Shown here: positions 1 through 64,000 of the stretch, one piece after another
Layout of the letters: every line of letters begins with the position of its first letter
How positions within the stretch are numbered: position 1 is the stretch's first letter
Sequence record: NC_042018.1
Direction: 5' to 3' (one strand)
Length of the DNA stretch: 64,000 bases
Made by a program: the position numbers and the translations under genes
Notes under the pieces: generated by a model
What the model saw: only the letters and a program-made list of their open reading frames with translations
Database searches by the model: none
Told to the model about the DNA's origin: nothing

Positions 1-2
1 GT

Positions 3-425
3 TACATCGACGTTAAGCTCGATTCCAAGCAAGAAGATGACTTGATTCGGGACTTAACAACTTTAGGGATTAAAGCTCTACCAAAAGGGAAGTACCACTG
101 TACTGTCATTTATGACAAACGTGAGGAACTTGATAAGCCGCTGTGCGACATCGACCCTGAGCAAGTCTTTGAAGCACACGTCGTGGAGGTTAAACCACTC
201 GGAGATGCCCTGGTCTTTACTATGACGTCTAAAGATATCTATGATGAATTTAGACGATTGCAGGAAGCCGGATATCAGCACAGTTTCCCTGAGCTGTTGG
301 TTCACATGTCAATTTGCTACGACTTCAGTGCGTACGACAAGTTGAAGGTGGAACAGTTCATGGGCCGATGGATAGGCCGCAACATTCAGTTCTCTCGCGA
401 ATCGTTACAACCCGTTAAGTATTGA
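3..425 (+). CDS. hypothetical protein, 5'-truncated by window edge
   Basis: Frame is open from base 3 (YIDVKLDSKQEDDLIR...) to TGA at 425, followed by a terminator. Confidence 0.8.
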   Translation, partial: YIDVKLDSKQEDDLIRDLTTLGIKALPKGKYHCTVIYDKREELDKPLCDIDPEQVFEAHVVEVKPLGDALVFTMTSKDIYDEFRRLQEAGYQHSFPELLVHMSICYDFSAYDKLKVEQFMGRWIGRNIQFSRESLQPVKY

Positions 426-429
426 TGCT

Positions 430-462
430 CCCCTGCCCTCGTCCTACGGGACGGGGGTGGGG
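430..462 (+). terminator. intrinsic terminator-like hairpin
   Basis: CCCCTGCCCTCGTCC-TACG-GGACGGGGGTGGGG just after a stop codon. Confidence 0.65.
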
Positions 463-485
463 TTAATCTATAAGAAATTTCATCT

Positions 486-505
486 CTAAATTATTATCGT
501 GTATG
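486..505 (+). promoter_or_regulatory. putative early phage promoter (variant)
   Basis: CTAAATTATTATCGTGTA matches the recurring intergenic motif. Confidence 0.55.
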
Positions 506-548
506 TAGACCACCTATATACACTTATCCAATCAAGAGGACACAAGTA

Positions 549-1118
549 ATGAAAAAGAAAGCGACACATAAATTCTTCCCTAACGGTAAACAAGTGGGTG
601 AAGCCGTTTCTGCGTGTTTAAACAACATGGTGTGGGTTGCCGGGAGTCACGGTGTATTACCGCCGAACATGAATGTCACTGTGCCGTTCATGCTTACCGC
701 CACTGACCGCATGATGGTGAAGAACTCCGTGTGCAATATCTTGATCGACAATGAAGCCAGCTGGCAGTTAATTCTGGTGGCCGCTTTCGACAATGCCAAA
801 TCCCGCTCTTACGTAACGGCGGATATCCATTTGAATCAATGGACCTTGGCTGAAGTTGGGCAGAAGATTATGGAAATCTGTGAAGTCACGGTTCGCAAGA
901 TGGAAGAAGTGTTCTGTGGTGAAGGCGCAGTTAACCTAAACGATATTCACCACTACGGTTACATGCTGTCGCCTACGCAGGGTCTGAACACTGACGTAAT
1001 CGAAGAGCGGTTAATCGATGCCTTACAAACGGGTAGCTTCGATCACTACGACTGGCAGTCCCGTCCGGTTATTACTCCCAAAGACTTTATTGACTCTATC
1101 GCGGCTGTGAAGATTTAA
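549..1118 (+). CDS. hypothetical protein
   Basis: 189 aa ORF, RBS AAGAGGA, downstream of the promoter motif. Confidence 0.8.
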   Translation: MKKKATHKFFPNGKQVGEAVSACLNNMVWVAGSHGVLPPNMNVTVPFMLTATDRMMVKNSVCNILIDNEASWQLILVAAFDNAKSRSYVTADIHLNQWTLAEVGQKIMEICEVTVRKMEEVFCGEGAVNLNDIHHYGYMLSPTQGLNTDVIEERLIDALQTGSFDHYDWQSRPVITPKDFIDSIAAVKI

Positions 1119-1137
1119 GATATAGAAATGTTCACGT

Positions 1138-1157
1138 CTATATAGTTAGGGTGAATA
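1138..1157 (+). promoter_or_regulatory. putative early phage promoter
   Basis: CTATATAGTTAGGGTGAATA; one mismatch to the copy at 18691. Confidence 0.7.
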
Positions 1158-1219
1158 AGTAATACATATTTATTCTTATAATAACGATATTGACAGTTAA
1201 TCTACTGGAGATAAAAATC

Positions 1220-2254
1220 ATGGCAAAACGTGATATTAATTACGCTGTAGAACGCATCACCAATTCCTTGTCGAATGCAATGAATGGCGGTACGTCGCAA
1301 GAACAACTTCTTGCTCTGTATAAGTCTCGACTGTTTGATGAAGAGCTGGTTGACAAAGATCGTCGCAATCAGGTTCTGATGGCAGTCAATAAAGAACTCG
1401 GCATGGACATCAAGATGCGTGATGTTAAGCAAGCCGACAACACCTTACTTGAACAAGTTCTGGCTAACAGCGGTGAAACCGGGCCTGAAATTGTACAAGA
1501 GCCAAATGACCTTCCTGCTCCTACAGCAGAGTTCATTCTGGCAAACCGGGAAGAGTTCAGTGTGGCTGAAGTTACCAAAGCCGGCATCGACCTCCACTCC
1601 CATCAGGGTACTCAAGTAGCAGACGCTACAGGCCCAGTTTCTGAAGTTAAATCCGCAAACACCGTAAACACTAATTCCACTGAGGATACCGACATGACTA
1701 CCAACGCTTCTAACTCTTACAACACCACTACCTCTACTTCTGCTCAGGCTGACAACAACCACACCGCAGAAGAAGCGCTGAACAAAGGCGCTGAAACCGT
1801 TGACGAAACGCTGAAAGCTGGCGCTGAACAGGCGAAAGAAAAAGCGCAGGAAACGGTTGAGAATCTGGCCGATGAGTCCTTCATGGATAAAGTCAATTCC
1901 ATCCGTCCTGAATACCTGGCTGCAGGCGCTGCTGTAATCGGTGCAGGGGCAACTATCCTGAACGCTGATGCAGTAAACGCTTACAACCTGGCCGGCGGCG
2001 CAGCAGGCGTAGCAGCAAGCTACTTCGGTGCTAAACATTTCCTGGGTGGCCGTGAAAACAACATCGTGACCAAATCCATCGCAGTATCTGCGGGTCTGGT
2101 TGCTGGTGCTGCACTGGCTCGTGCTGGTGACATGGTGCGTGACTACGTTATCGCTGGCGATGCCAACCAGGCTGCTGATGGCGAAACCGTGGTTACCATC
2201 AAACCGGTTCCGGCTCCGGCACCTGTAGTAACTGTTGAACAGCCACTGTTCTAA
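1220..2254 (+). CDS. hypothetical membrane-associated protein (Ala/Gly-rich C-terminal helices; possible internal start at 1694)
   Basis: ATG 1220 follows GGAG RBS; acidic helical region, then Gly/Ala-zipper hydrophobic segments. Confidence 0.8.
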   Translation: MAKRDINYAVERITNSLSNAMNGGTSQEQLLALYKSRLFDEELVDKDRRNQVLMAVNKELGMDIKMRDVKQADNTLLEQVLANSGETGPEIVQEPNDLPAPTAEFILANREEFSVAEVTKAGIDLHSHQGTQVADATGPVSEVKSANTVNTNSTEDTDMTTNASNSYNTTTSTSAQADNNHTAEEALNKGAETVDETLKAGAEQAKEKAQETVENLADESFMDKVNSIRPEYLAAGAAVIGAGATILNADAVNAYNLAGGAAGVAASYFGAKHFLGGRENNIVTKSIAVSAGLVAGAALARAGDMVRDYVIAGDANQAADGETVVTIKPVPAPAPVVTVEQPLF

Positions 2255-2261
2255 CAGGCGA

Positions 2262-2281
2262 GGGGGAACTTCGGTTCCCCC
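2262..2281 (+). terminator. intrinsic terminator
   Basis: GGGGGAAC-TTCG-GTTCCCCC followed by TTAGTTTT. Confidence 0.8.
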
Positions 2282-2343
2282 TTAGTTTTACCCCGACTAT
2301 TTAAAATTTATTAGATTGACGTTTTTCTTTAAAGGGTTGAATC

Positions 2344-2745
2344 ATGAAAAAGTTTATCGCTCCACTTGTTGCTGTTCTGCTGTCTGCTTGCGCTACCCAA
2401 CCGAAGCCTGCGGTAGAAGTTACCTATGAGTGTTCCAACTTCACCATGGGTCGTATTACTTCCCTGACTGAAGCGCCGGCACCGTCAAAGATTATTCCGG
2501 TCAAGCAGGTTGTCGTTCAGAACGATGAAGGTTACTTCATTCCGAAAGGTGGTGCGTTCGAACGTGACCGCTACTACTTCTGGCTCAATGAAGATGCCAG
2601 CACACAGAAAGCCGTCAGTGGCAAATTGGCCATGACTGAAAAAGATAGCAACTTTGTTATCTATGCTTTCCGTACTCCGTACAACGGCACCAACCCGCAG
2701 GACGTTGTGGGTTACATGGCGCTGTTGGACTGCGTGAAGAAATAA
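2344..2745 (+). CDS. putative lipoprotein
   Basis: MKKFIAPLVAVLLSA-C: signal peptide with lipobox. Confidence 0.8.
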   Translation: MKKFIAPLVAVLLSACATQPKPAVEVTYECSNFTMGRITSLTEAPAPSKIIPVKQVVVQNDEGYFIPKGGAFERDRYYFWLNEDASTQKAVSGKLAMTEKDSNFVIYAFRTPYNGTNPQDVVGYMALLDCVKK

Positions 2746-2751
2746 CGTAGC

Positions 2752-2986
2752 GGGCTGGGTATCCAGCCCCTATAGAAAAGTGAAAACCATTGCCATGGTT
2801 TTAACCCAACCGGTAAGAGTCCTTTGGACCGCCTCCTGTTCGAGGCCATTTTTCTATAGTCACCTCGTTAATGCCAACACATCTGATACGTAGATGCCTT
2901 AGGAATCCTTTCTGATTCCGGGAGAAAAAGGAATTTCTCCTTCTTTTTATTCCGTGGCCTTCCCGTAGTTATCTACGGGAGGGTCC
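2752..2986. ncRNA. candidate structured non-coding RNA (eight stems, multi-arm junction)
   Basis: 284-nt ORF-free gap containing 8 inverted repeats, including a perfect 10-bp closing stem 2770-2779/2850-2859. Strand and function unknown. Confidence 0.45.
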
Positions 2987-3029
2987 ATACTACAACAATC
3001 ATTTTTATTTTTTGTAAGGAAACCGTTTC

Positions 3030-3665
3030 ATGTCTACTCCTGCCGTTACGTCCATTGCCGAAGCCATCAGTGACGTTCTGTGGCCGGACAGTATTCTGAT
3101 TGACTTTGAATCGTGCAGCCTCCAGCCTGACAGTGCACTACTCAGCTTTGGGGCATTGGCCTTTAACCGCCATCAGGTTGCCAGTGTGTCGCATTACGCC
3201 AACATCCCTGAGATGATGATTAACATCAACCTCGACCTTACTACCCAGTTCCTGCAAGGGTTTGATTTTGATAAAGACACCGCTAAATGGTGGCGGGAAA
3301 AGAACGGACACAACATCAAAGGGTTGTACATTGATCGTGTGGAACTGATCGACATGGTGACCCAACTGAATACGCTGTTAGCGACGGTGAAGAAGAACTG
3401 CAAAGACGTGGCCTTCTTCTGTCGTCATCCGCATGCTGACTACGTGTGGTTACGTACCGTGTGTGAGCGCTTAGGGGTTCGCAATCCCATCAGCTACAAC
3501 CGCATCTATGATGTGGCGACCTATGTGTTCAGCCGTACTGATAACCTGCGTGGGGTTTATGAACTGGATACGCCGCGCAGCAGTTTCCACCATGCGTTCA
3601 ATGACTGCTACCGGGATGCATTACAGGTTGCTACTGTTAACGAAAGGAAGATACTCGATGTCTAA
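3030..3665 (+). CDS. DEDDh 3'-5' exonuclease (Rv2179c/DUF5051-like exoribonuclease)
   Basis: ILIDFES (DxE), HADY, HHAFNDCYRDA (H..D) motifs. Confidence 0.8.
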   Translation: MSTPAVTSIAEAISDVLWPDSILIDFESCSLQPDSALLSFGALAFNRHQVASVSHYANIPEMMININLDLTTQFLQGFDFDKDTAKWWREKNGHNIKGLYIDRVELIDMVTQLNTLLATVKKNCKDVAFFCRHPHADYVWLRTVCERLGVRNPISYNRIYDVATYVFSRTDNLRGVYELDTPRSSFHHAFNDCYRDALQVATVNERKILDV

Positions 3666-4116
3666 GATTGCATACATGACCTATCTGGTGAATGAGATAC
3701 CGATTGTGTTTCATTCTGCGCTTATGTCGCTGGCTAAGGAGCTCGTAGCATATGAGCAACAGCTTACGATGGATGTGCTGGGAAAACAGCGTCACATGGT
3801 TCCTGTGGACTCTGTGAAGGACTTCTTTATTGAAGACAGCGTGGTTGTGGTGGCCTTTAATGAGCGGGAAGAGTTACCGGTGGGGTTCTGTAGCTATTGG
3901 GCAGAACCGACCCAGGGTCGGCTGATTATCGACACGGTTTACGTTGCTCCTGCTTACCGTCAACAAGGCATTGCCAGGGCCATGTTAGCAGGACCCCTGG
4001 ACATGGGGTTCTCACTTATTGACATTCACGCCATGGCGAATAACCCCGCAGCGTTAAAACTGTATGCGTCATTAGGATTTAAACCCTATATTACTACGAT
4101 GACGAAAGTAAATTAA
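3658..4116 (+). CDS. GNAT family N-acetyltransferase
   Basis: VYVAPAYRQQGIARAML (acetyl-CoA motif A) and NPAALKLYASLGF. Start reset to ATG 3658, overlapping the upstream stop. Confidence 0.85.
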   Translation: MSKIAYMTYLVNEIPIVFHSALMSLAKELVAYEQQLTMDVLGKQRHMVPVDSVKDFFIEDSVVVVAFNEREELPVGFCSYWAEPTQGRLIIDTVYVAPAYRQQGIARAMLAGPLDMGFSLIDIHAMANNPAALKLYASLGFKPYITTMTKVN

Positions 4117-4142
4117 TCTTTTCATTTAAGGAGACATTCCAC

Positions 4143-5144
4143 ATGTCAAGCTTAGAACAAATGTTTGATAAAGCCATGAACGAACATACTGCTTCGTTTA
4201 ATTCAAACCTAAAAACCATTAATGCCAAAGGGTGGGTAAACGATTGGGTTAACCGCCACAACGGCAAAGTTCCAATTAACTTTATCCCTTACGAAGAATT
4301 TCGTGCTCACCTAACTTCATTCTTTAAACCCGGCCACGGTCACGATGAAGCCGGTGCTGATGTTGTTGGGTTAACACTGTTTCAACATTTGATGTACAAC
4401 TTGACCAAAGTGGATATCCATGTCGAAGAAACCGTTATTGTGGAGTTAATGAATGACACCACCTTCGATAAAGATGAAGCAAAAATACCCACAGAAGTAT
4501 TAAAGCGGCTCCCCTACTGGTCGGTGCACATTCCTATCACCAGAAGCTTTAATGAAGAGGTAGACGATCCGAACGCCAATTATTATAAGTTTCTCGAGGT
4601 GTACGTCAGCCGCATTAACATCGATAATGACGACGCGTTATTAATTGACATCAATGCGATGTACAAAGATAAAATTCTGCAACACACCAGAGTGATATCA
4701 TTAAATTCCCCTACTATACGGGAGGGGTTAGAACGTCACGCCGACATGAATGACCGGCTGGATATAAACAAACACGGTGATATTTTTGACTTTACCTTAC
4801 GTCAAGTGTTTCCGGTTATTTTGTATGTGTGTTCTCAGCAAAAACAAAAGGACATTGGTAGTTCCCCCCTGACCGGGTACAGTATCAAACGAAAAGGGAA
4901 GAACTTTGTTTTAAAAGCAGCCCCTAAAGTCAAAGTGATTGAATATGGACAAGAGCTAAAAGAACAGCTTGAACGTTTCCATCAATTGCTAAAACAAGAG
5001 CGTGACTTTAAAGGCCGTATTCCCCATATTCGTAAAGCGCACTGGCACGGTTACTGGATAGGACCTCGTGTTGGTGAACGTGATTACATCTATCATTGGA
5101 TTCCGCCAGTCATTGTGTCGGGTTCTGAAGCAGAAATTAAGTAA
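4143..5144 (+). CDS. AcrVA2/FinQ-like protein
   Basis: 333 aa; IPTEVLKRLPYWSVHI, VILYVCS and C-terminal PHIRKAHWHGYW..WIPPVIV resemble AcrVA2/FinQ motifs as recalled (not searched). Confidence 0.65.
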   Translation: MSSLEQMFDKAMNEHTASFNSNLKTINAKGWVNDWVNRHNGKVPINFIPYEEFRAHLTSFFKPGHGHDEAGADVVGLTLFQHLMYNLTKVDIHVEETVIVELMNDTTFDKDEAKIPTEVLKRLPYWSVHIPITRSFNEEVDDPNANYYKFLEVYVSRINIDNDDALLIDINAMYKDKILQHTRVISLNSPTIREGLERHADMNDRLDINKHGDIFDFTLRQVFPVILYVCSQQKQKDIGSSPLTGYSIKRKGKNFVLKAAPKVKVIEYGQELKEQLERFHQLLKQERDFKGRIPHIRKAHWHGYWIGPRVGERDYIYHWIPPVIVSGSEAEIK

Positions 5145-5162
5145 CCTTATTTGGAGAGTGTT

Positions 5163-5534
5163 ATGGCAACACGTATTTTTGCAGGTAGCATTGATTTAGT
5201 CACGGTGTCGTTAAACGAACGTCTGCAGCCCATGTTAAAGGGTCAGGTTATTGACTGGTTTAGCTACACCAAAGAATCAGGCTCTCAAGTTGAGTACGTC
5301 TGGGATGGCCCGGCTGTGGTGACCATTTGGGATTTGATTGTTTCAGCCAAACCCAACATTGGTAGTGGTGACGATGATGACGGGTTTATTCTCACCGAAG
5401 AAGAGGTAAAGGGATTCATTGCGGATGGTCTGGAGCAAACCACCGGGTTTGTTCGTAATAAGTTCATCAAGCTGGAATCGTTGGTGGGTCGCTTTGATTT
5501 TGACAAGCACTGCCTGGTCTTCTTCTTTTCTTAA
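5163..5534 (+). CDS. hypothetical protein
   Basis: ATG 5163 after GGAGAG RBS; 123 aa. Confidence 0.75.
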   Translation: MATRIFAGSIDLVTVSLNERLQPMLKGQVIDWFSYTKESGSQVEYVWDGPAVVTIWDLIVSAKPNIGSGDDDDGFILTEEEVKGFIADGLEQTTGFVRNKFIKLESLVGRFDFDKHCLVFFFS

Positions 5535-5548
5535 TAGTAGGTAACAAA

Positions 5549-5719
5549 ATGAAAACGAATGTTACAACAAACACCGACCCGTTTATTGGTCGTCAGGTCC
5601 CTGACAGTGAGCCGGTCGTGATGTCTAAAACTAAACTGCTGGTGATTGCCTTGGTGGCTTTCCTGACAGGGATGTGCTTTGGTGCAGCTTTCATGTTGGA
5701 ATACATCCCATGGTTATGA
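5549..5719 (+). CDS. small membrane protein (56 aa; not in ORF track)
   Basis: MKTNVTTNTDPF...LLVIALVAFLTGMCFGAAFML..., RBS AGGT, one TM segment; stop overlaps the next ATG. Confidence 0.65.
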   Translation: MKTNVTTNTDPFIGRQVPDSEPVVMSKTKLLVIALVAFLTGMCFGAAFMLEYIPWL

Positions 5720-5949
5720 TGAAAAGCGCTCTGTCGATATCAGTGTCGTTACATCTGAGCGGAACATTGGGATTAAAACCCATCACGCATAATCCTTACC
5801 TGTATGGTGGTTGGCGTTTGCTGCCCGACGTGGAAACCACAACGATATATCAGAAACCCGATTCGGTTTATGAAAACGTTGTGCATGCCCATCTAACAGC
5901 GAACATGACACCGAAGGAAAACATCCCTAGAGTGAGAATTGTGAAATAA
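5716..5949 (+). CDS. hypothetical protein
   Basis: ATGA overlap with the upstream small ORF; 77 aa. Confidence 0.55.
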   Translation: MMKSALSISVSLHLSGTLGLKPITHNPYLYGGWRLLPDVETTTIYQKPDSVYENVVHAHLTANMTPKENIPRVRIVK

Positions 5950-6015
5950 GTTATCCTGTTACTTTTTACAAAACAATATATACTTTGTTCACTTACAACT
6001 TTTTAGGGAATCCTT

Positions 6016-6366
6016 GTGGGAACTTTTTCTGTTTATTTTGCGGCCAGCCCAATTAAGTTTCTGATTGGGTTGGTGCTGTTGTTGATATTCCTCATCTCCT
6101 TTATCCGGGGTAATCAAGTAGCTTGGAAAAGAATGGGGTTGAAGCGGGATACCCGTTTCTATATCTCAGCAGCACTGGTTCTACTGTACTTTGCTTTGGG
6201 GTTTAACATCGGACACCGACAAACCGATTTACACCGCGAGCAATTTGACACACCGATGGCTACCACAGCACCGGAATTACCTGCAGAAAGGTCGATTGAA
6301 AAACCTGATGCAAAAGCACTCTTTAAAACTGAATTAGAAAACATTAAAAAGGAAAACGCACAGTGA
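6016..6366 (+). CDS. membrane protein (2 TM) upstream of SPFH gene
   Basis: Two hydrophobic helices; GTGA overlap with the SPFH gene. Confidence 0.75.
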   Translation: MGTFSVYFAASPIKFLIGLVLLLIFLISFIRGNQVAWKRMGLKRDTRFYISAALVLLYFALGFNIGHRQTDLHREQFDTPMATTAPELPAERSIEKPDAKALFKTELENIKKENAQ

Positions 6367-7232
6367 AACGTGTTATCGCACTTATTGGTTTAATCTTCGC
6401 TTCTATTCTTCTCTCTGGCTGCGGTGAGGTTGTTGAACCCGGCTTCAAAGCCAAGTTCCTCAGCCGCGACGGGTATTCTCCGGAAATCAAAGAGTCCGGT
6501 CGTTACAACGTCTTCTGGTGGGAAGAGCTGGTCTTCCTGGAAACGTCCACCAAAACTGTTTCTGTTCCGCTGAAAGTGAAAATGGCCGACGGCCTTGATC
6601 TGAAGTTCAATATCAACTTCCGTACCCGCATCGGTGGGAACGACAAAGTTCTGAACGCCATGTTCAACGATGTTAAAGTTGATGTCGATGAACAAGATCG
6701 TAAGGTCATCACGCTGGACAAAGTATTTAACATCTACGGCAGTGACGTGGTCAGTAACGTTGGCCGGTCGGTGCTGGGCAAATACAAAGTGGAAGAGGTC
6801 GCCAAGAAGTACGACGACATCAACAAACAGCTTCAGGTTAAGCTTAGTGAAGCCATGAAGAACAACCCGCTGGAAGTTTCTAACGTCACCCTGGCTGATG
6901 TAGACTGGCCGAAAGTTATCACCGACGCGATTGAGAAACAATCCGAACGCGAACTGGCGATTAAGACCGAAGAGAACCAGCAGGCAATCGAAATGGTGAA
7001 ACGCACCAATGAGCTGGCACTGGCTCAAGCGGACCGCGAAATTGAACTGACCAAAGCCCGTACGTTGCGTGATCAAAACGCCATTACCAACGAAGGCTTG
7101 AGCGACAAACTCCTGGCTTACAAAGCACTGGACGTTCAAGCGAAAATGGCAGAAAACAAAGCCGCCATCTTTGTTCCGTACGAAGCGTTGAATGCCCCAG
7201 GGTTATCCAACCGCGTCTTTAACAACAAGTAA
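6363..7232 (+). CDS. SPFH/Band-7 (prohibitin-like) lipoprotein
   Basis: Lipobox LLSG-C, GCGEVVEPG, band-7 core and C-terminal coiled coil typical of phage SPFH proteins. Confidence 0.85.
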   Translation: MKRVIALIGLIFASILLSGCGEVVEPGFKAKFLSRDGYSPEIKESGRYNVFWWEELVFLETSTKTVSVPLKVKMADGLDLKFNINFRTRIGGNDKVLNAMFNDVKVDVDEQDRKVITLDKVFNIYGSDVVSNVGRSVLGKYKVEEVAKKYDDINKQLQVKLSEAMKNNPLEVSNVTLADVDWPKVITDAIEKQSERELAIKTEENQQAIEMVKRTNELALAQADREIELTKARTLRDQNAITNEGLSDKLLAYKALDVQAKMAENKAAIFVPYEALNAPGLSNRVFNNK

Positions 7233-7239
7233 TTCGGTG

Positions 7240-7261
7240 TCCTCCTGTTTCGGCAGGAGGA
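7240..7261 (+). terminator. intrinsic terminator
   Basis: TCCTCCTG-TTTCGG-CAGGAGGA followed by a T-rich run. Confidence 0.75.
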
Positions 7262-7328
7262 TTCTTTTCTTTGAGGTTGAATAATCGAAAACAAAGAAAA
7301 GCATAACCGCACTTATTAAGGATAAGCA

Positions 7329-7658
7329 ATGCACCACATCACTGACTTATTAACACAACACCAACTCAACACTATTTGCGACAACAACGTATTGTTCGCA
7401 GAACTTGCACGACTGACTCAGGAAGACCCGGTGTTTATCGCCTGTCAGGGTTATCCTGGCGGTACCGTAATTGCCAACAAGAAAGGCAGTGTGCGTCTGG
7501 ACGGTATTCATATCCGTTTAGGTGAGCGTTTTCTGACGGCAACCAAAGTCTCTGCACCGGCGGCAGTTTCTTCAGTAACCGTGCAACAAAAAGAAGCGGC
7601 TGTAGCGAAAAAGAAAAAACCACTGGTTCGCAAAGCCAAAAAGGGAAAACGTAAATGA
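7329..7658 (+). CDS. hypothetical protein with Lys-rich tail
   Basis: 109 aa, RBS AAGGA, tail KKKKPLVRKAKKGKRK. Confidence 0.75.
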   Translation: MHHITDLLTQHQLNTICDNNVLFAELARLTQEDPVFIACQGYPGGTVIANKKGSVRLDGIHIRLGERFLTATKVSAPAAVSSVTVQQKEAAVAKKKKPLVRKAKKGKRK

Positions 7659-7687
7659 AACCAATCTTTAATCGTAAGGGTTAATCC

Positions 7688-8335
7688 ATGAGCCACTCGC
7701 TTTCTATTTCTACTGACGGAACAGTCATTACGCTGACCCGCAACGGTCAGAAGTTCGAACTCATCCTCGAAAAACAAAAAATCATGATCGCCGATAAACC
7801 GGTGCGTGCTACGCTTACTCATAACGACAAAATCATGTGTCGTATGCCGTGCGTAACCGAAGACCCGATTAAAACGCTGGTCATGGCCTACCGTATGATG
7901 AAGTGCGGCGTTATCGGTTATGACCGTAACGGTTCCTGGGATCCGCTGGCCGATTTCCGGATGGCTGTTAATCAATTCACCAAACACGATATTCAAATGA
8001 GTGCGTGGATTGAAGACGAAGACGAAAACTCCAACCGTAACTTCTACAAGCTGCCGTTCTCTAATGGCCTGCTGGCAGTAGAAACCGTGCTGGATGGTCG
8101 TAAGTACAGCGTTCGCCAGGAATGTTCACCCACATCTAACCAGATGTACTGTGTGAAGCTGGTGTTCTGCCCGCACAGCGTTTATCCGTTACAACCGGGT
8201 TATGTTGAGCAAACCATTGAAGCGCGCATGTGGTACTCTGACAGTCGTATTCTGCCGGACGCAGAAGCTATGATTGCCCAGTACGTCAAAGCCCGTAAAT
8301 ACCCTCACCCTGAATACGAAGCAGAACCCGCATAA
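7688..8335 (+). CDS. hypothetical protein
   Basis: 215 aa, RBS AAGGG. Confidence 0.8.
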   Translation: MSHSLSISTDGTVITLTRNGQKFELILEKQKIMIADKPVRATLTHNDKIMCRMPCVTEDPIKTLVMAYRMMKCGVIGYDRNGSWDPLADFRMAVNQFTKHDIQMSAWIEDEDENSNRNFYKLPFSNGLLAVETVLDGRKYSVRQECSPTSNQMYCVKLVFCPHSVYPLQPGYVEQTIEARMWYSDSRILPDAEAMIAQYVKARKYPHPEYEAEPA

Positions 8336-8343
8336 GGCCCACC

Positions 8344-8607
8344 ATGAGCATCTTTTGGATTGTTGTTCTCTATACTGTTTTGGTAATGATTCTTTGTGCG
8401 CTGGAGTATAAGGCGTATATCCGTAACGGTAAGTTCAAGAAGCGGGCCTTCGCTAAAGACTTCGTGCGGTTGTGGACGGTGGGGATGTGTATCATCCTGG
8501 CGGCCATTTGGGAAGCCTTGAAGTTTATCTTCGTCTGGGCAGGTAAAATCATTGACTGGGTCTGGGCGTTGATGAAGTTCATCGTTGCCAAAGCTCGACA
8601 AGACTAA
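8344..8607 (+). CDS. small membrane protein
   Basis: 87 aa with hydrophobic helices. Confidence 0.7.
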   Translation: MSIFWIVVLYTVLVMILCALEYKAYIRNGKFKKRAFAKDFVRLWTVGMCIILAAIWEALKFIFVWAGKIIDWVWALMKFIVAKARQD

Positions 8608-8612
8608 TCTCC

Positions 8613-8640
8613 TATTCCTCTGCCTCACAGCAGAGGAATA
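8613..8640 (+). terminator. terminator-like hairpin
   Basis: TATTCCTCTGC-CTCACA-GCAGAGGAATA. Confidence 0.6.
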
Positions 8641-8666
8641 TCCTTAAGCTAATTTAAGAGGTAATT

Positions 8667-9158
8667 ATGCAACCTATTCATGTGTTATACCAAGAGTTCA
8701 TTGAGAAGCTGCGGGCACTGATTGATTCACAAAGCAACTTCGCCAAGGTGGAATTCAAAACCGACAGCCGTTGGTTAACCGTGTGGTGTATGGTGGGTCA
8801 AAACGAAAACCTGGAACGTGAATGTGTGTACCGGGTAGAGTACGGTCACCTCGACCGCAGTAACAAGGTCAGAATGCACTTTAAAGAGATTGCAGACCTG
8901 CATGCATTCATTCGTACCGCCATCTGGAAAAATCCTCGCTACGCGACGCTGAGGGCGGATTTCAAGCACAAGGATTTCTTTCGCCAAGGCACCTTGCGTA
9001 TGTTGCGGGCAATGAAAGCCATGCACGAACCCAAAACGGCGACCACCACCGATTTCTTTAAGGGATGTAAAGGCACGGAAGATAACGGCCCGACAACGGA
9101 GTTAGTGTTGCACGTAAAGAAGGATCACGGCGGTAACGTTTTTGTTGTAGAACACTAA
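8667..9158 (+). CDS. hypothetical protein
   Basis: 163 aa, RBS AGAGGT. Confidence 0.8.
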   Translation: MQPIHVLYQEFIEKLRALIDSQSNFAKVEFKTDSRWLTVWCMVGQNENLERECVYRVEYGHLDRSNKVRMHFKEIADLHAFIRTAIWKNPRYATLRADFKHKDFFRQGTLRMLRAMKAMHEPKTATTTDFFKGCKGTEDNGPTTELVLHVKKDHGGNVFVVEH

Positions 9159-9164
9159 TTTACT

Positions 9165-9191
9165 CTGAGAGGTCCCCTGCGGGCCTCTCAG
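9165..9191 (+). terminator. intrinsic terminator
   Basis: CTGAGAGG...CCTCTCAG, with poly-T at 9203-9212. Confidence 0.65.
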
Positions 9192-9212
9192 GGATATTCT
9201 TATTTTTTTTTT

Positions 9213-9221
9213 GATGCTATG
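9213..9221 (+). promoter_or_regulatory. putative late promoter (TATG)
   Basis: GATGCTATG upstream of the SGNH tail protein gene. Confidence 0.5.
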
Positions 9222-9244
9222 GACTCAACCAAAAGGAACTTAAA

Positions 9245-10726
9245 ATGGAAACCAGCATCAAGTTTAGTGAAATGCCGAAACTCGACTCTATCACTGCGGA
9301 TACCCTTATCCCAGTTGTAGGAACAGGGGAAGATGGCCAGCCTGCTAACTTCAGTATTAAGGGGTCAACCCTGTTGGCGTTTGTGGGAGAACTCGCGACG
9401 CCTGTTGGGTCAGCTAATCAACGTCCTTTCCAGGAGTGGCTGTCTCAGCTAGAACGTCGTACTACCTATGACTTCCGTCCCGTTCCAGTAATGACCAATC
9501 CTCCAGTGACGTCTCTGGTGAAATCCCAAGGGGTATCGGGTGTGTCAGTCGTTAACGGTGGCGCGGGTTATAAAGTCGGCGACAACTTGACCGTGGATGG
9601 CGGTGAGTTCGGCGTAGCTGCACGTCTGCGTGTAACGTCTGTGGATGGCGACGGTAAGATTTTGGCAGTCGCGGTACAGCTGACCGGCACGTATATTACC
9701 AAACCTGTTAACCCAGTTTCAACAACGGATGATTCTACCGGCACAGGGGCAACCTTTAACCTGACGTGGAACCCAGGCGTAGGGTCTACTATCTATAACG
9801 GTAAGACCTGGAACCGTACTGATGAAACCCTGTTTAAGTATCTGGGTTACAACATCAAGGACACCTCTTCAGGTTATCGCGGTAACGGTATCGGTAATGG
9901 TACGCAGTGTGTAATTGAATTCTTCTGTGATGCCGACGCCATTGACTTCCGCTTCATTGGCGGTAATGCTCAGTACGACCTTTACGTCGACGGACAGCGT
10001 ATCAGTGATAAACCAATTCAAACGGATTCATCCGGTGCGCCCTACATCTATAATGTCACTTGGCCGACTTCTGTGCCACGTCATTATAAACTGATGGGTA
10101 TTAACACCGGGTTTGGTGGTATCATCACTGCCCAACAGTATACTGTATGGCATCCAGGTCCACGTCGTCGTCCATTAATTTGGCAGATGGGTGACTCTTA
10201 CACCTACGGTACTGGTGCAACCCAAATCTCATTCAACGATCTCAAAGTGATGGCAGACATTCTGGGGTTTGATTCCATTGCGGACGGGATTGGAGGTAAG
10301 GGGTGGACGTCAACCGATTCCACTATTCCTCAACAGCGTGTGGCTGACAAGCTCGCTATCCTCAACGATACGCCAGAGTATGTCTTCCTCTCCCTGGGCT
10401 ATAACGACGCCGCAGCGGGCCGTTTAGAAGTACTGGAGACCAACTTCCGGGCAACGATTGCGAAGCTCAATGAAGTGGTGCCTAATGCCAAGGTTGTGGT
10501 AATTGGTCCGGCAACTCCAATGGGATCAACCAGCAAGATTACCGACATCCGTGCATCCCTTATCAAACTCAGTGCTGAATTCAACCTGATGTTTGTGGAT
10601 GTGGATAACTGGGTTAGTGCGGCGAATGCCAAGCTGTATACCCTGAGTGATAACACCCACCCTAACGACGCCGGGTATATCTACCGTGGTGTACGTTTAG
10701 CTCAAGCATTGGCGAGTCGTATCTAG
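9245..10726 (+). CDS. tail-associated SGNH/GDSL esterase (putative O-acetyl esterase tailspike)
   Basis: Blocks GDSY, GIGG, LGYND and DNTHP (DxxH); N-terminal IKFSEMP anchor-like motif and Gly-rich beta modules. Confidence 0.8.
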   Translation: METSIKFSEMPKLDSITADTLIPVVGTGEDGQPANFSIKGSTLLAFVGELATPVGSANQRPFQEWLSQLERRTTYDFRPVPVMTNPPVTSLVKSQGVSGVSVVNGGAGYKVGDNLTVDGGEFGVAARLRVTSVDGDGKILAVAVQLTGTYITKPVNPVSTTDDSTGTGATFNLTWNPGVGSTIYNGKTWNRTDETLFKYLGYNIKDTSSGYRGNGIGNGTQCVIEFFCDADAIDFRFIGGNAQYDLYVDGQRISDKPIQTDSSGAPYIYNVTWPTSVPRHYKLMGINTGFGGIITAQQYTVWHPGPRRRPLIWQMGDSYTYGTGATQISFNDLKVMADILGFDSIADGIGGKGWTSTDSTIPQQRVADKLAILNDTPEYVFLSLGYNDAAAGRLEVLETNFRATIAKLNEVVPNAKVVVIGPATPMGSTSKITDIRASLIKLSAEFNLMFVDVDNWVSAANAKLYTLSDNTHPNDAGYIYRGVRLAQALASRI

Positions 10727-10731
10727 CGTAC

Positions 10732-10739
10732 ATGCTATG
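10732..10739 (+). promoter_or_regulatory. putative late promoter (TATG)
   Basis: ATGCTATG, same as the copy at 9214. Confidence 0.45.
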
Positions 10740-10767
10740 CTCTATACAACCTCACTCTGGTGTCACT

Positions 10768-11646
10768 ATGGATAATACGTTTTCGGTCGAGTCTCGTGAC
10801 ATTGATTGTCAGCTTGACCACGCGTCACGCATCGCACAAGGAATGTGCGATACTGTCAATGGCAGTGAAGGGCTCACGGATGCCCAACTGTACCTGCACG
10901 GTATTCTGTTTGCTCATGGCATTTTACCGAACCGGGTAGAGGGCAACGAAAGTTTAATCGTGGGCTCTCTGCTCAATGAGTTCAGTAAGTTCTTTGACAT
11001 GATCTCCGATATCTCTAACGGGCTGGGCAAGTTCTTCTCAGGCGATGCGTTAACCAATGAGTTGCTGAAATCATCAAAAGCCATTGAAAGCGCCGTGACC
11101 GGTATCAAGAAGTTAGAAGGTCAACAGCAACTTAAGTCTTCGCATCAAAGTGATTTGAATAAACTGTTTCGTCGTTTCATTAATGACATGGAAGGCAACA
11201 TCAAGAAACAGGCGAAGATTTGTGTGTCCATGGAAAAGGTCGATAAAAACGTCACGGGTAACTGGAAGTACCACGCGATGGTCATGAAGCAAAGTTCCTA
11301 CCATGAAGAACTGTTGGATTGGGCAGAGAACCTGGGAACGGTATCGTCAGTGTCCGAAGCCAGTCGTATCCTTAGCAGACTCCAGTCGGTTATTAAAAAC
11401 ATGACGGGACAAATTCGGGATGCAAATAAAGCGGCACAAGACCTGGAACATAACCGTCGTCTCTTTCTGCAAGGGAAGCGGATTGAGAACAACAAAGAGA
11501 ACAAAAAGAACTTAGCACTGGCTCACACCATGACCGTTTACATGATTGACTTAATCAAGTTAACGAAGCAGGACATTGAGCTTAAGATGAAATTCATCAG
11601 TGCTTGTACCTCGCACTTAAAACCAGGTTGCTTCCAGAAGGCATAA
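10768..11646 (+). CDS. putative phiKZ-type internal head protein (paralog of 40803-41729)
   Basis: LTDAQLYLHGILFAHGILP..EGNE propeptide-like motif shared with 40803; helical; follows the late motif. Confidence 0.6.
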   Translation: MDNTFSVESRDIDCQLDHASRIAQGMCDTVNGSEGLTDAQLYLHGILFAHGILPNRVEGNESLIVGSLLNEFSKFFDMISDISNGLGKFFSGDALTNELLKSSKAIESAVTGIKKLEGQQQLKSSHQSDLNKLFRRFINDMEGNIKKQAKICVSMEKVDKNVTGNWKYHAMVMKQSSYHEELLDWAENLGTVSSVSEASRILSRLQSVIKNMTGQIRDANKAAQDLEHNRRLFLQGKRIENNKENKKNLALAHTMTVYMIDLIKLTKQDIELKMKFISACTSHLKPGCFQKA

Positions 11647-11653
11647 CGGATAT

Positions 11654-11661
11654 ATGTTATG
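11654..11661 (+). promoter_or_regulatory. putative late promoter (TATG)
   Basis: ATGTTATG. Confidence 0.55.
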
Positions 11662-11708
11662 CTTTATAACAAAGTAGCTTGACTTCTTATTTTGCAAAAG
11701 GAACTCAC

Positions 11709-12305
11709 ATGTTTGGACTCAACTCCCTCTGGGTCTTCCTGGTGCTGGCTGCTGTGATGGTGGTAGGTTACTACCGTTTCAGCGCTAAGGCCAAGAAGCC
11801 TTTCGAGATCATTACCGGGATTACCGGTTTCTTCGATGACATTCACCGTAAAGTCGAAGAAGTAATCGCTTATATTAAAACCCTGTCCAAGTACCACCTC
11901 GACCTGCATGAGCGAATATCCGGCATTCTGGATTTGTTCAGCAGTGCGCAAACCGAAAGGGCTGCCGTTGAGCAACGCTTGAAACAACACCTTACTGATC
12001 TGGTCGACCAGCGCTTCGCCGAACTTAAGGAGGGGCTGGATAAACAGACGGAACGAATATTCCACGGTCTGGACATGCATCGCAAGGTTCTGGTTACTGA
12101 AGTGACAAGTGCGCTTACCCCGCCGGAACCCGTGGTGCAACAGCTGACTCCTGAGCCGTCGAAAGACACCGAAGCGACGCCGTTTAAAGCGGCAACTGAG
12201 CTGGCGGAAGCTCCGAAAGTTGATCTGACCCAAAGCGGTCAAGCCGGGTTTGTACCCGAACCGGAAGTAAAAGCGGTGAAAGGCCGTGGGCGTAGCAAAA
12301 AGTAA
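11709..12305 (+). CDS. membrane-anchored coiled-coil protein
   Basis: ATG 11709 after AAGGAA; N-terminal TM, coiled coil, Pro/Glu linker, basic tail. Confidence 0.75.
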   Translation: MFGLNSLWVFLVLAAVMVVGYYRFSAKAKKPFEIITGITGFFDDIHRKVEEVIAYIKTLSKYHLDLHERISGILDLFSSAQTERAAVEQRLKQHLTDLVDQRFAELKEGLDKQTERIFHGLDMHRKVLVTEVTSALTPPEPVVQQLTPEPSKDTEATPFKAATELAEAPKVDLTQSGQAGFVPEPEVKAVKGRGRSKK

Positions 12306-12317
12306 GTGATCCCCTGT

Positions 12318-12344
12318 ACTACTCCCCGCAATGCGGGGAGTAGT
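12318..12344 (+). terminator. intrinsic terminator
   Basis: ACTACTCCCCGCA-A-TGCGGGGAGTAGT. Confidence 0.75.
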
Positions 12345-12376
12345 AGTTCCTGTAGTTATTTTTTATTCTTCGTACA

Positions 12377-12385
12377 AATGTTATG
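12377..12385 (+). promoter_or_regulatory. putative late promoter (TATG)
   Basis: AATGTTATG upstream of phoH. Confidence 0.55.
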
Positions 12386-12432
12386 CACAGCAACCCCGTC
12401 CATCATTTTGATGTTTAATAAGGAAGTATCGC

Positions 12433-13197
12433 ATGACTAAACGTATTAATGCGAAACGTATCGCTCGCCAGTCACGTCGTGAAGATAAACGCGCTAAACT
12501 CCAACTGGTGTCCGACCAAACGCAACAAGAGCGTGTACACGAGCCTGCACCGGCGAAGCGTCTCAATGCTCCTCTGGCTGCTCGTAATCCTAATCAGGAA
12601 CTGTACATCAATGCGCTGCAATCCAAGCGTTTGATTTTCAGCACGGGCAGTGCCGGGGTAGGTAAAACGTATCTGGCCACTTCTCACGCTTGCCGTGAAC
12701 TGCTGGCAAAAGATATCGACCGCATCATTGTAACCCGTCCGGTGTTACAAGCAGACGAAGACCTGGGCTTCCTTCCGGGTGACGTCAATGAAAAGTTTGC
12801 ACCGTATTTCCGTCCGGTATACGACGTGCTGCTGGAGCAGCTCGGTGGCTCATTCCTGGAGTACTGCTTGAAACCAGGCATCGAGAAAGTTGAAATTGCA
12901 CCCTTTGCGTTTATGCGTGGCCGTACCTTCAAGAACGCCGTGGTGATTCTTGACGAAGCGCAAAACGTGACGGTAAACCAGATGAAGCTTTTCCTGACAC
13001 GTATCGGGGAAAACTGCACGGTGATTGTGAACGGCGATATCACCCAGTGTGACCTGCCGCATCACAAACAAAGCGGGTTGCAGGATGCACTTAACCGCTT
13101 CCAGGACAACGAGCTGGTTGGCGTTGTTCACTTTACTGACGACGATTGTGTTCGTTCAGACATTTGTGCGCTCGCATTAGACGCATACAGCAAATAA
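12433..13197 (+). CDS. phoH: PhoH family ATPase
   Basis: GSAGVGKT Walker A, ITRP, LGFLPGD, FMRGRTF, ILDEAQN, GDITQCDL. Confidence 0.95.
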   Translation: MTKRINAKRIARQSRREDKRAKLQLVSDQTQQERVHEPAPAKRLNAPLAARNPNQELYINALQSKRLIFSTGSAGVGKTYLATSHACRELLAKDIDRIIVTRPVLQADEDLGFLPGDVNEKFAPYFRPVYDVLLEQLGGSFLEYCLKPGIEKVEIAPFAFMRGRTFKNAVVILDEAQNVTVNQMKLFLTRIGENCTVIVNGDITQCDLPHHKQSGLQDALNRFQDNELVGVVHFTDDDCVRSDICALALDAYSK

Positions 13198-13211
13198 AAA
13201 AAGCAATACCA

Positions 13212-13241
13212 TAACCGCACGGGGGAAACCCTGTGCGGTTA
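13212..13241 (+). terminator. terminator-like hairpin
   Basis: TAACCGCACGGG-GGAAA-CCCTGTGCGGTTA. Confidence 0.7.
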
Positions 13242-13255
13242 AATGGAACTCAGTC

Positions 13256-13275
13256 CTATATTACTAAGGTGAATA
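13256..13275 (+). promoter_or_regulatory. putative early phage promoter
   Basis: CTATATTACTAAGGTGAATA; contains TATATTAC, the phiKZ early core. Confidence 0.75.
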
Positions 13276-13296
13276 TAACTGAAGAAAGGCTGTATC

Positions 13297-13815
13297 ATGA
13301 GCGACATCTTTAAGCAAGATAGCCAAGGTCGTTTAATCGGTTATCACGTTGAATGTATTTCTGAGTGCAAGGAAGATGCCCGACCCCAACTGTCGACGTC
13401 AACCCTGCAGGATGATAAGCCGTTGTTCTTGTGTGCACGCAAGAATGATTGGTATCCGTTTCATTTAAAGGAAGCCGATAACTACCGTATCCTGAAAGTA
13501 ACGTTTTGGTCACCCGGTCAGTCGGTCACCTTTAATGAGGAGAAAGATTATAAGCAACTGTTTAACATGTTGCGTGATAAAGACAATCCCGACAAGTACC
13601 ACTTCATGCTAACCCCGTTCGGTAAGACCTATATCGAAAAGGGGTATCACCTCATCAACCTTCACACCAAACATGAGCTGCAGGAATCCTTCCTTTGGAC
13701 GCCGTCAACCTATGTGGATGAGATTGAAGAGATTGAAGTCAAACCCATGCCGTTGAAGATTGCTGGCATGCCGGATATCGTTAACGTTGTTTATCAAGAG
13801 GAACCCCCTGAATGA
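13297..13815 (+). CDS. hypothetical protein
   Basis: 172 aa, RBS AAAGG. Confidence 0.8.
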   Translation: MSDIFKQDSQGRLIGYHVECISECKEDARPQLSTSTLQDDKPLFLCARKNDWYPFHLKEADNYRILKVTFWSPGQSVTFNEEKDYKQLFNMLRDKDNPDKYHFMLTPFGKTYIEKGYHLINLHTKHELQESFLWTPSTYVDEIEEIEVKPMPLKIAGMPDIVNVVYQEEPPE

Positions 13816-14165
13816 GTAATAGTCTAACCCAAGTTTGGAAGTCCCTGAAAGCAGAACATGGCGTACCGGTGGCGTCTGAATTGTTGGTGGGGTATTACGA
13901 AGAGCAAGGCGTGAAGTTTGCAGAGAACTGGGACATGATGCAAAAGAGTCAAGTCATCGCTACGTTCTTTGAAAGCATCCGCACTGTGAAAGGTGGGGTG
14001 GTGTTTGATGTCAAGGTGGGTGGTGAGACATTAAAGGAAACCGTGGACGCAGTATTCCATGCGTTAGCGCAATCCCAACCGGTTACCGTACCCGAAGATT
14101 TCCTGGTGTACCCGTTCAGCAAACAAGAAAAGAAACAACTCCGCAAAGACCGTTACCGTCGCTAA
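13812..14165 (+). CDS. hypothetical protein
   Basis: 117 aa, ATGA-coupled to the upstream gene. Confidence 0.8.
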   Translation: MSNSLTQVWKSLKAEHGVPVASELLVGYYEEQGVKFAENWDMMQKSQVIATFFESIRTVKGGVVFDVKVGGETLKETVDAVFHALAQSQPVTVPEDFLVYPFSKQEKKQLRKDRYRR

Positions 14166-14169
14166 CTCT

Positions 14170-14195
14170 CTACCCTGGGCTCACGCCTGGGGTAG
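14170..14195 (+). terminator. intrinsic terminator
   Basis: CTACCCTGGGC-TCAC-GCCTGGGGTAG, T-rich downstream. Confidence 0.65.
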
Positions 14196-14288
14196 GTAGT
14201 CTGCTTTATTTTTAAGTGTTTTTTCACGGTGCGTTTAATCTATTGTATTAACTGTTCTGATGAGGATAACTTATAATTATTTTCATCC

Positions 14289-14308
14289 CTACATCATTAA
14301 GGTGAGTA
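14289..14308 (+). promoter_or_regulatory. putative early phage promoter
   Basis: CTACATCATTAAGGTGAGTA. Confidence 0.7.
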
Positions 14309-14353
14309 GGACACCTGATCTGGGCAGTTTAATACGTAGGGATTCGACACAAG

Positions 14354-14731
14354 ATGAACCATGTTAAAGTAATAACGGCACTGCCCCAAACCAACGAAGC
14401 AATTCGTCAGTTGAAGGAGCTAGTGAATGAGTTAATCGCTTTGATTTTGAGAACTAAGGATAGAGAATTACAAGAACAGCTTGACCGTCGCATATTGCAA
14501 CTTCGGTTGTATATTGCTGAGCTTGAATCTGACGTCGACGTAGGTAGGGATAGATTCGATACTGTGCGGTTTAACCAAGCAGTAAAGGAACAATTTGTAC
14601 TCAAGCGTAAAGTGAAAAACGCTATCCACGAACAGCGGGAGCTAGAGCAGATGAGAATACCCGCCGGTATACTGTTCTTGATTTTCTTACTCCTCGTACT
14701 GTCAGCTGCAGTCGCAGGATTTGTTATTTAA
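14354..14731 (+). CDS. coiled-coil protein with C-terminal TM anchor
   Basis: 125 aa; hydrophobic tail ILFLIFLLLVLSAAVAGFVI. Confidence 0.75.
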   Translation: MNHVKVITALPQTNEAIRQLKELVNELIALILRTKDRELQEQLDRRILQLRLYIAELESDVDVGRDRFDTVRFNQAVKEQFVLKRKVKNAIHEQRELEQMRIPAGILFLIFLLLVLSAAVAGFVI

Positions 14732-14794
14732 CTTACCGGACAAATCGTAAAACAATTTGCCCTTAACCCCAGTAACCCGTAAAAAGGAAGCGAC

Positions 14795-15826
14795 ATGTCT
14801 ACACAAACTGTATTAAATAAGTTCGGCACCACCACCATTCATGACCGCATTGTTAAGCTCACCTCTATGCAACCCATGGTTATCATGGAGATGCGTTTCA
14901 GTGAAACGGTCTATGACGACGGGGGCGTCTTCCGTGGCAATAGCCTGATGTTTATTTGTCCTGAGCTGAAAACCTCGCTCTACATTCAACCTAGCGGTTA
15001 CGGTGCGCTAATTAAGGCACTGGGAAATGTGGTGTCGGAGGGTCATCAGAAGTTCAAGGATAACCAAATCCCTAACCGGTTTAGCAATACGGTGGGTGAG
15101 GTTACGGTCAGTGTCACCCAACGGGGTGTCAGTGTCTCTTATAAAGGCCAGGCAAACATGATGGTGTATCGCAGTCCACACGCCAAGGTTACCAGCGAAT
15201 TTGGAGGACTCAGCAGTCAGAAATTGCTGTCCCGTCATATCCAATGTGCTGACGATATCTTGACCGCGTTGATACCTACCGTCGCTGCGGGTGATGCCTG
15301 GATTACTAAACGGGCGTTGCCAGAGAACAACGACCACGGTGAGATTGTTCAACCTCACATGTTGTACCGTCAAGTTCCAAGCAGTGAAGCAGGACGTGGG
15401 TTAACCACCATGTCTATCCTGGTTCACAAATGCCTGAACTTCACGGAGTCAGTTTACCGTGTTCAGCTTTCTACCTCGAACACCATCCTGAGTTTGTATG
15501 ATGAGCCCAGTGACCATAACCCGCGTCCAAAGTGGGTATTGATTCAGCTGCGGAAAGCCCTCATCACGCTGAAACACCTGATGGAAGATAATCCTGACGT
15601 TCCCCAGCGCGTTGACCTGTTTGACTGTACTGCGCAGTATGACATGTTCAAAGTGTACAACGGGTACGTGGCGTCGGTTCCCTCTAAACGGGGAATGCGC
15701 ATTGTCATTAACTACGACTACGTTCCGGCGTATTCTAAGTTAAGCTGGTTGGACAGTGAGATAGATATGGACGATGTCCTTGCAGCATTTGACCACATCA
15801 TTGAACACTATCCTGTCGATAATTGA
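14795..15826 (+). CDS. hypothetical protein (paralog of 15897-16811)
   Basis: 343 aa, RBS AAGGAAG; shared C-terminal motifs VDLF, YNGYVA, RIVINYD. Confidence 0.8.
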   Translation: MSTQTVLNKFGTTTIHDRIVKLTSMQPMVIMEMRFSETVYDDGGVFRGNSLMFICPELKTSLYIQPSGYGALIKALGNVVSEGHQKFKDNQIPNRFSNTVGEVTVSVTQRGVSVSYKGQANMMVYRSPHAKVTSEFGGLSSQKLLSRHIQCADDILTALIPTVAAGDAWITKRALPENNDHGEIVQPHMLYRQVPSSEAGRGLTTMSILVHKCLNFTESVYRVQLSTSNTILSLYDEPSDHNPRPKWVLIQLRKALITLKHLMEDNPDVPQRVDLFDCTAQYDMFKVYNGYVASVPSKRGMRIVINYDYVPAYSKLSWLDSEIDMDDVLAAFDHIIEHYPVDN

Positions 15827-15842
15827 GACTCAGTCTCTTGTG

Positions 15843-15866
15843 GCAGCAAGGGTAACAGCTTGCTGC
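15843..15866 (+). terminator. intrinsic terminator
   Basis: GCAGCAAG-GGTAACAG-CTTGCTGC-TTTTTT. Confidence 0.7.
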
Positions 15867-15896
15867 TTTTTTCAATCCCAATAGAAGGATTTTAAT

Positions 15897-16811
15897 ATGT
15901 TTACTAAAGTTGATATGCATCGTGTCGAACGTGTCGTCTGTGATAACCCACTGGTGACCTGTTCATTCGTTATGTCTGTAGCGGACGATAATGGAAAATT
16001 GAACAACGTTTCTCGTTTTGAATTCCACAACTACAACACCGGTCAGGTTCTACGAATCATTGGCGGTAAAAAGAAAGACCTGGTGAAAGATTTGAAAACC
16101 ATGTTGGAAAACAGAAACACTAATCAACAGGTTGGCGATACCAACAAACGGTTGTTGATTAATGCGTTGGGTGAACGCAAGACGGAAATCAGTTACTCGT
16201 TCCGGGGGTATCGTCATGTGTTGACTCATGGCACCACGGAATACGTCACCACTGAGCATCTGAAACGGTTGATCGCGATTCTGGACTGGTACATGGAGAT
16301 GCGTCTTCCATGGATTCACGACGGGTTCTTTGACAACCGGGTTAAGGTTTCTCCGGACCAAACAGCCGAAGACCTTACCGTACGTATTATCCGTAAGAAA
16401 GATTCCAAGAACCCACCGATGGCCATTGCATTAGAGAATGACATCAACAACGGTCAACGCACGGTTCGGTTCTTAAACGGAATGTCGTCACTGGTGCTGG
16501 TTGATTATACTGCTGGGCTGAAAGACACCACCATTAAGAAAGTGCTGGAAAAAATAAGTAATACTTTACTGCACGTTCTAAACTATGACCAGAAATGCCA
16601 CAACATCGATTTGTTTCATCATTCCGATGACATCTCTCCGGAGATTTTAACCTACAAAGGTTATGTGGCACTTTCTCAGGATGCCAAGCATCGCCGTGTG
16701 GTGATTAATTTCGACCAGAATATAATGTGTTCAAAAGCACACTGGGTTCACGAACGTTTCTTTACCAAAGCAGTACAAGAAGCTCTATCTGATATTATCG
16801 CGGTTTATTAA
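15897..16811 (+). CDS. hypothetical protein (paralog of 14795-15826)
   Basis: 304 aa, RBS AAGGA; IDLF, YKGYVA, RVVINFD. Confidence 0.8.
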   Translation: MFTKVDMHRVERVVCDNPLVTCSFVMSVADDNGKLNNVSRFEFHNYNTGQVLRIIGGKKKDLVKDLKTMLENRNTNQQVGDTNKRLLINALGERKTEISYSFRGYRHVLTHGTTEYVTTEHLKRLIAILDWYMEMRLPWIHDGFFDNRVKVSPDQTAEDLTVRIIRKKDSKNPPMAIALENDINNGQRTVRFLNGMSSLVLVDYTAGLKDTTIKKVLEKISNTLLHVLNYDQKCHNIDLFHHSDDISPEILTYKGYVALSQDAKHRRVVINFDQNIMCSKAHWVHERFFTKAVQEALSDIIAVY

Positions 16812-16818
16812 GCAGGAC

Positions 16819-16844
16819 CTGGAGCCTCCGCAAGGGGGCTCCAG
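16819..16844 (+). terminator. terminator-like hairpin
   Basis: CTGGAGCCTCC-GCAA-GGGGGCTCCAG. Confidence 0.7.
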
Positions 16845-16906
16845 TAGTAGTACGTAGTACCTATAACTAAAATCAAAAATATTTTCATTTACAAAGGAGA
16901 ATTATA

Positions 16907-17317
16907 ATGAAAAAGAAAGACACAATTACTACCATAGAAGCAGAAGTATTACACAGCATGGCAAACAAATTAATTGCACGTTGTCACGTACAGAATCAAA
17001 AACAGTATTCCGCAGAATTAAACGGTATCTGTATCGACCTGAGTGCACGTTCCAGTAACTACCTGGCGATTTCACAGGGTCGCATGTCTTCCCCGATTTA
17101 TAACAACGACGCGTTAGAAGTCGAGTTAGAGGTTTTGAACAGTTACGAAGTTATCATCAAAGGGTTTGAAGTTCCTAGACCCCGTGTATTATCCGGCATT
17201 TATGACGTGGAAGATACCGGTGATGAAGATGCACCGTGGAACAGTAAGTCAGAATGGATTGTGTTTGGTGGTCTGCTGGTACTGACCGCAATATCCTTCT
17301 GCTGGGTCTACTTCTAA
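16907..17317 (+). CDS. hypothetical protein with C-terminal TM anchor
   Basis: 136 aa, RBS AAGGAG. Confidence 0.8.
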   Translation: MKKKDTITTIEAEVLHSMANKLIARCHVQNQKQYSAELNGICIDLSARSSNYLAISQGRMSSPIYNNDALEVELEVLNSYEVIIKGFEVPRPRVLSGIYDVEDTGDEDAPWNSKSEWIVFGGLLVLTAISFCWVYF

Positions 17318-17322
17318 AAACA

Positions 17323-17345
17323 ATAGGTGACCTCGTGTCACCTAT
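17323..17345 (+). terminator. intrinsic terminator
   Basis: ATAGGTGAC-CTCGT-GTCACCTAT followed by a T-run. Confidence 0.75.
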
Positions 17346-17372
17346 TTTATTTTTTATGTGAGGGCGTAATTT

Positions 17373-17759
17373 ATGACGCAACAAGAAGTCTTACAGGCGA
17401 TTTACGTCAGAGCAGAACTGATTCATAAACTGATGGTGTTTGCTAACCTGGCCGTACAACGCTTTCCAAAACCCATGATAATTCGGTTATCGCCGTTCAT
17501 GGAAAACTGTACCGAATGGGTGGAGTATTTTACTCGGCTCATTCATTCTGTTCAACACGACTGGGATGACTCAGTAGATATGTCTGCTGAGTTTCATTCC
17601 CTGTTCGGTAAAGCCGACCTGTTCCTGCAACGGTCAGCGGAAGAATTGTTGGCGGTGGTAGAGGTTGCTTATAAATGGCGACGCAAGATACTTACGCGAT
17701 TCTACCTGACCATCGTATTGTTTATCGTGGCGATTGCTTTCGCCGTTATCACCACTTAA
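17373..17759 (+). CDS. hypothetical protein with C-terminal TM anchor
   Basis: 128 aa, RBS GAGGG. Confidence 0.75.
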   Translation: MTQQEVLQAIYVRAELIHKLMVFANLAVQRFPKPMIIRLSPFMENCTEWVEYFTRLIHSVQHDWDDSVDMSAEFHSLFGKADLFLQRSAEELLAVVEVAYKWRRKILTRFYLTIVLFIVAIAFAVITT

Positions 17760-17771
17760 TAAGGATAACCC

Positions 17772-18284
17772 ATGCCACATTTCTTAGGGGCGGATTTTCA
17801 TCTGTGTGACCCCAGTTCCCTCAAATACCGAAAACAGTTTCCCTCTCTGGGGTATCACGACGAATACGTCTGCGATGTGGTCTTGGCCAAACTTCGCCCT
17901 AATGACCTGCTCACCATGGTAGGAGACTGCCTGGTGGGAAAGGGAGCCATTGAGCTGATTAAAAAGTTTCCCTGCCGTAAGCGCCTGATTGCAGGCAACC
18001 ATGAATTTGAGAAAGGCATTAACTTCGCCGATTTAGTAGGAGTCGTGGATGAGATTCACTCATCGTACAAATGGCGAGGCCGTTTCAATATTGTCCATAT
18101 TCCGCCGCATCCTGCCCATCTTCGTGGTAAGACTATTATTCATGGGCATCTTCACGAAGTCATTATACCTGATCCTCGTTTCATTAACGTCTCGTTAGAA
18201 GCGACAGGGTATCGTCTGGTACAGGCCGAAGAGATTATTACCGGCGAGTATCGTTCTTATCGTATTCCGGAGGTTTGCACGTGA
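17772..18284 (+). CDS. calcineurin-like metallophosphoesterase
   Basis: ADFHL (DxH), VGD, AGNHE (GNH), H, IHGHLH (GHxH). Confidence 0.9.
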   Translation: MPHFLGADFHLCDPSSLKYRKQFPSLGYHDEYVCDVVLAKLRPNDLLTMVGDCLVGKGAIELIKKFPCRKRLIAGNHEFEKGINFADLVGVVDEIHSSYKWRGRFNIVHIPPHPAHLRGKTIIHGHLHEVIIPDPRFINVSLEATGYRLVQAEEIITGEYRSYRIPEVCT

Positions 18285-18664
18285 TCTTTGTTAATGGATA
18301 TGCTAAAACCCACATCAACATCGCTAAGCCTGATGAACTGGTAGAGCGCATCGAAGTGATGCCCGTCACGGGATTACAAGTTAAAGCCGATATCCGCAAG
18401 CAAGTGGATGATTTGGTGCGTGACCAAAAGCTGTGGGTGCTAACGAGCGACCCCGCCAGCTTGAATCCCATTGACCCGAGCAGTCGTTGGTGTCGTGGCT
18501 ACGTGACACACATCGATTGGATTGATGACACCGAGGTCAAGGTCACCATGCAGGTCATGAAGCACACCCGTGGTGCCGAGTTTAACCGGTGGCAGCTTAC
18601 TGCTAAACAAACCCGGAGTCGGGAAGACGGGCTTTATATTGAGCCCTACGTTCTACTGTTCTAA
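18281..18664 (+). CDS. hypothetical protein
   Basis: GTG 18281 after GGAGG; GTGA overlap with the upstream stop. Confidence 0.75.
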   Translation: MIFVNGYAKTHINIAKPDELVERIEVMPVTGLQVKADIRKQVDDLVRDQKLWVLTSDPASLNPIDPSSRWCRGYVTHIDWIDDTEVKVTMQVMKHTRGAEFNRWQLTAKQTRSREDGLYIEPYVLLF

Positions 18665-18690
18665 AAATTAATCTGGAGTTGTTCTCAGGT

Positions 18691-18710
18691 CTATATAGTT
18701 AAGGTGAATA
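18691..18710 (+). promoter_or_regulatory. putative early phage promoter
   Basis: CTATATAGTTAAGGTGAATA. Confidence 0.75.
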
Positions 18711-18757
18711 AACAACATAGTTTATCACTTTAATTCACCTGCCTGAGGATAACCCAA

Positions 18758-19051
18758 ATGAAACGTCGCATCTATAGCAACCCTGAAAAACTGTTTTCTG
18801 CTCTTACAAAACGTCACGCTGTGAAAGGTGACTGGTTAGGTCGTATGGCTGTCAAATTCGAAGAACTGGGCGTCGCCTTCCCTACTACGTGGTCTAAAGA
18901 AAAACGTGATGACTTCATCATGACTTTCCTGAACACTGCAACAGTAGAAGATTGTGGCACCAAACTGTCTTTAATGACAGCGAAAGAAATTGGCAACGAC
19001 GAGGCTCTGACCATTTTGTACGATATCATAAAAGCAGTATCAATAACCTAG
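18758..19051 (+). CDS. hypothetical early protein
   Basis: 97 aa monocistron between a promoter and a terminator; RBS GAGGA. Confidence 0.8.
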   Translation: MKRRIYSNPEKLFSALTKRHAVKGDWLGRMAVKFEELGVAFPTTWSKEKRDDFIMTFLNTATVEDCGTKLSLMTAKEIGNDEALTILYDIIKAVSIT

Positions 19052-19078
19052 CGGAGGAGCCTATGCTCGCTCCGCTAG
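19048..19078 (+). terminator. intrinsic terminator
   Basis: CTAGCGGAG...CTCCGCTAG with long T tracts. Confidence 0.75.
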
Positions 19079-19114
19079 AGTTTATTTTTTTTTTGTCTCT
19101 TTTTTTTTTCGTGT

Positions 19115-19123
19115 AATTTTATG
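19115..19123 (+). promoter_or_regulatory. putative late promoter (TATG)
   Basis: AATTTTATG. Confidence 0.55.
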
Positions 19124-19152
19124 ACCCGTCACTTTACATAAGGAATCGGTAA

Positions 19153-19836
19153 ATGAAAATCGGCATTGAGCAGACCCTTATCAATGCGCTTGTTAGGACA
19201 CACACGCCTTTGGTTACTCCAGAGTTGGCTACGCGTTTATTCACTGATTTAGCCACATCTGAAATAATCGTAGTGCCGACTGCCGGGGATGTGACTTCCA
19301 TGAAGTTTACTGCAGACATCACCTGTGAACGTCGACGATTCCGAGCACCGGACCAAACGTGGCAAGGATCCCCACTACAGGACATCATTAAGCCAGAGCT
19401 GCTCTATTCAGGAACACTGGATGAATTCTTGGCTGAAGGTGATAATGCATTGATATTGGTAGACGACGGTAAGCTGTATGTCCCGTATTCTCCCGACGAC
19501 ACCTACATGACCGAAGCAGAAGCTCTTGAGTTATTAAGCTTCGCCACGGGATTTGATTTTGGTGACATCGGTGAGATTAAAGGCATTCACGCCACCAACT
19601 TCTTTACCAAAGAAACGATTACCACTCCCCCTGCAAATCTAACGAACAGATTAGAGGCTGTTTGGACCATCACAGGCGGGATTATCAGTGGTACCGTGTT
19701 TTTCATTAATGATGGTTATTTCTCGTTTGCGGAAGACGTTGACCTTGGAACATTGCCTACTCAGTTAAACGGTGTTCTGGCGGAAAACGGTAACAGCTTC
19801 GTAACGGAACAAGGAACTTCTATTGTTACGGAGTAG
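19153..19836 (+). CDS. putative virion scaffold-family protein with C-terminal xENG..xTExG motif
   Basis: IEQTLINAL...IISGTVFFINDGYFSFAEDVDLGTL; tail LAENGNSFVTEQGTSIVTE. Confidence 0.65.
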   Translation: MKIGIEQTLINALVRTHTPLVTPELATRLFTDLATSEIIVVPTAGDVTSMKFTADITCERRRFRAPDQTWQGSPLQDIIKPELLYSGTLDEFLAEGDNALILVDDGKLYVPYSPDDTYMTEAEALELLSFATGFDFGDIGEIKGIHATNFFTKETITTPPANLTNRLEAVWTITGGIISGTVFFINDGYFSFAEDVDLGTLPTQLNGVLAENGNSFVTEQGTSIVTE

Positions 19837-19868
19837 CAAACCCATACGCTATTATAAGGAAAGTTGCA

Positions 19869-20534
19869 ATGAAGATAGAACAAAGTTTGCTCGATCGTTT
19901 TATTGCCGTGCGTAGTTCGGAGTTAACGGCCGAACAGATAACCCAGTATTTTGACGGTCTTACCCTCGAAGACCTTCAGCTTACCGCCATCAAGTGGGAC
20001 GGTAATAACAACCGAGCCGTTCGTGGCGTAATGGTGTGTAAGAGCCGTAAATGGCGAGCGATTCGTGTAGCATGGACCAACACCGCCATGTCCAGCATGA
20101 TCAAACCGGATTTCCTGGATGACCGTACGTTGGCAGAATTCTTGACAGAGGTTGTACCGGGTAAGTTGCATGTCATCCCCAGTGACAACCGCGGTCAGAT
20201 GGGTCATATCTGTATCCCGTCTGCTGCTGGACAGAGTTACGATCAAGAAACCCTGATGTCCTTGCTGGGTGCATTAACCGGGTATGACTTCACTGACATG
20301 GGGACATTGAAAGATGAGTACGGTAAACCGTGCCACGTTATTGAAACGTTCCCTAACCCAACGATAGAAGACAGTGTCATACCGGACATCAGCATGAATG
20401 GGCGTGTTGATTACGCGTACCGCATCTCTGGTCCGATTGCCGAAGGTATCGTGCTGTTTGTGAATGACGGTTACCACCAGTTCCAGAATGACGTGGACAT
20501 TGGTGTACTGCCGGGTGAGTTACCTACCACGTAA
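19869..20534 (+). CDS. putative virion scaffold-family protein (paralog of 19153)
   Basis: IEQSLLDRF...GIVLFVNDGYHQFQNDVDIGVL. Confidence 0.65.
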   Translation: MKIEQSLLDRFIAVRSSELTAEQITQYFDGLTLEDLQLTAIKWDGNNNRAVRGVMVCKSRKWRAIRVAWTNTAMSSMIKPDFLDDRTLAEFLTEVVPGKLHVIPSDNRGQMGHICIPSAAGQSYDQETLMSLLGALTGYDFTDMGTLKDEYGKPCHVIETFPNPTIEDSVIPDISMNGRVDYAYRISGPIAEGIVLFVNDGYHQFQNDVDIGVLPGELPTT

Positions 20535-20539
20535 TAATA

Positions 20540-20567
20540 AACTCCTGGGGCTTCGGTCCTGGGAGTT
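20540..20567 (+). terminator. intrinsic terminator
   Basis: AACTCCTGGGGC-TTCG-GTCCTGGGAGTT. Confidence 0.7.
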
Positions 20568-20588
20568 ATTGTCATTATTTTTTCACAC

Positions 20589-20608
20589 CTACATTATCTA
20601 TATGTAAG
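20589..20608 (+). promoter_or_regulatory. putative early phage promoter
   Basis: CTACATTATCTATATGTAAG; 27-nt identity with 41780-41806. Confidence 0.75.
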
Positions 20609-20648
20609 ACAACCGGTTTCTTACTCATTTAACTCAAAAGGATAGATC

Positions 20649-20909
20649 ATGTCTAAGAGCATCAAAATCGCAGAATCGCAGCTGGGCTTTGTTGGAGAAA
20701 CCAAAGAGTTCGTAGTCACCGGTGTGAAAGCTGGTTCTTTCACCATCGCCAAAGACGAGCAGGTGCTGTCTGTGGAAGGTAGCCTCGACGGCCTGAAGGT
20801 TGCCGATCTGGTTGTGGTGAAAGACGGTTCGCTGTGGAAGAAAGGCACCGAAACCAGTCAGAAAAAGCACAACCCGTCGCCGGCCACCATGGCTGAATAC
20901 GGTTTCTAA
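20649..20909 (+). CDS. hypothetical early protein
   Basis: 86 aa monocistron, RBS AAGGA, strongly biased codon use. Confidence 0.8.
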   Translation: MSKSIKIAESQLGFVGETKEFVVTGVKAGSFTIAKDEQVLSVEGSLDGLKVADLVVVKDGSLWKKGTETSQKKHNPSPATMAEYGF

Positions 20910-20929
20910 TCTTCGATCATGCTGGCGCG

Positions 20930-20953
20930 CTCCGTACCCTTCGGGGTACGGAG
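20930..20953 (+). terminator. terminator-like hairpin
   Basis: CTCCGTACCC-TTCG-GGGTACGGAG. Confidence 0.7.
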
Positions 20954-20957
20954 TTCA

Positions 20958-20971
20958 ATAACTACAATATC
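20958..20971 (+). promoter_or_regulatory. putative second-class (middle?) promoter or operator motif
   Basis: ATAACTACAATATC, identical at 35077-35090. Confidence 0.4.
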
Positions 20972-20988
20972 AGAGTTTTTCGTGAACC

Positions 20989-21558
20989 ATGAAAAGAACA
21001 AAAAACATTAACCGAGCACGGTTTCGTAAGAAGTTAGTTGTGACTCACGCTTCTTTGTTTTACGGCGGGATATTAGGTGCTGCACTTTTCTTAACGGGGT
21101 GTGATGATACCACGACCCGAACTGAATACCTCAACCGTCCTTATACTGATGCGGTTGATTGTTACAAACACAGTGACTTAAGTTATGATGACTGTGTGCG
21201 TGGGCAGAAACAGGCCGTTGAAGAGGCCATGGCGACGAAACGCTTTTCCTCCAGAGAAGAGTGTCTTCGGGACAACCCCAATAACGATTGTCAACAGAAC
21301 GGTAGCGGGTCCCATGCAACGTACTACCCCTATCCCCACTATTACGGTTACAACACCGCCACGGGAACGGGACAAGCCTTTTACCAGGGAAGAAGCAGCA
21401 ACAGTTTTTCCTCCTCTCAAGGTAAATCGTTTAACGCCAAAACGTCCAGTGTACCCAGAACGTACACAACCACACGTGGTGGTTTCGGTTCGTCTTTCGG
21501 ATCTTCGTCTCATTCATCTTTCTCGTCTTCTTCCTCCCGGAGCAGTTTTGGGGGATAA
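20989..21558 (+). CDS. ygiB: YgiB/DUF1190 family lipoprotein
   Basis: MKRTKNINRARFRKK, LTGC lipobox, DC..C..REEC..C cysteine pattern, TTRGGFGSS...SSRSSFGG as in enterobacterial YgiB. Confidence 0.8.
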   Translation: MKRTKNINRARFRKKLVVTHASLFYGGILGAALFLTGCDDTTTRTEYLNRPYTDAVDCYKHSDLSYDDCVRGQKQAVEEAMATKRFSSREECLRDNPNNDCQQNGSGSHATYYPYPHYYGYNTATGTGQAFYQGRSSNSFSSSQGKSFNAKTSSVPRTYTTTRGGFGSSFGSSSHSSFSSSSSRSSFGG

Positions 21559-21575
21559 CCATTAAGGTAACAATT

Positions 21576-22127
21576 ATGAGCATCATTGTTTACTCACCGT
21601 CTGAGATGTGTATTATTGCAGATACCTTTACTCTGCATACGGATGATTTCAACGGGGCTATCAGTCAGGCATCGTTTCGTAACGAAAGCAAGATTGTTAC
21701 CACAGACGATCAACATTTCGCCTACTGCTTTGAAGAGACCCAGGCTCCGGCATTTATTCCGGTACTGACGGCGTACCTTAAACGGTATGAACTTGGGTTG
21801 CTGAAGAAAGACGACAAGCTTCCCCTCTATGAACCCATTCAGTTCTCGCTGGGTATCATGAGTAAACGTTACATGTACCGGGTCATCAACCGGAAAGACA
21901 AGATCACCATCAGTCGTCGAGTGATGACGTTCTGTAATCATTGTGACAATGCGTCGTTAATGTATGCGGCTAAATTGCCAGCAATGGAAGTGTGGGAAGA
22001 GCTAACGAAGATGGATGATGTCTATCATGGGTTAGTGCCAGACGTGGTCACCAACAAGCATCTCAAGCTGATTAAGAAGCAAAAGAAAACCACCGTCCAG
22101 CCTGACCAGATTACGACCGAGGTGTAA
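21576..22127 (+). CDS. hypothetical protein (weak Ntn/proteasome-beta-like N-terminus)
   Basis: 183 aa, RBS AAGGT; SIIVY...IIAD..SKI pattern. Confidence 0.7.
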   Translation: MSIIVYSPSEMCIIADTFTLHTDDFNGAISQASFRNESKIVTTDDQHFAYCFEETQAPAFIPVLTAYLKRYELGLLKKDDKLPLYEPIQFSLGIMSKRYMYRVINRKDKITISRRVMTFCNHCDNASLMYAAKLPAMEVWEELTKMDDVYHGLVPDVVTNKHLKLIKKQKKTTVQPDQITTEV

Positions 22128-22130
22128 CCC

Positions 22131-22607
22131 ATGTTTATTACCGACAATAAGTATGCTGCCTTCAGCGATTGCAAAGACGACATGAAATGTGGTCCGTATG
22201 AAGTTATGCCGTATGTGGTAGAGTATAAAGAACAACACTACCTGTTGTGGCAGGGCGAGATTAAAAACGCAAAAGGTACCGACCGTTATACACTGGGTTT
22301 GTTAATGAACAAGCACGGTGTGTTCTTCCATTGCCAAATCGATCAGGTCACCCTGTCCGTAATGCAAACTGTACCGGCGATTAAGAACCGTGTACTGAGC
22401 CTCTGTAGTGTGGACTCCGAGAACGGGCGTTTCCAGGTGGGAATTATGGAACGGGCTATGCGTTATCACGGTTGGTCGGTGAAAGAGCTGTTTGATAACT
22501 TCCGCAACTGCGGGACCTCTTACCTGACGCAGTGTGTCAGCATTGATGATTTGAAGAAACGCCTGGAGAAAGTAAATGAAAGTGACATCAACTACCACCT
22601 CAATTAA
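22131..22607 (+). CDS. hypothetical protein
   Basis: 158 aa, RBS GAGGT. Confidence 0.75.
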   Translation: MFITDNKYAAFSDCKDDMKCGPYEVMPYVVEYKEQHYLLWQGEIKNAKGTDRYTLGLLMNKHGVFFHCQIDQVTLSVMQTVPAIKNRVLSLCSVDSENGRFQVGIMERAMRYHGWSVKELFDNFRNCGTSYLTQCVSIDDLKKRLEKVNESDINYHLN

Positions 22608-22947
22608 GAGCGTGGAGATTACTGGCACCATGATTGCAGGACCACACAAGTTAACCCGCAGTGTGCGTCGTGAATTGTTGGAAAGCATTAAGCGGGAAGA
22701 ACTGAAAGTATACCAGCGCATCTTAAGCTACGGAGCCAAGACCTATGCCGAACTTGAGTTGGCACAGTGCGGTGAAGTTACCTCCCTGCATTTCCACGAC
22801 AAAAAGAAAACCAACAAGGTTACCGTTGTCCTGGATAAAGCCACCTGGGAAAACCGCAGCTGGGCCAGTTCGTTTGACTTGGTACGTTTATACGTGGTCG
22901 ATAAAGTCCTCGGCCCTCACTACATTTATGGTTTACGTTTCCTGTAA
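22576..22947 (+). CDS. hypothetical protein
   Basis: 123 aa, overlaps the upstream gene end; RBS GGAG. Confidence 0.65.
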   Translation: MKVTSTTTSIKSVEITGTMIAGPHKLTRSVRRELLESIKREELKVYQRILSYGAKTYAELELAQCGEVTSLHFHDKKKTNKVTVVLDKATWENRSWASSFDLVRLYVVDKVLGPHYIYGLRFL

Positions 22948-22957
22948 GGATAGAACA

Positions 22958-23542
22958 ATGTCTGATTCCGTTAAGCACACACCGCACAACCGTCATCCTG
23001 AAGGTGACGATCCGTTTGAAAAATACATTCGCTTAGAGCGCCACCAGTTGGCCATGGGCGATTTAACCGACGATGCATTAGCCAATGCCGTTTACCTGCA
23101 CGGTAACGTAACACCGAAGATTGAAGACGTGTTAAGCGGTGAAGCAAAAATGCCGATCATTTATCTTACCGCGGCCAAAGAACGTATTCGTTGGTTAAGC
23201 CGTCGCAACATGAAGCTGGAGCAACAGCTGGCAGAAGCGCAGGCTGCCTTGGCGGAGAAGAACCGTTATGTTCAAATTGACGGGGCGGTCAGTGAACACG
23301 GTTCGGCAAACGGCGAACTTAAGAACATCATATTGAAACAGCTTTCCCACACTCCGGCCAAAGAGATCTCTATCTCCAAGCCATTACAAGACGCTATCAA
23401 GAACGGCGGTGGAATTCCTCGCGGAAGTTTTTATATGATTGCTGCAATTACTCCGCCTGAAAAGTCACGCCTTCTGATTATAGAAGGTTCCTATGACACT
23501 ACTGAAAAAGCTCCCGATGGGGGAGAAGGCCAGGGAAGTTGA
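22958..23542 (+). CDS. hypothetical protein
   Basis: Start reset to ATG 22958 after AAGGA; LAMGDLTDDALANAVY..AAKERIRWLSR phage-type motif. Confidence 0.75.
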   Translation: MSDSVKHTPHNRHPEGDDPFEKYIRLERHQLAMGDLTDDALANAVYLHGNVTPKIEDVLSGEAKMPIIYLTAAKERIRWLSRRNMKLEQQLAEAQAALAEKNRYVQIDGAVSEHGSANGELKNIILKQLSHTPAKEISISKPLQDAIKNGGGIPRGSFYMIAAITPPEKSRLLIIEGSYDTTEKAPDGGEGQGS

Positions 23543-23855
23543 TACCCTGGCTTTAAGTGAACTCATTGAAGATGGCCTGCACGAAACTGAAACGTCAGGC
23601 TACTTCAAATCCAAACGCGGTGGTTACGTTTATTTAAGTGCTGCCGCGGCGGCTGTTATCCGGCTTTTTGTTGCTGACATTAAGGCCCACGCTAAAGAAC
23701 ACAAATACGAGTTCGCAAATGCAACCAAACAAGGTTGCTTTATGTTGTGGAAGCATTCCAACGAGAAAGCCCGCAACCGTGAACTTTATTATCGTTATGC
23801 GTTTCATCCACCGGTTGAAAGACACATCCCGGTGGTGGACCTGCAAATTCCGTAG
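23493..23855 (+). CDS. hypothetical protein
   Basis: 120 aa, RBS GAAGG. Confidence 0.7.
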   Translation: MTLLKKLPMGEKAREVDTLALSELIEDGLHETETSGYFKSKRGGYVYLSAAAAAVIRLFVADIKAHAKEHKYEFANATKQGCFMLWKHSNEKARNRELYYRYAFHPPVERHIPVVDLQIP

Positions 23856-23864
23856 GGAACCCCC

Positions 23865-24254
23865 ATGAAAAACCATGGCATTATCCGTCGTACTCCTGAA
23901 AACAGTCTCCATACGTTCCTGGTGAAGTTGGACGCGGACTGTGTCCCTGAAGGTGATAACCGTCAAATCTTTGCGGTAATCGACCGTCAGTTTCAAACGC
24001 TTGGGACAGCGCGTATTAAAGAACGTCGACACGGTCAATATGTGTTTGAGATGGTTATCCCCAATAAAGCCACAGCCGCCGCGTTGTATTCGTTAACCGA
24101 TAAAGAAAACCAATCTGCGGGGAACATTTGGGGGCACAGCAACCGACGTTGCCAGGATATCTTCTGTATTGAATTGGGTATCATGAGCCAGGCTAACAAT
24201 CCGGAAAGTTTTGGTTATCGGGAGTATAATCCGATTTACCGTAACCTGCACTAA
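23865..24254 (+). CDS. hypothetical protein
   Basis: 129 aa, RBS AGGGA. Confidence 0.75.
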   Translation: MKNHGIIRRTPENSLHTFLVKLDADCVPEGDNRQIFAVIDRQFQTLGTARIKERRHGQYVFEMVIPNKATAAALYSLTDKENQSAGNIWGHSNRRCQDIFCIELGIMSQANNPESFGYREYNPIYRNLH

Positions 24255-24319
24255 GTAAAGTTTCTCTGGTGGTTTATTATATTACGTAAACCACCTCACT
24301 CCCTTTAAAAGGAAACCTC

Positions 24320-24934
24320 ATGTTTAACGTCACCATTTTTGATAAAATCATCAGCTGGTCTAAAGCCCGCAACATTATTGGTGCTGGCACTACCATCGGT
24401 CAGGTTGGTAAATTCAACGAAGAAGTTGGGGAAATCCAAACCGGTCTGGTACGGACTAACGTTGCTGATATCAAAGATGCGGTTGGGGATGCGCTGGTTA
24501 TTATGACCAACGTGCTGACAATGGAGCAGTACGCGGTGAAGCAAACCATCAACCTGTTGGTGGAGCCGACGCCGCGTTTTAAAGACCTGCACGACAACCA
24601 CATCATTTGTGGCATCAACTACAAGTGGTGTAAATACTTCTGGGAAGAAGGTTTCCTGGGGATGTGCATGACCGACCTGGATGACCTGGCAAGCGACGTG
24701 GTAGAGCTGCTGGCTGAGTTGGCGCGTCGTCACGGTTTCACCTTGACCGAAGCTATTGAACATTCCTACGCGCAGATTGAGCACCGCGTGGGTATCTTCT
24801 ACAACAACGTCTTTATCAAGCAACAAGACTTCACCGTTGACCTGTTGCAGAACATCATCGCCGACAGTGAAATCACTGATGCTGTCCGTGTCTTTGCTGA
24901 CGAACAACTTCACCTGCTGCGAGAGAAACTGTAA
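24320..24934 (+). CDS. MazG-like nucleoside triphosphate pyrophosphohydrolase
   Basis: W..ARNI..., KFNEEVGEI...IKDAVGDALV (EExxE...D), SYAQIEHRVG. Confidence 0.8.
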   Translation: MFNVTIFDKIISWSKARNIIGAGTTIGQVGKFNEEVGEIQTGLVRTNVADIKDAVGDALVIMTNVLTMEQYAVKQTINLLVEPTPRFKDLHDNHIICGINYKWCKYFWEEGFLGMCMTDLDDLASDVVELLAELARRHGFTLTEAIEHSYAQIEHRVGIFYNNVFIKQQDFTVDLLQNIIADSEITDAVRVFADEQLHLLREKL

Positions 24935-25206
24935 TGTCCGAAATCAAAATTGAACAAAAGCTCAGCAAACAACACAGCGCGGATATGCAAGCCCAGTATA
25001 AAAACGGGGTGGTGTATATCCTGAGCAAGCGTCCAGACGACAACAAGTGTGCGGCAGACCTGATTGCCGGTAAAGCCAAACGCATCATGTTCCTGCACTC
25101 TAAGTTGGTCGTTCACGCTGAGGTTCTGAACAATGCCGATATTGACCTGAAAGGCAAATTCAAGGTCAGTAAGCTCGACGACGGTTTCGCTATTCATCCA
25201 CTGTAA
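24934..25206 (+). CDS. hypothetical protein
   Basis: 90 aa, TAATG-coupled. Confidence 0.75.
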   Translation: MSEIKIEQKLSKQHSADMQAQYKNGVVYILSKRPDDNKCAADLIAGKAKRIMFLHSKLVVHAEVLNNADIDLKGKFKVSKLDDGFAIHPL

Positions 25207-25211
25207 CAGTT

Positions 25212-25237
25212 GCCTCCTTACCCTAGGGTAAGGAGGT
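25212..25237 (+). terminator. terminator-like hairpin
   Basis: GCCTCCTTACC-CTAG-GGTAAGGAGGT. Confidence 0.6.
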
Positions 25238-25248
25238 AGGAGTTTATT

Positions 25249-25662
25249 ATGGGTCTCTTATTTATTCCCGGTTTCTTTTTCCTTTTGGGTGTCATGGTAT
25301 TGTTCCCTAAGAAAGACCGCAGTAAGAACCGGGTGACTTTCTTTAAGGTAATGACGGGTATCGCTGTGTTCTTTACGGTACAAGTCCTTACCATGAATTA
25401 CGTGTACAATCGCGTAGGGGACAAGTATTATGTCGAAGGCACCATAACCCATACCGGTCCCGCTAAAGAAGGCGGGTTCTTTGAACAGGCAGGATGTTAT
25501 GCCAGTGTTCGCACCGAGAGTGGTAATATTGTCACTCCTTGGATACCCAACTGCGGGGTCGTGGGAATGAAAGTGTATAAAGCTTGCGAAGGCACTAGCT
25601 GTTATGGTTCATGGGTTAGTTATAATGAGTTGTCCCCAGGACATCGTCTCTCCCGCAGTTAA
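25249..25662 (+). CDS. membrane protein (2 TM + soluble Cys-containing domain)
   Basis: 137 aa, RBS AGGAG. Confidence 0.75.
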   Translation: MGLLFIPGFFFLLGVMVLFPKKDRSKNRVTFFKVMTGIAVFFTVQVLTMNYVYNRVGDKYYVEGTITHTGPAKEGGFFEQAGCYASVRTESGNIVTPWIPNCGVVGMKVYKACEGTSCYGSWVSYNELSPGHRLSRS

Positions 25663-25665
25663 CCT

Positions 25666-25694
25666 ACTCCTACTCCCTTCTGGGGAGTAGGAGT
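25666..25694 (+). terminator. intrinsic terminator (ACTCCTACTCCC family)
   Basis: ACTCCTACTCCC-TTCTG-GGGAGTAGGAGT. Confidence 0.75.
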
Positions 25695-25839
25695 AAACCC
25701 TGGCTTATTTATTGTTTGTTATCTTGGATGTCGTAATACTTCGTATTACTCCGCTATTAACTGTCGATCCCTGGACAGTATAGGTAGGATGATATTAATA
25801 AGTTAATATAATAGTACCAAAATAAAACTTTATGGGTTT

Positions 25840-25848
25840 AATGTTATG
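25840..25848 (+). promoter_or_regulatory. putative late promoter (TATG)
   Basis: AATGTTATG. Confidence 0.55.
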
Positions 25849-25886
25849 CAACACCCGAAGTCGTATTATTTGAAAAGGATACCATC

Positions 25887-26537
25887 ATGGCTCTTATTAA
25901 TTTCGAAACCGCGTTTCTGGACAAGTTCAAAGCAGCTCACGTTGCCGAGCATGACCTGAGCGCCCTCCTGCCGCAGCACCTGTCTGTTGCCGCAGCAGCT
26001 ATCGCCGACGTGGGTGGTACTGCTAAGTTCAAAGGCAACGTCGTGTCTGTTGTGGGTTCTCCGATCAAGTTCTCTGCTGTTGATCAGCTGTGGAACCCGA
26101 CCAAGCTGTCTGCGCTGGTCATGGACGGTTACATCACTGAAACCGATCCGGCTGTGTTCACCTCGAACACCACCAAAGAAGTGTACACCGAAGTAGGTAC
26201 CATCGTTCTGCGTCTGGAAACCCTGACCGGTGACGGCGCGTCTGACCTCGACCTGATCAAAGATCGTCTGGGCGTCCTGACCAACTATGACTTCGCCACT
26301 GCGGGTAAAATCGTAACGGCTGACGGCGTAACCGGTCTGGTGCAGGTAACAGCAACTGACGGTTCTACCGAACTGAACGGTTCTGACCTGAAGTCCGAAG
26401 ATTTCGACCACGTGTACAAAATCGCCCTGGGCGGTAAACTGTTCGATAACGAACTGGTGTTCGTGGTTGGCGGTAACGGTACTGTTGAACTGGCGTCGAA
26501 AGACCTCGGTGACGTAGCTACCCAGCAGACTGTTTAA
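25887..26537 (+). CDS. putative abundant virion scaffold-family protein
   Basis: FETAFLDKF N-terminus, C-terminal LASKDLGDVA; strongly biased codons; late motif upstream. Confidence 0.65.
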   Translation: MALINFETAFLDKFKAAHVAEHDLSALLPQHLSVAAAAIADVGGTAKFKGNVVSVVGSPIKFSAVDQLWNPTKLSALVMDGYITETDPAVFTSNTTKEVYTEVGTIVLRLETLTGDGASDLDLIKDRLGVLTNYDFATAGKIVTADGVTGLVQVTATDGSTELNGSDLKSEDFDHVYKIALGGKLFDNELVFVVGGNGTVELASKDLGDVATQQTV

Positions 26538-26561
26538 GTCTCTCGTTAAATAAGCAACCTT

Positions 26562-26589
26562 CTACCCTACCCCGCAAAGGGTAGGGTAG
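26562..26589. terminator. bidirectional terminator
   Basis: CTACCCTACCC/GGGTAGGGTAG between convergent genes. Confidence 0.7.
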
Positions 26590-26602
26590 GGGTTTATACT
26601 GT

Positions 26603-27397
26603 TTATTTGTACATCAGTAATTCCGTAACTGATTGGCGTGTGTCACCTTTACAACTGATGAGCCGCATAATGTCCAGCTCAACTAAAGAGAATTCGCTAT
26701 AGAGTTCTTTTACAACATCATTGTTAGAGTTCGTGGCAATAACCTTTACACCTTTACTGGCTAATTCATTCAGGCGATATTTTAATTCTACCTGGTGAGT
26801 CATATTAAAGGGTTCTTTATTGTAGTTTGTAAAGTTGCTTGTGTAATTGAGGGGTACATAGGGTGGGTCGCAAAACACCACATCGTCTTTGTCTACCGAT
26901 GCTAACGTCTCTTCAAAGGACTGATGGAGAAACACGGCATTCTGACTGCGTCTATGAAAATCCAGTAACTCTTCTTCCGGGAAGTACACCGTTTTGTATT
27001 TTCCGTATGCGGCGTTAAACACCCCCTTCAGATTATACCGCACCAATCCATTAAAACTGTGGCGGTTTAAATACAACAGCAGCACGGCACGTTCATAAGC
27101 GTCCTCAGAGTTGTTGTACTCGTCTCGGAACTTAAGGTACTGTTCTGGATTGTTGTGTTTAAACAACGCCTGTGTGTCCTTTATAACGCGTTTAACGTTA
27201 TCCCTGACGGCAGTATGAAGACTGATTAAATCTTTGTTGTTATCTGAGAGAATATACTCGTCAAACTGGGTATTGAGAAAAACAGCACCGCTTCCCACAA
27301 ACGGTTCTATTAATCGCTTTCCAGAACCGACGTAGGGTAACAGTTGGTCGAGTACACGGGTTTTTCCGCCTACCCATTTCAAATACGGACGTATCAT
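26603..27397 (-). CDS. dam: DNA adenine methyltransferase (Dam, D12 class)
   Basis: LKWVGGK, IEPFVGSGAV (SAM motif I), YLNRHSFNGL.RYN..G.FN, FCDPPY (motif IV). Confidence 0.93.
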   Translation of the reverse strand: MIRPYLKWVGGKTRVLDQLLPYVGSGKRLIEPFVGSGAVFLNTQFDEYILSDNNKDLISLHTAVRDNVKRVIKDTQALFKHNNPEQYLKFRDEYNNSEDAYERAVLLLYLNRHSFNGLVRYNLKGVFNAAYGKYKTVYFPEEELLDFHRRSQNAVFLHQSFEETLASVDKDDVVFCDPPYVPLNYTSNFTNYNKEPFNMTHQVELKYRLNELASKGVKVIATNSNNDVVKELYSEFSLVELDIMRLISCKGDTRQSVTELLMYK

Positions 27398-27429
27398 GGA
27401 GTGCCCTTAACATACAGTAATTTTTACGT

Positions 27430-27449
27430 CTACATTATTAACATGAATA
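27430..27449 (+). promoter_or_regulatory. putative early phage promoter
   Basis: CTACATTATTAACATGAATA. Confidence 0.75.
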
Positions 27450-27480
27450 ACGTATAGTATTTTTACTTGGAGTGTAACGA

Positions 27481-27909
27481 ATGAAAAAGGTAATTGCAGG
27501 TCTGGTTGCAGGTTTAGTTTTAGTATCCGGTTCAGCGTTCGCCGATACCGTGTTTTATTGTAAAAGTGATACTACTATGGTAACCGTCGTAGAGAAAAAC
27601 AATATCTTTACGTTTAGCCAGTTTGAGAAAGGTCGTACCAAACCTGTGTTGTCTATTTCCAAACCCCGTGACAGCCTGGGGATGGACATCAGTACCGAGA
27701 ACGGCCGCGACTTTGCCATCTCGCTGATGTTCGTAGAAGGCGACATTGTTTATCAAGCTGCCAACGATAAACAAGGCGGTAAGAACTACGGCAGCTTTGA
27801 AGTGCTGCGCATGGGAACGTCCGTGGGATTTGGCAAGTGTGAGCCTGACAGTTACATCCAGAAACTCACCGATGCGAAAACCATGAAAGACATCACGGTC
27901 GTTGATTAA
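27481..27909 (+). CDS. secreted/periplasmic protein
   Basis: Signal peptide ...GSAFA-D; two Cys. Confidence 0.8.
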   Translation: MKKVIAGLVAGLVLVSGSAFADTVFYCKSDTTMVTVVEKNNIFTFSQFEKGRTKPVLSISKPRDSLGMDISTENGRDFAISLMFVEGDIVYQAANDKQGGKNYGSFEVLRMGTSVGFGKCEPDSYIQKLTDAKTMKDITVVD

Positions 27910-27945
27910 CGTTATCAGTTATTCCACATAACAAAGGAAGGCAAT

Positions 27946-28785
27946 ATGTTTAGCAAGAACCTTGACTGGTTTACTCGGTCATCCTATTTTGGTACCTGGA
28001 GTCGTGTGTTGCTGCGAATGGGCGGTGACTACCCGAAGCAGGTTGAAATCTCGCTCAATACCCCCAACAATTGGGATTTGGAATGGCGGGATATGCTGCA
28101 GTGTCGGGTGCGTGTTCATCAGACACCGAAAGCAGAACGGGATGTGTATATTCATAACCTTCCCGACAGCGTGTACGACACCCTGGTAGATCATTTCGAT
28201 ACAGAGACGGCGGACTTCTTTGTTCATACCGACCTTTATAAAATGATTGACTGGGAAAACTTCGACGAAGTTGAAGCTGACTGGGTCGGCGGTGGCGGAG
28301 TACCTATCGCACTGGTGATTAAGTCCCAGGCGTGGTTACCAAACCAGATGCGGGACTACTGGGAAACCAACCGTGCTACCTTGTGTGAAAGCTTCTACAT
28401 TCACCGTGATGCCCGCATGCAAGCCAAGCTGCGTTTACTGGCCAACAAGTTCAATCCTGAAGATGCCGGTGACTTCGGTAGGTTCATGAACTACGTGACC
28501 ACGGCCGATAACGTGTGGAACCCTGAGAAGTATCAGAACTCACGGGTTATGTCTGGCAACAGCTTCGGTAAAGAATCCTGGTTCCGTTACCAGTACGTGT
28601 TAGGTAACGCCTTTGCCGAAGGTTACATCGATACTTTCCAGTTCCGAATCTTTAAGAACCACTCGAACTTCCAGCTGTATATGAAGACCCGCGACGGCAA
28701 GTGGCCTGAGAACTGTACCTACAGTGTCACGGTCGATAAGAAGAACGACATGATTGCGTTCATTGCTGACAAACTTAACCATTAA
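27946..28785 (+). CDS. hypothetical protein
   Basis: 279 aa, RBS AAGGAAGG. Confidence 0.8.
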   Translation: MFSKNLDWFTRSSYFGTWSRVLLRMGGDYPKQVEISLNTPNNWDLEWRDMLQCRVRVHQTPKAERDVYIHNLPDSVYDTLVDHFDTETADFFVHTDLYKMIDWENFDEVEADWVGGGGVPIALVIKSQAWLPNQMRDYWETNRATLCESFYIHRDARMQAKLRLLANKFNPEDAGDFGRFMNYVTTADNVWNPEKYQNSRVMSGNSFGKESWFRYQYVLGNAFAEGYIDTFQFRIFKNHSNFQLYMKTRDGKWPENCTYSVTVDKKNDMIAFIADKLNH

Positions 28786-28825
28786 TCTATTTGAAGGGGA
28801 GCCCATCTCCCCGTAAGGAAATAAC

Positions 28826-29266
28826 ATGACTCTGAACTTAGTAGAAACCCACGAAGAAAATACCACCCCGGCTTTCAGCATCATTACCGTTGACCGCTTT
28901 GGTGAAGAAACGCTGTGCTATGTTGACCAGGACGAATTCCTGGGTGAAGCACTGCTTTCCTTTGACGAGGATGGCAGCAGTCGTTTCGGTGTGCTGTACG
29001 ACAACAATGAAACTCACTCTCAGATTATGATGGTGAACTATTTCAGCGGCGATCTGGAAATGCTGAAACTGGTTGCGTACCGTAATGATTCCGAGCTGGT
29101 GCTGACCTGCTGTATCGAAAACGAAGACGGAGCCGATAAGCGTCTTAATGACGTTGTTGACTTCCTGAACAGTTCAGAGAAACTTCTGATGATTAATGGC
29201 GATGTTTGGACGGAGATTCTGAGCGCATACGGGAACTGCATGGATCGCTTCCAACAGGAGGCGTGA
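28826..29266 (+). CDS. acidic hypothetical protein
   Basis: 146 aa, RBS AAGGA. Confidence 0.8.
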   Translation: MTLNLVETHEENTTPAFSIITVDRFGEETLCYVDQDEFLGEALLSFDEDGSSRFGVLYDNNETHSQIMMVNYFSGDLEMLKLVAYRNDSELVLTCCIENEDGADKRLNDVVDFLNSSEKLLMINGDVWTEILSAYGNCMDRFQQEA

Positions 29267-29267
29267 T

Positions 29268-29741
29268 ATGGTTACTCGTCGCTTGACCTCACGGAACCGG
29301 GTTAACTCAGCACACTATGTGGTTAACCATGTTCATTATGCCCGTAACGGCATTTACGAAATTAAACTGGCAGAGTTTCCCGCTGACCGCATTCTTAACT
29401 CCGACGAATCATTAGAGCGTCTGGCCCGAGCAATGCAGCGCGAAGCCTTTATTGTGGAATACTATCCCAGCTTAGCCCACAACCCGAACAAAGACAAGCA
29501 GTGTGCGAAAGTCCTCAAAGCTTGGTACGACGCCAAAGAACGTGTTATTCGCGGCATGGTTCAACTTGAGGGACATTATGCACGTCACCTTGACCAACTG
29601 ATTCGGTATTCGGGTGAATTGACGTTGGCCATTCGTGGGAAGTATCTGCCGGGTGGTCTCAACAAGAATGAATCTACTACCTTTACCTACACGGAAATCA
29701 CCGGTTTCCGTTTAATGATCCCTAACGTTCGCTCTTGGTAA
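29268..29741 (+). CDS. hypothetical protein (possible degenerate prohead-protease-like fold)
   Basis: 157 aa, RBS GGAGG; see findings. Confidence 0.7.
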   Translation: MVTRRLTSRNRVNSAHYVVNHVHYARNGIYEIKLAEFPADRILNSDESLERLARAMQREAFIVEYYPSLAHNPNKDKQCAKVLKAWYDAKERVIRGMVQLEGHYARHLDQLIRYSGELTLAIRGKYLPGGLNKNESTTFTYTEITGFRLMIPNVRSW

Positions 29742-29767
29742 TCCAATTACTTAATAAGGACAGTACA

Positions 29768-30400
29768 ATGAACAAGCATTCTTTCTTCTCCTCACTCGCT
29801 TCTTTCCGTAACCCTGAGTTCAAACAAATCGCCTTTCAAAGAAAATGTGTTACCGCTATTCGCGAGCACCTGAAATGGTTGGTAACGGATTTTGAACTCA
29901 CTGACGATCTTTATCAGGAAGGCCGTCCTATTTTGCTGGAGCCCAGCAAAACCAAAGTGGACGATAATCTGGAACTGGTGATTGCAACAGAGATTGATTT
30001 ACGCGGTCACATTCTGACATACATTGCTTTCCACAGCTATAAAGAGAAACAACCTAAAGCCAAAGAAGGCAAAGTGGATGACACGTCTAAAGTGAACCAA
30101 CCCACTGGATTTGGTTTCAGTCGCCAGTCATCTGATCGTGACTCTCGTACTCCGTGGCCGACTTCAATGGATCCGAAAGACACAGAAACCCACACTGTTT
30201 CAATTAAGCGTCTCAGTGATCACATCTCAACTTTCTCAGTGCCGCGTTCTCAGGTACGACATGAAACTGTTCGTGGGCCGGAACTGTCGTTGATCGATAC
30301 ATTGACACAAGACCACCAATTACGTGAAGCGCTGTGGAAAGCTGAGTTCCGTATGTTCTATTCTGAAGAAGAAGCCATCTTTACTGTTGCGATAATCTAA
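29768..30400 (+). CDS. hypothetical protein
   Basis: ATG 29768 after AAGGA; 210 aa. Confidence 0.75.
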   Translation: MNKHSFFSSLASFRNPEFKQIAFQRKCVTAIREHLKWLVTDFELTDDLYQEGRPILLEPSKTKVDDNLELVIATEIDLRGHILTYIAFHSYKEKQPKAKEGKVDDTSKVNQPTGFGFSRQSSDRDSRTPWPTSMDPKDTETHTVSIKRLSDHISTFSVPRSQVRHETVRGPELSLIDTLTQDHQLREALWKAEFRMFYSEEEAIFTVAII

Positions 30401-30633
30401 TGATACGCGAGCTGGAAAACGGCAAGCGGTACTTAAGTTACTCCGGTCGACCCTTTCAGGTCACCGGGGTAATGCAGTATGCGCTGAACTGTTCAGTCAG
30501 GGCAGTTCGATATATCAACCTTCTTCCAACCGACGATGCCGCAGCAGGTACTGAGTGGTATCTGGAAGAGTCTGTGTTTTTAAGAACGTTCCGGTACGAC
30601 GATACCGAGACGTATGTCACGAGGGTAGAATAA
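30400..30633 (+). CDS. DUF1653-like small protein
   Basis: GKRYLSYSG..FQV.GV...AVRY.NL....W pattern. Confidence 0.55.
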   Translation: MIRELENGKRYLSYSGRPFQVTGVMQYALNCSVRAVRYINLLPTDDAAAGTEWYLEESVFLRTFRYDDTETYVTRVE

Positions 30634-31289
30634 TGGAACCAATTGTCAACAACCGTGTAGTAGAACCGTCACATACTGTCAGTGAAGACATCTACCTGTT
30701 ATCGATGTCTGCGGTCGGTGATATCGCAAAAGCGATTTACGTCAGTATCTTTGCGTTGGTGAATGAACCCCACCAGGTAAAGAACGTTAAAGTTCACCGT
30801 GCCCGTATCGTTACCGATGATCGTCGTCGCTCTATGCAAAAAGACTTTATCGGTAAAGTTCGTTTCCTGGAAGCCCGCTGCGGGAATCACCTGTTGGAAA
30901 ACTACTGCACGGATAAAGTAACGGGTATCAATAACTTCGTGTTTTACCCCACCGCCTTTATCAACGAATATTGTGCAAACAAAGTCAACAGCGCGAAAGC
31001 GTTAGCTGAAACCTTTGAACAGCATGGTGTTGCTACGTCCTACATGGAACTGGGAATGGCGCTTAACTTGATTGCACATCAATACCAATCCAGCGCCATG
31101 GCCGGTGAGTTCCACCAACATCGCATGGAACTGTTGGACAACATCAAACAACAGGTACAAGACAATTTCCCGGAGTTAATGATTGAAGAACATCGGATGA
31201 TTGTTGACGGTCCGATTTTCTACAAGCTGCGTAAATGCCCCGGCAATGTGGAGAAAGACAATGTCTCAGTTGAAGACGAGGATGAATGA
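30633..31289 (+). CDS. hypothetical protein
   Basis: TAATG-coupled start at 30633; RBS GAGGG. Confidence 0.75.
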   Translation: MEPIVNNRVVEPSHTVSEDIYLLSMSAVGDIAKAIYVSIFALVNEPHQVKNVKVHRARIVTDDRRRSMQKDFIGKVRFLEARCGNHLLENYCTDKVTGINNFVFYPTAFINEYCANKVNSAKALAETFEQHGVATSYMELGMALNLIAHQYQSSAMAGEFHQHRMELLDNIKQQVQDNFPELMIEEHRMIVDGPIFYKLRKCPGNVEKDNVSVEDEDE

Positions 31290-31428
31290 TGCCTTCCTCG
31301 ACCACCTGCTCAAAACCTCGGCCCCAGCTACCGCGCCGAAAGCTAAACCCGATTTTACTCCGCCGCAACCCGCAACGTTTCGGCAAATCTTTTCCACTAC
31401 TTTAGAGAAAGCTAAAAATGAACGATAA
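31261..31428 (+). CDS. small hypothetical protein (start uncertain)
   Basis: Fills the gap between coupled genes; Pro/Ala-rich. Confidence 0.45.
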   Translation: MSQLKTRMNDAFLDHLLKTSAPATAPKAKPDFTPPQPATFRQIFSTTLEKAKNER

Positions 31429-32116
31429 ACAGATTGATGCGATTATTGACGATATCATGAACCTGGACAAAAAAGCCGAGTTTCTTCCTATCGTCACGCC
31501 GGATGGAAAAGAAACCCTTGTCAGTGTCGACACGGTAATGAAGGCTATCGGCCTGGCTAAACTGCACGAAGGTGAAATCTCGCCGGTTATTCTCGGAGAG
31601 CAGGTTATCTTCGATCACAAAGATCGCATCTCCGGTAACCGTTATGTGTTCTACACTCATGACCGGGTAGTAACGGCGTTCGACTTAACGGTTTGTGTCA
31701 TGAACAAAGACAACAAACTGATTAAGCGTGGGGTGGTTGCAGAGCTGTGCGGTGAGAGTTTCTTGTTTGCTCGCTTCATGGAAAACCTGTACCAGGAATT
31801 CAGCTTTGCGTTTGCGTACCCGGCAACCACTACCATTCTCAATATGGCCAAAGCTGGATTGGTCGGTAACGAAGTTGACGAAGGGAACTGGGAACCGCTG
31901 TTGAACGGTAACAAAATTACTGATAACGGCGAAGTTATTCCTCCCGGCTTTAAACTGACCGAAGGTGACCAAAGTAAAGGGGTCATTGTTCAGGTTCTGG
32001 AAGACCACGATCTTCCGCACAATGAAAAGGGTGAGATTGCTGAAGTAGCACGATACACCACCCCCACTTTCCCAAACAAATCAAAAATTGGCTTTGACCC
32101 AAAGGATAAGAACTAA
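31418..32116 (+). CDS. hypothetical protein
   Basis: 232 aa. Confidence 0.8.
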   Translation: MNDKQIDAIIDDIMNLDKKAEFLPIVTPDGKETLVSVDTVMKAIGLAKLHEGEISPVILGEQVIFDHKDRISGNRYVFYTHDRVVTAFDLTVCVMNKDNKLIKRGVVAELCGESFLFARFMENLYQEFSFAFAYPATTTILNMAKAGLVGNEVDEGNWEPLLNGNKITDNGEVIPPGFKLTEGDQSKGVIVQVLEDHDLPHNEKGEIAEVARYTTPTFPNKSKIGFDPKDKN

Positions 32117-32117
32117 T

Positions 32118-32645
32118 ATGTTACACGTTAATTTAAGCATGCCCCAGCAGACTCGTTTCGGCCACGCTCTCCTGCACTTCTGGTACGGTTCTAAATCAGA
32201 AGAGATGCGTGGGTTGGTTATCTCCATGACCGGTTACCCTCATAACGGCGGCGAACATTCACTGACCATCGGCGCTAACCCGAAAGATGTCATTGCCTGG
32301 GTGCAGCTGTTCCGTGATGAGTTCCCGTATGTGGACGAGGAAATCCAGCTGCTGCTCAAAGAGTTGGAAGGCAAGACCACGGGCAAGGTTAACTTGATTC
32401 AGGTAATTCGTGACAACAAAGAAAGCCTGTTATGGCAGTGGGTGCGTTGTCAGGACCGTTTCATTAACCCTGTTGATGGGAACGTGGATAAGAAGCAATT
32501 CATTCGCAAACATGTTGCTGGTCAACAACAACCGTTTGTGGGTCGTCCGGTCCGTACCGAAGAAGCACCTGATGAAATCCACTGCCGTAAAGAAGACGCA
32601 CCGGCAGTCATCGAACATATCAAACAACACGGGCGGGTACATTAA
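32118..32645 (+). CDS. hypothetical protein
   Basis: ATG 32118 after AAGGA; 175 aa. Confidence 0.75.
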   Translation: MLHVNLSMPQQTRFGHALLHFWYGSKSEEMRGLVISMTGYPHNGGEHSLTIGANPKDVIAWVQLFRDEFPYVDEEIQLLLKELEGKTTGKVNLIQVIRDNKESLLWQWVRCQDRFINPVDGNVDKKQFIRKHVAGQQQPFVGRPVRTEEAPDEIHCRKEDAPAVIEHIKQHGRVH

Positions 32646-32953
32646 TGTCTCGACTGAAAGAGTTTGCGGTGGTCTCTGAAACCACCGGTAAGGTCCTGGG
32701 ACGCTACTTAGAAGATAAAGTGACCGGATGTATCAAGAAGTTCCGTCACCTCTCCTACGGCGTTTTGAAGGACGGTGAAGTGGTATCCCACGATACCGTG
32801 ATGCTCACGTCTACCCAAAAATACATCCACGCAGTAAAAGAAGTAGGTAACGACAAGTTCGTGGTGGATGGCAAAGCGTTTGGTCACGATGTTGAAATTT
32901 TGATGGTGCTCCAAGACTGGGAAGTTGAACCGGTTCAAGCTGCTGTCATTTAA
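32645..32953 (+). CDS. hypothetical protein
   Basis: 102 aa, TAATG-coupled. Confidence 0.75.
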   Translation: MSRLKEFAVVSETTGKVLGRYLEDKVTGCIKKFRHLSYGVLKDGEVVSHDTVMLTSTQKYIHAVKEVGNDKFVVDGKAFGHDVEILMVLQDWEVEPVQAAVI

Positions 32954-32972
32954 TCTGCAGAAGTATTCGTCT

Positions 32973-32992
32973 CTACATCATTAACGTGAATC
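32973..32992 (+). promoter_or_regulatory. putative early phage promoter
   Basis: CTACATCATTAACGTGAATC. Confidence 0.7.
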
Positions 32993-33008
32993 TAACCAGG
33001 GGGTAGTT

Positions 33009-33302
33009 ATGGAACCTAAAAATGAAGTAGTAAAAATTATTGTCGACACCTTGATTGAATTCGTTGAAGGCAAAGAAGGAGACGATAAGTTTACCATTAA
33101 AGAGTTAGTCCAAGGGTATTGTAAATCCGACTCCCCGACTCACATGAATATGGCAGCGGTTTATAAACAAACATATGAGCAATTGCTGATTCGTGACCTG
33201 GCTTATGTTGGTGGAATGCCGGAAGGTGCGGGACTAGAAGATGTGGTATGGTATCGCAAGTTTGACAACGGTGTGTATGAACTTTATAAGGCATGTAAGT
33301 AA
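33009..33302 (+). CDS. hypothetical protein
   Basis: 97 aa, RBS AGGGGG. Confidence 0.75.
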   Translation: MEPKNEVVKIIVDTLIEFVEGKEGDDKFTIKELVQGYCKSDSPTHMNMAAVYKQTYEQLLIRDLAYVGGMPEGAGLEDVVWYRKFDNGVYELYKACK

Positions 33303-33484
33303 TGACTTCTAAAGATTTCAACAAACAGTGGGAACAACGTAATAAAGAACGTTGGCCTGGGTTGACGTGCCCTGTCATACACGTTACTGAAAATGTGGAT
33401 GTTGACAAATTGCTTAAAGAAGCAAAGCAACCAATTATGGTTTGTCAGCTAACTATCAAAAACATGGGTTTTGTATCAAAGTAA
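33302..33484 (+). CDS. small hypothetical protein
   Basis: 60 aa, TAATG-coupled. Confidence 0.65.
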   Translation: MTSKDFNKQWEQRNKERWPGLTCPVIHVTENVDVDKLLKEAKQPIMVCQLTIKNMGFVSK

Positions 33485-33497
33485 AAGGAGAATGGCA

Positions 33498-34421
33498 ATG
33501 GGTATGTTTGACAGTATCAAAGTGGAAGAGAACAACGTTTGCAATATCGTTATCCCGGTAGACGAGTATCAAACCTACAGTCTGGATAATCAGTGCTGGA
33601 CGTACCGCATTACTCAAGATGGTAAGTTGGTTGTTGACAACAAACCCAGCGACTACGCAAAGCCTTACGACGAGCAATTCCGTCGTTGCTTGAGTGACGG
33701 GGCGTTCGCTTTGGGCAGAATTAACGCCGGTCTGTTTGAAGGTGTTATTCAAATGGGTGGGGACGTCAAAGAGACTGGCGAATGGAAAGATTACACACTG
33801 TTAATTCACGGTAGTGAAATCCAGTTTGTCACCGCTTACGACGAAGTCATTTACAGTCGCGATCCTGAAAGCAACGATAGCTTTAAAGAAGCCATTGAGC
33901 GAGAATGGAATCAGTCACCGACTTCAGCAACACAAAATATCATGTTTCAGCAGATGATGTCGACTAAGCATCTTCTCATGAAGCCGGCCACAACGGAAGG
34001 TGTGCGTGCAGCCAATGGCATACTTACAGAAACCATGGCAAAGATGGGGTTCAATATAGACGGCACCCCTAAAGAAGACGCTGTTGTTGATCCCGAGCAA
34101 AAAGAGTTTGTGGAAAGGTTAGCGGCACAACTTCCTGGAGTCATTCGTCCCGATGGCAGTATTGATATCTATCAACTCATCCGGGGCCAAACAGGTGATC
34201 TGAATGTTGAGATGATTAAGCAACTCAACGAAGCACCTTTCATGGACCATTATGCTGATGGGATTGTTAACCTGGGTTCAAACCTGGAATCTCGTTGTGC
34301 GTCTCGTTCTTTGCTAACCAAAGAAGAAGCAGAGAAAGGGTTTAAGCTCGAAACAGAAGCTCGCAGAGAAAAACTGATAGAAGCAATAAAGAAAGGAGGG
34401 GATGATGGAAGTAAAATTTGA
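33498..34421 (+). CDS. hypothetical protein (MGMFD N-terminal motif)
   Basis: ATG 33498, 7 nt after AAGGAG. Confidence 0.75.
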   Translation: MGMFDSIKVEENNVCNIVIPVDEYQTYSLDNQCWTYRITQDGKLVVDNKPSDYAKPYDEQFRRCLSDGAFALGRINAGLFEGVIQMGGDVKETGEWKDYTLLIHGSEIQFVTAYDEVIYSRDPESNDSFKEAIEREWNQSPTSATQNIMFQQMMSTKHLLMKPATTEGVRAANGILTETMAKMGFNIDGTPKEDAVVDPEQKEFVERLAAQLPGVIRPDGSIDIYQLIRGQTGDLNVEMIKQLNEAPFMDHYADGIVNLGSNLESRCASRSLLTKEEAEKGFKLETEARREKLIEAIKKGGDDGSKI

Positions 34422-34848
34422 TGTTACTCCGGCGCAGCTTAAACGTTTAATGGGTAACAGCCAGACCGATAAAGAAGTGGTTGCTCGGCTTATCAGCGCG
34501 ATAAACCAGTCGGAATTCTTTAAGTCGATTGATGATCTGGCTAGCGATATTGTTGCTCATATTTTGAACACCGTTACCGTTAAAGCCAATGAACGTGGTT
34601 TCTCTATTGCCGGGACGGCAATGTTTTATATCACTAACGTTAACCCCCAGAAATTCGACAAAGAAGTATTTGATACGCTGGTAGAAATGGTTAGAAATCG
34701 TTTATTGAAAATGGGACTAATCTACAAGCATCCTGAATGCGATAAAGTAACTGACGGTGACCTGTGGAAGTTCGGTGAGAATCAACCGGCCATATTCAGG
34801 GACTCTGCTGCGTTTCACTTCGCCCACACATTCTCTCAGTTTAAATAA
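34402..34848 (+). CDS. hypothetical protein
   Basis: 148 aa, RBS AGGAGG. Confidence 0.75.
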   Translation: MMEVKFDVTPAQLKRLMGNSQTDKEVVARLISAINQSEFFKSIDDLASDIVAHILNTVTVKANERGFSIAGTAMFYITNVNPQKFDKEVFDTLVEMVRNRLLKMGLIYKHPECDKVTDGDLWKFGENQPAIFRDSAAFHFAHTFSQFK

Positions 34849-34856
34849 GGCACAAC

Positions 34857-35063
34857 ATGGAAAAGGTCAAACGTCTGTACGTCATGGTTAACAACACCCG
34901 TGTGGGTTCCGGTTATACAGACTATAACCGCGCAGTAAAGAAGTTCAATCAGGCAGTTAAAAGCAACAGCGGCAACAATAAAGTAAGCCTTGTTATTCTT
35001 ACCGACAAGAATAACAAAGTTGAGCTGCTGTCTAACCAATCACAAGAGCAGTTCGCTGCTTAA
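34857..35063 (+). CDS. small hypothetical protein
   Basis: 68 aa, RBS AAGG. Confidence 0.65.
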   Translation: MEKVKRLYVMVNNTRVGSGYTDYNRAVKKFNQAVKSNSGNNKVSLVILTDKNNKVELLSNQSQEQFAA

Positions 35064-35076
35064 TTAGTATTACTCT

Positions 35077-35090
35077 ATAACTACAATATC
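35077..35090 (+). promoter_or_regulatory. putative second-class (middle?) promoter or operator motif
   Basis: ATAACTACAATATC, identical at 20958; lies upstream of the HTH gene. Confidence 0.4.
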
Positions 35091-35103
35091 CTAAGGAACC
35101 ATT

Positions 35104-35478
35104 ATGTCCCGTAAATTAAAATCCGTAGAGTCTGTAACTCGTTTCGCCTTAACCCGTCTGTCTTCTATGCTGTACCGTCTGCATAAAGAAAAGACCATGA
35201 AAGAAATTGCTGAACGTGCTGGCGTATCAGCGAGTGTTCTGTCGAGCATCAAAAACGACACTATTAAAAGCATTGCGCTCCCGCGTGTACTTCGCATCAT
35301 TGAGAACCTCAACGTTGAGTACACAATGAACATTAGCAACCGCGCCGGCATCAAATACTACTCCTTTGAAATGGAAGGCTACGGTCACTTTGGGCGGTCT
35401 GATAAAGACACTGTCGAAGTTCGTGAGCCGGGTAAGAAATTGCCCAAACACATTCCGTCTACTGTCCGCTATAACTGA
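35104..35478 (+). CDS. XRE/Cro-type helix-turn-helix protein
   Basis: KTMKEIAERAGVSASVLSSIKND helix-turn-helix. Confidence 0.8.
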   Translation: MSRKLKSVESVTRFALTRLSSMLYRLHKEKTMKEIAERAGVSASVLSSIKNDTIKSIALPRVLRIIENLNVEYTMNISNRAGIKYYSFEMEGYGHFGRSDKDTVEVREPGKKLPKHIPSTVRYN

Positions 35479-35485
35479 GGTTACC

Positions 35486-35761
35486 ATGCGTAAATTTGGA
35501 TCTCGTTTACTCAAGAACATCATCAGCGCCGTCATCCAACCTACCTTTGAGAAATCTCAGGCGTTGGAACCTATTCCTCCCCTCACTAGCGCGGACTTGT
35601 CTCTAAAGCACATGCCAGTAGAAGAGGTGGCAGAGTTCAGAGCGTTGAATGGTCGATACCCTGTGAGACATATACCTTTCGCGGTATTGTCAGTGCATCC
35701 GTGTGTTCGGGGTTTCCTCGCTATCTTTGAATCACAATCAACCAGGGCTCCTCATGCTTGA
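35486..35761 (+). CDS. hypothetical protein
   Basis: ATG 35486 after GAGGT. Confidence 0.65.
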   Translation: MRKFGSRLLKNIISAVIQPTFEKSQALEPIPPLTSADLSLKHMPVEEVAEFRALNGRYPVRHIPFAVLSVHPCVRGFLAIFESQSTRAPHA

Positions 35762-36011
35762 GAACTTACAGTACGTCGTATTCATCAACCCACAAATGCA
35801 GATCATGCCACGCTTCTCTCCTAATACTCATGTTGAGGTAGGTGAAGATAAAAAGCGGGTTCCGGTGTTGTTTGATGAGGCTATCATTCGTGGTGTCTTA
35901 CCGGCAAAGGTTATGGTGGTGGTACTCAACCCCAAAACCATGACGCCAGTAAAATCCACTGTGATTGAAAAGTGTGAAGTCTGGCCGCCGTTAATTGAAG
36001 AGATCGCGTAA
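35754..36011 (+). CDS. hypothetical protein
   Basis: ATG 35754 overlaps the upstream stop. Confidence 0.65.
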   Translation: MLENLQYVVFINPQMQIMPRFSPNTHVEVGEDKKRVPVLFDEAIIRGVLPAKVMVVVLNPKTMTPVKSTVIEKCEVWPPLIEEIA

Positions 36012-36014
36012 CCT

Positions 36015-36043
36015 ACTACTCCTACCCAAAAGGTAGGAGTAGT
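36015..36043 (+). terminator. intrinsic terminator (ACTCCTAC family)
   Basis: ACTACTCCTACC-CAAAA-GGTAGGAGTAGT-TTTT. Confidence 0.8.
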
Positions 36044-36088
36044 TTTTCACTGCCTTTTTATTTGTATGTTTGCTATTGGGTTTGAAAC

Positions 36089-36108
36089 CTATATTACTAT
36101 TATGAGAA
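36089..36108 (+). promoter_or_regulatory. putative early phage promoter
   Basis: CTATATTACTATTATGAGAA (TATATTAC core). Confidence 0.7.
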
Positions 36109-36130
36109 AAAGTGAAAAGGTTCTTTTATC

Positions 36131-36748
36131 ATGGCTAAATTTAATAAATTTGGACGGGAGTTTCTTTTAAATAAAGCAGCATGCCCAGACATGGTTTACT
36201 GGGCTTTACGATTTAGTGATGAGGGATTTTGGAATGCCGACAAAGATTCATGGATGGGGGCGTTTAATATACGGATTGACAAAACCACAATCCTCCTGCA
36301 CACCAGTAATGAAAACGACGACACCAATTTCCAGAAGTTCTTGTGGAAGCTGCATAAGCTGGAAACAGCAATAAAGCAGTTCATGGAAACAGCCAAGAAA
36401 GGTCCCAAAGGGTTTAAGAGCGTAAGGACCTGGCTTAACCCCGAAAACACCAAAGGCGAGCATTACTTTAACGGCTACGTGGTTCAGTCGTTTGAAGAAT
36501 CGTCGTTCTCACGTATCTCTATTGCCGACTGCAACCGATCTATCATCATGTCGTTTGCTGATGAGACCATTGGCGGTCGGTGGGCAAAACGGGAGAACAG
36601 AGACAACTACCGCCGACTCGAAAGCATAATCAAACAGATTGGCGCTATTCGAGAAGCAGCTAAACAAATCAATGAAAAAGTGGCAGCCCGTCCACCCGAA
36701 AAAGAAGATCGGGTTCCGGTGTCCACCATGAAAATTACAGTACGTTAA
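36131..36748 (+). CDS. hypothetical protein
   Basis: 205 aa. Confidence 0.8.
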   Translation: MAKFNKFGREFLLNKAACPDMVYWALRFSDEGFWNADKDSWMGAFNIRIDKTTILLHTSNENDDTNFQKFLWKLHKLETAIKQFMETAKKGPKGFKSVRTWLNPENTKGEHYFNGYVVQSFEESSFSRISIADCNRSIIMSFADETIGGRWAKRENRDNYRRLESIIKQIGAIREAAKQINEKVAARPPEKEDRVPVSTMKITVR

Positions 36749-36763
36749 TAAGGATAGAACCCT

Positions 36764-37135
36764 ATGGGACGTTTTACCCGTAATGTGGGTTATCGTAGCA
36801 AGCACAACAAACGTTGCCAGGAACTCAAAGAAGCTATCCTGAGAACGGCGGCAAATTATCGACGAGTATGTGAACTGGGACGCAACAAGAAACAGTTGTT
36901 GAGTTACATGCTTCGTCAATACAGTCGCAATAAAGTGGCTGCGGATTTACACACCATCAAAACCCTGCGGATAACCTTGGCGAAGCTGGCAAGGGAATCC
37001 AGACTGTATGAGCTGCAGCTGACTGAATTAAAAGCGCAGTACCATACCGCATACCAAAACCTTTTAACACGTATTACCAACAATAGAGGAACGAAAGATG
37101 CCGAATCAATCTCAAGCTCCAGCAGTTGTTACTAA
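36764..37135 (+). CDS. basic helical hypothetical protein
   Basis: 123 aa, RBS AAGGA. Confidence 0.7.
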   Translation: MGRFTRNVGYRSKHNKRCQELKEAILRTAANYRRVCELGRNKKQLLSYMLRQYSRNKVAADLHTIKTLRITLAKLARESRLYELQLTELKAQYHTAYQNLLTRITNNRGTKDAESISSSSSCY

Positions 37136-37478
37136 TCGTATCGCCCTGGTTTTAAAGGTCAATCACCTGGAAGCCATCGAAGGCGGGTTTGAATCCGGTG
37201 CGCCGTTTGTACTGGAGTACGAGAACAAGCAGGTCTTCCCGAATGAAGAAGCCCGCACGCTGTTCCTGAAGTCCATGCAGCTTATTCAAACCATCGAGTA
37301 CGGCTGGGACTATGCGGTGTATCGTGTAATTCCAGAAAACCGTGAAGTTCTCGTTGGACCAGGCGACTACCTCGTGGTCTTTGAAGACCGTAGTTTCGCT
37401 GCCTATGTAGGTGCCGGCGGTCTTAACATCATCAACCATCCAGAACTGGGTGACATCATTACGGTGAGCCGCGATTAA
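37098..37478 (+). CDS. hypothetical protein
   Basis: 126 aa, RBS AGAGGA; VGPGDYLV phage-type motif. Confidence 0.75.
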   Translation: MPNQSQAPAVVTNRIALVLKVNHLEAIEGGFESGAPFVLEYENKQVFPNEEARTLFLKSMQLIQTIEYGWDYAVYRVIPENREVLVGPGDYLVVFEDRSFAAYVGAGGLNIINHPELGDIITVSRD

Positions 37479-37480
37479 TC

Positions 37481-38416
37481 ATGACCACGGAGAAACCTAA
37501 AATGACCAGCACGCCCTTAGAGCTCTTCGAAGCTTTTGAAGAGTTACAGTCTGACATCTTTGCCAAACACGAAGGTGAGAGTATTACACCTGAGTTATTA
37601 GGTCGGGTTGAAGCTGATTTCTTCGATGCAATTAACCTGTGGCGTTACCGTCCCTCGTTGATTCCTCGTACTAAGGGCCGTCTGTTGTCCGTAAAGGTAA
37701 CAGTAAATGAAGCGGGTAATGGCCTTACTGTTACTCCCAGCGATGATCTGAAAACAATCCTGGAAGATCTCATTCGTGAGGCCCTCCGTGATAAGAACTC
37801 GTTTCACTCAAGGAATCACCCGATGCTTGAATCTGGACATTTCCGCTCACAGCTTAACCTGTTTGTAAAATACGACGGTCGACTGCTTAATCCGTTCTTG
37901 TCAACCATAGAACGGCCTGATGCAGAGAACCAGCACGTTGAACACCTGTTCATCGGATTCAGAAAATCTTTCGATCGGTTATTCCATACCGATGGGTTTG
38001 AGAAAGAGTTCCCTGACCTCATCCGTCGGGCAGAACAATCCGGTAAAGCGACTCTGGCTAAATCCCATGTCGAGATTATCGTTATCAAGAGCGCGATGGG
38101 AATAAACCCTGAAACCTTGGTTAACGAACATAATCTGGGCGAGTACACCGGTCCTAAGCTGGTGTTAAGTGGGGGAGCGATAGATGTACTGCACAAGCTG
38201 TTTTGGTTCGGCCCGCAAAACGTTGGCGACTTGCCTTCAAAAGCAGGTGAAAGCGAATTGCGAGAACTGGGCTATTGTCAGCGTATGCTTGTAAAGAACG
38301 CACCCAAAGACAGAGACCAGTGTGTCATCATGTTAACCGCCCCAGGGCTGCTGTACGCAATTAAGCAGTACCAAGCAGCCAAAAACTTACCACCGTCTGA
38401 TTCAGCAAAACTGTAA
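37481..38416 (+). CDS. hypothetical protein
   Basis: 311 aa; GPQNVGDLPSKAG motif. Confidence 0.8.
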   Translation: MTTEKPKMTSTPLELFEAFEELQSDIFAKHEGESITPELLGRVEADFFDAINLWRYRPSLIPRTKGRLLSVKVTVNEAGNGLTVTPSDDLKTILEDLIREALRDKNSFHSRNHPMLESGHFRSQLNLFVKYDGRLLNPFLSTIERPDAENQHVEHLFIGFRKSFDRLFHTDGFEKEFPDLIRRAEQSGKATLAKSHVEIIVIKSAMGINPETLVNEHNLGEYTGPKLVLSGGAIDVLHKLFWFGPQNVGDLPSKAGESELRELGYCQRMLVKNAPKDRDQCVIMLTAPGLLYAIKQYQAAKNLPPSDSAKL

Positions 38417-38421
38417 CGTAT

Positions 38422-38447
38422 CAGGTGAGGGCTGATGCCCTCACCTG
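38422..38447 (+). terminator. intrinsic terminator
   Basis: CAGGTGAGGGC-TGAT-GCCCTCACCTG. Confidence 0.75.
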
Positions 38448-38522
38448 TGATTAGTTTTTACTGTCGGTATTATGGTATTAGTCAAGCACATTTACTGACT
38501 TTACGGAATAGGATAATAAGCA

Positions 38523-39362
38523 ATGAAACAATATTTAGATATGGCGCGTCATGTACTGGAAACCGGCGTTGAAAAGAAAGACCGTACCGGCACAGGGACC
38601 CTGTCTGTATTTGGTTACCAAATGCGTTTTGACCTGGGTGAGGGTTTCCCGCTGGTGACCACGAAGAAGTGCCATATGCGTTCTATTATCCATGAACTGC
38701 TGTGGTTCCTTAAAGGCGACACCAACATTCAATACCTCACTGACAACGGTGTCACCATTTGGGATGAGTGGGCGCTGAAAGAAGACGAAATCGTCGAATA
38801 CCCAATGTCCAATTCTGACCGTGTGGGTTATGCAGTAACCAACGGTCTATGGTCTGATGGGGGTTCTCGCTTAATTGCCAAACTTAACAAGCTGGGTGAG
38901 GAAGAAGGAAACCTCTACCTGGATACGCTGGGCGTGCCGCGCAGTGAGAAATATGTTAATCGTAAAAAGGGCGACCTGGGTCCAGTTTACGGCAAGCAGT
39001 GGCGTAACTGGGACGCAACCTCCCGTCGTGGTATGATTGCCGGTCAGGCCGAAAGTATCGACCAAATTGCAGTGGTCATGGATCAGCTGAGAAAAGACCC
39101 TGATAGTCGCCGTATCATCGTGTCAGCCTGGAACGTTGCAGAGCTGTCGCAAATGGCCTTGGCTCCGTGTCATGCCTTCTTCCAGTTCTATACTCGTGAA
39201 CTGAGTTTTGAAGAGCGTGAGAAATGGGTCATTATGAACGATGAAGATGAGAAGCTGGAAAACTATCTTAACGAGAGAATGGTTGACAAAGAGCTTAACG
39301 AGATGTGGATGAACGATCGTAACGTTCCAACTCGAGCGCTGTCTTGTCAACTCTATCAGCGT
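38523..39362 (+). CDS. thyA: thymidylate synthase, exon 1 (280 codons)
   Basis: [39 protein letters not shown] (catalytic Cys); ends CQLYQR. Confidence 0.93.
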
Positions 39363-40451
39363 AAACAACACTGCGCCTTCTAGTGGTGACACTAGTCGAA
39401 GAACACTCCCTAAAACGGGAAGAACTCCAATTGGAGAGAATCCGTTACTAAGTAATCCATTTCCAGGCATACTTCTTTTTTAAAAAGGAGGTTGTTATGG
39501 AAGCTGTGTGTTATATCCTCTCTTTTAAGAAAGAAGGAAAAGTGAAAACGTACATTGGTCATACGGTTGAGTTTGATAAACGTTTAGCTCGTCATCTCAG
39601 AGAGCTTAAGCAAGGTAACCACCACAACAGTGAGTTACAAGCTTTATATAACGAAGGCTGGGAATTTGACAGCCACAAGCTCATTCCTGTTAAGAATAAA
39701 GTTTTGGCTCACAAGTTAGAGCAGGAACATATTCTCAATAGCCAAAATAATCCTGACGTCGTCAATATTGAATGTGGTAATGACACTTACACCAACAATC
39801 CTCGTAAAGAGGAAATACGGGTGAAACTGATTACTCATTTAAAGAACTTCATGGACAGTCTTTCTGAGGAAGAAAAGAAAGAAGTCTATGGACGGGTTGG
39901 CGAAGAAAATGGAATGTACGGTTCTACTCACTCCGAAGAAGCACGCAAAATAATCAGTGAAAAAGTTAAGGCTTATTACGAGACACATGACGCACCTGCT
40001 AAAGGTAGAAAGCTTACCGATGAGCAACGTGCTCTTTTGTCCATTCTTGCATCCAATCGTACCGGTGAGTCTAATCCCTTCTATGGTAAGACTCATAGTG
40101 ACGAAACCCGCAAGAAAATAGCCGAAGCTAAAAAGGGTAACCTCCCTGTTAACTCGAAGCAGGTATCGATTAACGGTGTGGTTTATAAAAGTATGTCAGA
40201 AGGTGCGAGAGATGTTGGTGTTAATCCAACCGTTGCTCTTTGGCGTATTAAAAGCGTTAACCCGAAGTATGCTGATTGGAAATGGGTTTAAATGTCCAAC
40301 GACCAGAACGTGATTGTTCGTAGGGTTCAAGTGAACTCGAAATGGGAGAGCTTCTGCATATGCAGAAGGTGATATGGTCTGATCTGCATGGTGACATGCA
40401 GCTGCAAGTAATGTTGCGGGGTGGGAGTAACGAACCCACCTGAACATATTG
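39363..40451 (+). mobile_element. group I self-splicing intron (1089 nt) in thyA
   Basis: 5' exon ends in U and intron ends in G. P1 GCGU/GCGC(39373-76); P10 CACU(39369-72)/AGUG; P7 GACCA(40301-05)/UGGUC(40375-79); P8 hairpin 40351-68. Splicing restores YQR|[11 protein letters not shown]. Confidence 0.9.
39497..40291 (+). CDS. intron-encoded GIY-YIG homing endonuclease (I-TevI-like architecture)
   Basis: CYI..YIG, KRLARH, HHNSELQ..YN, LEQ..I, NUMOD3-like repeats (GMYGSTHSEEAR, PFYGKTHSDETR), C-terminal HTH. Confidence 0.9.
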   Translation: MEAVCYILSFKKEGKVKTYIGHTVEFDKRLARHLRELKQGNHHNSELQALYNEGWEFDSHKLIPVKNKVLAHKLEQEHILNSQNNPDVVNIECGNDTYTNNPRKEEIRVKLITHLKNFMDSLSEEEKKEVYGRVGEENGMYGSTHSEEARKIISEKVKAYYETHDAPAKGRKLTDEQRALLSILASNRTGESNPFYGKTHSDETRKKIAEAKKGNLPVNSKQVSINGVVYKSMSEGARDVGVNPTVALWRIKSVNPKYADWKWV

Positions 40452-40748
40452 AGTGCTGACGTCTTCCTCGGCGTGCCGTTTAACATCGCCAGCTACGCGC
40501 TGCTGATTCACATGGTTGCTCAACAGGTTAACATGGTGCCTGAAGAGTTCGTGTGGACAGGCGGTGATGTGCATCTGTACTCTAACCACCTGGAACAGAT
40601 TAAAGAACAGCTGACCCGTGAACCACGTCCGCTGCCAAAACTGGTTATCAAACATAAGCCGGCCTCTATCTTTGAATATAACTTCATTGACTTTGAGCTG
40701 CAGGATTATGATTCACATCCGACCATCAAAGCACCGGTCGCGATTTAA
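40452..40748 (+). CDS. thyA: thymidylate synthase, exon 2 (98 aa)
   Basis: [40 protein letters not shown]. Confidence 0.93.
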
Positions 40749-40762
40749 AACCATTTAATCTA

Positions 40763-40792
40763 TACTCCTACTCCCGTTGGGGAGTAGGAGTA
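40763..40792. terminator. bidirectional terminator (ACTCCTACTCCC family)
   Basis: TACTCCTACTCCC-GTTG-GGGAGTAGGAGTA between convergent genes. Confidence 0.8.
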
Positions 40793-40802
40793 TTTATATT
40801 GC

Positions 40803-41729
40803 TTATTTTTTGCTTGCAATAAATTCAGAGAGTTTATTACATTCGGTGACGATAGCCAGGTTCAATTTGGTTACCTTAGCCACAGCGGTAATCCAAATCT
40901 TAAGCATCTCCATTACTTGACGAACGGTAACACCCTTTTCCCGTTCCGGCGCTTGTGAGTCATCGGTAGTCAAGCCCAGAGATTTTAGATGCTCAAACGA
41001 TTCGTAATACTTCTTGTAGAACGATTCGCTGCCTTGCAGGGATTTGAACTCTAGGTCCGCGTGCTCAACATAATACTCACATGTGCTGAGCGTTTGGGAG
41101 AAGTCTGTGGATGAAAAGGTTTTCTCATCCCCACCGGCGCTGATTAACTTCTTGGCGTAACCTTCCAGATCGTTGTAGAGTTTCGGCTCAACGTCTTTGC
41201 GTTTTTCCAGCTCGGTTAACGCATGGTCAAGGACGTTCTTACGCTCTTCAGCAATCTTGATGATTTTGTCACCGCGTGCTTTAACGTCGTCTTCGATATC
41301 GATGATTTTCATCTTCTCTTTGAACTCGACGGTGTTCACTACCTTCTTGCATTCCAGCAAGCTGGCTTTGGTTTCTTTCACAGCGGTTTCAGCGGTCTTC
41401 TTCTTAAAGAAGAAATCCCAGATACCACGGAAGATCTTCTGGATATACTCCAGCGCTTTACCGAAGGTTTTCTTGATGGTATCCATCGCCCCTTCGTTAC
41501 CGTCACGCATCATCGGTACAATGCCTTGAGCGTACAGTGCGCCATGCAGGTATTCCTGTGCGTGGGTCAGTCCTTCCACACCAGTTACCGGTGAGATGGT
41601 GTCAATCACGCCGTCCATTACCTGCTCGATGTGCTCTGGCAGACCGTCAAAGTCTTCAGCCTGAATATCAACACCTGGAGTTTCAGGAGCAAGGCCTTTG
41701 ATTTCCAGGAAATCTTCGTAGTACGTCAT
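40803..41729 (-). CDS. putative phiKZ-type internal head protein
   Basis: Acidic N-terminus, AQEYLHGALYAQG..GNE|G.MDTIKK..IWDFFF; late motif upstream on the minus strand. Confidence 0.65.
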   Translation of the reverse strand: MTYYEDFLEIKGLAPETPGVDIQAEDFDGLPEHIEQVMDGVIDTISPVTGVEGLTHAQEYLHGALYAQGIVPMMRDGNEGAMDTIKKTFGKALEYIQKIFRGIWDFFFKKKTAETAVKETKASLLECKKVVNTVEFKEKMKIIDIEDDVKARGDKIIKIAEERKNVLDHALTELEKRKDVEPKLYNDLEGYAKKLISAGGDEKTFSSTDFSQTLSTCEYYVEHADLEFKSLQGSESFYKKYYESFEHLKSLGLTTDDSQAPEREKGVTVRQVMEMLKIWITAVAKVTKLNLAIVTECNKLSEFIASKK

Positions 41730-41762
41730 AATGTTCTATCCTGTCTGAATAAGGGTTAAAGT

Positions 41763-41771
41763 CATAACATT
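41763..41771 (-). promoter_or_regulatory. putative late promoter (TATG), minus strand
   Basis: Reverse complement reads AATGTTATG. Confidence 0.55.
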
Positions 41772-41788
41772 CTTATTAATTTTCACAC

Positions 41789-41808
41789 CTACATTATCTA
41801 TATGTATT
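41789..41808 (+). promoter_or_regulatory. putative early phage promoter
   Basis: CTACATTATCTATATGTA; identical context to 20589. Confidence 0.75.
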
Positions 41809-41838
41809 AGCAACCCTTGATGAATAAAGGATAGAGAA

Positions 41839-43518
41839 ATGACCGACATGTTTACTCCATGTAATAGCAACGACATCGATTTCAACAAGCTGGCACCGCA
41901 GACGTTCTATAAAGGTGATGAAGTTCGAGTGATTGTTGACCATGTGGTTAAAGAAGTGGAAGCGATGGTAACATCGACCATGGGCCCGAACGGTCGTCTG
42001 GCGGTAATCAGTTACGGTACCGAACCCAAGACCACCAAAGACGGCGTCACTGTAGCGCGCAGCATTAAGTTCACCAACGAAGCTGCCGAGTACATCAACC
42101 GTATCATCACTGAGCCGGCTCTGAAAACCGACGAAGAGTGTGGCGATGGTACCACGACAACAATCTTCTTAACCAAGCTGTTGTACGATCTGATGATTGA
42201 ACACAACACCTTCCTGAAACATAAACGCATTGAAGAAATCGTGCAGTTTATGATTCTTAAACTCAAAGAGATGGCTATTCTGCCGGACGTGAACAGCGAA
42301 GAGCTAGCAGCGTTGGCGTTAACCAGTAGTAACAACGACCAGGCCATTGCGACCACGGTAGTACAAACGTACCGTGATTCTGAAACCGGGTTCCCACACA
42401 TTGAGTTGCGTTCTGGTAGCCAGCCGCATGACGTGGTAGAACCTATTGCTGGTTTACCGCTGCGCATGAAGTTCGCTAACGCCGCGTTCAGTCGTTACGG
42501 TAACGGCGAGAACACCACGCTGACAGATTACGTGGCTGTGGGTGTGGATGCATTGTTGAGCGTTCCTAATGACGACGTTGGCAAGGTGTATCTCGAAGCG
42601 CTGAAAGAGCTGGCTGATAAATACCCGAACCGTCCTATTCTGTTAATTGGTCGCAGCATTGAAATCGATCTGTGCAACCTGGTGATGCAAGTTAACCGCC
42701 ACAAGAACTCCTGGATTATTCCGGTAACCACTGGGCTGGGCGGTACGCTGGCAACCTTGCTGTTGGGCGATATCTTAACGGTGCTGGGTGGTAAGCTGGT
42801 GACCTCGGTTAGCGAAGTGGCGTCTGTGGAATTAATCCCGTCGTCAGATGAGCTGGTGTTGGGTTCTGACCGTGGGTTGGTAACTAAGCTGACCGCTGAA
42901 TCTCAAGAGCGTGTGAATGCACGTATTGCAGAAGTTCAGGAAACCTTAAACCAGCTACAACAGGCTGACCGTTTCAGCTTACGTTCTCGTTTCACTGAAA
43001 GTCGTATCCGTGATTTGAAAGGCGAACTGATTGTTATCTATGTAGGTGGCGAAACCCAGTCCGAAGTCAAAGAGCGCATCGACCGTTTCGAAGACGTAAA
43101 CAAAGCGGTACGCAGTGCACTGGATAACGGCATCCTGCCGGGGTCGGGCTATGCCATGCGTGAACTGGGAACGGAAGTTATGCGTAACTTCGATAACGAA
43201 GAAGATCTCGAACTGGTGGGGGATATCTTCAATATCTGTTATCAACAATACTTCCGTCTATTTGGTTCGTTGGGTCTCTTTGATGCCCATCGTTATCTTG
43301 AACTGGTGGACCAAATGGATGTGGATACTCTGGGCAGTGAGTTCAGTCGTTACATTAACCTGGCAACGGGTGAAGAAGGTCTGCCGCATGAAATCGGTGT
43401 CTTCGATACTGCGTATGCTTCTATCACCGCATTGCGTGGTGGTCTGAAGACGGCGAAGATTCTGGCGCAAACCAGCACCATTCTGCTGGGTAGCAAACTG
43501 GGCTCTCGTCAATTCTAA
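41839..43518 (+). CDS. groEL: phage-encoded GroEL-like chaperonin
   Basis: STMGPNG, TTKDGVTVA, GDGTTT, GGET..EVKE..DR.ED, GILPGSG; 559 aa, no GGM tail. Confidence 0.92.
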   Translation: MTDMFTPCNSNDIDFNKLAPQTFYKGDEVRVIVDHVVKEVEAMVTSTMGPNGRLAVISYGTEPKTTKDGVTVARSIKFTNEAAEYINRIITEPALKTDEECGDGTTTTIFLTKLLYDLMIEHNTFLKHKRIEEIVQFMILKLKEMAILPDVNSEELAALALTSSNNDQAIATTVVQTYRDSETGFPHIELRSGSQPHDVVEPIAGLPLRMKFANAAFSRYGNGENTTLTDYVAVGVDALLSVPNDDVGKVYLEALKELADKYPNRPILLIGRSIEIDLCNLVMQVNRHKNSWIIPVTTGLGGTLATLLLGDILTVLGGKLVTSVSEVASVELIPSSDELVLGSDRGLVTKLTAESQERVNARIAEVQETLNQLQQADRFSLRSRFTESRIRDLKGELIVIYVGGETQSEVKERIDRFEDVNKAVRSALDNGILPGSGYAMRELGTEVMRNFDNEEDLELVGDIFNICYQQYFRLFGSLGLFDAHRYLELVDQMDVDTLGSEFSRYINLATGEEGLPHEIGVFDTAYASITALRGGLKTAKILAQTSTILLGSKLGSRQF

Positions 43519-43525
43519 ATAATAC

Positions 43526-43545
43526 AAGGGGGCTTCGGCTCCCTT
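43526..43545 (+). terminator. intrinsic terminator
   Basis: AAGGGGGC-TTCG-GCTCCCTT followed by a T-run. Confidence 0.7.
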
Positions 43546-43564
43546 TATTTTTTGTAGGTAAATC

Positions 43565-43825
43565 ATGTTAACCAAACATATGCGCTTGTTGTTAAAACCT
43601 GGGTTTCTGCTGTACCTGTTTGTAGCGCTGGTTATGGAACGGTTCTCTTTCACCGAATTGGGCCGTACCTTTATTCAACTTCACCTGCTATCCACCATCA
43701 CCATTATTCTGCTGCACGGATTGCCTTTACGGGAAGCGTTTAAGATTAAGTACATGCTGTTGATAATGGTTAGCTCATTAGGATTTTACTGCTTGTTCCA
43801 TATTGTGTTAGCTTCTCTTTATTAA
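43565..43825 (+). CDS. small multi-TM membrane protein
   Basis: 86 aa, about 3 hydrophobic helices; RBS AGGT. Confidence 0.7.
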   Translation: MLTKHMRLLLKPGFLLYLFVALVMERFSFTELGRTFIQLHLLSTITIILLHGLPLREAFKIKYMLLIMVSSLGFYCLFHIVLASLY

Positions 43826-43839
43826 AAGGATAATTCGCG

Positions 43840-44427
43840 ATGTCCGCAAAACTGTATTTCTATTATGGTGCCATGAATGGGGCAAAGACCACACAGCTCA
43901 TTCAGAACGCATATAACTATCAAGAGCGCAAGATGCTGCCGGTGGTGATTAAGCCTAGCATGGATACCCGTGAAGGTGAAAAGCCGCGTGTGATTAGCCG
44001 TATTGGCTTAGAGTACCCTGCCATGATTGTGGAGTCCTACAACACCGACGCCATGATTGCGGCCTGCAAAGACATTCTGGCTACCGGTGTGAACGTGGTC
44101 ATGGTAGACGAGTCGCAGTTCTTTAGCGTAGAACAGATTCGTGTACTGGAAGACCTGGTTGACGAACACAACATTCCGGTGGTGTGCTACGGTCTGCGTA
44201 ACAGCTTTAATAATGCCGGTTTCGAATCCATTGACTGGCTGTTGCGTAATGCCGACAAAATGGTTGAAGTCAAAAACATCTGCTTCTGCGGCGCGAAAGC
44301 CACTCACAACCTCATGGTCGTAGAAGGCAAGCCGGTAAAAGAAGCGGACAGTCCGGTTTGTGTGGGTGGGAACACCCTGTACCATGCGGTTTGCCGACGT
44401 CACTTTAAACGCGGGCAGTTCGAATAA
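43840..44427 (+). CDS. tdk: thymidine kinase
   Basis: YGAMNGAKTT P-loop, VDESQF, YGLRNSF, zinc site C.CG...YHAVCRRH. Confidence 0.93.
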   Translation: MSAKLYFYYGAMNGAKTTQLIQNAYNYQERKMLPVVIKPSMDTREGEKPRVISRIGLEYPAMIVESYNTDAMIAACKDILATGVNVVMVDESQFFSVEQIRVLEDLVDEHNIPVVCYGLRNSFNNAGFESIDWLLRNADKMVEVKNICFCGAKATHNLMVVEGKPVKEADSPVCVGGNTLYHAVCRRHFKRGQFE

Positions 44428-44428
44428 G

Positions 44429-44479
44429 AATTCTATGGTAGGTCTTTACTCTAACCTCCCCTCACCGGGAGGTTAGGGT
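44429..44479 (+). promoter_or_regulatory. late TATG motif followed by leader/terminator hairpin
   Basis: AATTCTATGGTAGGT, then 12-13 bp stem 44448-44479. Confidence 0.5.
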
Positions 44480-44515
44480 GTTATCCATGGTTTTTATTTT
44501 TTTCGGAACTCCGCC

Positions 44516-46906
44516 ATGAAAGAAATCACTGAAGTGAAGGAATTCACTCCAATTGTCCCCTTGCTTGAACCGGGAGACAAAGTTGAAGGTGGCGACTCTG
44601 GTCCCAGTAACGCACAAGCAAAAGCGTTAGCAAACCGTACCGCCTTTTTGAAAGACGAGCAGGAAAAGCTCGATCAAAAGGTCGATAATCTTGGTCCAAC
44701 GGATGTGGGCGCAGAACCAACGGGTGCTGTACAGCAAGGTGTCGATGCTCACAAACAGGAGGCCGATCCCCATACGCAGTACGTGCGTAAGGATACCGCT
44801 AACAAACCCAATGGCTATTTGCAACTTGATGATACAGGTAAGTTACCTGCTGGAGTTATCAGTACCCTTTCTGCTCGCTATCTTACTCTGGCTACTGAAG
44901 CGGAAAGGCTAGCGCTGACGAAAGCCCCTGACCTGACGATTTGTGCTCAAGTCGATAACAACACGATGTACTACCTCAATGCGAATCTAGACCCGTCTGT
45001 GAAGACGAACTGGATCACAGGGCAGTCAGCTGTTGTATCAGGTCTTATCTCCTTCCACGGCCGTACAGGCGTCGTAGAACCCGAAGCAGGCGACTATGAT
45101 GCAGACGACATCACCGAAACCCCTACCCGTGAATTTGTTACCCCACAACAGAAGCAGTCGTGGTCCGGTAAACAAGATACACTGGTGTCGGGTGTTAACA
45201 TTGCTACCTTTAATGGTAAAAGTATTCTGGGTAAGCAGGATTTAAAACCTGCTGATATTGGGTGTGCTGAAACAGGCCACAAACACGTTCCTGATGACAT
45301 CACAGGATTGAACACCCGTATCCAAACTGTAACCGGTAATGCTTTGGTGGCAGGCTCTGGCGCACAAGTGGTGTTTGACCCAGAAACCGGGAAAACCACG
45401 ATCGGTATCAGTGGGAGTTCAAACGGCAGCGGATTGACCGTGATAACCCGTAACGGGTCCACTGCAGGACAGACACACTCTTTCCTGTTGGATAAACCCA
45501 GCGACTACAGTTTGATGGCTCAGGTATTAAAAGAAGAGATCGGCACCACGAACCAATCATACCCGGTAGATTCTTTTGATGCAGCGTCGGCTCAGTATTA
45601 CGACATGACATCGGCTTTGACCTTCAACGGGGTTATGCAACCGTACAGCGGTGAACTATATACCCTTGCCCTGAATAACGGGTACTACCAGTCAGTTATT
45701 GCTGCAGATGGCGTCTCTCTCAGTATTGATGCGACAGCCGGCGACCTGTTGATTCCTACGATGACATCGGATAGTGTACCCTCTGGTTATGTCATTACCC
45801 AAAGTTCATCATACAACTCCTCGTACATGGGATGGAAAGCCTTTAACGGTAACCCTACTGACCCGGCGAACCGATGGTCTACTACAGCGGGTGCGCCGCA
45901 ATGGCTGCAGATGCAGTTACCTGTCGCCACGGATGTAGCAGCATATGTCATGCAGACCCGACCAGATACTCAATTTGGTGGGATTCCAGCAGCCTGGACG
46001 TTGGCAGGGTCTAACGACGGCACTACCTGGACACCGGTAGACAGTCGCTCTGGTATTACCTGGACCAACAGCGAGAAGAAAACTTTTACCCTTGCCAACA
46101 AAGTCAACTACCGTTATTTCCGTTTGACCATCACAGCGGTAACAGGTAACCAAGACCTGGTCACGGTGTCGTTGTTCAACCTGATGGGCCCGCAAGGCAA
46201 AGCGATTCTGAAAGCCAGTGACGGTCATAACTACACTGCCGCTAACGGCACATTAACTCAGGTGAGTGATGATCTGTCTCTGATTGATTTCGACACCTCG
46301 GGTTTCTCTCAGTCCGGTACTATACTGGCATCAACCTTAGTAGGTAAGTTACCGATTACACTGGTCTCAAAGAACCCCATTAAAGCGCAAACTCGTTACC
46401 TGGCCAAAAACCAGATTGCGAAGATGAAGGTGGCCTTAAATGGATACCAATGGGCAAAGGTCAACAGTGCGGCCGTTGTGTCGACCCAAACCGGGAACGG
46501 TAAAGTTCGTATTGCGGTAAGTCGAGACAACAAAAACTTCTTTGCCTGGAGTGGGTCTGCTTGGGTGAGCTTGGGTATCTTAACCAATGACGACACCAGT
46601 GCAATCACGCTCATTAACCAAGGTATGAGTCCGGCTACAATTGCAGGATTAACGTCTACGCAATGGATGGCATTGTTCGGTGGGGATACCAGTGAACCCG
46701 ATGTACTTGCTTTTGCTTACGGGTTGCAGGTTTCCTCAACAACAGATGTGGCAAGTTTGGACTCTATCACACTGAACGTAAACAACGCCAGTTTGTGGAA
46801 AGTTCAAACGCCAACAGAAGTAGAAATTCGTTGGAACCGTAAGTCAGTAAGTTTCAAAACGGTTACCGCGGGTAACTACAAATTTATTTACCAAACTCCT
46901 CGATAA
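44516..46906 (+). CDS. tail fibre protein with F5/8 type C (discoidin) carbohydrate-binding domain
   Basis: GGDSGPSNAQAKALANRT.FLK fibre N-terminus, DPHTQY, discoidin motifs PQWLQMQL, WTLAGSNDGTTW, YRYFRL. Confidence 0.8.
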   Translation: MKEITEVKEFTPIVPLLEPGDKVEGGDSGPSNAQAKALANRTAFLKDEQEKLDQKVDNLGPTDVGAEPTGAVQQGVDAHKQEADPHTQYVRKDTANKPNGYLQLDDTGKLPAGVISTLSARYLTLATEAERLALTKAPDLTICAQVDNNTMYYLNANLDPSVKTNWITGQSAVVSGLISFHGRTGVVEPEAGDYDADDITETPTREFVTPQQKQSWSGKQDTLVSGVNIATFNGKSILGKQDLKPADIGCAETGHKHVPDDITGLNTRIQTVTGNALVAGSGAQVVFDPETGKTTIGISGSSNGSGLTVITRNGSTAGQTHSFLLDKPSDYSLMAQVLKEEIGTTNQSYPVDSFDAASAQYYDMTSALTFNGVMQPYSGELYTLALNNGYYQSVIAADGVSLSIDATAGDLLIPTMTSDSVPSGYVITQSSSYNSSYMGWKAFNGNPTDPANRWSTTAGAPQWLQMQLPVATDVAAYVMQTRPDTQFGGIPAAWTLAGSNDGTTWTPVDSRSGITWTNSEKKTFTLANKVNYRYFRLTITAVTGNQDLVTVSLFNLMGPQGKAILKASDGHNYTAANGTLTQVSDDLSLIDFDTSGFSQSGTILASTLVGKLPITLVSKNPIKAQTRYLAKNQIAKMKVALNGYQWAKVNSAAVVSTQTGNGKVRIAVSRDNKNFFAWSGSAWVSLGILTNDDTSAITLINQGMSPATIAGLTSTQWMALFGGDTSEPDVLAFAYGLQVSSTTDVASLDSITLNVNNASLWKVQTPTEVEIRWNRKSVSFKTVTAGNYKFIYQTPR

Positions 46907-46915
46907 GGTGTAATC

Positions 46916-47431
46916 ATGCGCTATTGGATTCGTCGTGACACGTTAAGTTATGAACTTAGCGAAGATGACATGTCGTTCATGGGCTATGTGGAAGTAACCA
47001 AACGTCCCGATGTCTATTCGGAAGTTTACTCGTGGTCCTTTGCAGAAGGCCGCTGGGTAGCTGACCGTGAAGCATTGCGTGTTGCTATTGCTCAGCGTCG
47101 TTTTGATGTTGAAACCGCCGGGGTGTATGTGGGTGAATACCGCATCGACACCACTGACCGCGGTAAGTTGATGTTAATGATGGCGGCAAGCCGTGCAGAG
47201 TCTCTGCCGGAAGGCACGTTGGTGTCGTGGAAAGTCTCCAATGATTCCTACACCTCGTTCACCCCTGCTCAAATCATTGCATTAAAGAACGAAGTGTGTG
47301 ACTACATCGGTCAGTGTTTTGAATACGAACGTTTGTTAGCGGACCGCATTATCCGCCAGGATTTTGATGTTGCTGAAATCACCGTTGGGTGGCCAAGTAA
47401 CGTCATTACTCTGCCTGGGGTAGCGGCGTAA
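46916..47431 (+). CDS. DUF4376-domain tail fibre assembly/accessory protein
   Basis: IAQRRFDVETAGV..IDT.DR, SWK..N..F, V..YIGQCF..ER; lies between two fibre genes. Confidence 0.75.
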   Translation: MRYWIRRDTLSYELSEDDMSFMGYVEVTKRPDVYSEVYSWSFAEGRWVADREALRVAIAQRRFDVETAGVYVGEYRIDTTDRGKLMLMMAASRAESLPEGTLVSWKVSNDSYTSFTPAQIIALKNEVCDYIGQCFEYERLLADRIIRQDFDVAEITVGWPSNVITLPGVAA

Positions 47432-47486
47432 TTTGTTGTCCGGTTCTGTTGGGAGAGCCGGGCAATTTCTTTTTATTGGTGATGGC

Positions 47487-49946
47487 ATGAAACCGATCAA
47501 TGAATTGGATGTATTTGTACCAGAGGTTCCTCTCTTAGAAGAATCAGATTTGGTAAAGGGCGGGGAACAAGGCCCGAGTAATGCTCAAGCACTGGCATTG
47601 GCTAGCCGTACCCATTTTCTCAATGAACGTCGTAAAGAACTCGAAACCGAACTCGACCGCATTGATACCGCACTCAGTGGTTTAGATGCTGATAAAGTTG
47701 GGGCCGATGCTAAAGGCACGGCAACCGGTTTGGTTGATGCGCACGTAAAAGATGCTGACCCACACACCCAGTATTTAACCGATGCCCGTGGTAAACTGTT
47801 GTTTGTGGACAAAACCACCGCCAACAAACCGAATGGGTATCTGCAGTTAGATGCCAACGGGAAACTGCCGGCCGGTGTTGTAACCAGCTTATCGGCACGC
47901 TACGTTATTGTGGCTGACGAAACAGAGCGACTGAAGTTAACAACCACAAATGACCTTACCATTGCAGCGCAGCAATCTGACGATACCCTGTATTACTTAA
48001 ACGCCGGGACTGACCCTTCTGTCAAGGGTAATTGGATTAAGGGTCAATCGGCTACGGTATCGGGCGTCGTATCTTTCTTTGGTCGTACCGGGGTAATTAC
48101 TGCTGAAAGCGGTGACTATACGGCTGACCAGATTAATGAAACGTTAACGCGGTTATTTGTTTCCCCTCAAGAGAAACAGACCTGGAACCAGAAACAGGAT
48201 AAGCTAGTTTCCGGTACCAACATTAAAACCTTTAAAGGACAGTCTTTGGTTGGGGCGGGCGACCTTTCATTCAACTATGCTGACTTTGGTGCGGCAGCTG
48301 AAATACACAAGCATGTGGCTTCGGATATCACTGACTTTAATGATAAGGTAGACGGGCGTGCTTCTTCTTTATTAAAGGCAGGCCAAAACATACAGCTCGT
48401 GGTTGATCCTACAACCAAAGCCGTTACCATTAATGCGGCACCACCTAATGCGGCTTCATTGTTTGCTTCGGTTGACCGAATGGGTTCGTCTGCAAACCAG
48501 ATGCACGTGATAAACTTCAACCAGGATATAACGTACAACCTGGAAGCGTATGCTTTGAAGTTAGAGAAGGGGTCGACTAACCAGGTGTATACCTTGGAAA
48601 CGTTTGATCCAACTTCTGCACCGTTCTTTAACTCTACCCAATATCTGACCTTTAACGGTGTTTTGGGTGTGGCGTATAACTGGACACCGACGCTGCGTCA
48701 AAACAAAACGCGTTATGAAATGGAATTCGATCCGAACGTTAATGCTTTATCACTGTTCTCTACAGCCGGTAAAAACATTATCCCGGTGATGGCAGGCAAT
48801 GGTGGGATTAACGGTTATGTGCCGTTTGCATCTTCGGAGTACAGTGCGGACTATACAGCATATCGTGCGTTCTCCAACCTCCAGGCTGCTAATGGTGCAT
48901 CAGACTGTTGGGCATCAGGTAAAGGCCAAGTTCCGTCTGCTGCTAACCCACAATGGATAGGTATCTCTTTGCCTGCGGGCGTTAAGATAACAGCGTACAG
49001 TTTTGTGAACCGTAGTGCAGGTGCGGTATCCACACCGTCTAAATATAAACTCCAGGGCAGTAACGATAAAACCACCTGGGATGACATTGAAGCGGTACGC
49101 TCTAACACTAACGATGCAGCGGCGTTTGAGTTCTTCCATTCAGCGAGACCTACCAAAGCCTATCAGCATTATCGTCTCTACATTACTGAACGTTATCCTA
49201 ACAATCCCGACTATGACTTTGTCGTGGTTTGGCGTTTACGGTTGTATGTAGAGAAACCGGTGGTGTTCCAGGGTGAGACCAGTGATGCTTTATACACACT
49301 GGACAGTAATAACGTATTGGTTCCGTTAACTGACATCTCTGACGCGGGTATTGAAGCACAGGGTATTTCGGTGGCTAAAAATATTCCACCGGCAAACCTG
49401 TTGGCTTATCCGTTGAAAAAGATTGTGGGACTGGAACCCTCTACCCTGAACGTCAAGCTTGTCCCGATGGAACAGATCGCCATCATGAAAGACCCGTTGG
49501 TGACGAAGCCGTTTAGTAAAATAAACGCCATGAACTACACCGCGGTCCTGTTGGAAAAGACCCGGTACGCTATCTCCCCTGACGGTGTTACCTTCTATAC
49601 TTACAACGGCGGTACGTGGACGTCATTAGGGGCGTTGAAGAACGACCTGGCGTCAGCGAAGAAATTGGCGGCTCAAGGTATGATGAACGGCTTGGCAACA
49701 GGGACTATCATGACCTTGTACACCCAGCTGGGGATTAGATTCACGGCGTTCAGTTTGGCCTACGGGATTTTCCCAACGGTAGCCAACGAAGTTATCTCGG
49801 TCGACCAAACGTTGTTGAGTGTGGATTTCGCGGATACGTGGAAGAAACAAACACCGGCTGAGGTAGAGATTCGTTACAGCTCCGGGAATATCTCCTTTAA
49901 AACGGTGGCAGCGGGAGACTACAAGCTAGTTTACCAAGTCGCCTAA
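47487..49946 (+). CDS. tail fibre protein with discoidin domain (paralog of 44516)
   Basis: Start reset to ATG 47487 (MKPINEL aligns with MKEITEV); same N- and C-termini; QWIGISL, YKLQGSND..W, YQHYRL. Confidence 0.8.
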   Translation: MKPINELDVFVPEVPLLEESDLVKGGEQGPSNAQALALASRTHFLNERRKELETELDRIDTALSGLDADKVGADAKGTATGLVDAHVKDADPHTQYLTDARGKLLFVDKTTANKPNGYLQLDANGKLPAGVVTSLSARYVIVADETERLKLTTTNDLTIAAQQSDDTLYYLNAGTDPSVKGNWIKGQSATVSGVVSFFGRTGVITAESGDYTADQINETLTRLFVSPQEKQTWNQKQDKLVSGTNIKTFKGQSLVGAGDLSFNYADFGAAAEIHKHVASDITDFNDKVDGRASSLLKAGQNIQLVVDPTTKAVTINAAPPNAASLFASVDRMGSSANQMHVINFNQDITYNLEAYALKLEKGSTNQVYTLETFDPTSAPFFNSTQYLTFNGVLGVAYNWTPTLRQNKTRYEMEFDPNVNALSLFSTAGKNIIPVMAGNGGINGYVPFASSEYSADYTAYRAFSNLQAANGASDCWASGKGQVPSAANPQWIGISLPAGVKITAYSFVNRSAGAVSTPSKYKLQGSNDKTTWDDIEAVRSNTNDAAAFEFFHSARPTKAYQHYRLYITERYPNNPDYDFVVVWRLRLYVEKPVVFQGETSDALYTLDSNNVLVPLTDISDAGIEAQGISVAKNIPPANLLAYPLKKIVGLEPSTLNVKLVPMEQIAIMKDPLVTKPFSKINAMNYTAVLLEKTRYAISPDGVTFYTYNGGTWTSLGALKNDLASAKKLAAQGMMNGLATGTIMTLYTQLGIRFTAFSLAYGIFPTVANEVISVDQTLLSVDFADTWKKQTPAEVEIRYSSGNISFKTVAAGDYKLVYQVA

Positions 49947-49994
49947 TTTTATGGTAGGTTCAATATTGCTCAGCCTCCCTTTCGGAGGCTGAGT
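49945..49994 (+). promoter_or_regulatory. late TATG motif followed by leader/terminator hairpin
   Basis: AATTTTATGGTAGGT, then stem GCTCAGCCTCC/GGAGGCTGAGT. Confidence 0.5.
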
Positions 49995-50021
49995 ACTTTC
50001 TATTTTTACAAGGCGATTCGT

Positions 50022-50891
50022 ATGGGCTTAAATCTTCGTTTTATGCCTTACACTGATGGGGATTCTGACGGGGTGGATATTTACCGAGCCACATCCAAGA
50101 CCGGTGAGCGTCAGCTCATGAAGAGTCTGGCCGCTGGGATTCATGAGTTTAGCGACCACAGTGTGGAAGCCAATAAAGTGTATTGGTACTGGATACTGAA
50201 CAAATCTGCCGCCAACGGAGACCGACTCAGCCAACCCATGAGTGCACCAACGTTCATTGATTTGGGCCCTGGCCCGAAGAAACTGCTACGTGGGGATTGG
50301 GATTTCGGTTACCTGGGGTATGTCCCGGTCGCGGATATGTTCACCTATGCTCAAGCACAGAGCGCAGCAGCCATTCAAGCAGCACCGGATGGCGGCACAC
50401 TGAACGGATTCCATAAGTGTGTAGTACGGGGACGGATTATTTACTTTGGGGATGTCATTTATTCTCGTACAGTAAACCGTACCACGGTAGGGAATGCTCT
50501 GTTAGCACAGGACAGCAATCCGTTAACCACAGCACCTCGTCTGGCGGTAAATGATTATGAGTACATCGTACGGTGCCCTTACTCTTCTACTTTATCTACT
50601 ACTGCGGTTGTGGGTACGGGTGACGGGTTGGATGGTACCATCAAACTCAGTGAAGTCGGCATGCTAGCGTCGCTTATTCTGGATGCAGATACTGCTGGTA
50701 AGCTTAGTGGGAATAAGCTGGGTGATCTCGCTAACAATGGGTTATCAACCTTTTATTTCTCTAATACGTACGCTGCTAACAATGTTGTGAACGTGTTCAG
50801 TCTGGTTGCTGATGCGTCTATCGGACCTGCCAGTGACATGACAGGGAACCGTCCATTCTGGCCTGTCTTCGAGTTAGTGCTACACGAATAA
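50022..50891 (+). CDS. putative virion protein, FN3-like + GPGP + lectin-like PVxEL family
   Basis: VDIYR, YWYW, DLGPGPKKLLRGDWDFG, C-terminal FWPVFEL. Confidence 0.7.
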   Translation: MGLNLRFMPYTDGDSDGVDIYRATSKTGERQLMKSLAAGIHEFSDHSVEANKVYWYWILNKSAANGDRLSQPMSAPTFIDLGPGPKKLLRGDWDFGYLGYVPVADMFTYAQAQSAAAIQAAPDGGTLNGFHKCVVRGRIIYFGDVIYSRTVNRTTVGNALLAQDSNPLTTAPRLAVNDYEYIVRCPYSSTLSTTAVVGTGDGLDGTIKLSEVGMLASLILDADTAGKLSGNKLGDLANNGLSTFYFSNTYAANNVVNVFSLVADASIGPASDMTGNRPFWPVFELVLHE

Positions 50892-50917
50892 GGCTGTTAA
50901 ACATACAGGTGGATTAA

Positions 50918-52669
50918 ATGAGTTTACCGAGTCGGCAACTCTTTTTAGACCGTTTTATGGAAGTAAACCGTATACGGTATAAAAACGATCCTGAAGTTTT
51001 GGACCGGTTGAACAAGCTCACTGTAAAAGACATTGTCTTTGAGGGGCTGACCGAAGACCCAAACCGACCTGGGGGGATGATTTCCAACTTCTCGGTACCT
51101 GCCAAAGCCATTGAAGCCTATGCGCAACGATGGATTCCGGTAGACATCAAGAGCAAACACATCATCAATCCAGCAAACGTTACCAATGTCCCGACATTGA
51201 ATGACGTCATTGCTGCGCAAGCCCGCGGGTTGTTTACCTATCAGGATAATGGGTCAACCAAACTAGCGATCGTTATGGCCTTCCGTCAAGATATCCCTGT
51301 GGAGAACTTGGCGAAAGAAGTTACCAAAACCTTAAACCGCACAACCAGTTACGTCATTAAAGACGGTGACCTGCAAATAAACTTCAACGACTCCACGGAT
51401 GATTATAGATTATTTGATGTTCGTAATGAGACCATCAGCGGTGAAGTAGCAGTGATTCGTCTCCCCAGTAACCTGTTAAAAGGAACCTGGTGGTTAGGCT
51501 ATCTGGGTGAGTGGACACCTGATGAAGTTATCCGTCCCAGTATTCTGGCCGAAATGGTTGGGGTGCCGAATGGGATTAACCCAGACGTGGAATGGTTAAA
51601 GTTCTCAGTAGAGGGCCGCATCATTTATGTTGCCAAACGACCCATTAGCAAAATGGTCAGTTATGGTAGCCTGTCGGGGTTAAACCTGGTAGACGGTAAC
51701 CGTATTGTTGATATCGATCATGAACAGTACAAGATTCGACTGTTAACCGCAGAAGACTCTGACACGTCCGACTGGAACCGGGTGATGTACCGTGTTTCTG
51801 AAGATGACCCCACAGGAACTTTCTGGGAAGAGTTCACCGACCAAGAGTTAGGTATCAATAACTCTGATAACGGTGGGATTACCCTGTCTCGTTCTGAAAG
51901 TGGTGGGTCGGTCTACGGTCGTGGTCGTTACAGCATCACGTCTCTGCAATCTGTTATTAAAACCGCTTCTTCTCCGGCAACGGGCTGGCGTCCTGTTCTG
52001 GAACTTATCGGTGTTGACAATATTGAATACGCACCGACAGCACACTTAACCGGCGTGATTCCTGTTGAACCTGAGATGTCAGGCGGAGCATCGGGTGACT
52101 TTGTTTATGCCGTAGGTCCTGTGGCTTCACGCATGACGGAACACACCGACTTTAACGGTTACCGTTATGATGATGTCGTCTTTGCGGTGCAGGGTGTTGA
52201 GGTCTATCAGAACCAGTTAGTGCCGGCAACGGAAATTGTTGACTACAGCTACGTCGCGGTCTTCAACGTTATGTCGGTAGAGGTTAAACCTGACACGGTC
52301 GTGAAACCCACGGAAATTACAGGGTCGAGAATTCAGGACGTTGTAATTGTACCAAATACCGTTAAGTCAACGGTTGACCCTGACTGGCTGGAGTCTGACA
52401 ATAACACCGCCGTGTCGAACGGAATCATTTCAGCCGTTGCAAAACGCGGTGTTATCACTTTGTTACCAACTTCGGGTTACGCTAATACCGCTGACTCAAA
52501 CAGCGTGGTTGGGGCCGTAACGAAGAAAGGTAGCTATGTCATTGCCGCTGATTTTGTAATTGAAGAGATTACGTTTAACGGCATCGACAACTGGATTCCA
52601 GAAACAGACTACGGCGATCTGTTTGAAGAAGAAGTGTATAATCCTGACACGACATTTATGTCTTTCTAA
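50918..52669 (+). CDS. putative virion protein L1: scaffold domain + lectin-like domain + tail
   Basis: RQLFLDRF N-domain; WLKF..EGR, YGRG...GWRPVLE; C-terminal PETDYGDL. Confidence 0.7.
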   Translation: MSLPSRQLFLDRFMEVNRIRYKNDPEVLDRLNKLTVKDIVFEGLTEDPNRPGGMISNFSVPAKAIEAYAQRWIPVDIKSKHIINPANVTNVPTLNDVIAAQARGLFTYQDNGSTKLAIVMAFRQDIPVENLAKEVTKTLNRTTSYVIKDGDLQINFNDSTDDYRLFDVRNETISGEVAVIRLPSNLLKGTWWLGYLGEWTPDEVIRPSILAEMVGVPNGINPDVEWLKFSVEGRIIYVAKRPISKMVSYGSLSGLNLVDGNRIVDIDHEQYKIRLLTAEDSDTSDWNRVMYRVSEDDPTGTFWEEFTDQELGINNSDNGGITLSRSESGGSVYGRGRYSITSLQSVIKTASSPATGWRPVLELIGVDNIEYAPTAHLTGVIPVEPEMSGGASGDFVYAVGPVASRMTEHTDFNGYRYDDVVFAVQGVEVYQNQLVPATEIVDYSYVAVFNVMSVEVKPDTVVKPTEITGSRIQDVVIVPNTVKSTVDPDWLESDNNTAVSNGIISAVAKRGVITLLPTSGYANTADSNSVVGAVTKKGSYVIAADFVIEEITFNGIDNWIPETDYGDLFEEEVYNPDTTFMSF

Positions 52670-52682
52670 AAGAGAGTAAATC

Positions 52683-53579
52683 ATGGGCATTCGTCTCGAA
52701 ATTACTAACAAAAACACCGTACCGGTAACGATTAACGTTTACCGTGGTGATCAAGAACTGGACCGTGCTAATCTCCCGCCGGCAATTGGTCAGATTGCCA
52801 ACACCACCGATAACCCGGCTATCTTTAATGATAACACGGTGGTGCAAGGCAAAACGTATTTCTACGTGTTTGAAACCGTGGGACCGAAAGATCGTGCCTA
52901 CACCCGTAACTTCAAAATCCAGGCGCTGGAAACCCGCGGTCCGGGTGATAACGATCTCAAAATCGGCAACCGCAACCTGGGGTATTACGGCAACCTGTCA
53001 GCCGGTGCGATTACTGATGCCGCGTCTCTGTGCTCTGCGATCGGTTTGACCGGCCACACCGTTAACTCCTTTGCGACCTGGTACAAATTTGCGCGTAAAG
53101 GCAAAGTGCTGTTTGTGCCGAACGCACACATTGCTCGCGGTGGGATGTCGTTCAACAAACTGAAGACGCTCGGTCTGGTGGACGGCAAAACCATCACCAT
53201 CGGTGCCTTTAAATATAAAGTGCGTCTGATGAGCGGTTGGGATGACAGCAAAGCGCTGGATGCGAACATGGTGGTAGGTACTAACTACAGCATGGAAGAT
53301 TACCTGGACAACTCTTGCGAATTCAACGACCTGGTATATCCGCTGGTGAAGTGGACACCTAACGGTCAGCATTTGCCAGGTCTGTTCCAGCAGACAGTTA
53401 CGGCGGTAACGTCTAACACGCTGCCGCTGTGCAAGGATAACGACGGTACAAAATTTGTGCGCCGCACTATGGCGGCTGATACCCGTGCCGCTGTTTCCAC
53501 CATTGCTATCGATAATACACCAGACGCTGTAAACGCTTCTTACAGCCTGCTGCCGGTTCTGGAACTCATCGAGGGGTAA
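52683..53579 (+). CDS. putative virion protein A1 (FN3-like + PVLEL family)
   Basis: INVYR..ELDR..LP, ETRGPG, WYKFARKGKV, LLPVLELIEG; paralog of 57179. Confidence 0.7.
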   Translation: MGIRLEITNKNTVPVTINVYRGDQELDRANLPPAIGQIANTTDNPAIFNDNTVVQGKTYFYVFETVGPKDRAYTRNFKIQALETRGPGDNDLKIGNRNLGYYGNLSAGAITDAASLCSAIGLTGHTVNSFATWYKFARKGKVLFVPNAHIARGGMSFNKLKTLGLVDGKTITIGAFKYKVRLMSGWDDSKALDANMVVGTNYSMEDYLDNSCEFNDLVYPLVKWTPNGQHLPGLFQQTVTAVTSNTLPLCKDNDGTKFVRRTMAADTRAAVSTIAIDNTPDAVNASYSLLPVLELIEG

Positions 53580-53583
53580 TCTC

Positions 53584-54516
53584 ATGTCATTAGTGGTGCA
53601 ATGGGAAGATATCCCAGATGCCGCTGGTTACGAAATCTATCGGTCTAAGACGAAGTTCTCTTTGAGCACGTTGCCGACCGATAAGGTTAGTGTGCCGGCT
53701 GGTGCAACGGAATACGAATACACCGACGTGGATCGCCAAACCGTTTACTGGTTTGCTATTCGTACCCTCGACGCTAACGGAGCAGGAACCTTTGGTCAAG
53801 TCTTCCCGTTAGGTTATTTCCCGGACACCGGTCCTGGTCCTTCTACATTGTTACGTGGGGACTGGGCGTTTGGTTTCTTTGGGGAAGTTAGCCCGAGTCT
53901 GGTAGGGACATCGGACGAAGTGTATGCTCAACTGACGCAGACAACGGCGGATAACCCCATCAAGCCTACGGTAAAAGATTTTGTTTACCTGAAATGCATT
54001 GTGAACGGGAAGATTGTCTTTATTCCTTCGTCTCCGTTTGCAACCTATGCGGTGATGGGAACGACGGCGCATTACATCTCAATAGGTGCAACGGGCGATG
54101 CTGGGTTAGATGACAACACCGCACCGGTTATCAAACTCAAGGGACGGGATTACCGTCACCGCTTACCAAGAGCAAGCAACAGCAAATCCACAGCGGGAAC
54201 TGTTAATCTGGATGTGGTATCAGACGATGTGTTAATGTCTGAGGTCGGTATGTTAGCGGCGCTCCTGTTATCGACCGCTGAAACAGACGTGTCGAAGAAC
54301 CCAGACAACCGTAATGCCGCACCGTTGCATTATCGTCTCGGTGACTATACCGATCTTGCCAACGTCATTACGCTTCATCGTTTCGCTAACTACGGTGGCA
54401 ACAACAACTCGCTGTACAGTTACGTTGTTACGCCAAGCACGGGCGCTATTGCAAACAAGGTCTGGTATTACACCGACCCGAAAGCCTACCTGCCGGTATT
54501 AGAACTGCTCTTCTAA
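53584..54516 (+). CDS. putative virion protein B1 (FN3-like + PVLEL family)
   Basis: PDTGPGPSTLLRGDWAFG, KCIVNGKI, YLPVLEL; paralog of 58072. Confidence 0.7.
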   Translation: MSLVVQWEDIPDAAGYEIYRSKTKFSLSTLPTDKVSVPAGATEYEYTDVDRQTVYWFAIRTLDANGAGTFGQVFPLGYFPDTGPGPSTLLRGDWAFGFFGEVSPSLVGTSDEVYAQLTQTTADNPIKPTVKDFVYLKCIVNGKIVFIPSSPFATYAVMGTTAHYISIGATGDAGLDDNTAPVIKLKGRDYRHRLPRASNSKSTAGTVNLDVVSDDVLMSEVGMLAALLLSTAETDVSKNPDNRNAAPLHYRLGDYTDLANVITLHRFANYGGNNNSLYSYVVTPSTGAIANKVWYYTDPKAYLPVLELLF

Positions 54517-54526
54517 GGAGAACATA

Positions 54527-55387
54527 ATGGGTGTGAAGATTCAGTGGATTGACCCCAATATCGATCCATTAGATACAGTAGAAATCTGGCGTTCTCCCAC
54601 AAAAGCCGGTGCGCCGGTTAAGATTGGGAGTGTGGCTGGCGACGTGCGTGAGTATCAGGACGATACAGCTGAACGAAACAAAGTTAGTTGGTACACACTG
54701 ACTTCAGTGCGTGGTCAAGGCAAAGCCATCAGTACACCGTTTCCGGTAGGTAACTATCCTGATACGGGTCCAGGCCCTAAAACCATCATGCGTGGTACGT
54801 GGGAGTTTGGTGTGTTCGGTGAAGTGGATGCTAACCTGCTTCCGGGTTTCAGTGAAATCCAGGAGAAGGTGGGTATCGCTCCGAACAATTCCGTGGTCCG
54901 ATTCTACAAATGGATTGTTAACGGCCGCATCATCTTTATTCCATGGGGACCGTACAGCAGTGCGTTTGGTACTACTATCACTGCTGCCGGTATCATGGTG
55001 CCTCAGGGTAAAACGAATGAGGCGGGTTTGGTGATTGATCGTGAGGGGTACGGCTACAACATTCGTCCTCCTTACGCGACCAACAACTTCACCAGTGAAC
55101 TAACGACCATTGCTGACGGTGGGGATGAAACCCTGAAGCTTTCAGAGTTGGCTGCAATTATGACCAGTCTGGTTGGGATGGACACGAAGTTAATGTACGG
55201 TGACATGAAGTGGGGTGATATTTCTCCTGCTGCAGCGGGCGGTAACTATTACCTGACCAACACCTACATTAACGCCAACAACTCCACCCTGGTAGCAAAC
55301 ATCGCAGCGTCACCGGCGTTAGTGAGATCAGGTAGTACATCTTCTGCTCGTGGCTTGTGGCCCGTGTACGAACTGCTGTTAACATAA
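54527..55387 (+). CDS. putative virion protein C1 (FN3-like + PVYEL family)
   Basis: NIDPLD, PDTGPGP, KWIVNGRI, LWPVYEL; paralog of 59047. Confidence 0.7.
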   Translation: MGVKIQWIDPNIDPLDTVEIWRSPTKAGAPVKIGSVAGDVREYQDDTAERNKVSWYTLTSVRGQGKAISTPFPVGNYPDTGPGPKTIMRGTWEFGVFGEVDANLLPGFSEIQEKVGIAPNNSVVRFYKWIVNGRIIFIPWGPYSSAFGTTITAAGIMVPQGKTNEAGLVIDREGYGYNIRPPYATNNFTSELTTIADGGDETLKLSELAAIMTSLVGMDTKLMYGDMKWGDISPAAAGGNYYLTNTYINANNSTLVANIAASPALVRSGSTSSARGLWPVYELLLT

Positions 55388-55395
55388 TGGGGACA

Positions 55396-55419
55396 CCTCC
55401 TCCCTTCACTGGGAGGAGG
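55396..55419 (+). terminator. terminator-like hairpin
   Basis: CCTCCTCCC-TTCACT-GGGAGGAGG between the two cassettes. Confidence 0.65.
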
Positions 55420-55440
55420 GTCTTATATAACTGATGGCAA

Positions 55441-55449
55441 AATGTTATG
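55441..55449 (+). promoter_or_regulatory. putative late promoter (TATG)
   Basis: AATGTTATG. Confidence 0.55.
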
Positions 55450-55498
55450 TTCCTGATTTCTTTATCCCTTATTATCCGTAAACGGAGAGGTACATGAC

Positions 55499-57163
55499 GT
55501 GAGTATAAACAGGCGTCAGCTCTTCCTGGACAGGTTCCTTGCCTATAACAGGTCGCGCTATAAAGATAACCCTGACGCACTCAAACGACTGGACAGACTC
55601 ACCTTCGAGGACATGGTTTTCGATGGCATTGCTATTGATACCAGCAAAGCCGGTGAGCTTCGTCGTCGCGTCGCTAACTTCCATGCCGATGCGCAAATGA
55701 TGGAAGGTGTTGATCAACGCTGGACGTGCACCAGTCTGTTGCATCGCAAAGTCATCCCCACTGAAAACTATATCAACAGCACGCCGTTTGCCTCTCTGGA
55801 AGATTTTAAGAAAGTTAACCTGCAAGGTGTGTATCAGTATTTAGATGACGGTGTTCCGGTATTGGGTGTGGTACTTGCTACCGACTCGTCTAAAACCGAA
55901 GACGTTACCCCGGAGTTGATTACACTCCTGAACACGGTATCTCGTTACCAACTGTTAACCACCGAGCTGTCAATTGAAGCTGCTGACCGTGACCACTTCC
56001 CAATGCACTTCACCTACATGGGTGATACCATTGTGGGTCGCATTACTGTCATCCGTCAAGCTGCAGACCGACCTGCGGTAGGTAACGAAATTCTTGGTTA
56101 TTACGGTGAGTTCCCGTCCGACTACTTAATCTCCAGCGGTGTATTGGCTGAGATGTTAGGGTTGGCTGGTGATAAACTGATTACCGGTGCAGAGACAGTG
56201 CCGTGGTTGAAGTTTGCTTACTTCGGTAAACTCCTGCATGTGTCAAAGCGTCCTATCAGTAAAAACATGACGTGGACGGCGCTGAACGACATGGGGTTAG
56301 TTGACGGCTCCCGTATTATTCAGTTAGGTAATAAGCGTTATCGGGTACGTTTATTACACGGAGCAGCAAATGACTTCGGTAATGAATGGAACGACCTCAT
56401 CTATCGCGTTCATTATCAAGATCCAACTAATACGTTCTGGGAGCGATTCACAGACGAAGAGATGGGGCTTGGTTGGGATGCAGTTACCAACAAATGGTAT
56501 CGTGATGGGTCCATTGCCTTTACCCAGGATGCAGTCGATGCTACTACGGTGGTAACACGTGGTGGCGGGCAGGATGGTGCGTCACTGACCGTGACCGGTA
56601 CCGTAGCGAAAACCACGACCAGCAAGTATTACGGTTGGCGACCGGTGTTGGAATACATTGGAACAAGCGGAATAGATACACCGTACATTGCGGATATCAG
56701 TTCTCCACTGTCGTTGGATTTCTCATCTGAAATCAACACCGACTTTACTGGGGTCTTGCGTCCGTTTGGGTTTGACGTGGAAATGGTGCCGGATGCGAAG
56801 ATTGTACCTAGCGCTGTTAACAACGTTACCCTGTTTGCGGTGAAGTTGGATTCTGCTTCGCTGGTAGGTAGTGCAGAAGCTCCGGTTGTCACCAAAATCG
56901 AAAACAACTCGGTGAAATTCCCACGTGATGTCAGACTGGATAAAATGGTCCCGTTAACGTGTGACATCTATTCACTGGAAGAGCCGGACGATACAGTTAG
57001 ACTGGCTACGGTCGACATGGGTGACATCACTCCACGTCAAATTCGACCAACCATTCCATTAGCGGCACAGGACCTCGGTGACATTGCAACCAAACAAGTC
57101 AACCCAGATGCTGATGGGAAATACAACGGTCTGTTTACCCATAACGGCACGCTACATTATTAA
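55499..57163 (+). CDS. putative virion protein L2: scaffold domain + lectin-like domain + tail
   Basis: GTG after GGAGAGG; RQLFLDRF, WLKFAY.GK, TRGGG...YGWRPVLE, QDLGDI; paralog of 50918. Confidence 0.7.
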   Translation: MSINRRQLFLDRFLAYNRSRYKDNPDALKRLDRLTFEDMVFDGIAIDTSKAGELRRRVANFHADAQMMEGVDQRWTCTSLLHRKVIPTENYINSTPFASLEDFKKVNLQGVYQYLDDGVPVLGVVLATDSSKTEDVTPELITLLNTVSRYQLLTTELSIEAADRDHFPMHFTYMGDTIVGRITVIRQAADRPAVGNEILGYYGEFPSDYLISSGVLAEMLGLAGDKLITGAETVPWLKFAYFGKLLHVSKRPISKNMTWTALNDMGLVDGSRIIQLGNKRYRVRLLHGAANDFGNEWNDLIYRVHYQDPTNTFWERFTDEEMGLGWDAVTNKWYRDGSIAFTQDAVDATTVVTRGGGQDGASLTVTGTVAKTTTSKYYGWRPVLEYIGTSGIDTPYIADISSPLSLDFSSEINTDFTGVLRPFGFDVEMVPDAKIVPSAVNNVTLFAVKLDSASLVGSAEAPVVTKIENNSVKFPRDVRLDKMVPLTCDIYSLEEPDDTVRLATVDMGDITPRQIRPTIPLAAQDLGDIATKQVNPDADGKYNGLFTHNGTLHY

Positions 57164-57178
57164 TTCATAGGAACAGTC

Positions 57179-58069
57179 ATGGCTATTCTGATTAAATTCA
57201 ACAACCCCAATGCTGATGACATTACCCTGAATGTCTATCGAGCAGATGCTGAAATGGACCGCAGCAAACTTCCGGCTCCGCTGGCTACCTTAACCGGTCG
57301 CCCAACTGAGTTCCTGGACAAAACTGCTGTGCAGGGCAAAACCTACTTCTATATCTTCGAAGCTATCGGTAACAACGACCGTGACATCTCTCGCAACATT
57401 AAACTGATTGCAGCAGAAACACGCGGTCCAGGCAACAACATTCTGAAAGAAGGCACTCGTGAGCTAGGCCACTATGACGTGATGCCGGCGTCTGACCTGC
57501 TGGATTACCAACAGCTGTTTGCTAAGATGGGTAACCCTGCTGGCTTTACAGCGAGTAACTTCACGAACTGGGTTAAGTTTGCACGCAAAGGGAAAGTCTT
57601 CTTTGTGCCTTCATCACCTATTGGGGTAGCTATGCCTCAGGCAATGAAAGATGCCGGCTTTATGGGTGACGGTAAGATTATTGAACAGAACGGGTTCAAA
57701 TACCGTGTTCGTTTAGCACGCGGTTGCAGTGAAACCGATGCCGAAGCGACGACGTTCCTGGCGGATAAAGTCGCGTTGACTAACTACGACATGGATACAT
57801 TTGATATCAGTTGTGAATTCAACGATCTGGTGTACCCGCTGTTAAACGTTACGCCGTTAAAACAACGGTTGTCAAATAAACTCAATGGCAGCATCAAAAC
57901 GATAACAGGTAGTCGCTTTGTTCCTGTAAAGGAAGCATTGGCTGATTCGTCTCCGGTGTCCCGTACCTATTACGACGCAACCGATCGTACCCAGGCGACG
58001 TGTCTTCGTGCTATTGCTCTTAACGTGGCTTGTGCGTTCTGGCCGGTATTAGAACTGATTGAGGGCTAA
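57179..58069 (+). CDS. putative virion protein A2
   Basis: LNVYR..EMDR.KLP, ETRGPG, WVKFARKGKV, FWPVLELIEG. Confidence 0.7.
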   Translation: MAILIKFNNPNADDITLNVYRADAEMDRSKLPAPLATLTGRPTEFLDKTAVQGKTYFYIFEAIGNNDRDISRNIKLIAAETRGPGNNILKEGTRELGHYDVMPASDLLDYQQLFAKMGNPAGFTASNFTNWVKFARKGKVFFVPSSPIGVAMPQAMKDAGFMGDGKIIEQNGFKYRVRLARGCSETDAEATTFLADKVALTNYDMDTFDISCEFNDLVYPLLNVTPLKQRLSNKLNGSIKTITGSRFVPVKEALADSSPVSRTYYDATDRTQATCLRAIALNVACAFWPVLELIEG

Positions 58070-58071
58070 TT

Positions 58072-59037
58072 ATGGCAGTCATTATTAGTTGGAAGCCCAT
58101 AGCCAACGCCGACAAGATTCGCGTGTATCAATCAACTACTCCGTTCACGTTTGCAGACATTGCCGGGAACCCCGCTATTACCATGGTAGAAGTGCCCGGG
58201 ACTGATGTTAGCAAAGCTGTGACCATCCCACGTAATAACGTGCACTGGTTCGCGTTGTCAGCGGTTGATGCAGACGGTCTGGAGTTGTTCTGTGAAGTGT
58301 TCCCAATGGGTAACTTCCCTAACACCGGACCTGGGCCGGATACCATTCTTCGTGGTAACTGGGATTTCGGTTTGTTTGGTGAGCTTTCTACCGAACAGCT
58401 GTTTACTAATGCTGAACTAGGTGCAGGAATTGTTGCAGCAGGTGCGACCGTTGATAACGTTACCAGCGGCAACCGTATCACCAAGTGGTTTAAGTGTATC
58501 GTTAACGGGAAGATTCTGTTTATCCCAAATAACTACGTTTATCTCATGCCTGAAGGTGGCGATAAACCGACCCTGTTAGCCCAGCGTAAGTTGAGCATGA
58601 CCGCCGGGTTTCCGGGTGCAGCTGTTCTAAGCAAGAACGGCAATGATTTCATGTATCGTTTACCGTCCTATACCCGAAGTGTGCCTGCTGGGCAAATCAC
58701 GCAGCCAGCCTCTGACGATATCTTGAGTTCTGAAGCCGGGATGATTGCGGCATTAGAAACAGGGGCATTGAAAATTGGGCGAAACAGCGTGGGGGTTGGG
58801 CGCACTCCGTATAACGTGTGGGATAACCTCGGTGATATGGTCTTGGGTTCAACTGGTAACACCCCGCTGGCAACGGCGAACTATTATTCAGTAAGTTCGA
58901 ACATGCAATGGGGTGTGCACTGCATGATTCCTCGTGATGGGTCGTACATGACCTACGGGATTCAGCAGTGGTTCCAGAACAGTAGCGTCTCCTACGGTAA
59001 CTTCTACGTCATGCCGATTCTTGAATTGGTCTTCTAA
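58072..59037 (+). CDS. putative virion protein B2
   Basis: PNTGPGPDTILRGNWDFG, KCIVNGKI, VMPILEL. Confidence 0.7.
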   Translation: MAVIISWKPIANADKIRVYQSTTPFTFADIAGNPAITMVEVPGTDVSKAVTIPRNNVHWFALSAVDADGLELFCEVFPMGNFPNTGPGPDTILRGNWDFGLFGELSTEQLFTNAELGAGIVAAGATVDNVTSGNRITKWFKCIVNGKILFIPNNYVYLMPEGGDKPTLLAQRKLSMTAGFPGAAVLSKNGNDFMYRLPSYTRSVPAGQITQPASDDILSSEAGMIAALETGALKIGRNSVGVGRTPYNVWDNLGDMVLGSTGNTPLATANYYSVSSNMQWGVHCMIPRDGSYMTYGIQQWFQNSSVSYGNFYVMPILELVF

Positions 59038-59046
59038 GGATATCCA

Positions 59047-59901
59047 ATGAGCATTACTATTAACTTTCGTAACCGCAACATTGATGCCCTGGATGAGATT
59101 CGTATTTACCGTACGGAGAACCGGGGTGTTGCACCAACCCTGATTGCGACCATTACCAACGACAAGGTCTTTTACAAGGACACAACAGCCCAGTACAACC
59201 AACTGTACTTCTATCAGACCGGTGCGGTGTATCAAGGTATCGAAAACCGCAGCGAACTGTTCCCGGCTATTGCGTTCCGTAATAATGACAACGGTCCGGG
59301 TCCACAAAAGCTCATTCGCGGTAACTTTGAGTTTGGGCTGTTTGGTCCGGTGGACATGAACGACCTGCCGTCGTTTGATGCGGTGTCGGTATCAGCAGGC
59401 GTTACTCGTAACGTTACTGGTAACCCCACGGCGGCGCTGAAGTGGTGTATTAATGGTAAAATCATTTACACCTTTAATGCGGCGTTCCACACGGGTATCT
59501 CCAAAGACAACCTGAAGAAGCTGTTCATTGCTGCAAACAAAGAGTCGGACTTCTTCAGTATCGACTTAGCGGGGAAAACCTTTAAGGTACGTCCGCCGTT
59601 TGCCACTACGCTGCGTGGGGCCATCGTAGGGACCGGGGAAACCTATCCCCTGACGTGGTCAACGGATGTTCAGCAAAGTGAAGCAGGCGCGATTATGCGC
59701 AGCTATTTGGGGTCTGCTGCTGTCAAGGCCGGCGATCGGATGTATGACCTGGCTCCGTTACCGGCGGGTGGTTTCTGGACTAACACCTACTACGATCTGA
59801 ACACGTACTACATGTTCTATCTGGACGGCAACACAAGCGCTTATCGTGCATCCTCTGGTACGGGTCCTTTCTATCCGGTGTATGAGTTGATGCTTGATTA
59901 A
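59047..59901 (+). CDS. putative virion protein C2
   Basis: NIDALD, DNGPGPQKLIRG, KWCINGKI, FYPVYEL. Confidence 0.7.
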   Translation: MSITINFRNRNIDALDEIRIYRTENRGVAPTLIATITNDKVFYKDTTAQYNQLYFYQTGAVYQGIENRSELFPAIAFRNNDNGPGPQKLIRGNFEFGLFGPVDMNDLPSFDAVSVSAGVTRNVTGNPTAALKWCINGKIIYTFNAAFHTGISKDNLKKLFIAANKESDFFSIDLAGKTFKVRPPFATTLRGAIVGTGETYPLTWSTDVQQSEAGAIMRSYLGSAAVKAGDRMYDLAPLPAGGFWTNTYYDLNTYYMFYLDGNTSAYRASSGTGPFYPVYELMLD

Positions 59902-59916
59902 TAAACTGGAGACTTA

Positions 59917-60501
59917 ATGAAAATTCCAAACATGCAGTTGTTTTTGGACAGGTTCATTAGCGTTAACAGAGTCAGGTATCGGCAACAGCCGAGCGTTTTG
60001 GCTATCCTCGACACATTGACATTAAAGAACGTTATCTTCTCGAAGGTGCGTTCTGATATTGATGCGTTCGGGGAACTGGTGCGTACCGTGGACATGTATG
60101 TGCCAAAAGTCATGAAGGCCATGGACCAAAGTTGGTTACCTGCCTACTACACCACCCCGCGTATCACCAACATGGTGACCACCGATGTGCAGGATGAAAA
60201 TGACCTCATCACGCTCGAGGTACCGGGGTTCTACTTTTACAAGGACCGTAACAGTAAAGTGCAGGGATGTGTGGTGGTGCCTGCCCAGATTAATTCGGAA
60301 GACATTGCGGATTACGTCAAGGACATGGTGAAGAATGCAAATGCTTACCAAATCAATGACGACCAAATCTCGGTAGCCAGTAACTTCTCTGAAGTTATTG
60401 TAGACACCCCCGCCATCTACCAACGACTCAAGCTTGTCCTTTCTCTGCGTGATTTCTCATTTAATATCCCCGACACGGACTACGGGGATTTGGGGGTCTG
60501 A
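59917..60501 (+). CDS. putative virion scaffold-family protein
   Basis: MQLFLDRF...IPDTDYGDL. Confidence 0.7.
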   Translation: MKIPNMQLFLDRFISVNRVRYRQQPSVLAILDTLTLKNVIFSKVRSDIDAFGELVRTVDMYVPKVMKAMDQSWLPAYYTTPRITNMVTTDVQDENDLITLEVPGFYFYKDRNSKVQGCVVVPAQINSEDIADYVKDMVKNANAYQINDDQISVASNFSEVIVDTPAIYQRLKLVLSLRDFSFNIPDTDYGDLGV

Positions 60502-60509
60502 ATTTTATG
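60501..60509 (+). promoter_or_regulatory. putative late promoter (TATG)
   Basis: AATTTTATG. Confidence 0.55.
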
Positions 60510-60541
60510 GACCGATTATTATAACACCGAGGTAATTTATT

Positions 60542-61177
60542 ATGGGAATGCTTGACCAACGTCAGCTATTTCTGGATAAGTTCGTTGCGTATAACAAACA
60601 ACGTTATGCCTCCGAACCTAACAAAGTTGCGGCGTTCGATAACTTATCGTTGAGCGACGTCCAGTTCGGTACCATCACCAAGACGGAAGATAACGGCGTC
60701 TACAAACGCTCTTACGACCACGTTAACTCAACGTCTCGTAACTTCACGTCTGACCCGCAGCGTTTCAATGCAGCTAACCTGGCCAGCCAGTGGGTAACCA
60801 CAGCCAGCCAGATGGCGGACATTGCCGATGTGCGTGCCGCACCGCCGGGCATCTATTTCTACCTGGATGCTCTGAACAACAATGCCCGTACCCTGTGCGT
60901 GGTATATCCGTACGACTTCGATACCAGTGACGATGTCGCGTTCAAAGATCAAATCTTCACCATGATCAACGGCGCGTGTAAATATGCACTGGACAAATCG
61001 ATCTTCGATATCCAGCCGTGGACTCAGTCTGACCCGACGGACAAAATGACTTACGTTCAAGACGAAGTCATCGCGGGTTGGGTGCTGACCATCAAAGGTA
61101 CTCAGGATACGCTGGTTATTCCGGATACCGACTACGGCGATCTGATTAACGAACAAAACGGTGGCGTTGCGCCGTAA
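60542..61177 (+). CDS. putative virion scaffold-family protein
   Basis: RQLFLDKF...IPDTDYGDL. Confidence 0.7.
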   Translation: MGMLDQRQLFLDKFVAYNKQRYASEPNKVAAFDNLSLSDVQFGTITKTEDNGVYKRSYDHVNSTSRNFTSDPQRFNAANLASQWVTTASQMADIADVRAAPPGIYFYLDALNNNARTLCVVYPYDFDTSDDVAFKDQIFTMINGACKYALDKSIFDIQPWTQSDPTDKMTYVQDEVIAGWVLTIKGTQDTLVIPDTDYGDLINEQNGGVAP

Positions 61178-61195
61178 TAACGTTTGTTACTGACT

Positions 61196-61222
61196 AGGTT
61201 AACCCCGCGATGGGGTTAACCT
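61196..61222 (+). terminator. intrinsic terminator
   Basis: AGGTTAACCCC-GCGAT-GGGGTTAACCT followed by a T-run. Confidence 0.75.
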
Positions 61223-61250
61223 TTTCTCTTTTCTGTTAAGGACATTTGAT

Positions 61251-62126
61251 ATGGACGCAAACCTGCAACTCTTCCTTGACAAGTTCATTGAGGTGAATAA
61301 GCAGAAGTATGCTGATGAACCTGAAGTGCTTGCTCTTCTGGAAGGATTGACACTGGCGGATGTTGTTTTCGACAGCATCGAAATCGATGAGAGTTTAGGC
61401 GAAGGCGGTCGTATTGCCAGCTTCCATTCTCCTTCCCGTAAATTCAATGCCCCGCAACAACAGTGGCTTTGTTCAACCCTCCAGGGTAAGAACGTCGTTA
61501 CCTTTACTGATGCAAAAGTGTTTGATGACAAAGCATCGGTAAAAGCACTGACGGCACCAGGTATCTACCTGCACAAAGCAGGCGACGCCACAGCGGTATC
61601 GGTATTGACAGCTGAAGACGTTGCTGATGTTGACACTGCAACGCAAAACATTATTGCTGCCTTAACCGGTGCGGTAAATTATGAACTAAAGGTTGAAGAC
61701 CTGTTGATTCCAACCTTTACCCTCGGAACAGATTTCGAAGGTCTGGTCAGTTCACACTGCATCGAAGACACGTTTAACGTGTACTTTATCCCGAAAGCGG
61801 TAGCTCCGTCTGAACCGGGTGAAGGTGGTGAAATTGATCCAGGTACTGGGGGCGGTGAAACAGGCGGTGGTGAGACCGGTGGTGAACCTGAAGTGGATCC
61901 CAACGAACCGGTAATCACTCCAGAAATGGAAGCCGAAGATAAAGCCCTGGCCGACCCAACTGCCGGCGGCATTTATTCTGACGTAGGCGACAAAGGGTTT
62001 GGTGTATTAACTGTACCGCGTGAAATCTCTGAAGAGACAGCCAACATTGCTACCATCACTGGTATGACGTTTGGTCTGGTAGGCGCTGGTTCTCTGACGG
62101 TGGAGACTTTAAATGAAAACGCGTAA
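61251..62126 (+). CDS. putative virion scaffold-family protein with Gly/Glu/Pro linker
   Basis: LQLFLDKF N-domain; PGTGGGETGGGETGGEP linker; small C-terminal domain. Confidence 0.7.
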   Translation: MDANLQLFLDKFIEVNKQKYADEPEVLALLEGLTLADVVFDSIEIDESLGEGGRIASFHSPSRKFNAPQQQWLCSTLQGKNVVTFTDAKVFDDKASVKALTAPGIYLHKAGDATAVSVLTAEDVADVDTATQNIIAALTGAVNYELKVEDLLIPTFTLGTDFEGLVSSHCIEDTFNVYFIPKAVAPSEPGEGGEIDPGTGGGETGGGETGGEPEVDPNEPVITPEMEAEDKALADPTAGGIYSDVGDKGFGVLTVPREISEETANIATITGMTFGLVGAGSLTVETLNENA

Positions 62127-63462
62127 GCATATTAACGAAATCTTCCTGGAAGCCACGGCGGATTGGCTGCGTAAACAAGGCCGCGAAGCTGACGCGAAAA
62201 TCATTGACGGTATCGACCCGGCCACGTTTGTCCGTAGCGGATACAAATCCAACAACATCTACGGCAGCAGCGGTAACCCGAACAAAGGTAACGGTGGCAA
62301 AGTCACCATTAACCAACTGGGGTACACGGCGCAGGTCACTAAACGTACCGGCGAAGTCATGAACGCCAGAAGTTTAACGCTCGCTGACTTCATTGCCCAA
62401 ATCCCACCGGAAATCCGTCCTAAGTTCATTGGTGACCTCGGTTCCAGTTCCAGTACCGTATGGGACCCGGCGTCTGTGGGGCTGAACGTAGCACGCCCTG
62501 GGTGTCGTTGCTTTGGCCAGATGGGTGCTAACGGTCAGGCATTCATTGTGATTGTGGGTTCTGATGAAGATGCCACTGATCCGGCTGTGATTGAGAAGTA
62601 CCTGCCGTTTACGTTTGGGTTCACCAAATCAGATATCTATCCGGGCAGTGCTTACGGTGCGGAAACTTATTTCCGTAATAACACCAACCTGTTTAACTCA
62701 ACGTTCAGTGCCCTGGTGTGGAAATCTACCCAGCCAGCTCCTGAACAGAAACCGGTTAACCAGGACCTGCCGATTCTGACGTACTCAACTCCGACCAACA
62801 AAGCACCGAGCGCACGTTATCGTTCCGTTCCGCCGTTGAACCTGACGGTTGACTGGGAAGTGCTGCGCGGTAAGTACACCTCGAAGGTCCATTATAACCA
62901 ACTGTGGATTGACCTGGTTGAAGCGGCGCTGCGTAAAGCCGGTGATAACTACAACGCTGATCTGATTAAACGTATTAATCCGGAAACCTTTGTTCCGTTC
63001 CAGATTAAGAACGACACAGCGAACAAGAAGTACACCTACCTGGGCGCACAGTGCAGTACGTCGAAGCTGTATTTCGAAAGCATCACCTTCAACATCTATC
63101 AGGCTACAGCGGATTCTACCCGTATGTTCCTGGCAGACTTTGGTTGGGTGTATGCACCGGAAGCGGGTGTCACCTGGAATCTGTTGGCAAACCAAGCAGC
63201 AGCGAACGCCTATACCGGTACGGATATGGTGGGGGAGAATGAATACCATTACTTCTTCCAGCATGTACCGAAAGGCACGAAGCTGACCAAAGCGATGGTG
63301 TTGGATGCATTCCCGTTCCATGCAACCGGTGTGGATTACCTCTACCCGCTGTTCACGGACACCATGACCAAAGCCTCGGTCAACTTCTACAACGAGCTGC
63401 AGGAGAACATGTGGACCGGTTCTTCTACTATCGGTGTTAACGTTATCGCTGATTTAGTGTAA
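62113..63462 (+). CDS. putative virion protein with two tandem scaffold-like domains
   Basis: HINEIFLE..LRKQG..IDPATFV and HYNQLWID..LRKAG..INPETFV. Confidence 0.7.
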   Translation: MKTRKHINEIFLEATADWLRKQGREADAKIIDGIDPATFVRSGYKSNNIYGSSGNPNKGNGGKVTINQLGYTAQVTKRTGEVMNARSLTLADFIAQIPPEIRPKFIGDLGSSSSTVWDPASVGLNVARPGCRCFGQMGANGQAFIVIVGSDEDATDPAVIEKYLPFTFGFTKSDIYPGSAYGAETYFRNNTNLFNSTFSALVWKSTQPAPEQKPVNQDLPILTYSTPTNKAPSARYRSVPPLNLTVDWEVLRGKYTSKVHYNQLWIDLVEAALRKAGDNYNADLIKRINPETFVPFQIKNDTANKKYTYLGAQCSTSKLYFESITFNIYQATADSTRMFLADFGWVYAPEAGVTWNLLANQAAANAYTGTDMVGENEYHYFFQHVPKGTKLTKAMVLDAFPFHATGVDYLYPLFTDTMTKASVNFYNELQENMWTGSSTIGVNVIADLV

Positions 63463-63470
63463 ACCCCTAT

Positions 63471-63500
63471 CACTCCTGCCTCCGTAAGGGGGTGGGGGTG
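63471..63500 (+). terminator. terminator-like hairpin
   Basis: CACTCCTGCCTCC-GTAA-GGGGGTGGGGGTG. Confidence 0.65.
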
Positions 63501-63522
63501 GTATAACAATAATTTTTCAGAT

Positions 63523-63542
63523 CTACATTATTAATATGTAAG
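63523..63542 (+). promoter_or_regulatory. putative early phage promoter
   Basis: CTACATTATTAATATGTAAG. Confidence 0.7.
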
Positions 63543-63585
63543 TTTAGCTGATATCTTTTTATGAGGTGTAAATGAGGTAACCATT

Positions 63586-64000
63586 ATGCCGCAAGTTGAA
63601 TTTTTATACCGGGGAATTGTAAAGCTAAAAGGCAATACACTGCACTGGGATAATGTCCAGAACAGCATTTCTCCTAAACGAACCCCCAACACTATACCGG
63701 TGCGCGTTACGTTAGAACACCCGCCTAATTACGTATCTGTTACGCGATTAGGACGAGACTGTGTGGGAATCCAAATTAGCGACGGCATGCAAACCGTTAT
63801 TACCTTTATCAAAGAAGGAGTAAAATCCCGCTGCACGATTAACCGCGGCATCCGTGACCCGCTTGAGGGGTGGAGAGAATTTCAAGTGGTGTTGCTGTCT
63901 GAACATTGTAAGGCCATAAACAAACTCTATAAGCCCATGAGCGGCTTTCTTAGTTTATTGATGTCTCAGTCACCTGAATTAAGAAAGTCCTTTAGAAGCT
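63586..64000 (+). CDS. hypothetical protein, 3'-truncated (not in ORF track)
   Basis: ATG after GAGGT; MPQVEFLYRG... open to the window end. Confidence 0.7.
   Translation, partial: MPQVEFLYRGIVKLKGNTLHWDNVQNSISPKRTPNTIPVRVTLEHPPNYVSVTRLGRDCVGIQISDGMQTVITFIKEGVKSRCTINRGIRDPLEGWREFQVVLLSEHCKAINKLYKPMSGFLSLLMSQSPELRKSFRS

Follow-up and report, generated by a model that had tools for sequence, protein, structure and literature searches.

The locus examined here raises the question of what nine consecutive genes with a DGR-target-like domain contribute to a phage in whose genome no RT is found. The window, a stretch of 64,000 nt from NC_042018.1, belongs to Erwinia phage vB_EamM_RisingSun, and the ORFs of the array are gp196-gp204 (100% identity), which lie in a row on the + strand at exactly the coordinates given in a preliminary description of this DNA. 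We think it rather probable that gp196-gp204 are modular virion-surface binders of the DGR-target domain family, present as nine duplicated, conserved copies with no retroelement, the binding function being putative. The array and its neighbours comprise the following features.

50022..50891, + strand: gp196, 289 aa, A-type short member; FN3/Ig-like sandwich at aa 1-~80, GPG at aa 82, core at 50268-50885
50918..52669, + strand: gp197, 583 aa, long member (L-type); ~180-aa N-domain at 50918-51457, core at 51458-52015, 220-aa C-terminal extension
51920..52006, + strand: gp197 segment RG...GWRPVLEL, aa 335-363, at a position equivalent to the DGR variable repeat of homologs
52683..53579, + strand: gp198, 298 aa, B-type short member; core at 52941-53576; AF2 model pLDDT 94.7
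53584..54516, + strand: gp199, 310 aa, A-type short member; core at 53836-54513; Asn-rich pre-terminal segment
54527..55387, + strand: gp200, 286 aa, A-type short member; core at 54770-55384
55396..55419, + strand: terminator-like hairpin with a 9 bp stem (7 GC), in the sole long intergenic gap
55499..57163, + strand: gp201, 554 aa, L-type; N-domain at 55499-56053, core at 56054-56665, 168-aa C-terminal extension
56558..56656, + strand: gp201 segment RG...GWRPVLEY, aa 354-386, at a position equivalent to the DGR variable repeat of homologs
57179..58069, + strand: gp202, 296 aa, B-type short member; core at 57428-58066, 44% identical to that of gp198
58072..59037, + strand: gp203, 321 aa, A-type short member; core at 58330-59034
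59047..59901, + strand: gp204, 284 aa, A-type short member; core at 59296-59898
59917..62126, + strand: gp205, gp206 and gp207, of 194, 211 and 291 aa, without the core; N-domain as in gp197 and gp201

The hairpin at 55396..55419 marks the border between two duplicated gene blocks. Upstream of the array, gp193-195 comprise a pair of long, fibre-like genes that carry F5/8 type C domains, plus one DUF4376 gene.

All nine array proteins match phrog_1062 (E 1e-30 to 1e-49), and the paralogy of gp196-gp204 is therefore well past chance; gp197 matches phrog_21620 in addition. The proteins have in common a core domain of ~200 aa, which is 20-44% identical between pairs. Invariant in a nine-way alignment are the G..G of the first strand, the K and G of K..NGK/GR, the R of Y..R, and the P and E of the terminal P(V/I)(L/Y/F)E(L/Y); together with the phrog_1062 matches, this alignment upholds the nine-gene paralog array with common motifs that had been proposed. 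The RG...GWRPVLE ending reported for the two long members was also found, as RG and then GWRPVLE(L/Y), in gp197 (aa 335-363) and gp201 (aa 354-386). Variability is highest, and indels most numerous, in the ~70 aa ahead of the terminal motif, as judged from family alignments of 73 and 76 sequences; column entropy there is 2.6-3.4 bits, compared to 1.6-2.3 elsewhere and 1.0-1.5 in the terminal motif, the most conserved part. Among the nine paralogs, N+Y+T+S make up 37% of the 45 residues that precede the motif versus 24% of the rest of the core, and entropy and composition together bear out the earlier impression that the pre-terminal part is the most divergent and is rich in Asn, Tyr and Thr. 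Orthologs of a single paralog are 86-96% identical with changes spread evenly, and a pre-terminal hot spot, sought among these close orthologs, was not seen.

The N-terminal modules are of two kinds. In seven of the nine paralogs, GPG occurs at aa 81-86, following an N-terminal beta-sandwich for which the closest structures are beta-GRP/FN3 domains (model pLDDT 94.7; Foldseek probability 0.98-1.0; E at least 0.037); the GPG positions and the Foldseek matches agree with the FN3-like domain and GPG linker previously assigned to seven members. The remaining two, gp197 and gp201, possess a different N-domain of ~185 aa that is common to gp205-207. The extent first given to the array thus holds for the nine genes but not for the array as a complete unit, since by this common N-domain it runs on functionally into gp205-207, which are likely partners of the array proteins in one assembly. 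No relation was found between the N-domains of the long members in RisingSun and in SPN3US.

An HMM of 208 positions, built from the nine RisingSun cores alone, matches seven DGR variable proteins across model positions 2-206 of 208 (E 7.6e-15 to 3.5e-42), including gp52 of the cultured Faecalibacterium phage FP_Mushu and proteins from six uncultured phage loci. The DGR target loci of uncultured phages that are homologous to the core (L023, L024, L043, L051, L057, L085 and L089) each have a VR and a matching TR, 86-108 nt in length, with 10/10, 10/10, 15/20, 18/20, 7/11, 12/14 and 13/14 mismatches, per locus, at template adenines, and with bAvd and RVT_1 downstream. The gp201 core aligns end to end with the L085 target (E 2e-13), and gp198 matches the L023 target by full-length BLASTP (E 7e-23), the layout of FN3, GPG and core being present in both. 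For FP_Mushu, where Avd and RT are annotated and 11/11 VR/TR mismatches fall at template adenines, DGR activity has been published (PMC5883640). The VR of the homologs spans R(V)(Y/F)RG...GWRP(V/C)LE, which corresponds to the final ~30-35 codons ahead of the conserved end. Homology to variable proteins encoded in complete DGR cassettes, in some cases over the full length, vindicates the description of the domain as DGR-target-like and, at the level of sequence, supports the view that the core of gp196-gp204 is a genuine DGR-target domain type, with the VR of the homologs at the equivalent position. Elsewhere the core domain is fused to Mtd_N, Phage_fiber_2, Kelch, Laminin_G_3 and Ig repeats; the match of PDB Mtd chains to some relatives (E 5e-5) is confined to their 45 N-terminal aa.

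Structural modeling points, weakly, to a core fold that may be C-type-lectin/FGE-like. For the AF2 model of the gp201 core (pLDDT 93.1, pTM 0.90), the top 19 Foldseek matches in the PDB include PvdO, FGE, PorK, the Bd2740 tip, the Lcl C-domain and CarF, with a best E of 0.033, TM on query of 0.17-0.38 and a best TM on target of 0.50. We take PvdO, FGE, PorK and the Lcl C-domain to be FGE/C-type-lectin folds. Bd2740 is a CLec (PMC10769870). Mtd and TvpA are absent from the Foldseek matches of the core. The core has no match to Pfam FGE-sulfatase, DUF1566 or DUF6273 even at permissive thresholds, none to NCBIfam, and none to the PDB by sequence profile; PF03406, in one case, is the sole Pfam label among the best 120 of 633 relatives. 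The C-type-lectin fold put forward in the preliminary description is thus weakly supported, by Foldseek matches of the FGE/CLec type (E at least 0.03, TM 0.2-0.5), and finds no counterpart in Pfam.

Where in the virion might these proteins reside? Mass spectrometry of a crude RisingSun lysate found gp196, gp200 (5 peptides) and gp204 (6 peptides), with six of the nine array proteins undetected, and peptides of gp206 and gp207 were also present (PMC6034870 Table 4); we count this as virion association for some members. SPN3US “paralog family B” consists of gp83, gp138-154, gp161 and gp237 (Thomas et al. 2016, Ali et al. 2017; PMC5105663, PMC5694885), and was seen by proteomics in tailless head particles, gp146-153 in those of two different tail mutants. 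The FN3+core profile aligns full-length with SPN3US gp146, 147, 149, 150, 152 and 153 (E 1e-54 to 1e-63), and gp145, 148 and 151 match the core, E for the whole gp145-153 range being 1e-17 to 1e-63. The nine-core HMM also matches phiKZ gp83 (E 3.6e-22), a head protein according to its own record that is found neither in the 29-protein tail atlas nor in the capsid structure. By homology to SPN3US, a head or neck location of gp196-gp204 is more probable than a tail location. Because the family is that published for SPN3US, it cannot be called undescribed, as it had been; what seems new is the functional link to DGR targets, and no connection of paralog family B to DGR targets or lectin-like folds is made in PMC5105663, PMC5694885 or PMC10052503.

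In phages, the classic DGR target is the tip of a tail fibre. This precedent, the position of the array directly downstream of the fibre-like gp193-195, and the Mtd_N or Phage_fiber_2 tail-fibre N-termini borne by DGR-linked and other small-phage homologs all speak for nine receptor-binding proteins on the tail or baseplate, the tail-borne receptor-sensing arsenal envisaged in the preliminary description. We nevertheless hold such a placement to be unlikely. The short members match homologs in SPN3US paralog family B that were detected in tailless head particles, and a tail location is therefore unsupported; in addition, phiKZ gp83 is missing from the tail atlas, the N-domain of gp197 and gp201 shows no relation to the one that phiKZ gp131-135 use for fibre docking (hhalign probability 0.1%; PHROG families disjoint), and the FP_Mushu homolog has been interpreted as a Hoc-like head decoration.

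A head location would also suit internal or cementing components, such as ejection proteins or capsid stabilisers, in which the domain would be structural and not ligand-binding. SPN3US family B proteins are head proteins, the SPN3US authors labelled two abundant members, gp160 and gp141, ‘Head ejection?’, and many phiKZ minor capsid proteins are located on the inner capsid surface. Such a role strikes us as quite improbable, in that gp160, the one of these two that was scanned, lacks the core domain and the SPN3US proteins listed as prohead-protease-processed include none of family B. DGR hypermutation is known for ligand-binding surfaces. The core domain is hypermutated by DGRs in several phages and occurs joined to fibre N-termini, Ig repeats and the adhesion-type modules Kelch and Laminin_G_3, which likewise argues against a purely structural part.

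As to a retroelement in RisingSun itself, none of the 243 features of the complete 235,108-bp genome is annotated as RT, and a six-frame search of that genome with DGR RT and Avd HMMs returned no match at E <= 10, while positive controls gave E 1e-137 and 1e-168. No segment of the array is repeated outside it, either in the complete genome or in the window, as a template repeat would be. RisingSun and phage Joad differ at 44 sites, 38 of them transitions and most synonymous, with 6 amino-acid changes and no adenine-biased variation seen. Of the features of an active DGR target, namely a VR with a cognate TR, RT/Avd in the genome and adenine-directed variation among isolates, none was seen. That gp196-gp204 are remote targets of a DGR coded elsewhere in the RisingSun genome, as had been suggested with some reason, given that other phages have DGR targets with homologous domains and that the RG...GWRPVLE stretch corresponds to their VR, is refuted by the missing RT, Avd and template repeat, fits poorly with the Joad comparison and with close orthologs that show no pre-terminal hot spot, and retains hardly any probability. 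With no RT in RisingSun, the other suggestion made at the outset, a fixed library diversified by duplication, fits.

Taken together, a model of gp196-gp204 as surface binders with fixed specificities can be drawn. Each protein combines a putative anchoring module with one ~200-aa alpha/beta domain, the putative ligand-binding part; the anchor would be either the FN3/Ig-like sandwich and GPG linker (seven proteins) or the ~185-aa N-domain common to gp205-207 (two proteins), and the alpha/beta domain is closed by the strongly conserved strand that reads GWRPVLE in the long members. In other phages this domain family is hypermutated by DGRs in the last ~30-35 codons ahead of the conserved end. 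In RisingSun, diversification came instead by duplication into nine diverged copies, each individually conserved; an old duplication of a ~4.5-kb block accounts for the gene order A, then L B A A, then L B A A. The largest differences between the copies lie in the pre-terminal part, in the same place as the DGR VR. We infer that the domain recognises ligands, either host-borne or environmental, and that each paralog has its own specificity. Since the core is a domain that an RT system hypermutates in other phages, RisingSun appears to carry a fixed, duplicated binder set, in effect a hard-wired library of DGR-type binders that arose through block duplication.

SPN3US paralog family B, PHROG 1062/3589/16120/21620 and phiKZ gp83 form one protein family with the RisingSun array. 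RisingSun and SPN3US both have tandem arrays with a repeated block order that encode virion proteins without assigned function; they differ in that RisingSun has 9 core-bearing members in L,B,A,A blocks, whereas SPN3US repeats the order long, short, short in 3 blocks, and in that a head location has been determined in SPN3US only, the RisingSun MS being from crude lysate. The SPN3US head-associated paralog family has up to about 20 members. Tandem paralogs with a common N-terminal domain and differing C-terminal parts, as in gp197, gp201 and gp205-207, also recall phiKZ gp131-gp135, the hetero-hexameric fibre base (PMC13250141), but the N-domains are unrelated and belong to other PHROG families.

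Compared to the DGR variable proteins (FP_Mushu gp52 and those of the uncultured phage loci), the core is homologous over its whole length and ends in the same conserved terminal strand; unlike them, the RisingSun genes have no VR, cognate TR, bAvd or RT adjoining, and the copies are fixed. A C-terminal variable region in an alpha/beta domain closed by a short invariant strand is also a trait of BPP-1 Mtd, Treponema TvpA and Legionella LdtA/DUF1566, and some relatives of the array family carry the N-terminal domain of Mtd from Bordetella phage BPP-1. The core departs from CLec/FGE DGR targets in its length (~200 aa, compared to the 109-131-residue CLec chains of Bd2740 and Lcl), in the lack of any FGE-sulfatase, DUF1566 or DUF6273 sequence match, and in a TM on query below 0.5. 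T4 Hoc-type adhesins offer a working model in that an Ig/FN3-like module is coupled to putative surface binding on the head, and FP_Mushu gp52 (NC_047913) is annotated ‘Hoc-like head decoration protein’; the RisingSun sandwich, however, is single and N-terminal, and the likeness drawn here is one of architecture. As a tentative extension, which we consider possible though not probable, the large head-associated paralog families of phiKZ-like giant phages could be repertoires of DGR-type, lectin-like binders displayed on the capsid or neck, in which fixed specificities replace, or obviate, retroelement hypermutation. If so, they would represent an evolutionary alternative to the DGR built on a shared scaffold. 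They would also add a new class to the C-type-lectin/FGE superfamily, which a comparative survey reported to be absent from jumbo phages (PMC7824862).

The array region corresponds to positions 174022-183901 of the RisingSun record NC_042018.1 at 100% identity and is 99.6% identical to the same region of phage Joad. Its nine open reading frames are gp196-gp204, annotated as "(putative) virion structural protein", and all nine match the PHROG family phrog_1062 with E values from 1e-30 to 1e-49. In the nine-way alignment, the residues G, G, K, G, R, P and E are invariant, in line with the common motifs from which the preliminary description, made from sequence alone, had recognized a paralog array. 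The FN3-like N-terminal domain and linker that it assigned to seven members were also found, with GPG at residues 81-86 in seven of the nine paralogs and a β-sandwich in the gp198 model. The two long members, gp197 and gp201, contain the described RG, followed 21-27 residues on by GWRPVLE(L/Y). In family alignments, conservation within the shared ~200-residue domain (the core) is highest in this terminal motif, and column variability and indels peak in the ~70 residues preceding it. The divergent, Asn/Tyr/Thr-rich character noted for this pre-terminal segment holds as well: across the nine paralogs, Asn, Tyr, Thr and Ser together account for 37% of the final 45 residues ahead of the motif vs 24% elsewhere in the core.

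We fetched 88 loci encoding relatives and searched each for repeats of the core-domain 3′ end. Seven of them carry a repeat of 86-108 nt ~550 nt downstream; where the two copies mismatch, the downstream one has an adenine in 10/10, 10/10, 15/20, 18/20, 7/11, 12/14 and 13/14 cases, respectively. Genes for the accessory protein bAvd and an RVT_1 reverse transcriptase (RT) are found between and after the repeats, completing the layout of a diversity-generating retroelement (DGR) with variable repeat (VR) and template repeat (TR). The variable codons are flanked by a conserved R(V)(Y/F)RG and, at the closing end, by GWRP(V/C)LE; the VR of the DGR targets is the very segment that had been singled out in gp197 and gp201. 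An HMM built from the nine RisingSun cores alone matched the DGR targets over nearly the whole model (E 7.6e-15 to 3.5e-42). The gp201 core aligned end to end with the target of one DGR locus (L085, E 2e-13), and gp198 aligned over its full length with that of another (L023, E 7e-23), with which it shares an identical layout of FN3, GPG and core. These sequence comparisons firmly support homology between the RisingSun cores and DGR variable proteins, and bear out the earlier reading of the domain as DGR-target-like.

A further such system belongs to a cultured phage. The Faecalibacterium phage FP_Mushu encodes gp52, a "Hoc-like head decoration protein" that begins with the core domain; its VR (positions 4379-4478 of the fetched locus, L099) and the TR (2325-2423) show 11 mismatches, every one at a template adenine, and the pair adjoins annotated Avd and RT genes. 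The Mushu DGR and its activity have been published (PMC5883640); of its target, these publications recognized no part but the Ig-like repeats and left the VR-bearing domain unassigned, which can now be placed in the core family. Locus L023, from a 150-kb contig (IMGVR_UViG_3300027365_000009), encodes two tandem members at 84-1819, the first Mtd_N plus core and the second FN3 plus core; Avd, TR and RT come after the FN3-plus-core member only. Paralogy and DGR diversification thus coexist in a single phage.

A phmmer search with gp201 against 1.8 billion cluster representatives returned 979 matches at E ≤ 1e-3, nearly all via residues ~190-390, and the DGR-linked alignment, used in a word-indexed search, retrieved 633 related proteins. 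These counts put the size of the family between several hundred and roughly a thousand proteins; it has no Pfam model. Some proteins of ~200 residues consist of the core alone; in others it follows an FN3-like sandwich. Proteins of 1.3-2.6 thousand residues contain it in tandem, with 3 to 7 matched stretches each, and Pfam scans of two relatives showed it fused to Kelch or Laminin_G_3 modules. A further arrangement places it after the N-terminal domain of Mtd: Pfam Mtd_N was found in 12 of 76 sequences, and these pieces matched PDB Mtd chains (E 5e-5) through the N-terminal piece only. Bordetella phage BPP-1 was not among the tblastn matches of an Mtd_N-bearing relative. The cultured phages with the core are nearly all phiKZ-like giant phages, and in phiKZ gp83 it forms the N-terminal part.

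The preliminary description had proposed a C-type-lectin fold. Neither the proteins nor the family profiles gave a sequence match for the core in Pfam, NCBIfam or PDB, and no lectin-type Pfam label bridging to FGE-sulfatase was present among the best 120 of the 633 relatives. An AlphaFold model of gp198 (73-sequence alignment, pLDDT 94.7) comprises an N-terminal β-sandwich followed by an α/β domain. Foldseek with this two-domain model gave sandwich matches only, to beta-glucan-recognition and FN3 domains (probability 0.98-1.0, E no better than 0.037), and the core was therefore modelled separately. The gp201 core alone (56054-56665; pLDDT 93.1, pTM 0.90) had no match among PDB chains at E < 1e-3. 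Its first 19 matches include PvdO, formylglycine-generating enzymes (FGE), PorK, the Bd2740 fibre tip, the Legionella Lcl C-domain and CarF. TM scores were 0.17-0.38 for the query and reached no more than 0.50 for a target, and neither Mtd nor TvpA was among the matches. Leaving CarF aside, we take the PvdO, FGE, PorK and Lcl matches to be FGE/C-type-lectin-type folds. The Bd2740 tip is a C-type-lectin variant resembling Mtd (PMC10769870). The E values and TM scores of these matches are weak; we rate a lectin-like fold of the core as likely.

Two origins had been put forward for the diversity of the array, namely a fixed library generated by duplication or remote targets of a DGR elsewhere in the genome. 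The absence of an RT, noted at first for the window, extends to the complete RisingSun genome: none is present among the 243 annotated features, and profile HMMs of five DGR RTs and five Avds yielded no match at E ≤ 10 in the six-frame translation. The same RT search recovered the RTs of two control loci (E 1e-137 and 1e-168). With the array as query, sensitive blastn over the entire genome returned only a conserved N-terminal core stretch common to the paralogs, and no TR. With no RT, Avd or TR in the complete genome, the remote-target proposal is refuted for RisingSun. Between RisingSun and Joad, the array differs at 44 positions (38 transitions, 6 amino-acid changes), 42 of them in the outermost paralogs (18 in gp196 at 50022-50891 and 24 in gp204 at 59047-59901) and mostly synonymous transitions, while six inner genes are identical, a pattern that suggests patchy recombination. 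Among related contigs of ~230-240 kb, single-paralog orthologs keep 86-96% identity, their changes evenly distributed; in more divergent orthologs, the pre-terminal part changes ~1.5x faster than the remaining core. The lack of DGR components, the few coding changes relative to Joad and the even ortholog changes together indicate that the copies are fixed and individually conserved.

Duplication fits this picture of a fixed library. The paralogs fall into subtypes L (gp197 and gp201, core identity 40%), B (gp198 and gp202, 44%) and A (gp196, gp199, gp200, gp203 and gp204, 30-38%), in the gene order A, L B A A, L B A A. This repeated order, together with DNA-level echoes spaced 4496-4497 bp apart, points to the array having arisen partly through an old block duplication. 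The ~185-residue N-domain of gp197 and gp201 recurs in gp205, gp206 and gp207 (59917-62126), all three of which lack the core; the five N-domains share 17 invariant columns, and gp197, gp205 and gp206 share a short C-terminal peptide, IP.TDYGDL. This N-domain proved unrelated to the phiKZ gp131-like fibre-docking domain, and showed no relationship to the N-terminal regions of the long members in SPN3US.

Evidence from homologs points away from the tail location first assumed. By profile comparison, SPN3US gp145-153 belong to the RisingSun paralog family. They are part of SPN3US "paralog family B" (20-21 members), all of which were seen in tailless particles and classed as head proteins (PMC5105663, PMC5694885). 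phiKZ gp83 is missing from both the tail atlas and the capsid model; we gave little weight to the "structural head protein" notes of the phiKZ record, since proteins that the atlas assigns to the tail carry the same note. Mass spectrometry of crude RisingSun lysate detected gp196, gp200 and gp204, and also gp206 and gp207 (PMC6034870). In small phages the core lies behind tail-fibre N-termini, and location is probably set by the anchoring module rather than by the binding domain. By homology with SPN3US, we favour display of the RisingSun short members on the head or neck.

Features within and around the array
44516-49946: gp193 and gp195, paralogous fibre-like proteins of ~800 residues, each with one F5/8 type C (discoidin) domain
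between gp193 and gp195, upstream of the array: gp194, a DUF4376 protein
49967-49995: terminator-like hairpin, intergenic, 5′ of gp196
50265-50310: reported DNA motif, inside gp196
53830-53875: reported DNA motif, inside gp199
54767-54812: reported DNA motif, inside gp200
55396-55419: terminator-like hairpin, intergenic, in the gp200/gp201 gap
58327-58372: reported DNA motif, inside gp203
~59293: reported DNA motif, inside gp204
61196-61222: terminator-like hairpin, intergenic, 3′ of gp206

The three hairpins are strong (stems of 9-12 bp) and would divide the region into predicted units gp196-200, gp201-206 and gp207 onward; a sigma-70 promoter scan gave fewer matches than in shuffled sequence. 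The RisingSun paper reported a single "conserved DNA motif" and took it as a sign of co-regulation (PMC6034870, Fig 6). This "regulatory" motif falls on a conserved coding stretch of the five A-type paralogs, the one encoding the GPG linker and first core strand. A GroEL-type chaperonin gene (gp190, 41839-43518) precedes the fibre and paralog genes by a few kb. Thymidylate synthase is annotated as two pieces, gp186 and gp188 (38523-40748), separated by gp187, a GIY-YIG homing endonuclease gene; the arrangement resembles a thyA split by an intron or endonuclease.

The gene family itself cannot be called undescribed, as it is already known as a paralog family in SPN3US and as structural genes in the RisingSun paper. 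In the literature that could be searched, no link between the core family and DGR variable proteins was found, so that the novelty lies in a DGR-type binder scaffold diversified via paralogy. A comparative survey of jumbo phages found no DGR-type C-type-lectin (FGS) domain in them (PMC7824862), a statement that the presence of the core family now qualifies.

The block structure of the RisingSun array, two repeats of [L, B, A, A], parallels that of SPN3US gp145-153 (3519-13657 of the fetched locus), where three repeats of [long ~480 aa, short ~330 aa, short ~300 aa] are found. The SPN3US long members and gp160 have a C-terminal peptide in common, different from the RisingSun IP.TDYGDL. To our knowledge, family B is the largest paralog family in one phage genome, and has had no proposed function since 2016. 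The DGR link provides a concrete hypothesis, by which its members would be surface binders with the pre-terminal segment as putative binding site. Whereas the DGR loci combine VR, TR, bAvd and RT, none of these was found in RisingSun, where the copies are fixed. One scaffold appears to have taken two routes to diversity, being hypermutated by retroelements in mid-sized phages and multiplied by gene duplication in giant ones.

Follow-up and report, generated by a model that had tools for sequence, protein, structure and literature searches.

The genome of the Erwinia jumbo phage vB_EamM_RisingSun contains a tandem duplication of a four-gene cassette (L-A-B-C), and the two diverged copies probably encode late-expressed, virion-surface, glycan-binding accessory adhesins with two sets of binding specificities; to this explanation as a whole we give a probability of about 0.58. 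The window analyzed was the whole stretch of 64,000 nucleotides from record NC_042018.1, and the genes concerned are gp196 to gp207. The two-cassette arrangement is real, region 50022-62126 being a lineage-specific expansion of a virion-protein paralog family already known in phiKZ-like (chimalli-) phages.

The eight cassette ORFs were found where the initial annotation had placed them and are the annotated RisingSun genes gp197 to gp204, all on the + strand. The first cassette consists of L1 (gp197, 50918..52669, 583 aa), A1 (gp198, 52683..53579, 298 aa), B1 (gp199, 53584..54516, 310 aa) and C1 (gp200, 54527..55387, 286 aa), and the second of L2 (gp201, 55499..57163, 554 aa, with a GTG start), A2 (gp202, 57179..58069, 296 aa), B2 (gp203, 58072..59037, 321 aa) and C2 (gp204, 59047..59901, 284 aa). 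BLASTP paired them by position, at amino acid identities of 33% for L1/L2 (E 4e-70, the alignment being confined to residues 1-401 vs 1-422), 43% for A1/A2 (E 3e-67), 32% for B1/B2 (E 2e-39) and 31% for C1/C2 (E 3e-36). This pairing is far beyond chance and bears out the one-to-one, same-order correspondence first proposed. The sequence signatures quoted for it are carried by both copies, with one correction: in 'NVYR..E.DR..LP', NVYR must be followed by three dots. A maximum-likelihood tree of the RisingSun paralogs and their orthologs from four relatives recovered the A (100/100), B (90/87) and C (92/93) clades, so the paralogs cluster by position, as had been predicted. In the same tree the ninth paralog, gp196 (50022..50891, + strand), was the sister of the C clade (81/85). 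The neighbouring genes gp193 and gp195 encode discoidin (F5/8 type C) carbohydrate-binding domains.

A, B, C and gp196 each comprise an FN3 domain and a C-type-lectin-fold domain, in agreement with the FN3-lectin nature previously assigned to the three small subunits. In A1, whose AF2 model has a mean pLDDT of 92.7, the FN3 domain covers residues 1-85. The FN3 match (VIA-align) had a Z of 8.3 and an rmsd of 2.4 Å over 77 residues, and the top structural matches of the lectin-fold body were C-type-lectin-fold proteins: TvpA (2y3c, Z 8.5), PvdO (Z 8.2), the Legionella Lcl C-domain (Z 8.1) and Bordetella phage Mtd (Z 7.2), with many animal CTLDs at Z 5-6. An independent lead from the ESM Atlas pointed to surface proteins of the DUF6273 type, as well as to a DUF7941 cluster (TM 0.79). 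Z values of 7-8.5 are middling for fold matches, and a common fold does not prove sugar binding. Mtd, Treponema TvpA and the Lcl C-domain belong to phage or cell-surface adhesins and share with the RisingSun family the position of the most variable segment, near the C-terminus; sequence homology between RisingSun and these DGR/FGE/Lcl-type proteins was not detected. In the A family, variability is highest at A1 residues 241-285, just ahead of the conserved last strand, and the equivalent position varies in DGR-type lectin-fold proteins. Since no reverse transcriptase gene was found in the RisingSun genome, this phage lacks a diversity-generating retroelement, and its diversity arises through gene and cassette duplication instead.

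The closest known system is paralog family B of Salmonella phage SPN3US, which comprises gp83, gp138-154, gp161 and gp237 (Thomas 2016, Ali 2017, PMC10052503). An A1 profile matched SPN3US gp146/149/152 with E-values between 1e-51 and 1e-58, and its matches extended to gp147/150/153 and gp145/148/151. The label of phrog_1062/21620 is 'virion structural protein', and mass spectrometry (MS) shows the family B members to be virion proteins. In both phages the long subunit, in which an N-module precedes the lectin-fold body, comes first, and the subunits after it combine FN3 with a lectin-fold domain. The three-gene cassette of SPN3US is present three times (gp145-147, 148-150 and 151-153) and the four-gene cassette of RisingSun twice; the duplications were independent. 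The accessible SPN3US text describes the paralog family, and neither the cassette periodicity nor the FN3 and lectin folds.

The treatment of L as a separate subunit type held, because it has an N-terminal module of its own, placed where the SPN3US long subunits have a DUF7941 N-module (positions 1-153). This module of about 180 aa (1-183 in L1) is followed by a lectin-fold domain as in A, B and C (193-365) and by an unmodelled, cassette-specific C-terminal region (366-583); L2 has the same layout. Overlooked in the initial annotation, the L-type module also occurs, on the + strand, in gp205 (59917..60501, 194 aa) and gp206 (60542..61177, 211 aa), where it stands alone, and in gp207 (61251..62126, 291 aa), where about 110 further residues are added. 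The peptide IPDTDYGDL ends gp205 and lies near the C-terminus of gp206, and L1 ends in IPETDYGDL; the C-terminal region of L2 is unrelated to that of L1 and lacks the IPxTDYGDL motif. The C-terminal peptide conserved in L1, gp205 and gp206 would be compatible with a model in which the proteins dock head to tail.

DUF7941 (PF25613) defines the 'fiber cloud' proteins of chimalliviruses (Goslar gp22/gp23, phiKZ gp126/gp127/gp143), which self-assemble into filaments in vitro, some with carbohydrate-binding domains, and for all of which a peripheral-baseplate association has been proposed (bioRxiv 10.64898/2026.04.21.720040). Like the RisingSun family, they have many paralogs, are abundant in virions and have an N-terminal module of some 150-180 aa that may stand by itself or be linked to carbohydrate-binding domains; unlike them, the FN3 plus lectin-fold subunits are without any DUF7941 module. 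The two N-modules take the same position in long subunits and never occurred together in one locus among the 65 surveyed. Their structural likeness is weak (against the phiKZ gp127 N-domain 9xqd_0, Z 5.3, rmsd 4.3 Å, 125/150 residues; Foldseek prob 0.6), and no significant sequence or profile similarity was found: a PF25613 search of RisingSun gave no match even at E 10, while the SPN3US module is recognisable, and profile-profile comparisons with DUF7941-N were not significant (Prob 0.6% and 4%).

The initial annotation regarded the cassettes as encoding two appendage types. This location is doubtful, and 'tail appendage' is unproven, because the SPN3US homologs are in the head fraction while the DUF7941 preprint argues for the peripheral baseplate. 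SPN3US gp145-152 received a 'Head' score in three replicate analyses of tailless particles, which came from a tail-tube amber mutant and were purified on CsCl, with head/WT ratios of 1.06-1.35 against 0.02-0.07 for tail proteins, and family B, gp153 included, was assigned to the head. The RisingSun cassettes might specify two sets of external capsid or neck decorations or fibres with FN3 and lectin-fold domains, comparable to Hoc and the head fibres that aid adsorption in other phages, a view that we think rather unlikely. MS of a crude RisingSun lysate detected peptides of gp196, gp200, gp204, gp206 and gp207, with C1 ranked 12th and C2 13th among proteins; both outrank the tail tube and sheath, which suggests a high copy number. 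Against a head location, the only phiKZ match of the A1 profile, gp83, is unmentioned in the main text of the phiKZ capsid and whole-virion papers searched, and phiKZ gp127 was observed at the baseplate. In addition, since DUF7941 proteins form filaments in vitro, they could co-sediment with heads without being attached. Far less credible is an internal, ejected role, which takes up the 'Head ejection?' entry (i.e., possibly internal) for the abundant family B members gp141, gp143 and gp160 in Table 1 of the SPN3US work and the assignment of the family to the head fraction. That label was given to full DUF7941 members and not to cassette proteins, family B is missing from the head proteins that the prohead protease is reported to cleave, and the FN3 plus lectin-fold plan and the carbohydrate-binding or hydrolase add-ons of relatives suggest an external role.

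It is also possible, although we think it rather unlikely, that the products of each cassette assemble into a hetero-oligomeric fibre of the tail or baseplate, with one anchor and three FN3-lectin subunits, by analogy with phiKZ gp131-gp135. The phiKZ fibre (gp131x3 + gp133 + gp134 + gp135) is a heterohexamer built from tandem paralogs, one of them long and three shorter (Sycheva 2012; PMC13250141), and it docks at two positions (unit1 and unit2) per baseplate star lobe (PMC13250141), which two RisingSun fibre types might perhaps occupy likewise. In both phages one long and several shorter paralogs lie in tandem, with common N-terminal domains (used for docking in phiKZ) and specific C-termini, and a hetero-oligomer has been proposed. 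The conserved L-A-B-C gene order, the annotation of adjoining genes as tail-fibre or carbohydrate-binding, the similar PSM counts of long and A-type members within SPN3US cassettes (61/44 and 188/161), the weak resemblance of the L N-module to gp127 and the location of that DUF7941 protein in the outer peripheral baseplate (PMC13250141), with which the Goslar preprint proposes that all DUF7941 proteins associate, point the same way. However, profile searches of phiKZ detected no homology of the cassette proteins to gp131-135; A1 retrieved gp83 alone and the L N-module had no match. The distal domain of gp131 is a beta-propeller, unlike the RisingSun lectin fold, while gp83, the sole phiKZ homolog of the RisingSun lectin-fold body, is unplaced in the structural atlas and absent from its main text (PMC13250141). 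The co-purification of the SPN3US homologs with tailless heads at the level of the major capsid protein also argues against a tail fibre.

The whole-cassette duplication occurred in the RisingSun lineage before its split from the relative L004, in which all eight genes are kept 1:1, and the copies are now 31-43% identical. As anticipated, cassette number varies among relatives (from 1 to 4), and the pattern suggests that whole cassettes were duplicated, gained or lost in independent events. The breakpoints of the RisingSun/Joad mosaic fall inside gp195, gp196 and C2, away from cassette borders, and with the 1:1 retention in L004 and a duplication within the lineage, this leaves the proposal that cassettes are 'exchangeable as units' unsupported in RisingSun itself. 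The periodicity could be a mere record of segmental duplication, with nine independent monomeric or partly redundant adhesins and no cognate complex, which we also think rather unlikely. The high-confidence model of A1 shows a compact monomer of two domains, B alone is duplicated in FishSpeaker, three-gene cassettes miss one member, and L, A and B peptides were absent from the lysate in which C1, C2 and gp196 were detected, which argues against equal stoichiometry. Nevertheless, the long-A-(B)-C order is maintained in very distant phages, whose proteins are 25-30% identical, copy number usually changes by whole cassettes rather than by single genes, and the eight genes have persisted 1:1 in L004.

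Candidate expression signals lie on the + strand around each cassette. A 12-pair stem-loop between gp195 and gp196 (49967..49995) is preceded by TTTTATGG (TATG at 49950), and could either terminate the upstream unit or form a 5'-UTR hairpin in unit 1, which seems to start with gp196 after this hairpin, a point missed earlier. The terminator reported at 55396 stands as a terminator-like stem-loop (55396..55419; 9 pairs, 7 GC) closing unit 1, although its T-tail is weak; the relatives L004, L019 and L020 have a hairpin at the matching place. The late motif reported at 55441 is real: AATGTTATG (55441..55449) is promoter-like and lies 50 nt upstream of the start of L2. Its last four letters, TATG, are the core of phiKZ late promoters, whose G is +1 in phiKZ. 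L004 has kept the motif, and so has the gap between cassettes in L019. WATGTTATG occurs five times in the window (1.14 expected); every copy lies between genes, has the orientation of the gene that follows and ends 34-50 nt before its start codon. Unit 2 (L2 to gp206) probably ends at a stem-loop with a T-tract (61196..61222). The lack of a good T-tract in the hairpin at 55396 and the shortness of the TATG-based motifs count against reading these elements as signals. RNA-library contigs span the gap (55192-55509), and read-through and DNA carry-over are not separable in them. The claim that the second copy has its own promoter is supported in so far as this copy follows a hairpin and a late-promoter-like TATG-type motif; 'own promoter' fits better than 'differently regulated' because both units appear to use TATG-type signals.

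We therefore favour virion-surface, glycan-binding accessory adhesins. Their lectin-fold domains would bind host or environmental polysaccharide through the most variable C-terminal segment, and the L N-module together with the stand-alone modules of gp205-207 may anchor or chain the proteins to the particle, as proposed for DUF7941 modules. A hairpin and a TATG-type signal stand before each copy, which would be transcribed in the manner of phiKZ late promoters, which are read by the non-virion RNA polymerase. If this reading is true, the two diverged cassettes, made at the same time late in infection, would provide RisingSun with two sets of binding specificities.

The initial annotation of Erwinia phage vB_EamM_RisingSun, a 235-kb phiKZ-like jumbo phage infecting Erwinia amylovora, had described a tandem duplication of a four-gene cassette, consisting of a long subunit (L) followed by three small subunits (A, B, and C). 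The window corresponds to bases 124001–188000 of the RisingSun genome (NC_042018). The eight ORFs concerned, gp197–gp200 (L1, A1, B1, and C1) and gp201–gp204 (L2, A2, B2, and C2), were all found where they had been placed. Their ordered one-to-one pairing was borne out by BLASTP, in which the partners matched by position (L1/L2, 33% identity, E 4e-70; A1/A2, 43%, E 3e-67; B1/B2, 32%, E 2e-39; C1/C2, 31%, E 3e-36) and cross-position matches were much weaker. No BLASTP similarity between L1 and L2 was found beyond approximately residue 400, and the short sequence signatures attributed to the cassettes are carried by both copies. Clustering of the paralogs by position, on which the claim had been staked beforehand, was recovered in a maximum-likelihood tree that comprised 27 small subunits, drawn from RisingSun, the 235-kb metagenomic relative L004, contigs L005 and L006, and the Shewanella phage FishSpeaker. 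The A, B, and C clades received supports of 100/100, 90/87, and 92/93, respectively, and the ninth paralog, gp196 (50022–50891), was sister to the C clade (81/85). ORFs, pairwise matches, signatures and tree thus confirm the duplicated cassette. In L004 the nine genes together with gp205 and gp206 are all kept in 1:1 order, with identities of 50–73%, and therefore the duplication is older than the split between RisingSun and L004.

The model of A1 (mean pLDDT 92.7) comprises an N-terminal FN3 domain (residues 1–85) and a body of about 210 residues. The best VIA-align match of the FN3 region had a Z of 8.3 (rmsd 2.4 Å over 77 residues), and residues 1–84 matched many FN3 domains with Z of 8.3–7.4, those of the phage lambda and T1 tail tips among them; the first ~85 residues of A, B, and C were accordingly assigned to this fold. 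Profile searches against solved structures gave FN3-type matches only, including a weak one to a pectate lyase FN3. In the L1 model, the N-module (residues 1–183) was predicted at pLDDT 70–83, the same body as in A1 (193–365) at 80–91, and the C-terminal 218 residues (366–583) with low confidence, at about 30. The C-type-lectin fold topped the VIA-align list of the L1 body and filled nearly all of its 50 rows, with Z from 8.5 to 5. The best matches were Treponema TvpA (8.5), PvdO (8.2), and the Legionella Lcl C-domain (8.1), followed by Bordetella phage Mtd (7.2), TaqVP (6.2), and many animal C-type-lectin domains (5–6). The Z values are middling and the list is uniform, and on this basis the body was assigned to the fold; an ESM Atlas lead to DUF6273 surface proteins agrees with it. 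The lectin fold was seen only by VIA-align on the L1 model, since in the A1 list it was hidden by the FN3 domain, which filled that list. At E ≤ 0.001, Foldseek matched neither the full A1 model nor that of L1 to any PDB entry, and a Pfam scan of the nine paralogs and gp205–gp208 returned nothing usable. As far as the models go, the FN3 match, the lectin-fold body and the N-module of L support the proposed FN3-lectin subunits and anchor subunit.

The fold of the L1 body is common to Mtd and the other variable proteins of diversity-generating retroelements (DGRs), and variability in the A family peaks at A1 residues 241–285, directly before the conserved last strand. However, the partners of a DGR, reverse transcriptase and template repeat, were not found in RisingSun. 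No reverse transcriptase (PF00078) was detected in its genome, which rules out that the lectin-fold proteins are a DGR target, and the DNA repeats across the region are exclusively conserved coding segments of the paralogs. A possible regulatory element, a DNA "motif" shared by gp196, gp199, gp200, gp203, and gp204, was put forward by Arens et al. (2018). We found a 46-nt repeat family at 50265–50310, 53830–53875, 54767–54812, and 58327–58372, within gp196, gp199, gp200, and gp203, respectively, which codes for the conserved segment GPGP..RG.W.FG, where FN3 and lectin fold meet; the published motif most likely reflects paralogy and not regulation. Another coding repeat, of 39 nt (82%), corresponds to the C-terminal peptide IP[DE]TDYGDL of L1 (52598–52624), gp205 (60469–60495), and gp206 (61121–61147). 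This peptide is also present in the L004 orthologs, degenerate in two FishSpeaker N-module proteins, and missing from L2 and gp207. One possible role is docking, if the proteins chain head to tail.

The initial annotation had also placed a terminator and a promoter between the copies. The 111-bp gap contains a 9-pair stem-loop (55396–55419) followed by AATGTTATG (55441–55449), 50 nt upstream of L2. Five copies of the motif WATGTTATG are present in the 64 kb, where 1.14 would be expected; each lies in an intergenic gap, has the orientation of the gene that follows, and ends 34–50 nt ahead of its start. Two genes behind such copies, gp163 and gp189, have products that were well retrieved in the published lysate mass spectrometry (MS). 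At the matching site of L004 a hairpin is followed by AAATGTTATG, the remaining spacer having diverged, and a hairpin followed by AATGTTATG lies between the two cassettes of L019, another relative. As phiKZ late promoters have a TATG core whose G is +1 (PMC4666361), and such a core precedes the virion gene L2 within AATGTTATG, the enrichment and conservation of the motif lead us to accept a hairpin plus late-type promoter as likely, and the claim is thus plausible at the level of sequence. A TATG at 49950, then a hairpin, lies upstream of gp196, and the first unit seems to start there. The second seems to extend to a hairpin at 61196, and would therefore include gp205 and gp206.

Other signals were noticed in the window. 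Upstream of gp193 and gp196, at 44428–44446 and 49947–49960, T(C/T)TATGGTAGGT precedes a strong hairpin; instead of a terminator, this may be a TATG start whose 5′ leader is structured. In addition, a second, longer intergenic motif, CTACATTATYWAYATG(T/A)A or CTATATAGTTARGGTGAATAA, often preceded by a hairpin, recurs in gaps near 1119–1219, 13198–13296, 14166–14353, 18665–18757, 20535–20648, 27400–27480, 32954–33008, 41749–41838, and 63463–63585; it is probably another RisingSun promoter class, early or middle. The thymidylate synthase gene (38523–40748) is split into gp186 and gp188 around the GIY-YIG homing endonuclease gene gp187, an intron-type interruption. Contigs of relatives in four metatranscriptome runs cover both cassettes with 85–99% identity and are uninformative on ends, strand, and even transcription. 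An apparent 943-nt "joint" (53845–54789) most likely stems from mis-placement at the repeated GPGP-coding segment rather than from a deletion. In food-fermentation metatranscriptome contigs of relatives, B1 matches up to 53845, the FN3/lectin junction, and the sequence after it is unlike; the lectin-fold half of B1 seems to be far more diverged than the FN3 half, or replaced, in these relatives.

The proteins belong to an already known family. They are labeled as virion structural in PHROGs (phrog_1062, E 1e-31 to 1e-49), and their 36 structural relatives in BFVD at E ≤ 0.001 are all jumbo-phage proteins, from EL, PhiPA3, 201phi2-1, Noxifer, Phabio, RSL2, and Erwinia phages. The A1 profile matched nine ORFs of Salmonella phage SPN3US, gp145–gp153 (E 1e-58 to 1e-21), in agreement with BLASTP; they fall within the published "paralog family B" of this phage, with about 20 members, to which the RisingSun proteins belong by sequence similarity. 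These nine genes form three tandem three-gene cassettes (long, A-type, and B/C-type), with 30–47% identity between positional partners. What is new is descriptive detail, namely the duplication in RisingSun, the cassette organization, and the fold assignment.

The survey of cassette number covered 65 loci from IMG/VR together with FishSpeaker, L004, and L006. The recurring unit is a lectin-fold long subunit with two or three FN3-lectin genes behind it, and the N-terminus of the long subunit is a RisingSun-type N-module, a DUF7941 (PF25613) N-module, or neither. The count, whose determination in relatives had been suggested, ranges from one to four: one in many loci, two in RisingSun, L004, L006, L019, L020, L026, L030, L036/37, and L049, three in SPN3US-like phages, and four in L047. 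In a tree of A-type proteins, the three SPN3US copies were monophyletic (100/100), as were the two of L026 (99/96). RisingSun A1 and A2, their L004 orthologs, and FishSpeaker formed one group (85/65), separate from that of the single-cassette L013, L014, and L017. The copies of L019 and L020 each paired with a different single-cassette phage, L021 or L022, a sign that whole cassettes were gained or lost. Thus, cassette-wise copy-number change (one to four, with several independent events) is a general property of the family in phiKZ-like phages, and RisingSun is one instance of it.

At a closer range, phage Joad shows mosaic divergence from RisingSun across 45800–64000: two differences in about 8 kb from L1 to B2, 1.3–4% in the first kb of gp195, gp196, the 3′ half of C2, and gp205–gp207, and 15–50% in gp208/gp209. 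This pattern in the sequences indicates recent recombination with breakpoints within genes, not at cassette borders. RisingSun-like contigs of ~232.7 kb, with relatives of A1 and L1 (proteins P0003 and P0083; 87% identity for A1 and 81% for L1), are deposited at NCBI under Salmonella enterica assemblies; close relatives of RisingSun may infect or accompany Salmonella.

The L-type N-module, the first ~180 residues of L, has five copies in the RisingSun genome, all within the window (L1, L2, gp205, gp206, and gp207). The SPN3US long subunits begin with PF25613 positions 1–153, and the rest of family B are DUF7941 proteins. A search with PF25613 matched nothing in the RisingSun genome at a cut-off as loose as E 10, nor did it match EL or FishSpeaker, while the positive controls SPN3US and phiKZ gave 17 and three matches. 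The L-type N-module stands in place of DUF7941 in these three phages, and the two modules occurred together in none of the surveyed loci. Two hhalign profile–profile runs against DUF7941-N gave no significant similarity; together with the genome search, this led us to reject membership in DUF7941 by sequence. An ESM Atlas search with L1 1–185 returned no usable match. Structurally, L1 1–182 weakly resembled the phiKZ gp127 N-domain (9xqd_0; Z 5.3, rmsd 4.3 Å, 125/150 residues; Foldseek E 0.19, prob 0.6). From this weak resemblance and the non-significant profile comparison, the L N-module is graded as a positional analog of DUF7941-N, and possibly a distant homolog, rather than a member. In the EL record, a 204-aa open frame at 163385–163894 matches the L-type N-module profile, the annotated gp158 having only 109 aa; the start of this gene may be mis-annotated. 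It lies directly upstream of gp157–gp155, encoding lipase, tail-fiber, and Kelch-like virion proteins.

According to a 2026 preprint on phage Goslar (bioRxiv 10.64898/2026.04.21.720040), virions contain DUF7941 proteins in very large amounts, these proteins assemble into filaments in vitro, and some have carbohydrate-binding or hydrolase domains. The same preprint proposed a "fiber cloud" with its anchor at the peripheral baseplate, at the site of the phiKZ gp127 N-domain, and the phiKZ and Goslar structures speak for the baseplate periphery as the place of DUF7941 proteins. However, in the SPN3US proteomics, purified tailless particles gave head/wild-type ratios of 1.06–1.35 for gp145–gp152, up to 1.56 for family B, 1.39 for the major capsid protein, and 0.02–0.07 for tail proteins. 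In RisingSun, MS of a crude lysate, not of purified virions, retrieved peptides of gp196, gp200, gp204, gp206, and gp207, with C1 and C2 ranking above tail tube and sheath. With published evidence on the SPN3US homologs pointing to the head fraction, location is the main weak point of the hypothesis that each cassette builds a hetero-oligomeric appendage of the tail, to be exchanged as a unit. Our analysis sharpens this conflict between head and peripheral baseplate; both results could be explained by filaments that are free and sediment together with heads.

The fiber proposed for phiKZ (three gp131 with gp133, gp134, and gp135, and two docking sites per lobe) offers a striking analogy, as both systems have a long paralog in tandem with three short ones. 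Homology was nevertheless rejected: the L N-module profile found nothing in phiKZ, and therefore no gp131-like N-domain, and the A1 profile found gp83 as the sole homolog. The main texts of the phiKZ capsid paper and the whole-virion atlas do not mention gp83.

In a more far-reaching reading, a self-contained stoichiometric adhesin cassette, made up of an anchor-bearing lectin-fold subunit and two or three FN3-lectin subunits, would cap or decorate N-module filaments on chimallivirus particles, cassette number (1–4) setting the count of glycan specificities. We consider it tentative, with a probability of roughly one in five. For nine RisingSun gene products labeled "virion structural protein" and three labeled "hypothetical protein", there is now a defined architecture of FN3, C-type-lectin fold, and anchor module; these proteins are tied to paralog family B of SPN3US and also, though less tightly, to the filament-forming DUF7941 proteins. 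The host, E. amylovora, is the fire-blight pathogen, and the phage is a candidate for biocontrol. If the proposed reading is true, host range would evolve as whole cassettes are duplicated, lost, and swapped, and cassette turnover would be an alternative to diversity-generating retroelements acting on the identical fold.
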